Source: Delftia acidovorans NBRC 14950 (GTDB lineage: Bacteria; Pseudomonadota; Gammaproteobacteria; Burkholderiales; Burkholderiaceae_C). Taken from it: a stretch of DNA of 32,000 bases. Shown here in pieces: positions 1 through 32,000 of the stretch. A model generated the notes under the pieces. The model was not told where the DNA came from, did no database searches, and worked only from the letters and a program-made list of their open reading frames with translations. The stretch lies in NCBI RefSeq assembly GCF_001598795.1, contig NZ_BCZP01000016.1, forward strand, positions 90,001 to 122,000. Direction: 5' to 3'. A program made the position numbers and the translations under genes. Every line of letters starts with the position of its first letter. The stretch's first letter is position 1.

Positions 1-330
1 GACTCCGTGCGCAAGCGCGCCCAGCACCGCGATGTGCTGGTGCCCCTGCTGCGCCAGGCGCTGGCGGGGCGCAGCGCGCTCGAATGGGAAGCCTTGTTCG
101 GCGAGGAAGTGCCCTGCGCGGCGGCCCGCACGGTGGAAGACATGTTCGACGACCCGCAGGTGCAGGCCGAGGGCATGGTCACCCGCTTCGAGCACCCGAC
201 CCTGGGCAGCTACCGGGGCTTTGCCGGCGCCGTCGAATTCGACCGCACACCCGGCCCGCCGGCCTTTGCCGCGCCCACGCTGGGCCAGCATACCGAGGCG
301 CTGAAGGCCGCCGCGCAAGAGAGCCGCTGA
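1..330 (+). CDS. Family III CoA-transferase (CaiB/BaiF-like), C-terminal fragment; 5' end lies outside the window
   Basis: Frame 1 is open from base 1 to TGA 328-330. The C-terminal sequence FDDPQVQAEGMVTRFEHPTLGSYRGFAGAVEFDRTP resembles the end of CaiB/BaiF CoA-transferases. Confidence 0.7.
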   Translation, partial: DSVRKRAQHRDVLVPLLRQALAGRSALEWEALFGEEVPCAAARTVEDMFDDPQVQAEGMVTRFEHPTLGSYRGFAGAVEFDRTPGPPAFAAPTLGQHTEALKAAAQESR

Positions 331-1187
331 TGCACGCACTGCCCGCTGGCGCCTGCGACGCCCATCTGCATGTCTTCGATCCGCGATTTGGTACGCGATT
401 TGGTACGCGTTTTGATACGCGTTTTGATACGCGTTTTGGCGCCCATGCCACGGCTGCCGACTATGCGCAGCTGCGCGGCGCCATGGGGCTGGAGCGGGCC
501 GTCATCGTCCAGCCGCGTGCGCATGGCACGGACAACCGCGCCACGTTGCACGCCATCCAGTCGCTGGGCGCTGCAAGCACGCGCGGCATTGCCGTAGTGC
601 ACCCCGATATCACCGACGCACAGTTGCAGGCGCTGCATGACGGCGGCATTCGCGGCATCCGCTTTTCGCTGCACACCGAGCACGATGCAGCCGTGCGGCT
701 GGACATGCTGGAGCCGTTGGCCGAGCGCATTGCCGCGCTGGGCTGGCATGTGCAGCTGCACTGGCTGGCCAGCCAGATCGAGGCCCATGCGGCGCTGCTG
801 CAGCGGCTGCCATGCACCCTGGTGTTCGACCACATGGCGCGGCTCGCTGACAGTGCTGACGGCGCTGGCGTACACCAGCCCGCCTTCGGCGTGGTCCGCG
901 GGCTGGTGCAGCAGGGCAGGGCCTGGGTCAAGCTCTCGGGCCCGTATCTGAACAGCCGGGCGGGCCTGGCCGCAGGCTATGCCGACTGCGACGCGCTGGC
1001 GCAGGCCTGGGTGGCCGAGGCCCCGCAGCGCCTGGTCTGGGGCAGCGACTGGCCCCATGTCACCGAAGCTGCTCATCCGCCGCAGACCCCCATGCTGCTG
1101 GCGCTGCTGTCGCGCTGGATTCCCGATGCGGCGCTGCGCGCCCGCGTGCTGGTGGACAACGCCGCCGAGCTGTACGGATTCGATTGA
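330..1187 (+). CDS. Amidohydrolase_2 family metal-dependent hydrolase (LigI-like lactonase type)
   Basis: ATG 330 overlaps the upstream TGA by 1 nt (cTGATG). It has an N-terminal DAHLHVF (HxH) motif and a C-terminal WGSDWPH motif. The ORF-track start at 84 overlaps the upstream gene and was not used. Confidence 0.8.
   Translation: MHALPAGACDAHLHVFDPRFGTRFGTRFDTRFDTRFGAHATAADYAQLRGAMGLERAVIVQPRAHGTDNRATLHAIQSLGAASTRGIAVVHPDITDAQLQALHDGGIRGIRFSLHTEHDAAVRLDMLEPLAERIAALGWHVQLHWLASQIEAHAALLQRLPCTLVFDHMARLADSADGAGVHQPAFGVVRGLVQQGRAWVKLSGPYLNSRAGLAAGYADCDALAQAWVAEAPQRLVWGSDWPHVTEAAHPPQTPMLLALLSRWIPDAALRARVLVDNAAELYGFD
382..440 (+). repeat. 12-bp tandem repeat, about 4.9 copies, in frame inside the amidohydrolase CDS
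   Basis: cgcgatttggta x2 (382-405), cgcgttttgata x2 (406-429), partial cgcgttttggc (430-440). It encodes RFGT RFGT RFDT RFDT RFGA. Confidence 0.95.
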
Positions 1188-1250
1188 GGGTGCGGGGCAC
1201 GCAAGCCTCGCAGCCCAGGTTTTCACCATTGAGCAACAGGAGACAGAAAC

Positions 1251-2243
1251 GTGAAGAAGATCAAGACACTGCGGCCCGCCATGACGGTGCTGGCCTTGGG
1301 TATTGGGGCGGGGCTGGGCCTGTTCCAGGGCACGCTGCATGCGGCCGACTATCCGGCCGCGCAGGCCATCACGGTCGTCGTGCCGTTCTCGGCCGGTGGC
1401 GGTGCGGACAATGCGGCGCGCATCATCGCCAAGGCGCTGGGCGAGGTCTCGGGCCAGACCGTGGTGGTGGACAACAAGGCCGGCGCCAGCGGCGCCATTG
1501 GTGCCGCCCTCGTGGCGCGCGCCAAGGCCGATGGCTATACGGTGCTGTATGACGCATCGTCCTTCGCCATCAACCCCGCGTTGCGCAAGCTGCCCTATGA
1601 CCCGGCCAAGGACTTCATTGCCGTGTCCCAGGCCATCAGCGTGCCCAACATCCTCGTGGCGGCGCCGTCCTCGCCCTACAACAGCCTGGCCGACTTCATG
1701 AATGCCGCGCGGCAAAAGCCCGGCAGGCTCACCTATGCCTCCTACGGTCCGGGCAGCCTGGCCCAGATGGCGACGGAACTGCTCAAGGCAGACGCCAAGT
1801 TCGATGCCGTCCACGTTCCCTACAAGGGTGGGGCGCCCGCCATCGTCGATGTCATGGGCGGCCAGGTCGATGTGTACTTTGCCAACGCGGCCTCCAGCAT
1901 CAACTACGTCAAGGGCGGCAAGCTCAAGGCGCTGGCCGTGTCCTCGGCCAAGCGCATGCCGGACCTGCCCGACGTGCCCACGGTGGCGGAAAGCGGCATC
2001 AAGGGCTTCGAGGTGACGGAGTGGAACGGCTTCTTCCTGCCTGCGGGTACGGCGCCCGAGACTGTGCAGAAGCTGCAGGACCTGGTGCAAAAGGCCCTGG
2101 CCTTGCCGGCCACGCGCGCCAGCCTTGAAAAGCTGGGCCTGACGCCGGTGGGCAGTTCCTCCGCCGCCTTCACGGGCTTCGTGGCGGCCGAGCGCAAGCG
2201 CTGGGATGCCGTGGTCAAGGCCAACGGCATCACCGTGCAGTGA
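1251..2243 (+). CDS. Bug/TctC-family tripartite tricarboxylate transporter substrate-binding protein (periplasmic)
   Basis: GTG start, with aggaga 10 nt upstream. Signal peptide ends ..GTLHA/ADYP. Bug-family motifs present: VVVPFSAGGGADN, YASYGPGS, HVPYKGGAPA. Confidence 0.9.
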   Translation: MKKIKTLRPAMTVLALGIGAGLGLFQGTLHAADYPAAQAITVVVPFSAGGGADNAARIIAKALGEVSGQTVVVDNKAGASGAIGAALVARAKADGYTVLYDASSFAINPALRKLPYDPAKDFIAVSQAISVPNILVAAPSSPYNSLADFMNAARQKPGRLTYASYGPGSLAQMATELLKADAKFDAVHVPYKGGAPAIVDVMGGQVDVYFANAASSINYVKGGKLKALAVSSAKRMPDLPDVPTVAESGIKGFEVTEWNGFFLPAGTAPETVQKLQDLVQKALALPATRASLEKLGLTPVGSSSAAFTGFVAAERKRWDAVVKANGITVQ

Positions 2244-2263
2244 GCCGCCGCGCGTGACGGGGC

Positions 2264-3409
2264 TCAGGGCGTGGCGGTGACGCGCAGCAACTGCCCGTCC
2301 TGGGCGTCCGTCAGCAGGTAAAGCCAGCCGTCCGGTCCCTGGCGGACATCACGGACGCGCTGGCCCAGGCGCGGCAGTACCTGCTCGCTGGCCGTTACCT
2401 TGCCGGACCTGACCGTCAGGCGCTCCAGCCTCTGGAACTTGAGCGAGCCCACGACCAGCGATCCCTTCCACTGCGGCCCATAGCGGTCACTGGTCACGAA
2501 GGCCATGCCCGATGGTGCAATCGAAGGCACCCAGTAGTGCTGTGGCTGCTCCATGCCCTCCTTGCGTGTGATGCCCGCGCCGATCTTGCCGCCGCCGTAG
2601 TTCTCGCCATGGGTGATCACGGGCCAGCCATAGTTCTTGCCCGCCTCGGGCCGGTTGACCTCGTCGCCGCCCTGCGGGCCGTGCTCATGCATCCACAGGC
2701 TGCCATCGGGCCCCAGCGCCGCGCCCTGGGCGTTGCGGTGGCCGTAGCTCCAGATCTCGGGCCTGGCATCTGCACGGCCCGCGAACGGGTTGTCCCCGGG
2801 CACGCTGCCATCCTTTGCGATGCGCACGATCTTGCCCAGGTGGCTTTTCAGGTTCTGGGCCTCTTCCTTGTAGCGCGAGCGTTCGCCCAGCGCCAGGAAC
2901 AACGTGCCATCGCTCTTTCCTTCCACCATGCGCTCAACGATGCGGCAGCCGAAATGCAGCGCGCTCGCGTACTTGGGGCGCTGCGAGAACAGTACTTTCA
3001 CCTGCTCCAGCCGGCTGGCATCGTCGGACAGCCGCGCGCTGGCCAGCGCCGTGCTGTTCTTGCTGCTGTCGGCGCCGCTGCCGGGCTCGGAGTAGCAGAA
3101 GTACAGCTGGCGGTTGCGCGCGAAATCGCTGTCCAGCACCACGTCCAGCAGGCCGCCCTGGCCTGCGGCCTCCACGGCCGGAAGGCCTGCCAGAGGAGCG
3201 CCCAGCCTTCCGTCGCCCTGCACGATGCGCATGCGGCCCGGCCGCTCGGTCACCAGGTGGCGCCCATCCGGCAGGAAAGCCACGGCCCAGGGATGCTCCA
3301 GGCCTTCGGCGACGATTTCGGTGGAGAGGTTGGGGCTGCCGGCGGCCCACAGTGCACCGGACAGGCCCAGGGTGCTGATGCCGATGGCGGCGGATAGGGA
3401 TGGCGGCAT
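2264..3409 (-). CDS. PQQ-dependent sugar dehydrogenase (soluble aldose/sorbosone dehydrogenase, YliI-like), secreted
   Basis: Motifs [41 protein letters not shown]. The start was set at the internal ATG 3409 ([22 protein letters not shown]), which gives a signal peptide. The longer ORF-track start is 3487. Confidence 0.85.
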
Positions 3410-3442
3410 GCCGATGTTCCTGTGAAGAGGGGGCAAGAGGGA

Positions 3443-3472
3443 CGCCCGACTGCGCTGCAGCGCAGTCGGGCG
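3443..3472. repeat. Perfect 30-bp palindrome (13-bp arms around tgca)
   Basis: cgcccgactgcgc tgca gcgcagtcgggcg. It lies 34 bp upstream of the dehydrogenase ATG, in the divergent intergenic region. Confidence 0.9.
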
Positions 3473-3537
3473 GCTTTGATCTGGCAAACATCATGCACGA
3501 CGCGGCCAGAGCCAGCGGCGCCCTGTCAACCACTGCG

Positions 3538-3566
3538 CAAAAAGCCCGCGCAGCCACTTGCGCGGG
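3538..3566 (-). terminator. Intrinsic-terminator-like hairpin oriented on the minus strand, with no minus-strand gene upstream of it
   Basis: Stem cccgcgca (3545-3552) / tgcgcggg (3559-3566) with a 6-nt loop. On the minus strand it is followed by CTTTTTGCGC. Confidence 0.4.
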
Positions 3567-3664
3567 TGTATAAACAGCGCTCTTTCGGCGCCGGGCCGGG
3601 TCCCTGCGTGGGGCGGTCGGCGGCGCCTCCTACCCACCAGAGAATCCGCAAGGGAAAAGCAGCC

Positions 3665-4366
3665 ATGGGCGCGCAATGGAAAGCAAAGGGCAAGGCGCTG
3701 GTCGCCGATGCCAAGGGAAAGCTGTTTGGCAAGCTGGCCAAGGAAATCATCGTCGCGGCGCGCGCCGGCGCCGATCCGGCAGGCAACTCGCGCCTGCGCA
3801 TGGCCGTGGAAGCCGCCCGCAAGGCCTCCATGCCCAAGGACACGCTCGAGCGTGCGATCAAGAAGGGCTCGGGCGTGGGTGCCGACGCCGTCAACTACGA
3901 GCGCGTGGTCTATGAAGGCTACGGCCCCAACCGCGTGCCCGTGATGATCGAGTGCCTGACCGACAACGTGAACCGCACGGCGCCCAACATGCGCGTGTGT
4001 TTCCGCAAGGGCCAGATGACGGCCGTGGCCTGGGACTTCGACCATGTGGGCATGATCGAGGGCGAGCCCGAAGGCGGTGCCGATGCCGAGCTGGCCGCCA
4101 TCGAGGCCGGCGCACAGGACTTCGAGCCCGGCGAGGAAGAGGGCACGACGCTGTTCATCACCGACCCGACGGACCTGGATACCGTGAGCAAGGCGCTGCC
4201 GGCCCAGGGCTTCAAGGTGCTGTCGGCCAAGCTGGGCTACAAGGCCAAGACGCCGGTCAGCATGGCCAGCCTGTCGGCCGAGCAGCAGGAGGAAGTGCAG
4301 GACTTCCTGGCCGGCATCGAGAACGATGATGACGTGCAGCACGTCTACGCGGGCCTGGTGGATTGA
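3665..4366 (+). CDS. YebC/PmpR-family protein, divergent paralogue (YeeN-like N-terminus)
   Basis: [10 protein letters not shown]..., [33 protein letters not shown], and the C-terminal DDDVQHVY motif. ATG 3665 was chosen over the ORF-track start 3422. Confidence 0.85.
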
Positions 4367-4390
4367 TCCCGCTGCCCCCCGCTCCCAAGC

Positions 4391-4419
4391 AAAAAAGCCG
4401 CACGATGTGCGGCTTTTTT
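4391..4419. terminator. Bidirectional rho-independent terminator between the convergent YebC paralogue and upp
   Basis: aaaaaa gccgcac gat gtgcggc tttttt: a 7-bp GC stem flanked by an A-run and a T-run. Confidence 0.8.
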
Positions 4420-4438
4420 GTGGGTGCGTGCACCAAGC

Positions 4439-5068
4439 CTACTTGGTGCCGAAGATGCGGTCGCCCGCGTCGCCCAGGCCCGGCAGGATGTAGCCGTGCG
4501 CGTCCAACTGGCGGTCCACGGCGGCCGTGTAGATGTCCACGTCGGGATGGGCCTTTTGCATGGTGGCCACGCCTTCGGGCGCGGCCAGCAGGCACATGAA
4601 CTTGATGGACTTCGGGTTCAGCTGCTTCAGGCGCGCCACGGCGGCGGCTGCCGAGTTGCCCGTGGCCAGCATGGGATCGACGACCAGCACGTCGCGCTCT
4701 TCCATCTCGGAAGGCATCTTGAAGTAGTACTCGACGGGCTGCAGCGTCTCGGGGTCGCGGTACAGGCCGATGTGGCCGATGCGCGCACCGGGCACAACAT
4801 TGAGCATGCCGTCGAGGAAACCGTTGCCGGCGCGCAGGATGGACACCAGCACCAGCTTCTTGCCGTCGATGACCTTGCCGGTCATGGTCTCCAGCGGGGT
4901 CTCGATCTCGATGTCCTGCAGCGGCATGTCGCGCGTGATCTCGTAGGCCATCAGCGTGGACAGCTCGCCCAGCATGCGGCGAAAGCTGTTGGTGCTGGCT
5001 TCCTTGCGGCGCATCAGCGTGAGCTTGTGTTGGACCAGCGGGTGGTCGATCAGGTGCAGAGTACTCAT
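4439..5068 (-). CDS. upp: Uracil phosphoribosyltransferase
   Basis: Full-length similarity by eye: [19 protein letters not shown] motif [14 protein letters not shown]-terminal [17 protein letters not shown]. Confidence 0.95.
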
Positions 5069-5081
5069 GGTTTTCTTCTGG

Positions 5082-5113
5082 AAAAAAGGGGTGCCGGCAT
5101 TTGCGGCCGGCGC
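5082..5113 (-). terminator. Rho-independent terminator after the dehydratase gene
   Basis: Minus strand reads ggcgccggc cgcaaat gccggcacc followed by CCTTTTTTCC. The 9-bp stem has one mismatch. Confidence 0.55.
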
Positions 5114-5124
5114 CAGGGGGCGGT

Positions 5125-6102
5125 TCAGTCGTGCAGAAAGCGTGCGTAGCGCGCCAGGTCCACATTGCCGCCGCTGATCAGAATGCCCACGCGCGCGCCC
5201 GACAGCGCAACCCCGCCATGCAGGGCGCCCGCCAGCGAGAGCGCTCCCGTGGGTTCGACCACGATTTTCTTGCGTTCCGCGTAAAAGCGCATGGCCTGCA
5301 CCAGATGCTCGTCCGCCACGGCCAGGATATCTTCCACATGCTCGCGGATGATGGCGAATGTGATATCTCCTATGGACTGGGTCTGGGCACCGTCGGCAAT
5401 GGTGTGGGGCGTGGGGATCTGCACGATCTGGCCTGCGCGCAGCGACTGGCGGGCATCGTCGCCGGCCTGGGGCTCGACGCCGTAGACCTTGCAGCGCGGG
5501 GCGAGCTGTCCGGCTGCCAGCAGGCTGCCGGACAGCAGGCCGCCGCCGCCCAGGCAGACAAAGAGGTAGTCCAGGTCGGGCACCTCTTCGAACAGTTCCT
5601 TGGCTGCCGTGCCCTGGCCGGCGATCACGTCGCGGTGGTTGAACGGCGGGATCAGCGTCATGCCGCGCTCGTCGGCCAGGCGGCGGGAGATGGCCTCGCG
5701 GTCTTCGGTGAAGCGGTCATAGGTCACCACCTGGGCGCCGTAGGAGCGTGTGGCTGCCATCTTGGAGGCGGGGGCATCCTCGGGCATGACGATGAGCGCG
5801 GGCATGTCCAGCATCTGCGCGGCCAGGGCGACGGCCTGCGCATGGTTGCCCGAGGAGAAGGCCAGGGCGCCGCGCTTGCGCTGCTCGGGCGTGAACTGCG
5901 ACAGCGCGTTGTAGGCGCCGCGTATCTTGAAGGCGCCCGTGCGCTGCAGGTTCTCGCACTTGAAGAACAGCTGGGCGCCCAGCAGCTCGTCGGCGGTGCG
6001 GCTGCGCAGTATGGGTGTGCGGTGGGCCACGCCTTCCAGACGGCGAGCGGCGGCGGCGACATCGTCATAGGTGGGCAGCGAGGGAGGGCTGTTCGTCGTC
6101 AT
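5125..6102 (-). CDS. PLP-dependent threonine/serine dehydratase family enzyme (short catabolic or racemase-like form, no regulatory domain)
   Basis: PLP-lysine motif [17 protein letters not shown] and glycine loop [11 protein letters not shown]. Start taken at ATG 6102 (MTTNSPP...); an alternative upstream ATG is at 6144. Confidence 0.8.
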
Positions 6103-6180
6103 GGCGTGCGGTTCCGCAAAGTGGATGGAGGCGCTTTCGATCATAGCCGCATGCGCGGGCTTTCAGAGCCCTGAAATGCG

Positions 6181-6205
6181 CCAGCCGTTGCATGGCAACG
6201 GCTGG
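6181..6205 (-). terminator. Hairpin downstream of the DUF853 gene (candidate terminator)
   Basis: ccagccgttgc atg gcaacggctgg: a perfect 11-bp stem, followed on the minus strand by cgcatttc (weak T tract). Confidence 0.4.
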
Positions 6206-6249
6206 GTGCTATGGTGTTTGATGCGGCGCAGGGCCGGTGCGCCAGCGCT

Positions 6250-7776
<1,527 letters not shown>

Positions 7777-7854
7777 TTCGGGTTTCCTCGGGGGAGCATG
7801 CGGTCAAAAGTAAAATCCCAGCCGCAAGGTTAAATCAATATCAAAGGACAGCCT

Positions 7855-8574
7855 GTGGCAGGACACAGTAAATGGGCCAATATCCAGCACCGCAAAGGCC
7901 GCCAGGACGAAAAGCGTGGCAAGGTCTGGACCCGCATCATCCGTGAAATCATGGTGGCGGCACGCACGGGAGGGGGCGATCTCAGCGCCAACCCGCGCCT
8001 GCGCCTGGCGGTGGAAAAGGCCAAGGCGGCCAACATGCCGGCCGACAACATCAAGCGCAACATCGACAAGGCCACGGGCAACCTCGAAGGCGTGACCTAC
8101 GAGGAAATCCGCTACGAAGGCTATGGCATTGGCGGCGCGGCCATCATCGTGGACACCATGACCGACAATCGCGTGCGCACTGTGGCGGATGTGCGTCACG
8201 CCTTCAGCAAGTACGGTGGCAACATGGGCACGGAGGGTTCCGTGTCCTTCCAGTTCAAGCATGTCGGACAACTGATCTTCGCTCCCGGAAGCGACGAGGA
8301 CCAGATCATGGAAGTGGCTCTGGAGGCCGGCGCCGAGGACGTGATCACCGATGACGAGGGAGCCATCGAGGTGCTGACCGCACCCGCAGAGTTCGAAACC
8401 GTGCGCGACGCGCTGCAGGCCAAGGGCCTGACGCCGGAGGTGGCTGAAGTCACCATGCGCCCGGAAAACACCATCGCCCTGCAAGGCGATGACGCAGCCC
8501 GCATGCAAAAGCTGCTGGACATGATCGAAGACCTGGATGACGTACAGGACGTCTACCACAACGCTGAACTATGA
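7855..8574 (+). CDS. yebC: YebC/PmpR-family protein (canonical form)
   Basis: GTG start. [51 protein letters not shown]. Confidence 0.9.
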
Positions 8575-9854
8575 AAATTCTTGTGATTGGTGGCGGAGGC
8601 CGCGAGCACGCCCTGGCGTGGAAACTGGCTGAATCGCCGAAATCGACCAAGGTCTATGTGGCCCCCGGCAACGGTGGCACGGGCCTGGCCGGCGGCAAGG
8701 TGGAAAACCTCAACATCACCGACCCGCAGGCGCTGCGCGAGTGGGCGCAGGCCGAGAAGGTCGCGCTGACCGTGGTCGGCCCCGAGGCTCCGCTGGCTGC
8801 CGGCGTGGTCGATGAGTTCCGCGCCCACGGCCTGCGCATCTTCGGCCCCTCCAAGGCGGCCGCCCAGCTGGAAAGCTCCAAGGCCTTCTCCAAGGACTTC
8901 ATGGCGCGCCACGGCATCCCCACGGCACTCTATGAAACCTTCACCGACCCGGTGGCGGCCCATGCATACGTAGACCGCCTGGGTGCGCCCATCGTGGTCA
9001 AGGCCGACGGCCTGGCCGCAGGCAAGGGCGTGGTCGTTGCGACAACGCTGCAGGAAGCCCACGACGCCGTGGACTTCATGCTCGTGGACAACAAGTACGG
9101 CGTGGCCCACAACGACGGCGGCGCCCGCGTGGTGATCGAGGAGTTCCTCGCTGGCGAGGAAGCCAGCTTCATCGTGCTGTGCGACGGCAAGAACGTCCTG
9201 GCCCTGGCAACCAGCCAGGACCACAAGCGCCTGAAGGACGGCGACCAGGGCCCGAACACGGGCGGCATGGGCGCCTACTCGCCCGCGCCCGTGGTCACGG
9301 CCGACGTGCATGCCCGCGCCATGCGCGAGATCATCCTGCCGACTATCCGTGGCATGGAAAAGGACGGCATTCCCTACACCGGCTTCCTGTATGCGGGCCT
9401 GATGATCGATGCATCCGGCCATCCCAAGACGCTGGAGTTCAACTGCCGCATGGGCGACCCCGAGACCCAGCCGATCATGATGCGTCTCAAGAGCGATCTG
9501 GTGGACGTCATGCTGGCGGCCACCGATGCCAAGCTCGACCAGGTCGAGCTGCAATGGGACCGCCGCACGGCGCTGGGCGTGGTCATGGCCGCGGCCGGCT
9601 ACCCCGAGGACCCGCGCAAGGGCGATGCCATCAGCGGGCTGCCGCAGGACGCCGCCGATGCCATGGTCTTCCATGCCGGCACCCAGCTCAAGGATGGCGT
9701 TCCCGTCACCAGCGGTGGCCGCGTGCTGTGCGTCACCGTGCTGGCCGACAGCGTCAAGCAGGCCCAGCAAAAGGTCTATGACGTGGCGCGCGGCATCCAT
9801 TTCGATGGTGCCCAGTACCGCCGCGACATCGGCTTCCGTGCTGTGAAGAACTGA
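8571..9854 (+). CDS. purD: Phosphoribosylamine--glycine ligase
   Basis: [19 protein letters not shown], an ATP-grasp core, and GDPETQ. Its ATG overlaps the yebC stop (ATGA). Confidence 0.95.
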
Positions 9855-9858
9855 GTCC

Positions 9859-10833
9859 ATGGCAGAGCAATCGACCGGGCAGGCGCTGCCCGTGGCGCAG
9901 GTGCGCGAGTACCTGACGGGCCTGCAGGCCCGCATCACGCAGGCGCTGGAGCAGGTTGAAGGCGAGGGCGGTGCACGCTTTCTATCCGACGCCTGGAGCA
10001 AGGGCCCCGGCGAGCGCCTGCAGGGCGATGGCATCACCCGCATCATGGAGGGCGGCCGCGTGTTCGAGCGCGCGGGCTGCGGCTTCTCGCATGTGCGAGG
10101 GCCGCAGCTGCCGCCCTCGGCCACGCAGCACCGGCCTGAACTGGCGGGTGCGCCGTTCGAGGCCATGGGCGTGTCCCTGGTCTTCCATCCGCGCAATCCT
10201 TTTGTGCCTACGGTACACATGAATGTGCGAATGATTGCGGCTGGCTCAGGTGCGGCCGGCTCAGGTGCGGCAGGGCATCCGGGCAACGAACCCACCTGCT
10301 GGTTCGGCGGCGGCATGGACCTGACACCGGTCTACGGCTTCGAGGAAGATGCACAGCACTTTCACCGCGTCTGCCGCGATGCGCTGGCGCCTTTTGGCGA
10401 CACGCTCTACCCGCGCTTCAAGACCTGGTGCGACGAGTACTTCTGCCTGAAGCACCGCAACGAGCAGCGCGGCATCGGCGGCATCTTCTTCGACGACTTC
10501 TCTGAGCTGGGCCAGGCGCGCAGCTTCGACATGCTGCGTTCGGTGGGAGATTCCTTTCTGGAGTCCTACCTGCCCATCGTCGAGCGCCGCCAGGCCATGG
10601 ACTACGGGCAGCAGCAGGTCGATTTCCAGCGCTACCGCCGCGGCCGCTACGTGGAGTTCAACCTGGTCTGGGACCGGGGCACGCACTTCGGCCTGCAGTC
10701 CGGCGGGCGCACGGAATCCATCTTGCTGTCCATGCCCCCGCATGCGAGCTGGAGCTACCAGCGCGAGGACGCGCCCGGCACGCCCGAACGCGCGCTGCTG
10801 GAGCAATTCCTGGTGCGCCGCGACTGGCTTTGA
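9859..10833 (+). CDS. hemF: Oxygen-dependent coproporphyrinogen III oxidase
   Basis: [45 protein letters not shown]. Confidence 0.95.
10243..10272 (+). repeat. 15-bp direct duplication in frame inside hemF
   Basis: ggctcaggtgcggcc followed by ggctcaggtgcggca, encoding [10 protein letters not shown]. Confidence 0.9.
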
Positions 10834-11082
10834 GCTCCATTGCCGCCATCCCCGACCGCGTGGCGAAATCCGCGCGTGCAAGGGAATAGGCGGCAAAACT
10901 ATAATTTCAATAGCTTGAGGCGCAGCGTTGGCTGCGTTCTCCACTTTCTTCGGCGCGAAATCTTCCGGCGATCTGTGGGCGAACTCCATGCATTTTGGAG
11001 CGCCGCTACAGCCAAGCCCTCTACGGGCCGCACGGCGCTCGCGCTATATTGATCCCATTTCTATTCCACTGATCACCGCCTG

Positions 11083-11868
11083 ATGACCACTTCCACCAAA
11101 TCGGATTCCGCAGCCAAGCGCGACGTGACCAAGCTGCAACGCGCCATTGTTGACGGCCTCGAAAACGTCAAGGCCCAAGACATCCAGGTCTTCAATACCG
11201 AAAAGCTCTCGCCGCTGTTCGAGCGCGTGATCGTGGCTGCGGGCACCTCCAACCGCCAGACCAAGGCGCTGGCCTCCAGCGTGCGCGACGCCGTCAAGCA
11301 GGCCGGTTTTCCCGTGCCACGCCAGGAAGGCGAAGAAAACGGCGAGTGGATCATCGTGGACTGCGGCCAGGCCGTGGTCCATGTCATGCAGCCAGCCATC
11401 CGCCAGTACTACCGCCTGGAAGAGATCTGGGGCGAGACGCCTGTGCGCCTGAAGCTGGGTGCTCCCAAGCCCACGCGCTCGGCCGCCACCGACAAGGCCG
11501 AGGAAAAGGCCAAGAAGGCCGCTTCCAAGAAGGCTGCTGCAACGGCCGCCAAGCCTGCTGCCAAGAAGGCCGCTTCTGCCGCTGCACCTGCTGCAGGCAA
11601 GAAGCCCGCTGCCAAGAAGGCAGCTCCTGCCAAGGCCGCTGCGCCCCGTTCCGCAGCTGCCAAGCCGGCCGCATCCCGTACGGCTGCTGCAAAGTCGGCC
11701 GCTCCCAAGTCCGCCGCCGTGAAGTCGGCCGCCGCCAAGGCGCCGGCCCGCAAGACGGCAGCGCCCAAGGCCATCAAGACCGTGGTGGTCAACCGCGCTC
11801 CCGCCAAGCCCAAGGCAGGTGCCGCTGCCAAGCCGGCCGCCAAGCGCGCTCCCCGCGCCAAGGCCTGA
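11083..11868 (+). CDS. rsfS: Ribosome silencing factor RsfS (iojap/YbeB) with a long Ala/Lys/Pro-rich C-terminal extension
   Basis: The RsfS core covers about residues 15-120 (FERVIVAAGTSNRQTKALASSV, WIIVDCGQAVVHVMQPAIRQYYRLEEIW). Residues 126-261 are a low-complexity AKP tail. Confidence 0.85.
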   Translation: MTTSTKSDSAAKRDVTKLQRAIVDGLENVKAQDIQVFNTEKLSPLFERVIVAAGTSNRQTKALASSVRDAVKQAGFPVPRQEGEENGEWIIVDCGQAVVHVMQPAIRQYYRLEEIWGETPVRLKLGAPKPTRSAATDKAEEKAKKAASKKAAATAAKPAAKKAASAAAPAAGKKPAAKKAAPAKAAAPRSAAAKPAASRTAAAKSAAPKSAAVKSAAAKAPARKTAAPKAIKTVVVNRAPAKPKAGAAAKPAAKRAPRAKA

Positions 11869-11889
11869 ACGGTTCGGGACTGACGCTGC

Positions 11890-12357
11890 ATGAAACTGTT
11901 GATCGTGGCCGTGGGCCAGCATGTGCCCGACTGGGCGCAGACGGCCTACGACGACTATGCAAAGCGCTTTCCCCCGGAGCTCAAGGTGGAGCTCAAGGCC
12001 GTCAAGACCGAGCCGCGCGGCTCCAAGACGGTAGAGACCCTGTACGCGGCCGAGCGCAAGCGCATCGAGGCCGCCATTCCGCGCGGCACGCGCATCGTCG
12101 TGCTCGATGAGCGTGGCACCAATCTGACGACCAAGGCACTGGCCCAGCGCCTGCAGGGCTGGCAGCTGGAGGGCGACGACGTGGCCCTGATCATCGGCGG
12201 CCCGGACGGACTGGACCCCGCCTTCAGGCAGGCTGCGCACGAGCGCATCCGCCTGTCGGACCTGACCCTGCCGCATGCCATGGTGCGGGTGCTGCTCATC
12301 GAGCAGCTGTACCGTGCCTGGTCGGTCAACGCCGGCCATCCCTACCACCGGGAATAG
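11890..12357 (+). CDS. rlmH: 23S rRNA (pseudouridine1915-N3)-methyltransferase (SPOUT)
   Basis: [46 protein letters not shown]. Confidence 0.9.
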
Positions 12358-12435
12358 GGCCTGTCCCGGCTCCCAGGCTCTGCCAGCGGCCCTGTCACGC
12401 GGATCCGAGGATCTCGTGATACTATGATTTTGATA

Positions 12436-12480
12436 GCCTTCAGCGCTTTGCAACAAAGGGCTGAAGGCATTTCTCATTCT
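12436..12480 (+). terminator. Terminator-like hairpin after rlmH, ending 4 nt before the maf ATG
   Basis: gccttcagcgctttg caa caaagggctgaaggc: a 15-bp stem with one mismatch, followed by atttctcattct. Confidence 0.5.
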
Positions 12481-12484
12481 TATC

Positions 12485-13099
12485 ATGCCGCCATTCATCT
12501 ACCTTGCCTCCCAGAGCCCCCGCCGCCGCCAGCTGCTGGAGCAGCTGGGTGTGGCCCATGAGCTTTTGCTGCCCAACGCCGAGGGCGACATTGCCGAAGA
12601 TGCCGAGGCCATAGAGGCCGAACTGGCCGATGAGGCAGCGCGCGACTATGTGCAGCGCGTCACCGCGCTCAAGCTCGATGCCGCCGTGGCCCGCCATGCG
12701 CGCCGCGCCCTGGCTGTGGCGCCCGTGCTGTGCTCGGACACCACGGTGGCGCTGGATGGCCGCATTCTTGGCAAGCCTGCCGATGCCGACGATGCCCGCC
12801 GCATGCTGACCGCGCTTGCGGGCCGCGAGCACGAGGTGCTGACCGCCGTCGCCATACAGCACGGCGCGCGGCGCCTGGCTGCGCTGTCGGTGTCCCAGGT
12901 CTGCTTCTCGGCCATGAGCGCGCAGCAGATCGACGCGTATGTGGCCTCGGGCGAGCCCATGGGCAAGGCCGGCGCCTATGGCATACAGGGCCGCGCGGCG
13001 GCCCATGTGCAGTGGCTGCACGGCAGCTACTCGGGCATCATGGGCCTGCCGCTGTTCGAGACGGCGGCGCTGCTGCGCGAGCTGGGCTGGGCACTGTAG
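12485..13099 (+). CDS. maf: Maf-like nucleoside triphosphate pyrophosphatase
   Basis: [38 protein letters not shown]. Confidence 0.9.
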
Positions 13100-13260
13100 G
13101 CCGGCTCCCCGACCTTGGCCCGCAGGGGCGTGCAGGCATGCGCAGACCGCCGATGGCAGCGGATGGCGCGGCAAGATAGTGGCAAGCGGCCACCGGCGCA
13201 ATGATTGCCGGGCCGCCATGGCCGAGAAATACAAACGACAAAGCACACCACAGGCACAGC

Positions 13261-14748
13261 ATGCAGCAAGACATTCTGATCAATTGGTCGCCACAGGAAA
13301 CGCGCGTGGCCATCATCGAGAACGGCGCCGTCCAGGAGCTGCACATGGAGCGCCCGCTGGAGCGCGGCCTGGTTGGCAACGTCTATCTGGGCAAGGTCTC
13401 GCGTGTGCTGCCGGGCATGCAGTCGGCCTTCATCGACATCGGCCTGGAGCGCGCGGCCTTCCTGCATGTGGCCGATGTGTGGCAGCGGCAGGAAGGGGGC
13501 GAGGCCCCCATGTTCGCGCGCAAGGACATGCCTGTCGTGCCCATCGAAAAGCAGGTTTTCGAAGGCCAGACCATCATGGTGCAGGTCATCAAGGACCCGA
13601 TCGGCACCAAGGGTGCGCGCCTGTCCACGCAGATCAGCATTGCGGGGCGATTGCTGGTGCTGCTGCCCCAGGATGACCATATCGGCATCTCGCAGAAAAT
13701 CCCGCAGGGCGAGCGCGACGCGCTGCGCGCCCGCCTGCAGGGCCTGGTGGGCACCAAGGAAACCGGCGGGGGCGGCGGCTTCATCCTGCGCACCAATGGC
13801 GAGGATTCCAGCGACGCCGAGCTGGCCGACGACATCCGCTACCTGCGCAAGACCTGGAGCCGCATCAAGGACGCCTCGGTGCGCCTGCCGCCCATGTCGC
13901 TGCTGCACCAGGACCTGAACCTGCTGCAGCGCGTGCTGCGCGATCTGGTGGGCGAGGGCACGCAGAGCATCCGCATCGACTCCAAGGAGCAGTTCGCCCT
14001 GCTCATGACCTTCGGCCAGGAATACATGCCGGCGGCCGTGCCCAAGCTGCAGCACTACCGCGGCGAGCGGCCCATCTTCGACCTCTTCGCCATCGACGAG
14101 GAAATCGCCCGTGCGCTGGGCCGCCGCGTGGATCTCAAGTCCGGCGGCTACCTGATCGTGGACCAGACCGAGGCGCTGACCACGGTGGACGTCAACACCG
14201 GCGGCTACGTGGGGGCGCGCAACTTCGACGACACCATCTTCAAGACCAACCTGGAAGCGGCCCAGCAGATTGCGCGCCAGCTGCGCCTGCGCAACCTGGG
14301 CGGCATCATCATCGTGGACTTCATCGACATGGTGCGGGACGACCACCAGGCCGAGGTGCTGTCCGAATTCAAGCGCCAGCTCGGGCGCGACCGTGTCAAG
14401 ACCATGGCGGGCGGTTTCTCGCAGTTGGGCCTGGTGGAGATGACGCGCAAGCGCACGCGGGAATCGCTGGCCCACATGCTGTGCGAATCCTGCCCGGTCT
14501 GCCAGGGCAAGGGCCATGTGAAGACCGTGCGCAGCGTCTGCTACGAGGTGCTGCGCGAAATCCTGCGCGAAGCGCGCCAGTTCAACCCGCGCGAGTTCCG
14601 CATCGTGGCCTCGCCCAAGGTGGTGGAGATGTTCCTGGACGAGGAAAGCCAGCACCTGGCAGGCCTGTCCGACTTCATCAAGAAGCCCATCTCGCTGCAG
14701 GCCGAGACAGCCATGGCACAGGAGCAATACGACATTGTGCTGCTGTGA
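13261..14748 (+). CDS. rng: Ribonuclease G
   Basis: S1 domain GNVYLGKVSRVLPGMQSAFIDIG; catalytic region TEALTTVDVNTG and GGIIIVDFIDM; zinc-link CxxC (CESCPVCQGKG). Start at ATG 13261 (MQQDILIN) rather than the ORF-track start 13201. Confidence 0.9.
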   Translation: MQQDILINWSPQETRVAIIENGAVQELHMERPLERGLVGNVYLGKVSRVLPGMQSAFIDIGLERAAFLHVADVWQRQEGGEAPMFARKDMPVVPIEKQVFEGQTIMVQVIKDPIGTKGARLSTQISIAGRLLVLLPQDDHIGISQKIPQGERDALRARLQGLVGTKETGGGGGFILRTNGEDSSDAELADDIRYLRKTWSRIKDASVRLPPMSLLHQDLNLLQRVLRDLVGEGTQSIRIDSKEQFALLMTFGQEYMPAAVPKLQHYRGERPIFDLFAIDEEIARALGRRVDLKSGGYLIVDQTEALTTVDVNTGGYVGARNFDDTIFKTNLEAAQQIARQLRLRNLGGIIIVDFIDMVRDDHQAEVLSEFKRQLGRDRVKTMAGGFSQLGLVEMTRKRTRESLAHMLCESCPVCQGKGHVKTVRSVCYEVLREILREARQFNPREFRIVASPKVVEMFLDEESQHLAGLSDFIKKPISLQAETAMAQEQYDIVLL

Positions 14749-14927
14749 ATCGGTATTTATCCTGCTAATTCATTATCAATAGCAGTCCATCTATTGGTGA
14801 ATGAATGTGTTCAATTGAACTCATTCTTGCATTGCTATGGATTGTTGATTCCCGATAATTAACTTTGTCTCGGCTTTTTTGATACTGTTTGTTGCAATCA
14901 GTGCCTCAGCAACTGAAAGGGCGACGA
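14749..14927 (+). promoter_or_regulatory. AT-rich intergenic region upstream of the LodA-like gene (probable promoter and regulatory region)
   Basis: About 38% G+C by hand count, against roughly 65% or more in the flanks. Contains a perfect 12-bp palindrome gttcaattgaac (14809-14820) and the inverted repeats ctgcta/tagcag and gttgc/gcaac. Confidence 0.5.
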
Positions 14928-16829
14928 ATGGGAATCGACTCCACCATTGTGCGTGCAGCCATACACCCGGGAATTGGTGTGGCGCGTATTGGCAATAGTC
15001 CGGATGAGTACTATGTCGGCCCCGAGCTGATGCATGTGCCGCCCATGGCGCCGGGCAGCCTGCGCGATGCGCAGGGCGCGCTCAAGCGGCAGGCGGCGCG
15101 CTTTCGCATCTACGGCTACAACGCTGCGGGCGAGGTGGTGCGTGAACTCACGGCCGACCAGGAGCAGATCGAATGGGAAGTCGAGCTGGCCAATACCAAG
15201 GCTGCCTGGTATCAATTCCAATTGGCGCTGGACGTGCCTGAAGCCGCAACGGCCGATCCCACGATTTTGCGCAATGCCACGGTGAAGGACCGGAAAAGCC
15301 TGGCCATTCGACCCGGAGCCCGCCGCATTGCCAAAGGCTCGGCCCCCGTGGCATTCGACAGCGGCAGTTTCTGCGGCAAGCCGGTTTATCTGGGCGAATT
15401 GCGCATTGAAAAGACGGGCCAGCTTCTCGTGCTGGGAGGCCGTGGCGTCTCTGCCTCCGTGGATGGCTCCAAGGCCACCACGTTTGCGAACAACGAGGGC
15501 TGGCATGACGATGTGGCCGACGGCCCCGTGCGCGCCAAGGTCGTCGTGGCCGGTGTTTCCGTGCCGGTGGATGCGGCATGGGTCACGGTTGCGCCGCCCA
15601 ACTACGGCCCGCAGATGAAGTCGGTGCGCACCATGAAGGACCTGATGGAGGATGTGTACATCCACTCGGGCATGGCCGCCTTCCCGCTGCACGTCTCCTT
15701 CAGCCGGCACATCCTGCCCATACTCCAGCGCCAGAGCAGCCTGCAGTGGGCGAACAAGGGCTTTGCATCCCAGTTCGGCTGGGGCGGGGCGGCCAATGCG
15801 GATGACGAGGTGTGGATCGCCAGGCTCAACAGCCCGGGCACGACCTGGGCCGAGCTGCGCCAGCAGGTGGCGAATGCCTTCCGGCGCTTTGACCGTGATG
15901 GCGCATCTCCCCAGCCCTGGCCCTGGCTGTATGGCGATGCCATGGCCGTGCCGCCCGTCGACACACCGCGCCAGCATGCGGCGCTGACGGCCACGCAGCT
16001 GAGGATGCTGGACCTGTGGGCCGGTGGCCATTTCCTGTCCGACTGGAAGCCCGGCCAGCAGTACCCTGCCCAGCTCGCCGACGTGCCGCTGCAGGAGCAG
16101 CCGGCCATGCTCGACCATGCCGCCATGGACGACTGCCTGGCCGACGCCTTCCATCCGGGCTGCGAGATCACCTGGCCCATGCGGCACGCCAGCATGTACC
16201 GGGCGCCGTTCCGCATCCGCGAGGCGGCAGTGAACCCGCCCGAGCTGCAGCTCTACGGCTCCCGGCTCACGCCTGCGGTGGCCCTGTCAGAGAGCGGGCC
16301 GCTGTATGCGCAGGTGGCCGGCGACCTCACGCGCTGGATGGCGGTCCCCTGGCAGACCGACACCGCCAGCTGCCGCAGCGGCTATTACGCCGGCTATGGC
16401 CCACGCTACGACCCCTACCTGCCCACGTTCTGGCCAGCCCGCGTGCCCAACCAGGTGCTGACGCAGGAGGCCTATGAAAGGGTCATCAACGCCGAACTGC
16501 CGCGCGAGCAGCGCGTTGCCGCCTTCAACCGCCGCGAGTCGTGGTTCCGCACACTGGGTGAGGAAGGCTATGAGAGCGAGATCAACCGCATGATCAGCCA
16601 CTTCGGTGACATGGGCGTCATCGAGAGTCGGCCCGGGGTGCGGGGCGACAAGGACTTCCCGCCGGTGATGCAGGTGGAAAACCGCATCGCCCCGGCGCCG
16701 TTGCACATGCTCAAGACTGCGGTGCAACCGGACGGGCAGGAAGTGCCTCCCCGCATCGAGCCCTTCGATGCAGACAACGAGCAGCAGTTGCGCGCCATGA
16801 CGCAGCGCGGCCCGGTGCTGCCGCGCTGA
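14928..16829 (+). CDS. LodA/GoxA-family protein (predicted cysteine tryptophylquinone quinoprotein amino-acid oxidase), substrate unknown
   Basis: N-terminal AAIHPGIGVARIGNS, IEWEVELANTKAAWYQF, GQLLVLGGRG, GWHDDVADGPV, MAVPWQTDTASC and TFWPARVP match, from memory, conserved blocks of Marinomonas LodA. ATG 14928 has aaaggg 8 nt upstream. The ORF-track TTG at 14889 was not used. Confidence 0.72.
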   Translation: MGIDSTIVRAAIHPGIGVARIGNSPDEYYVGPELMHVPPMAPGSLRDAQGALKRQAARFRIYGYNAAGEVVRELTADQEQIEWEVELANTKAAWYQFQLALDVPEAATADPTILRNATVKDRKSLAIRPGARRIAKGSAPVAFDSGSFCGKPVYLGELRIEKTGQLLVLGGRGVSASVDGSKATTFANNEGWHDDVADGPVRAKVVVAGVSVPVDAAWVTVAPPNYGPQMKSVRTMKDLMEDVYIHSGMAAFPLHVSFSRHILPILQRQSSLQWANKGFASQFGWGGAANADDEVWIARLNSPGTTWAELRQQVANAFRRFDRDGASPQPWPWLYGDAMAVPPVDTPRQHAALTATQLRMLDLWAGGHFLSDWKPGQQYPAQLADVPLQEQPAMLDHAAMDDCLADAFHPGCEITWPMRHASMYRAPFRIREAAVNPPELQLYGSRLTPAVALSESGPLYAQVAGDLTRWMAVPWQTDTASCRSGYYAGYGPRYDPYLPTFWPARVPNQVLTQEAYERVINAELPREQRVAAFNRRESWFRTLGEEGYESEINRMISHFGDMGVIESRPGVRGDKDFPPVMQVENRIAPAPLHMLKTAVQPDGQEVPPRIEPFDADNEQQLRAMTQRGPVLPR

Positions 16830-18068
16830 GTGCCGGCCATGTCGTCGCACGCCATGGCCGCCGCGCCGCTGCCGGATGAACTGGATGTGCTCGTCGTGGG
16901 CGCAGGGCCGGCGGGCGCGGCCGTTGCCGCGCAGCTGGCAGGGCACTGCCGCGTGGCGCTGATAGGGCGTGCCGTGCAGGCTGGGCGGGCCATTGGCGAA
17001 ACCCTGCCCGCTGCGGCCCGGGTGATTCTGTCCGACCTGGGCGTGTGGGATGCGTTCGCGGCACAGGGCCACCGTCCTGCCTGGTCGCGGCGGTCATTGT
17101 GGGGAAGCTCCGAGGTCATCTTTCAGGACGCGCTGTTCGACCCGCATGGTGCGGGCTGGCACCTGGACCGTGCGCGCTTCGACGCCATGCTGCTGGAGGC
17201 TGCGCGCAGCCGTGGCGTGCCCTGCCTGGTGCCCGCCACGCTGCGCAGCATGCAGCGCCAGCCACCGGGCGCACCCATGCGCTGGCGCTGCCTGATCGAT
17301 AGGGCGCAGGGCGACACGGCGCATGGCCCGTTGGAGCTGTCCTGCCGCATCGTGGTCGATGCCACGGGCCGCGCGGCCCGCGTGGCCCGGCAGGCGGGCG
17401 CCCAGGTCCACCGTGGTGGCCGCCTGGTCTGCTTTCACGCCTGGGTGGAGCCGCCATCGCATGAGCATGCAGGCACCACCATGATCGAGTCGGATGCCGA
17501 AGGCTGGTGGTACAGCGCTGACCTGCCCGATGGCAGTTGCGTGATTGCCTGGCAGACCGACATCGATCTGCCTGAAGCCCGGCGCCTGCTCAGCACGGCC
17601 GATCTGTTGGAAATGGCGCATCACACGGCCCTGGTGGGCGCGCGCAGCAGGGGCAGCCGGGTGCTGGAGCCGCTGCGCGTGGCCGCCGCCCACGAACAAT
17701 GGCTTGATGCAGCCAGCGGGCCTGACTGGCTGGCCGTGGGCGATGCAGGCCTGTCCTTCGATCCGCTGGCATCGCAGGGCCTGCTCAACAGCCTGGTCAC
17801 GGGCAGCGAGGCCGCCCTGGCCGTGCGCCGCAGTCTGGCGGGCGATGCCGATGCGCTGCCGTCCTGGAATGCGTGGATCGGCACGATACGCGCCGCGTAC
17901 CGCACCCACCACCAGCACTACTACGCGCTGGAGCAGCGCTGGGCGGCCGAGCCGTTCTGGACCCGCCGCCAGCAGGCTCCGGAGGCAGGGATCGGAGCCG
18001 ACGTTACTGCCGCTCCAACTTCGCCGTCTGCACGATCGCATTCCAGCGCTGGTACTCGGCCCGCGTGA
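16830..18068 (+). CDS. LodB-like FAD-dependent flavoprotein (predicted CTQ-maturation partner)
   Basis: It starts directly after the LodA-like stop, at GTG 16830 or ATG 16839. It has the dinucleotide-binding fold DVLVVGAGPAGAAVAAQLA. Size and position match the lodA-lodB / goxA-goxB arrangement. Confidence 0.62.
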   Translation: MPAMSSHAMAAAPLPDELDVLVVGAGPAGAAVAAQLAGHCRVALIGRAVQAGRAIGETLPAAARVILSDLGVWDAFAAQGHRPAWSRRSLWGSSEVIFQDALFDPHGAGWHLDRARFDAMLLEAARSRGVPCLVPATLRSMQRQPPGAPMRWRCLIDRAQGDTAHGPLELSCRIVVDATGRAARVARQAGAQVHRGGRLVCFHAWVEPPSHEHAGTTMIESDAEGWWYSADLPDGSCVIAWQTDIDLPEARRLLSTADLLEMAHHTALVGARSRGSRVLEPLRVAAAHEQWLDAASGPDWLAVGDAGLSFDPLASQGLLNSLVTGSEAALAVRRSLAGDADALPSWNAWIGTIRAAYRTHHQHYYALEQRWAAEPFWTRRQQAPEAGIGADVTAAPTSPSARSHSSAGTRPA

Positions 18069-18996
18069 ATTCGCGGAAGGCCTTGGAGTCCAGCAGGCGC
18101 ACTTCGCCGCCCAGTGCCGTCACCTTGGACTTGAAGTCGGCATGGCCCGCCACCTTGAGCGTGGCATCCTCCAGCCGCTTGACGATGGCGGCCGGCGTGC
18201 CCTTGGGTGCCAGCACGCCGTTCCAGGTGCCGGTCACGAAGGTGGGGTAGCCGCTTTCCTTCATGGTCGGCACATCGGGCAGGGCGGGCAGGCGCTGCTC
18301 GGAGGTCACGGCCAGGGCCTTGAGCTTGCCCGACTGCACGAAGGGCAGGGCGGGCGTCACGTTCTCGAAGATGAAATCGATCTGGCCGCCCAGCAGGTCG
18401 GTCAGGGCCGGCGCGCTGCCCTTGTAGGGCACATGCACCATGTCCAGCTGGGTGGCGCTCTTGAACAGCTCGCCCGACAGGTGGACCGTGGAGCCGCTGC
18501 CCGGCGAGCCATAGCTCATGCCGGTCTTTTGCGCGGCGGCGCGTGCCACCAGGTCCTTCACCGTCCTTGCGGGCGTGCGCGTCTCGTTGACGACCAGCAC
18601 ATTGGGAATGGTGGTCACCAGGGCCACGTACTCGAAATCGCCCAGGCTCTTCTCGCTCAGGTTCTTGTACAGGCTCTGGTTGATGGCCTGGGTGCCGGCC
18701 GTGCCGAACAGCAGCGTGTAGCCATCATTGGCCGCCGAAGCCACGCGACTGGCGCCGATGGAGCCGTTGGCGCCGGAGATGTTTTCCACGATCACGGGCT
18801 GGCCCAGCGATTCGGACAGGCCCTGCGCCACCATGCGCGCCAGCACATCGGTATTGCCGCCAGGGGCGAAGGGCACGACCAGCTTGACGGGCCGGGTGGG
18901 ATAGGCATCCGCCCAGGCCTGGGGCAGGGGCAGCAGCGTGGCGCCGAGCAGCGCGGCAGCGCGCAGGAATTGCTTGCGTGAAAGGGTGCGGGGCAT
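18004..18996 (-). CDS. Bug/TctC-family substrate-binding protein (periplasmic)
   Basis: Start at ATG 18996, with aggaga 7 nt upstream. Signal peptide MPRTLSRKQFLRAAALLGATLLPLPQAWA. Motifs LVVPFAPGGNTD and HVPYKGSAPA. Confidence 0.9.
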   Translation of the reverse strand: MPRTLSRKQFLRAAALLGATLLPLPQAWADAYPTRPVKLVVPFAPGGNTDVLARMVAQGLSESLGQPVIVENISGANGSIGASRVASAANDGYTLLFGTAGTQAINQSLYKNLSEKSLGDFEYVALVTTIPNVLVVNETRTPARTVKDLVARAAAQKTGMSYGSPGSGSTVHLSGELFKSATQLDMVHVPYKGSAPALTDLLGGQIDFIFENVTPALPFVQSGKLKALAVTSEQRLPALPDVPTMKESGYPTFVTGTWNGVLAPKGTPAAIVKRLEDATLKVAGHADFKSKVTALGGEVRLLDSKAFREFTRAEYQRWNAIVQTAKLERQ

Positions 18997-19398
18997 GGGG
19001 GATGTCTCCTTGTCGGTGTTTTTGGTGGCGCAGCGGCTGCGGCCGGCGGCGGATTTTTCAGGCGGGCCAATGCTGGGCGGTGGCTGTCTTGACGTCAATC
19101 AATGTTTTGGCAGGACGTCATGCGGCGGGCGAATGACCTGTTCGTCCTTGCTCGGAAAATGAGAATGGATTGCACCGGCGTGCGCTCTTCATGGCTCCTG
19201 CAACCACGGCGCAAGCCTCCTGGACCCGCCCATGAACAAGGTCCGCACCCTCTCCTGCATCCGCCCCCGTCGCTGCCAACTGCCCGCATCCATGCGGCTT
19301 TGCGGCTCCTGCCTGCACCTGCACGGTGCGCCCCATGGCGTGGGCCGGCGCCCGCCGAGGCACCGGGGTGGGGTGGGCATTGCCGATGCCGATACAGC

Positions 19399-21627
19399 TT
19401 AGAAATCCGCCTTCAGGCTCACCGTCAGATTGCGCGGCTCGCCCCACCAGCCCTGGTTGTAGAAGCCGATCTGGCTGTAGTACTGGCGGTCCAGCACGTT
19501 GTTGAGCTGCACGCTGGCCGACCAGGTGGGGTCGATGCGGTAGTGGGCCGAGAGGTTGACCACCAGGTAGCTGCCCTGGCCGACCTGCACGCTCTGGCGC
19601 AGCGGGTTGGTCACGTTCTGCCAGATGCGGCTTTGCCAGCGCAGGTTGCCGCCCAGGCTCAGGCCCCGAAGCGCACCCTCGAAGCTGCGCATGGCCGTGA
19701 GCTTGACCAGGCTGCGCGGGTGCGTGGTGTTGAAGGCGGCGCCGCTGGCGCTGCGTGCCGTGTAGTGCGTGTAGCTGGCGCCCATGCGCCAGCCCCGGGC
19801 CGGCTCGCCGCTGAGTTCCAGATCGATGCCGCGCACCTGCGCGCCCTTGACGCCGCGATAGGCCTTCTGGTCTGTGGTGCCGTCGATGAATTCGCCCGTG
19901 TCCTGCGCCAGATTGTCCTGGCGGGTCTGGAACAGCGCGGCAGAACCCTGCAGCCGGTCCTGCAGCCAGGAGCCCTTGAGGCCCAGCTCGAAGGCCTGGC
20001 CGGTGACGGGGTCCAGGATGCTGCCTTGCTTGTCGCGGTAGTTCTGGGGCGTGAAGATTTCCGTGTAGCTCAGGTAGGCCGTATGCCGGGCATCGATGTC
20101 CCACAGCAGGCCGGCGTAGGGCGTGATTTCGTTGCTGTAGCGGTAGTCGCGCAGGCTGCCGAAGTAGTTCTGGCGCGTGGACCAGCGGCTCAGGCGGGCG
20201 CCGGCCACGGCCGTCCAGCCATCGGCCAGCGAGAAACGCCCCACGGCATAGCCGCCGCTTTGGCGCATGCGGCTGTCGTCGCCGCCGTTGGAGACGTCGG
20301 ACCAGCCAGGCTCGGCCAGGCTGCCGTTGCGCCAGTCGAGGAAGTTGTCCGTGGCAGGCGGCGTGCCCAGCGGTGCGTAGCGGCGGATGTCGATGTCGTC
20401 GCGCACATGGTTCCATCCCACGGCAATCTCGTGCTGACGCCCGAACAGCGCGACCGGGCCGCTGGCCGTGAGGTGCAGGCTGTCGCGCGAGCGGTCACCC
20501 CGGTATTTGATGAAGGAGTTGGCCATGCCCAGGCCGGTGGTGGCGTCCGGCGCGCCGCCCCGGTAGACGTAGCGCATGTCGTAGTTGCCTTCGTTGCGGC
20601 TGTAGGCGGCGCGCAGCAGCCAGCGGTTGTCCAGGCGGTGCGTCAGGTCCAGCGTGGCCGTGGTGTTCTCGGTGCCGAAATGCGACCAGCGCGTGTTGTT
20701 GGATACCGAGCGGTCGAAGTCCGTGCGGCTGCCGTCCGCATAGAACAGCGGAAAGCCGGCGCCCATGCCGGGACTGGTGTTCTTCTGGTATTCGAGGCTG
20801 GTCACGAGCCGCGTGGCGGGCGTCAGGGCCGCGCTGACCACGGCATACAGGCCCTGCCTGCGCTGGCCAAAGTGGCTGACGTAGCTATCGCTATCCGATT
20901 GCACGGCCACGACGCGGCCATGCACGCGGCCTTTGCGGTCCAGCGGCAGGGACAGATCGGCCTCGGCGCGGCGCAGGTTCCAGCGGCCAAGCGTCAGCGA
21001 GGCATGGCCGCCCGCCGTCTCGCGCGGCTGCTTTCGCACGAAGTTCACCGTGGCCGACGGATCGCCCGAGCCATTGAGCAGGCCCGTGGCGCCGCGCACG
21101 ATTTCCACGCGGTCGTAGAAGGCCGTGTCCATGTCGGTGGCGCCGAAGTTCCACAGGCTGTTGATGGGCGAGGCCAGCCCGTCGAACTGGAAGTTGCTGA
21201 CGCCAAAGCCGCGCGAGGAAAACTGGTAGCGGTTGCTGTCGCTGCGGCTGACCGACAGGCCGGGGGCGGAGGCCTCCAGCGTCTGCGAGACCGTGAGCTG
21301 GCCGGCATCGTCCATGAGCTGGCGCGTAATCACGCTGACCGACTGCGGTGTCTCGCGCGCCGACAGTTGCAGGCCCGTGGCCGTGCCTGTGGCGCCGCTG
21401 GTGTAGCGCGCCGTGCCTTCGGTGGTACCCGCATCGGCGGCGGCGCGCACGGTGACGGTGCCCAGTTCGGTGTCGCCTTTCCTGGCAGGGGGCCTGTCCT
21501 CGTCGGCGGCCCAGACTGCTGGCGCAGGGGCTGCACAAAGTGCACAGATCAGCAGGGACAGCGGGGTCCGCGCGCCTTGGGGGTGTCGGGGGGTGGGGTT
21601 TTGAATGCGAATGCTCATCATTTCCAT
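19399..21627 (-). CDS. TonB-dependent siderophore receptor
   Basis: Plug motifs ETPQSVSVITRQLMDD and RGFGVSNFQFDGL, a long beta-barrel, and a terminal ..SLKADF. Start set at MEMMSIR (21627); nearby in-frame ATGs at 21621 and 21618 are also possible. No FecA-type N-terminal signalling domain is evident. Confidence 0.9.
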   Translation of the reverse strand: MEMMSIRIQNPTPRHPQGARTPLSLLICALCAAPAPAVWAADEDRPPARKGDTELGTVTVRAAADAGTTEGTARYTSGATGTATGLQLSARETPQSVSVITRQLMDDAGQLTVSQTLEASAPGLSVSRSDSNRYQFSSRGFGVSNFQFDGLASPINSLWNFGATDMDTAFYDRVEIVRGATGLLNGSGDPSATVNFVRKQPRETAGGHASLTLGRWNLRRAEADLSLPLDRKGRVHGRVVAVQSDSDSYVSHFGQRRQGLYAVVSAALTPATRLVTSLEYQKNTSPGMGAGFPLFYADGSRTDFDRSVSNNTRWSHFGTENTTATLDLTHRLDNRWLLRAAYSRNEGNYDMRYVYRGGAPDATTGLGMANSFIKYRGDRSRDSLHLTASGPVALFGRQHEIAVGWNHVRDDIDIRRYAPLGTPPATDNFLDWRNGSLAEPGWSDVSNGGDDSRMRQSGGYAVGRFSLADGWTAVAGARLSRWSTRQNYFGSLRDYRYSNEITPYAGLLWDIDARHTAYLSYTEIFTPQNYRDKQGSILDPVTGQAFELGLKGSWLQDRLQGSAALFQTRQDNLAQDTGEFIDGTTDQKAYRGVKGAQVRGIDLELSGEPARGWRMGASYTHYTARSASGAAFNTTHPRSLVKLTAMRSFEGALRGLSLGGNLRWQSRIWQNVTNPLRQSVQVGQGSYLVVNLSAHYRIDPTWSASVQLNNVLDRQYYSQIGFYNQGWWGEPRNLTVSLKADF

Positions 21628-21695
21628 GGTCCTGGGCGTGAGCCCGGATTGTGGGAAATGTGTGCCGCCGCCGCCTGTTCCCGGCGACGCCAGTC

Positions 21696-22658
21696 CTATG
21701 GTTTGCGACGCAGGCTGCCTTGGCTGGGCGCGTGGCCGAAGCGCTGGCGAAAGGCCGTGGCGAAATTGCTGGCGTGCTGAAAGCCCACGCAGTCGGCCGC
21801 TTCCTGCACGCTCCAGCCCTGTGCCAGCCGCTCGCGCGCCAATTGCATGCGGCGCTCGCGCAGCCAGCCGAACACGGTCTGGCCGTAGGCGGCCTGGAAT
21901 TTCTCGCGCAGCGTGGTCGGGCTCATGCAGGCCAGGCGCGCCAGGTCGTCCAGGCTGTGCGCCTGGCCCGGCGCCGCATCCATGCACTCGCGCACGCGCT
22001 CCAGGCCGCGCCTGTCCCGGGGATGGATGCGCGGCGAGGGCGCAGGCCGCGGCTGCGCATGTGCCTGCAGCGCGCAGGCCAGCACCTGCAGCGCAATGCC
22101 TTCGCGGTGCAGCCGGGCCAGGCTGCCGCTCCAGACGCCATCGAGCAGCTGGCGCAGCGACACCGCCAGATGCTCGGGCAGCGACCAGGCATGCAGCGGC
22201 GGGCCGGACTGCTGCAGGGCGTGGTGCAGCAGCTCGGCCAGTTCGGCATCGGCGCAGGCCTCGGGTGCCTCGATGGACAGGTTGAAGCCACGCACCCTCT
22301 GGCCTGCCGCATGGGTGGCCTTGAGCACCTCGGTGTCGCCGCAGGAGAATGCCGCTGCGGCATGGCGCGTTACGCTCAGGGCCTTGCGGGCGGCGGGCAG
22401 CTGCAGCTCGGCCTGGCCGTCCAGCAGGACCACGGCGGTGAAGCGCCGCGGGTGCTCGGACGTGGATTCATAGCCATGGTTGATGCGGATGTCGGAACTG
22501 ACCAGCTGCAGGCCCGAAGGCAGTTGGTGCTCCTGCACCTGGCCTTCGAAGATGCAATCGTTTTCGGAGACGGTGGAGAGAAAGCGCACGCTGAAACCGT
22601 GGCGCTGGCGCATGGCGTCGAGCTGCGCCGTGGTGTAGCGCTGGGAAGGGGCGGGCAT
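21696..22658 (-). CDS. AraC-family transcriptional regulator (PchR/YbtA-like position upstream of a receptor gene)
   Basis: C-terminal double HTH: LDDLARLACMSPTTLREKFQAAYGQTVFGWLRERRMQLARERL ... GFQHASNFATAFRQRFG. Start at ATG 22658 rather than the ORF-track start 23009. Confidence 0.85.
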   Translation of the reverse strand: MPAPSQRYTTAQLDAMRQRHGFSVRFLSTVSENDCIFEGQVQEHQLPSGLQLVSSDIRINHGYESTSEHPRRFTAVVLLDGQAELQLPAARKALSVTRHAAAAFSCGDTEVLKATHAAGQRVRGFNLSIEAPEACADAELAELLHHALQQSGPPLHAWSLPEHLAVSLRQLLDGVWSGSLARLHREGIALQVLACALQAHAQPRPAPSPRIHPRDRRGLERVRECMDAAPGQAHSLDDLARLACMSPTTLREKFQAAYGQTVFGWLRERRMQLARERLAQGWSVQEAADCVGFQHASNFATAFRQRFGHAPSQGSLRRKP

Positions 22659-22699
22659 GGGCGGAGGCGGAAAGGCGGTGGCGGGAAGCGCTCGCTGCA

Positions 22700-22718
22700 G
22701 TGAACGCTTCTCATTATC
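22700..22718 (-). promoter_or_regulatory. Fur-box-like sequence upstream of the AraC regulator
   Basis: Minus strand reads GATAATGAGAAGCGTTCAC, matching 14 of 19 positions of GATAATGATAATCATTATC. It is the only AT-rich patch in the 110-bp spacer, 42 nt upstream of the ATG, and is flanked by cgctgcag on both sides. Confidence 0.35.
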
Positions 22719-22768
22719 GCTGCAGGCTTGCTCCGGCCCTGCGCCGTCCAGCCCGCAGATGCGCAGGC

Positions 22769-24463
22769 TCAGGGCAGGGCGCAGACAAAGCTGGCCGCAT
22801 CCTCCACATTGCCCGTGCCGGCGGCTGCGCCCTCGAACCTGTACCTGGCAATCTTCGGATACGGGCACAGCGGGCGCGTGCGCTGCGGAAAGTCCGCGCT
22901 GGACGGCAGGGCCCTGGCGGCGATGGTGTCCGGGGCGACGCCTTTCTCCACCCAGTCGACCATGGCCTGTATGGAGTCGAAGCTGTCCGTGGCCGGGCCG
23001 CCCGAGCAATGGTTCATGCCCGGCACGAGGAAGGTGCGCGCAAAGTCCTGCGTGGCCTGCATGCCGCCGTTGTTGGCGGCCAGGCGCTCGTAGTAGTCCA
23101 GCGTGTCCAGCGCCGAGAAGATGGGGTCGGACATGCCGTGGATGAAGAGCATCTTGCCGCCGTGCTGCCGGAAGGCCGTGAGCCGGTCATCCCGGTAGGT
23201 GTCATAGATGGCCGAGTAGGCCTGCATGCGCGCCGGGTCGGTGTCGAAATTGAAGGCCAGCGGGTTGAAGCCCAGGTCTGGCGGGGTGAGGAATTCGTTG
23301 ACCAGCGCATCCACGATCAGCGTGATGTAGCGCGAATCCGGCGTGGCGGTGGTGGAGCTGCCCAGTGTCCAGGTGCGCCAGCCCGGCGCTGCCAGGCCCG
23401 GATCCCACGGCTGGCCCGCATACAGGGCCTGGCCTGCCGAGTTGCGCGGCCCGGCAAACACGTTTCTGAGCGCGTTCACCTGTCCGCTGCTCAGGCAGCT
23501 GCCGGTCTTGGCGCCGCCGCACTGCAGCACGCCGGGGTCGAAATGGCAGGCCTTGACGTGGTTCACCATGCCATCGGCCACGCCGTCGGCCGCATCGCAG
23601 GAGGCGGTCACGGCCTTGGCCACCAGGTTCAGGTCCTCGTTGCTGAAGGCCCGGGAGAGGATGCGCCGACCGCTGCTGTCGGCCGGCGCGATGGCATCGA
23701 ACTCGATGGTGTTCCACATCGCGGCCACCGTGGCGCCGCTCGATACCCGCATGGCAGGGGCGCCGGCCGTGATGGCGTCGAAGTAGTCGGGAAAGCGCTG
23801 CGAGAACACCATGCCCTGCCGCCCGCCACCCGAGCAGCCTGAAAAATAGGAGTGCTCAGGCTTGCGCCCGTAGCGCGTGGAGATCAGTGATTTGGCCGCC
23901 ACGGCGGTCTTGTCGTAGGCGTTGTAGGCGTGGTCCAGCCGGGCCTGAGGGTCGGCACCGAAGCTGGCCGTGGTGCCGGTGTGGCCCGCGTCGGTGGAGA
24001 CCACCGCAAAGCCCTGGCCCAGCGGCGAAGGCGTTGCGCCAGAGATGCTGGAGCTCAGCGAGGTGTCGCGCAGGATGCCGTCGTTGCCACCGCCGCCGAT
24101 GAAGAGAAACCGGCCGTTCCATTGGTCCGGCAGGCTGAGCTGGAACCCGATGGCGTAGTTCTTGCCGTCCACGCCCACGCGCGGGTTGATGGCGCCGGTG
24201 ACTACGCAGTGCCCGGGCAGCAGCGCGCCGGTGCTGGCGCCGCCCGGCCTGCGGGTGTCGGGCGGCACATAGCTGGTGGACAGCCGGGTGGCCGCAAGGC
24301 CTGCCCTGTCAGGCAGGTCGGCGCAGGCGGCCGCCTGCGTTGCGGCATCGGCCAAAGTGGGGCTGCTGCCACCGCCGCAGCCCGCCATGAGAAGGGATGC
24401 GGCAAAGGCGGCCGTGGATGGAAAAACGCGCCGCAAGGCGCGTGGGGCGTGGTCGATTCGCAT
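22769..24463 (-). CDS. Tannase/feruloyl-esterase-family alpha/beta hydrolase, predicted lipoprotein
   Basis: Lipobox LLMAGC (Cys29). Nucleophile motif FSGCSGGGRQG (Cys210-Ser211) and C-terminal PGMNHCSGG, together the Cys-Ser...His-Cys signature of this family. aggaga lies 7 nt before the ATG. Confidence 0.85.
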   Translation of the reverse strand: MRIDHAPRALRRVFPSTAAFAASLLMAGCGGGSSPTLADAATQAAACADLPDRAGLAATRLSTSYVPPDTRRPGGASTGALLPGHCVVTGAINPRVGVDGKNYAIGFQLSLPDQWNGRFLFIGGGGNDGILRDTSLSSSISGATPSPLGQGFAVVSTDAGHTGTTASFGADPQARLDHAYNAYDKTAVAAKSLISTRYGRKPEHSYFSGCSGGGRQGMVFSQRFPDYFDAITAGAPAMRVSSGATVAAMWNTIEFDAIAPADSSGRRILSRAFSNEDLNLVAKAVTASCDAADGVADGMVNHVKACHFDPGVLQCGGAKTGSCLSSGQVNALRNVFAGPRNSAGQALYAGQPWDPGLAAPGWRTWTLGSSTTATPDSRYITLIVDALVNEFLTPPDLGFNPLAFNFDTDPARMQAYSAIYDTYRDDRLTAFRQHGGKMLFIHGMSDPIFSALDTLDYYERLAANNGGMQATQDFARTFLVPGMNHCSGGPATDSFDSIQAMVDWVEKGVAPDTIAARALPSSADFPQRTRPLCPYPKIARYRFEGAAAGTGNVEDAASFVCALP

Positions 24464-24568
24464 GGCTTGTGTCTCCTGTCGCCCGAGCGTAAGACCAGGG
24501 ACGGAGGGGCCATGTCATCTCAGAGGATGACGGGACAACCCGGCGTGGGCGCTGCCCCGCGCCCGGCT

Positions 24569-25735
24569 TCAGAGTTTGCGCAGCCGCTCCAACGCCGCGC
24601 GCAGCGTGCTGTCTTGCTTGGCAAAGCAAAAGCGCACCACGCGCTGGTCGAAGCCGTCGCCATAGAAGGCCGACAGCGGGATGGCCGCCACGCCATGCTC
24701 CCGGACCAGCCACTGGCAGAACGCGGCTTCGTCCAGGTCCGACACGGCCGAGATGTCGGCGCAGACGAAGTAGGTCCCCGCCGTGGGCAGCAGGCGCAGG
24801 CGCGAGCCTTCCAGGCCCTGGCAGAACAGGTCGCGCTTGGCCTGGTAGAAGGCGGGCAGCTGCAGGTAGGGCGCAGGGTCGGCCATGTAGCTGGCCAGGC
24901 CCGCCTGCATGGGCGTGTTGACGGTGAAGACGTTGAACTGGTGGACCTTGCGGAACTCGGCCGTGAGCGCGGCCGGCGCGGCGACGGTGCCCACCTTCCA
25001 GCCCGTGACATGGTAGGTCTTGCCGAAGCTGGAGACGATGAAGGCGCGCGCCGCCAGGCCGGCAAAGCGCGCGGCGCTCTGGTGCTGGCGGCCGTCGTAG
25101 ACCATGTGCTCGTAGACCTCGTCGCTGATCAGCAGCACGTCGGTGGGCGCCAGCAGCTCCTGCAGCTGCAGCATCTCGGCATCGCTCCAGATGGTGGCGC
25201 TGGGGTTGTGCGGGCTGTTGATGATCAAAAGCCGTGTGCGCGGCGTGATGGCGGCGGCAATTTTGGCGAAGTCGGGCTTGAAGCTGCCCGGCGTCAGCGG
25301 CACGCGCACGGGCACGCCGCCGGCCAGCTCGATGTTGGGTACGTAGCTGTCGTAGCAGGGGTCGAGCACGATCACCTCATCGCCCGCATGCACGGTGGCC
25401 AGGATGGCGGTGAGGATGGCCTGCGTGGCGCCGGCCGTGACCGTGATCTCGGTGCCCGCGTCGTAGCGGCGGCCGTACAGCGCCTCCATCTTGTCGGCCA
25501 TGGCCTGGCGCAGCTGCGGTAGGCCGGGCATGGGCGGGTACTGGTTGTGGCCGGCCTGCATGGCGGCCGTGACGGCATCGACCAGCCTGGGGTCGCAGCC
25601 GAAGTCGGGGAAGCCCTGGCCCAGGTTCACCGCCTGGTGCTCGGCGGCCAGCGCCGACATGGTGGTGAAGATGGTCGTGCCCACATGGGGCAGGCGGCTG
25701 GGGAAGGCGGGCGTGCGGGGCGTGGCAGAGGTCAT
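24569..25735 (-). CDS. Class I/II PLP-dependent aminotransferase (YbdL/methionine aminotransferase-like)
   Basis: NLGQGFPDF, INSPHNPS, and the PLP lysine in SSFGKTYHVTGWKVG. Confidence 0.85.
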   Translation of the reverse strand: MTSATPRTPAFPSRLPHVGTTIFTTMSALAAEHQAVNLGQGFPDFGCDPRLVDAVTAAMQAGHNQYPPMPGLPQLRQAMADKMEALYGRRYDAGTEITVTAGATQAILTAILATVHAGDEVIVLDPCYDSYVPNIELAGGVPVRVPLTPGSFKPDFAKIAAAITPRTRLLIINSPHNPSATIWSDAEMLQLQELLAPTDVLLISDEVYEHMVYDGRQHQSAARFAGLAARAFIVSSFGKTYHVTGWKVGTVAAPAALTAEFRKVHQFNVFTVNTPMQAGLASYMADPAPYLQLPAFYQAKRDLFCQGLEGSRLRLLPTAGTYFVCADISAVSDLDEAAFCQWLVREHGVAAIPLSAFYGDGFDQRVVRFCFAKQDSTLRAALERLRKL

Positions 25736-25746
25736 GGCGGAGGCAG

Positions 25747-25780
25747 CGGAAAACGGGAACGGGCCCGCGCTGCGGGCCCG
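25747..25780 (-). terminator. Rho-independent terminator after cysB
   Basis: cgggcccgc gct gcgggcccg: a perfect 9-bp GC stem (25760-25780), followed on the minus strand by ttcccgttttcc. Confidence 0.55.
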
Positions 25781-25794
25781 GTTGGGGCGGAGGA

Positions 25795-26736
25795 TCAGAG
25801 TTCGTAGTCGTGCACGTGGCCGCTCATGGCGCGCATGATCAGGTCGCGCGTCAGGCGGTCGCTGAGCAGTTCGGCGAAGCGGTAGACGAAGTTGCGCAAA
25901 TAGGCGCCACGCTTGATGGCCACGCGCGCCACGCTCTGGCCGAACAGATGGCCCATGGGGCGCACCACGAGGTCGTTGACCGGATCGTCGCGCATGGCCA
26001 TCTCGGCCACGATGCCGATGCCCAGGCCCAGGCGCACATAGGTCTTGATCACGTCGGAGTCAATGGCCTCCAGCACGATGCGCGGACGCAGCCGGCGCGT
26101 GGCGAAGGCCTGGTCGATCTTGCCGCGCCCGGTGAACGAGGGGTGGTAGGTGATCAGCGACTCATGGGCGATGTCGTCCAGCGTGATGCGCTCCTTCTGC
26201 GCCAGCGGATGGCCCGTGGGCATGACCAGCACATGCTGCCATTCGTAGCAGGGCAGGGTGACGAGATCGGGGTAGTCGGCCAGGGACTCGGTGGCCATGC
26301 CGATGTCGGCGATTTCGTCGATGACCATGCGCGCCACCTCGGCCGGCGTGGCCTGGTGCAGGCTGATGGTGACCTTGGGATACAGGTCGCGCAGCCGTGC
26401 CACGGCGGGCGGCAGCACGTAGCGGGCCTGGGTGTGGGTGGTGGCAATCGACAGCGTGCCGCTGTCCTGGGCGCTGTACTGCTCGCCGATGCGCTTGAGG
26501 TTGCCGATCTCGCGCATGATGAGTTCAATGCTCTTGAGCACCTCCAGGCCGGGTTCGGTGATGCGCTTGAGGCGCTTGCCGTGGCGCGCGAAGATGTCGA
26601 TGCCCAGCTCCTCCTCAAGCTCGATGATGGCCTTGGAGACGCCGGGCTGCGAGGTGTGCAGGGCCTTGGCCGCCTCGGTGAGGTTGAGGTTGCGGCGCGC
26701 CGCTTCTTGGACGAATCGGAATTGGTGCAGGTTCAT
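25795..26736 (-). CDS. cysB: LysR-family regulator of the CysB/Cbl type
   Basis: wHTH LNLTEAAKALHTSQPGVSKAIIELEEELG and the CysB hallmark LSIATTHTQARYVLP. Start at MNLHQF (ATG 26736). An AT-rich promoter patch lies at 26760-26800. Confidence 0.85.
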   Translation of the reverse strand: MNLHQFRFVQEAARRNLNLTEAAKALHTSQPGVSKAIIELEEELGIDIFARHGKRLKRITEPGLEVLKSIELIMREIGNLKRIGEQYSAQDSGTLSIATTHTQARYVLPPAVARLRDLYPKVTISLHQATPAEVARMVIDEIADIGMATESLADYPDLVTLPCYEWQHVLVMPTGHPLAQKERITLDDIAHESLITYHPSFTGRGKIDQAFATRRLRPRIVLEAIDSDVIKTYVRLGLGIGIVAEMAMRDDPVNDLVVRPMGHLFGQSVARVAIKRGAYLRNFVYRFAELLSDRLTRDLIMRAMSGHVHDYEL

Positions 26737-26800
26737 GGCGGTGACAGCTGGGTGCAGCGCGCCATTATGCTGCATTTATATAAAGAAGCGATTCGTTATT

Positions 26801-27214
26801 TCAGCTTCCTGACCTGCCGGAAGGCTCCATGGCCGCCAACGCCAGCTCTGCCAGCAGGGCCGTGACACGCGGATGCTCGCCCACGGCAGGCTCCAGTTCC
26901 ACGGCCACCTGTGGGTGGGTGTCGCGGATCTCCTGCACCAGCTTCGGGATGTCCTCGCGCGCATGCTTGCCCGTGCCCAGGAACAGGGGCAGCACGGTGA
27001 TGCGCATGGCGCCCGCCTCGACCAGCCCGCGCGCGGCGGTGGGCAGGTCGGGCGCACAGGCTTCCAGGTAGGCGCATGCAGCCAGGCCGTGGGGCCGCGT
27101 TTGCCGGACGGCGCCGAGCACGGCCTCGATGGGCTGGCGCCACAGGGCGTCGCGGGAGCCGTGGGCCAGCAGGATCAGGCCGGCAATGCCGGCCGCTGTT
27201 GTGTCGTTTTGCAT
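26801..27214 (-). CDS. CbiX/SirB-like small sirohydrochlorin chelatase
   Basis: GLILLAHGSRD, TVLPLFLGTGKHARED; about 137 aa, single-domain CbiX-small size. Confidence 0.7.
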   Translation of the reverse strand: MQNDTTAAGIAGLILLAHGSRDALWRQPIEAVLGAVRQTRPHGLAACAYLEACAPDLPTAARGLVEAGAMRITVLPLFLGTGKHAREDIPKLVQEIRDTHPQVAVELEPAVGEHPRVTALLAELALAAMEPSGRSGS

Positions 27215-27224
27215 GGCAACGGAT

Positions 27225-28334
27225 CTAGCGGCGCAGCACCAGCCAGGTGAAGGCGGTCAATGAAAGAAGGCTGTAGAGCAGGCCCGGCGCCGCAGCGGTC
27301 AGCCAGGGCGACCAGGTCTGCAGCGTGCCGATGTAGCCGAACACGTTGTTCAGCAGGAAGAAGCTGATGCCGGCCATGACGCCGCCGAACACATAGGCCG
27401 CGATGCCGCCCGAGCGGAAATGCAGATAGGCAAAGGGCAGGGCCAGCACCACCATCACCAGGCAGCTCATGGGGTAGAAGACCTTGCGCCAGAACTCGAT
27501 CTCGTACTTCTGCGCGGCCTGGCCGTTGGCCTCCAGGTGGCGCACGTACTGAAACAGCGAGATGGTGGACATGCGGTCGGGCTTGAGCAGCGCGGCCGAG
27601 ACCATTTCGGCGCTGATGCCGGTCTTCCAGACCAGGCTGTCCTCCTTCTCGCGCAGCAGCACCATGCCTCCGTCGGCCTTGGCCTTCAGGCGGCTGGCCT
27701 CAACGCCCTGGAGCGTCCAGGATTCGCCATCCTCGCTGACCTGCGCCGCCTGCGCATGGATCTGGGCCGAGATGCGGCCCTGGCCGTCAAAGTCGAAGAT
27801 GCGCACATTGGAGAAATCACCGGGCCCGCGGATGGCGCGCACGTTGATGGCTATGGAGTGATCGCCCTGGCGTTCCTTGAGCCAGGCACCCGTGGCGCCG
27901 CGCGACAGCTGGGCCAGGTGGATGGCGCGGATGTTCTGGCCCGCGTTCTCGGCCGCCGGCGCCAGGTAGTCGCCCGTGCCGAAGGTGGCCAGCACAAAAC
28001 CCAGGCCCAGCACCATCAGCGTGCGCAGCGCCAGCCAGGGGCCCATGCCGCTGGTGCGCATGATGGTGAATTCCGAGCTCTGGGCAAAGCGCGCCATCAC
28101 GTAGATGGTGCCGATCAGCACGGTGATGGGCATCAGCTCGTACAAGTGGCTGGGGATGCGCAGCACCACGAAGAGCAGGGCGTGCGTGATCTGGTAGCCG
28201 TTGTCGCCGCCGCGCCCGACCCAGCGCAGCTCATCGACCAGATCGAAGAAAAAGAACAGCGCCAGGAAGGCCAGCGTCACATAGCTGACGGCCGCGATGA
28301 TGTCGCGGTACAGCAGGTTTCTCAGAACTCTCAT
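27225..28334 (-). CDS. lptG: LPS export ABC transporter permease LptG
   Basis: YjgP/YjgQ family: MRVLRNLLYRDII..., six predicted TM segments plus a periplasmic beta-jellyroll segment. Its ATG overlaps the lptF stop by 1 nt. Confidence 0.85.
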   Translation of the reverse strand: MRVLRNLLYRDIIAAVSYVTLAFLALFFFFDLVDELRWVGRGGDNGYQITHALLFVVLRIPSHLYELMPITVLIGTIYVMARFAQSSEFTIMRTSGMGPWLALRTLMVLGLGFVLATFGTGDYLAPAAENAGQNIRAIHLAQLSRGATGAWLKERQGDHSIAINVRAIRGPGDFSNVRIFDFDGQGRISAQIHAQAAQVSEDGESWTLQGVEASRLKAKADGGMVLLREKEDSLVWKTGISAEMVSAALLKPDRMSTISLFQYVRHLEANGQAAQKYEIEFWRKVFYPMSCLVMVVLALPFAYLHFRSGGIAAYVFGGVMAGISFFLLNNVFGYIGTLQTWSPWLTAAAPGLLYSLLSLTAFTWLVLRR

Positions 28335-29461
28335 CAGGGCACCGCCTTTGCGTCGTCCAGGGCAGCCGGCTTGCAGGGCCTGCGCCACAGGTCGCGCGGC
28401 GACCAGCGCTTGTGCCGTACCAGCAGCACCAGCAGTGCCAGCAGCAATGTTCCACCGTGCAGCAGGGCCGTCATGGCGGGCATGCTCAGCTTGCCCGAGG
28501 CCACCCAGTTCTCGCCCAGCGTCATCAGGTTGTAGTACACGATGAAGGCGAACAGCGCGAGCATGAGGCTGCCGCTGCCACCAGCGCGCGGGTTCACGCT
28601 GGCCACGGCCAGGCCCAGGATCACGAAGTTCAGCGCCGCCAGCGGCAGGCCTATGCGCCAGCCCAGCTCGGCGCGGTAGATGGGTTCGGTGCGCGGCAGC
28701 AGCTCATGCGTGTAGGTGCTGCGAGCGGCCATTTCCTCGGCAGCGGCCAGATTGTTGCCGCCGCCGAGCTGCGTGCCGTATTCCTTGAACTCGCTGATCT
28801 TCACCGAGCCGTCGCTGGTCTGCGTTTCCATGCGCTGGCCGTCGGTCAGCACGGCCATGCGTTCGCCCTTGACCACTTCCAGCCGCGCCCCGCGCGCCGA
28901 GGTCACGGACTCGCGCCCGCGCTCATTGGCCACGATGAACACATTGTTGGCTGCGGTGGCGCTGGGTACGTCCTTGTCGATGAAGAACACGCGCGAGCCG
29001 CCCGCAGACTCCTGGAACTCGCCGGGGGCGATGCGGTCAATGTCGCTGCGCTGCTCGAACTGGGTCTTGATCTGCTCGATCTGCTGATTGGCCCAGGGCA
29101 GGATGCCCAGGCCCAGCACGGCGATCACGGCAAGCACCGGCCAAGCAAAGCGCAGCAGCGGGCGCAGCAGGCTGGCCAGTCCCTGGCCTGCGGCGAACCA
29201 GATCACCATCTCGCTGTCGCGGTACATGCGCGACAGCGAGCCGACCACGGCCACGAAAAGCCCCAGGCCCAAAATCGTGGGCAACTGGCCAAGCACCGTA
29301 TAGCCCATGACCAGCAGAACGTCGGAAGGGCTGACATTGCCCTTGTAAGCCTGGCCCAGCGTGCGGATCAGCATCATGGTCATGACGACCGTGATCAGCA
29401 CCACGACCGTGGCACCGAAGCTGCGGGCCAGCTCTTTGCGTATGGATGAATCGAATAACAT
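28334..29461 (-). CDS. lptF: LPS export ABC transporter permease LptF
   Basis: YjgP/YjgQ family: MLFDSSIRKELARSFGATVVVL... It is divergent from pepA, the classical pepA<>lptFG arrangement. Confidence 0.85.
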   Translation of the reverse strand: MLFDSSIRKELARSFGATVVVLITVVMTMMLIRTLGQAYKGNVSPSDVLLVMGYTVLGQLPTILGLGLFVAVVGSLSRMYRDSEMVIWFAAGQGLASLLRPLLRFAWPVLAVIAVLGLGILPWANQQIEQIKTQFEQRSDIDRIAPGEFQESAGGSRVFFIDKDVPSATAANNVFIVANERGRESVTSARGARLEVVKGERMAVLTDGQRMETQTSDGSVKISEFKEYGTQLGGGNNLAAAEEMAARSTYTHELLPRTEPIYRAELGWRIGLPLAALNFVILGLAVASVNPRAGGSGSLMLALFAFIVYYNLMTLGENWVASGKLSMPAMTALLHGGTLLLALLVLLVRHKRWSPRDLWRRPCKPAALDDAKAVP

Positions 29462-29484
29462 TGGCTGAAAGGAAAACGCCGATT

Positions 29485-31062
29485 ATGAACTTTGAACTGA
29501 AGCCGTTGACGACTGCCGCAGCAGTACGTGAAAAGTGTGACCTGTTGTTGGTGCTGGTGACCGAAGCCACGGTCACGGGCAGCGACGCGCTGTCCACCCT
29601 GGTCGCACACGCGGTCAAGGCCGGAGATTTCGAAACGGCAGCCGGCAAGCAGCTGGCACTGTACGGCCTGCCAGCCGTTGCTGCACGCCGCGTCGTGCTG
29701 CTGGGTGCGGGCAACGGCTCGGCACGGGAAGTGCGCCAGGCCGTGGCCGGCGCAGGTGCCGCGCTCAAGGCGACCGGTGTTGGCAAGGCCTTGCTGTGCT
29801 TTGGCTTCGATGCGGCAGGTCCTGCCGTTGCTGCCGCCGTTCTGGCGGCGGCCGATGCCTGCTACAGCTATACCCACACCAAGCCGCAGGCCAAGCCTGT
29901 GGCGCTCAAGAAGCTGGTGATTGCCGCAGCCGTCAAGGCGGGCGACAAGAATGGCGTTGCCGACGCTTTCAAGACCGCCGTGGCCCAGGCCGAAGGCATG
30001 ACCCTGGCACGCGAATGGGCCAATCGCCCCGCCAACCACGCCACCCCCACCTTGCTGGCTGACGCGGCCCGCGCCCTGGCCAAGCTGCCCGGCATCAGCT
30101 GCAAAATCCACGGCCCCGCCGAAGTCGCCAAGCTCGGCATGGGCGCTTTCATGGCCGTGGCCCAGGGATCGGAGCAGCCGCTGCGCTTCATCGAACTGCA
30201 CTACAACGGCGGCACCAAGGGCGCCGCGCCCGTGGTGCTGGTCGGCAAGGGCATCACTTTCGATACCGGCGGCATCTCTCTCAAGCCTGCCGCTGAAATG
30301 GACGAGATGAAGTTCGACATGGGCGGCGCCGCCAGCGTGCTGGGCGTGTTCCATGCGCTGGCTCGGCTGCAGCCGGCCGTCAATGTCGTCGGCCTCATTC
30401 CAGCGTCCGAGAACATGCCCGGCGGCGCTGCCGTCAAGCCGGGCGACGTGGTCACCAGCATGAGCGGTCAGACCATAGAAATCCTCAACACCGATGCCGA
30501 AGGCCGTCTCGTGCTCTGCGATGCGCTGACCTACGCCGCCCGCTTCAAGCCCCGCGCCATGGTGGACATCGCCACGCTGACCGGTGCCTGCGTCATCGCC
30601 CTGGGCGGGCTGCGCAGCGGCATGTTCTCGCCCAGCGACGAACTGGCCCGCGCGCTGGAGCAGGCCGGAGATGCGGCACTGGACCCCTGCTGGCGCATGC
30701 CGCTGGACGAGGAGTACGGCGAAGGCCTCAAGAGCAATTTTGCCGACATGGGCAATGTGGCTGGCCGCGCGGGTGGCGCAGTCACGGCAGCCAAGTTCCT
30801 GCAGCGCTTTGTGGGCGACATTCCCTGGGCCCATCTGGACATCGCCGGCACGGCCTGGAAGAGCGGCGCCGCCAAGGGCGGTACCGGCCGCCCCGTGGGC
30901 CTGCTGCTGCACTATCTGCTGGCCGGCATCGATGCTGGCAAGGCGCAGGCCAAGGCTGCTGCACCCCATAAAGCTGCTGCACCCAAGAAGCCTGTGCCAC
31001 CCAAGGCAGGATCTGCCAGCCGCCGCAAGGCGGCAGTTGCAGCTCAGCCGGAGCAGGCATGA
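29485..31062 (+). CDS. pepA: Leucyl aminopeptidase (M17) with a short Ala/Lys/Pro-rich C-terminal tail
   Basis: VGKGITFDTGGISLKP and the NTDAEGRLVLCDAL signature. Start at ATG 29485 (MNFELKPL), not the ORF-track start 29446. Confidence 0.95.
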   Translation: MNFELKPLTTAAAVREKCDLLLVLVTEATVTGSDALSTLVAHAVKAGDFETAAGKQLALYGLPAVAARRVVLLGAGNGSAREVRQAVAGAGAALKATGVGKALLCFGFDAAGPAVAAAVLAAADACYSYTHTKPQAKPVALKKLVIAAAVKAGDKNGVADAFKTAVAQAEGMTLAREWANRPANHATPTLLADAARALAKLPGISCKIHGPAEVAKLGMGAFMAVAQGSEQPLRFIELHYNGGTKGAAPVVLVGKGITFDTGGISLKPAAEMDEMKFDMGGAASVLGVFHALARLQPAVNVVGLIPASENMPGGAAVKPGDVVTSMSGQTIEILNTDAEGRLVLCDALTYAARFKPRAMVDIATLTGACVIALGGLRSGMFSPSDELARALEQAGDAALDPCWRMPLDEEYGEGLKSNFADMGNVAGRAGGAVTAAKFLQRFVGDIPWAHLDIAGTAWKSGAAKGGTGRPVGLLLHYLLAGIDAGKAQAKAAAPHKAAAPKKPVPPKAGSASRRKAAVAAQPEQA

Positions 31063-31107
31063 GCGCATCGTCCCCGTCAGCCCGGGCCTGTTTGAAGGGA
31101 GCATCGC

Positions 31108-31539
31108 TTGACTGAAGTGGCGTTCCATTTCAACGCGCCCGACAAGCTGGCCTATGTCTGCCGCCTGGCGCGCAAGGCACTCAGGCACCGCACGCAACTG
31201 GTGGTGCTGGGCTCGCCGCCGCTGCTCAAGGCCTTGTCGCCCAGGCTGTGGAGTGTCTCGCCCACCGACTTCCTGGCACATGCCGGCGAAGGCGATGGGG
31301 CAGACATCATGACCTTCTCGCCCATCGTTCTGCTGGAGCGGCTGGACGGCGCGCCGCACCACGACATGCTGGTCAACCTGGGCGGCGAAGTGCCCGAAGG
31401 ATTCGAGCGCTTTGCGCGTGTCGTCGAAGTGGTTTCCGCCACCGACGAGGAAGACCGCCACCTGGCCCGGCAGCGCTGGAAGCACTATGCGGCCCAGGGT
31501 ATTTCCATCAAGCGCCATGACCTGGTCCTCAAGGAGTAA
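31108..31539 (+). CDS. holC: DNA polymerase III subunit chi
   Basis: About 143 aa directly downstream of pepA (conserved pepA-holC synteny). EVAFHFNAPDKLAYVCRLARKA resembles the chi N-terminus. TTG start at 31108, with an alternative GTG at 31117. Confidence 0.8.
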   Translation: MTEVAFHFNAPDKLAYVCRLARKALRHRTQLVVLGSPPLLKALSPRLWSVSPTDFLAHAGEGDGADIMTFSPIVLLERLDGAPHHDMLVNLGGEVPEGFERFARVVEVVSATDEEDRHLARQRWKHYAAQGISIKRHDLVLKE

Positions 31540-31542
31540 GCC

Positions 31543-32000
31543 ATGAGCGCTCCTCCCTCCAAAACCCCACCGCGCTTTGTTCCCACGCTCACCGATGTCG
31601 TTGCGGTGGATGCGGCTCAGGCGGTCGAGCCCCTGGCACACCCCGTGTCCGAACTGCCGCTGGCGGACGAAGCGACGCCCTGGGCCAGCGAAGGCATGCT
31701 GGCGCCTCGGCGTGGCGTGGTCGCCCTGCCTGCGTCCCTGCCGCCGCTGCCGCAGGACCTGGAGCCCCAGCGGCCCATGGTCGCCGAGCAGGCTGCACCC
31801 GAGGAAATCCCGACACCTGCAATGCAGCCCGTGCTCTCGGACTATCAGCCGCCCAGTGCCCCGTCCGTGGAAATGCAATTGGCCCAGGAAAGCCGTCTGG
31901 CCGAAATGGCTGATGTGACTGATGCGGCAGGTGCGGCAGATGTGGCTTCAGCGGGCGACGCGGCACCGGTCGGGGAAGTGGTCCCTGCCGACCTGGTGGT
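31543..32000 (+). CDS. Hypothetical Pro/Ala/Glu-rich protein, N-terminal fragment; runs off the window
   Basis: ATG 31543 lies 3 nt after the holC stop. Frame 1 stays open to base 32000 with high third-position G+C (MSAPPSKTPPRFVPTLTDVVAVDAAQ...). It is absent from the ORF track because no stop is reached. Confidence 0.5.
   Translation, partial: MSAPPSKTPPRFVPTLTDVVAVDAAQAVEPLAHPVSELPLADEATPWASEGMLAPRRGVVALPASLPPLPQDLEPQRPMVAEQAAPEEIPTPAMQPVLSDYQPPSAPSVEMQLAQESRLAEMADVTDAAGAADVASAGDAAPVGEVVPADLV

Follow-up and report, generated by a model that had tools for sequence, protein, structure and literature searches.

The LodA-like family was founded on the L-lysine epsilon-oxidase LodA from Marinomonas mediterranea (group IA; PDB 2YMW, 3WEU), and also contains GoxA, a glycine oxidase dependent on cysteine tryptophylquinone (CTQ) and represented by M. 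mediterranea Marme_1655 (group IIB) and P. luteoviolacea PlGoxA (PDB 6BYW/6EER). In every LodA-like protein a Cys corresponds to LodA C516 and a Trp to W581, and the LodA-type oxidase requires LodB (PMC4417212). In the biogenesis described for LodA and GoxA, the Trp is mono-hydroxylated in what is believed to be an autocatalytic step in which a conserved Asp takes part, and LodB or GoxB acts on the mono-hydroxylated residue inside the large oxidase (PMC7876137). Like these systems, that of the quinohemoprotein amine dehydrogenase QHNDH makes CTQ with a flavoprotein, the tryptophan dihydroxylase QhpG, but QhpG puts both oxygens onto the unmodified Trp of a small, separately cross-linked subunit (PMC7876137). 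Group III of the LodA-like proteins has been without an assigned substrate ever since attention was drawn to its third Marinomonas representative in 2013; none was assigned in the literature that we searched, in agreement with the initial annotation of the DNA described here, which had said the same of most homologues.

The two genes analysed here belong to this group, and the pair is already known. The survey of Campillo-Brocal et al. (2015; PMC4417212, Tables S1/S2) assigned the Delftia pair Daci_3528 (633 aa)/Daci_3529 (409 aa) to group III. Its Table S1 gives the 633-aa proteins of D. acidovorans SPH-1, CCUG 15835 and CCUG 274B as group III, listing Delftia as 'III' with no subgroup and the Marme_2396 and Acidovorax avenae proteins as IIIB. 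The exact 633-aa sequence is present in RefSeq, already under the family name, so that the novelty of the pair had been overrated in the initial annotation: it was catalogued in 2015 and is correctly named. No experimental work on Daci_3528, Daci_3529 or a Delftia LodA was found in the literature searched. Placement in the published phylogeny, which had been suggested as a check, led to group III through the Table S1 listing (PMC4417212) together with 57% identity, over the LodA region, to the group III protein STAFG_1983 of Streptomyces afghaniensis (a 999-aa ORF). Daci_3528 of SPH-1, STAFG_1983 and Marme_2396 are thus of the same clade as the protein described here, and have a lodB-like gene directly downstream.

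The pair lies within a window of 32,000 nt, the whole stretch of D. acidovorans NBRC 14950 DNA that was analysed (Table 1). The predicted 633-aa LodA-like ORF was confirmed. A longer reading from an upstream TTG (…KGRRMGIDSTIVRAAIHPGIG) is unlikely, because AAAGGG stands 8 nt ahead of the ATG and the RefSeq protein has 633 aa; in that reading, no hydrophobic region was found ahead of the LodA_N domain. The second gene begins 0 or 9 nt past the lodA stop, depending on whether the GTG or the ATG is used, exactly as had been proposed, although its product has 412 or 409 aa and not the 410 aa first given. As initially annotated, the pair is flanked upstream by rng (NCBIfam RNase G, 642 bits; cut-off 594) and downstream by a Bug gene (Pfam TctC, 6e-70), and no mobility genes were found among the genes of the window. 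The Bug/TctC gene is convergent and its 3′ end overlaps that of lodB, an arrangement that recurs at other Delftia loci; no terminator-like site was found between the two.

Table 1. Positions of features of the lodA-lodB-like locus in the window.
Feature	Position	Strand	Details
AT-rich intergenic leader/promoter region, rng to lodA-like gene	14749..14927	+	GC 38%, against 65-71% in adjoining genes
Sigma-70-like match in leader	14832..14859		TTGCTA-16 nt-GATAAT
lodA-like alternative start	14889		TTG, longer reading
lodA-like gene	14928..16829	+	633 aa from ATG
LodA_N domain, residues 13-221	14964..15590	+	Pfam; F186 codon 15483-15485
LodA_C domain, residues 346-497	15963..16418	+	Pfam; codons H409 16152-16154, D478 16359-16361, C482 16371-16373
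W502 codon	16431..16433	+	PlGoxA alignment; tryptophan predicted to turn into the CTQ quinone, cross-linked to C482
lodB-like alternative start	16830	+	GTG, 412 aa, directly 3′ of lodA stop
lodB-like gene, predicted FAD-dependent maturase	16839..18068	+	ATG, 409 aa, RefSeq start, WP_034398471.1
GxGxxG motif, residues 24-29 of lodB-like product	16899..16916	+	GAGPAG
GD motif, residues 304-317 of lodB-like product	17739..17780	+	GDAGLSFDPLASQG
lodB 3′ end / Bug/TctC 3′ end overlap	18004..18068	convergent	65 nt; ORF coordinates; downstream edge of unit
Bug/TctC gene	18004..19098	-	Downstream flank

The 633-aa protein is a member of the LodA-like family. The domain search that had been proposed to verify this gave strong matches to both LodA_N (Pfam, 4.3e-82, 275.7 bits; cut-off 26.3) and LodA_C (5.8e-38, 130.4 bits; cut-off 25), a two-domain architecture in common with LodA, and the six LodA motifs listed in the initial annotation were all present in the order stated, at residues 13, 81, 166, 192, 474 and 501, which is far beyond chance. 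Residues F186, H409, D478, C482 and W502 aligned with PlGoxA F316, H583, D678, C682 and W697, the residues that are substituted in the GoxA mutant structures among the fold-search matches; the HMMER alignment to PlGoxA ended at its residue 717, short of Y766 and H767. The Asp (D478) stands four residues ahead of the Cys (C482). Across 51 homologues (54-95% identity) H409, D478, C482 and W502 were invariant, and F186 was at least 90% conserved. LodA has Tyr211 and Cys448 where the Delftia protein has Phe and His. The predicted fold is likewise that of the family: with an AF2 model (pTM 0.87), all 50 of the Foldseek PDB matches at E<=0.001 were GoxA or LodA and none came from other families, the TM scores being 0.73 to PlGoxA (6BYW) and 0.62 to LodA (3WEU/2YMW), with pLDDT below 50 at residues 407-411 and 482-504, exactly the active-site loops.

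Some GenBank/UniProt entries of the same 90% cluster, which has 311 member sequences, are named 'L-lysine 6-oxidase', and the Pfam domains carry LodA's name, as would be expected of an L-lysine epsilon-oxidase. However, the entry names are automatic transfers ('valyl-tRNA synthetase' occurs in the same cluster), the NCBIfam LodA equivalog model (NF038172) gave 177.3 bits against a cut-off of 600, and the fold match to LodA was below that to GoxA. Lysine oxidase activity has, moreover, been demonstrated only for group IA members, and was undetected in the group IB, IC and ID cultures tested (PMC4417212). That the Delftia enzyme oxidises L-lysine is thus extremely improbable.

The likeness to GoxA could mean that the protein is a glycine oxidase, that is, a functional GoxA orthologue despite its different phylogenetic group. 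PlGoxA was the best match both in sequence (1e-37) and in fold, the GoxA model (NF038173) scored 398.1 bits, well above the LodA model, and the Cys and Trp stand 20 residues apart, near the 15 of PlGoxA (C682 to W697), compared with 65 in LodA (C516-W581). The systems also have in common the downstream flavoprotein maturase and the active-site residues listed above, although F186 and H409, the counterparts of PlGoxA F316 and H583, do not discriminate for substrate because they are conserved clade-wide. Yet 398 bits is roughly half of the equivalog cut-off of 750, identity to PlGoxA is only 20-22%, and the Delftia sequence falls within group III and outside group II. STAFG_1983 has the same sub-threshold GoxA/LodA pattern (GoxA, 437.7 bits). 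The Delftia protein also lacks the large insertions of PlGoxA (816 aa) and the Tat motif of groups IIA and IIB (PMC4417212). Furthermore, M. mediterranea that lacks both the lod and the gox operon shows neither lysine nor glycine oxidase activity even though the group IIIB gene Marme_2396 is retained, a weak argument, since it holds only if Marme_2396 is expressed. We therefore regard a glycine oxidase as unlikely, and the substrate is probably something other than L-lysine or glycine.

The 633-aa protein carries neither a signal peptide nor a Tat peptide, and no obvious signal peptide had been seen in the initial annotation; as the LodA_N domain begins at residue 13, there is no room for one. 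LodA itself has no classical signal peptide. The Delftia enzyme would therefore act in the cytoplasm or leave the cell by a non-classical exit, as reported for LodA.

The product of the second gene has the GxGxxG motif of the FAD fold that had been noted for it, together with a GD motif (Table 1). Of 29 NCBIfam families, LodB and GoxB were the top two for this protein (226.1 and 214.5 bits), followed by QhpG (155 bits), far above other families; as the cut-offs for the first two are 400 bits, the protein is assigned at the family level only. Its relatives in the PDB were flavin halogenases, which were the best solved relatives, and the peptidyl-tryptophan dihydroxylase QhpG (7CTQ, 5e-10). Unlike in QhpG systems, genes for QHNDH subunits are absent here. 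The two-gene arrangement of lodA-lodB and goxA-goxB that had been recognised initially is therefore upheld by the LodB/GoxB models, and also by comparison with 80 related loci, in 75 of which a lodB-like gene lies directly 3′ of lodA on the same strand. When all ORFs of at least 100 aa from these loci were clustered, lodB was the only conserved neighbour of lodA; apart from these two genes and the antisense shadow ORFs within them, no cluster was found in more than 6 of the 80. The pairing with a flavoprotein gene is obligate, and the gene context gives no clue to the substrate, because no other cluster exceeds 6/80 loci.

Both genes are under purifying selection. Compared with D. tsuruhatensis, dN/dS was 0.11 for lodA and 0.30 for lodB, and dS resembled that of the flanking genes, although lodB evolves faster at the protein level (91% amino-acid identity against 98-100% for neighbours) and LodA and LodB both diverge more quickly than the flanking proteins. 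The pair, but not its flanks, is common to relatives at 68-71% identity, which indicates that it moves as a cassette, and its GC3 (0.83 and 0.81) is slightly under that of most neighbours (0.85-0.90). These features might be those of a horizontally acquired cassette that is decaying or functionless; alternatively, the product might be a dehydrogenase with an acceptor other than O2 that makes no H2O2, as CTQ is found too in a dehydrogenase, QHNDH. Either case is very unlikely. Both ORFs are intact and all catalytic residues are present. The dN/dS values and the size of the 90% cluster also argue against these readings, as does the position of the pair, which occupies one and the same site, behind a conserved leader, in D. 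acidovorans, in D. tsuruhatensis and on additional Delftia contigs. None of the 80 loci had a cytochrome or other electron-acceptor gene linked to the pair.

The spacer between rng and lodA is AT-rich, as initially annotated, and contains a sigma-70-like match (Table 1). In five Delftia loci the proximal ~100 nt of this leader was nearly invariant and positions 14785-14831 were variable. The leader RNA was predicted to fold with z=-3.2 relative to shuffles. The sole change in a predicted stem of 14844-14853 with 14930-14939 was U·G to C·G, the five leaders being too similar for covariation. A riboswitch was considered and rejected, as Rfam gave no match at E<=1 for 14650-15000 and zero matches at the gathering score over the whole window. 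A Fur box formed from the GATAAT/ATTATC elements of the spacer was also dismissed, being a poor match to the consensus as judged by eye.

Taken together, the two genes very probably make up a self-contained operon that encodes a LodA-like group III quinoprotein oxidase of amines or amino acids. The CTQ chemistry and H2O2 release of the Delftia enzyme are what we would infer by analogy; the cofactor, the oxidase activity and the release of H2O2 are all extrapolated, because the characterised members of the family belong to other groups. On the model of LodA and GoxA, the 633-aa protein would be made as an inactive precursor in which W502 would be mono-hydroxylated autocatalytically with the participation of D478, the conserved Asp. 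The LodB-like flavoprotein, translated together with the oxidase, would then add the second oxygen and drive the C482-W502 thioether cross-link to give CTQ. In the mature enzyme, CTQ would form a Schiff base with a primary amine, ammonium would be released together with an aldehyde or keto product, and the reduced enzyme would be re-oxidised by O2 to yield H2O2. The expected antimicrobial or biofilm role is a carry-over from groups I and II, with nothing specific to the clade in its support.

The finding is an experimental opportunity within a known family and not a sequence discovery, since the pair was catalogued before and bears the right name. Delftia can be cultured and is genetically tractable, and with its single-copy pair, compact and unfused, it would be convenient for finding the group III substrate. 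Of the closest relatives, 43/80 have a catalase-related N-terminal domain. This domain is absent from the Delftia protein, and the window has no separate catalase-related gene (best tblastn E = 0.09). It is conceivable, if rather doubtful, that group III, including the unfused Delftia enzyme, comprises intracellular CTQ oxidases acting on another class of primary amines and not H2O2-releasing antimicrobial amino-acid oxidases. If so, the fused catalase-related haem domain of the relatives would consume the peroxide where it is made, whether as self-protection or in a second, peroxide-dependent reaction, and the LodA-like family would gain a third type of activity along with a new coupling of quinone and haem chemistry.

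The initial annotation read the 633-residue protein as a LodA-like quinoprotein from six motifs, and this was right in substance, as judged by domains, aligned residues, fold and gene pairing, with the chemistry assigned by analogy. All six motifs were found in the order proposed (residues 13, 81, 166, 192, 474 and 501), and the LodA domain models matched strongly (Pfam LodA_N, residues 13-221, E=4.3e-82; LodA_C, 346-497, E=5.8e-38). Among solved proteins, the only sequence matches were P. luteoviolacea GoxA (PlGoxA; ~1e-37) and M. mediterranea LodA (~1e-32). HMMER aligned the query 'WMAVPWQTDTASC…PTFWPARVP' over PlGoxA 'WMGIPWQSDAASC…PSWWAANLP', pairing D478 with D678, C482 with C682 and W502 with W697; H409 ('AFHPGCE') paired with H583 and F186 ('TTFANN') with F316. 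PlGoxA structures mutated at paired residues have been deposited (D678A/E/N, H583C and F316A). In an alignment of 51 homologues (54-95% identity), C482, W502, D478 and H409 were invariant and F186 was at least 90% conserved. The AlphaFold2 model built on this alignment had a pTM of 0.87 and a mean pLDDT of 81, with pLDDT below 50 in the loops bearing H409 and C482-W502. Foldseek gave 50 PDB matches at E≤0.001, every one of them GoxA (TM ~0.72) or LodA (~0.62). The family is moderately large, with 2,690 clusters (50% identity, E≤0.001), 818 of them at E≤1e-30.

Genes and sites in the window, with divergence from D. tsuruhatensis where compared
Feature	Position	Strand	Remarks	aa identity (%)	dN/dS
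YebC/TACO1-family gene, first	3422-4366	+			
YebC/TACO1-family gene, second	7855-8574	+			
rlmH	11890-12357		upstream of pair	100	
maf	12485-13099		upstream of pair		
rng	13201-14748		upstream of pair	99	0.03
sigma-70-like match	14832-14859		TTGCTA-16-GATAAT		
10-nt inverted repeat	14844-14853 with 14930-14939		second arm in start-codon region of oxidase gene		
lodA-like ORF	14928-16829	+	633 aa from ATG, AAAGGG before ATG	95	0.11
lodB-like ORF	GTG 16830 (412 aa) or ATG 16839 (409 aa) to 18068	+		91	0.30
Bug/TctC binding-protein gene	18004-19098	-	downstream, convergent with pair	98	0.08
TonB-dependent siderophore receptor	19399-21987	-	downstream	98	0.12
AraC-family regulator gene	21696-23009	-	adjoins receptor gene		
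tannase/feruloyl esterase gene	22769-24463	-	Pfam Tannase 4.9e-122		

The two-gene arrangement claimed earlier is present as co-directional ORFs. Starting at an in-frame TTG (14889) would lengthen the oxidase by 13 residues, but RefSeq keeps 633 aa. The length of 410 aa first given for the partner was wrong (409 or 412 aa; RefSeq WP_034398471.1, 'FAD-dependent monooxygenase', has 409), whereas the placing of its start 0-9 nt past the lodA stop was correct, the GTG being directly after the TGA. Both candidate lodB starts lack a ribosome-binding site, and this, with the start position, suggests that the two genes may be translationally coupled. At their 3′ ends, lodB and the convergent Bug/TctC gene share 65 nt (18004-18068), as in other Delftia loci, and no terminator-like site separates them.

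In the lodB-like protein, GAGPAG occupies residues 24-29 and a GDAGLSFDPLASQG motif residues 304-317. Its NCBIfam scores were highest for the LodB maturase (226 bits), GoxB maturase (214.5) and QhpG (155), the next family reaching 66. Its relatives among solved structures are flavin-dependent halogenases and, from the other CTQ (cysteine tryptophylquinone) system, the peptidyl-tryptophan dihydroxylase QhpG. We compared 80 loci of the oxidase's closest relatives, one genome per species, and in 75 of them the oxidase gene is followed immediately by a co-directional lodB-like gene; four of the other five are contigs ending at the oxidase gene. The only real exception is an Acidobacteriota MAG (L023; fused catalase-LodA ORF 1814-4732), with no lodB-like gene in 2.4 kb downstream. 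When all ORFs were clustered only lodA and lodB recurred, so that the two genes stand as a module of their own, in line with the account of the family in PMC4417212.

The Delftia oxidase is unfused, whereas in 43 of these loci (within L014-L080) the oxidase bears an N-terminal domain of ~350 aa (e.g. 6954-8018 in L054, the STAFG_1983 locus) weakly resembling 3E4W, a catalase-related haem protein of 33 kDa (E=5e-4). No separate catalase-related domain is encoded in the window (best tblastn E=0.09). A quick neighbour-joining tree, computed without support values, interleaved fused and unfused oxidases and grouped the Delftia protein with unfused sequences from betaproteobacteria in one clade. 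The fusion corresponds to the pfam00199/y4iL-like entry in Table 3 of PMC4417212, although a 2026 preprint (10.64898/2026.03.27.714854) terms the catalase-oxidase architecture previously undescribed.

The oxidase scored 398 bits against the NCBI GoxA equivalog model (cut-off 750) and 177 against that for LodA (cut-off 600); it is thus a family member but the equivalog of neither characterised enzyme. Over the LodA region it shares 57% identity with Streptomyces afghaniensis STAFG_1983 (a 999-aa ORF), a named group III protein (PMC4417212) with a like score pattern (438 and 218 bits), which agrees with membership of group III. This placement in the published phylogeny is also that of the supplementary tables of PMC4417212 (Campillo-Brocal et al. 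2015), which list D. acidovorans SPH-1 Daci_3528 (633 aa, group III) and Daci_3529 (409 aa, COG0644), and the corresponding genes of CCUG 15835, CCUG 274B and Delftia sp. Cs1-4. The pair is therefore already known, as a catalogued group III pair with a correctly named RefSeq protein. Older records in the oxidase cluster (WP_034393060.1) carry names that are wrong or too specific ('putative valyl-tRNA synthetase', 'L-lysine 6-oxidase'), and one public record calls the partner a 'lycopene cyclase family protein'.

As first described, the pair lies between rng and the Bug gene, and a look through the window's genes turned up no transposase, integrase or other mobility function. In Delftia, gene order from rlmH through maf, rng, lodA, lodB and bug to the TonB receptor is fixed (L001 of D. 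tsuruhatensis, and L081-L083). The dS of the pair is comparable to that of flanking genes, which together with the dN/dS values argues that both genes have been under purifying selection and vertically inherited since the split from D. tsuruhatensis. Relatives at 68-71% identity (Hydrogenophaga, Ramlibacter and MAGs) have the pair alone in common, in unrelated contexts, and its GC3 (0.83 and 0.81) is slightly below that of most neighbours (0.85-0.90), which would fit acquisition as a cassette at an earlier date. In Ramlibacter sp. WS9 a second, divergent pair (L005:11113-14081, -; 28% and 35% identity to the two Delftia proteins) adjoins the first on the opposite strand.

Elsewhere in the window, the TonB receptor scores 969 bits, above the cut-off of 900, against the equivalog model for FauA (alcaligin siderophore receptor), and its position beside the AraC-family gene recalls the alcaligin system of Bordetella; the window showed no genes for alcaligin biosynthesis. 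For most of the tannase gene (~22714-24309) L001, which is otherwise syntenic, has no equivalent, suggesting an insertion or deletion specific to the strain or species. The two YebC/TACO1 paralogues lie less than 4 kb apart, the first with ~85 additional N-terminal residues, perhaps an artefact of ORF calling.

The spacer before lodA (14749-14927) is AT-rich, as had been claimed, with a GC content of 38% where the window runs at 63-72%. Across five closely similar Delftia loci its proximal ~100 nt are almost invariant and 14785-14831 is variable. The leader RNA fold beats shuffles (z=-3.2) and has a stem between the arms of the 10-nt inverted repeat, where the sole change between these loci is U·G to C·G. 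The 5′ arm of the stem overlaps the predicted promoter and is upstream of a transcript from the predicted -10, so the promoter and stem readings conflict; both are candidates and neither is established. Rfam gave no family match in the leader (14650-15000, E≤1) or, at gathering score, in the whole window, and hence no glycine or lysine riboswitch to hint at a substrate.

The residues, fold, partner gene and selective constraint are observed features of this pair; CTQ chemistry may be expected by analogy with LodA and GoxA (PMC7876137, PMC4417212, PMC11951088). W502 of the precursor would first be mono-hydroxylated, which in those enzymes is considered an autocatalytic step involving the conserved Asp (here D478); the flavoprotein would then complete oxygenation and the Cys-Trp cross-link to give CTQ, and the mature enzyme would oxidise a primary amine through a CTQ Schiff base, yielding ammonium and H2O2. 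Biofilm and antimicrobial roles are documented for group I proteins only (PMC4417212) and are not to be carried over to this oxidase, the more so because it has no export signal. Because the score profile and the active-site Phe and His resemble those of GoxA, glycine would be the most plausible of the known substrates. Against it, however, the GoxA score is about half the cut-off, the oxidase lacks the Tat motif of groups IIA and IIB (PMC4417212), and M. mediterranea without lod and gox has neither glycine nor lysine activity while retaining its group IIIB gene (Marme_2396), a point that counts only if that gene is expressed.
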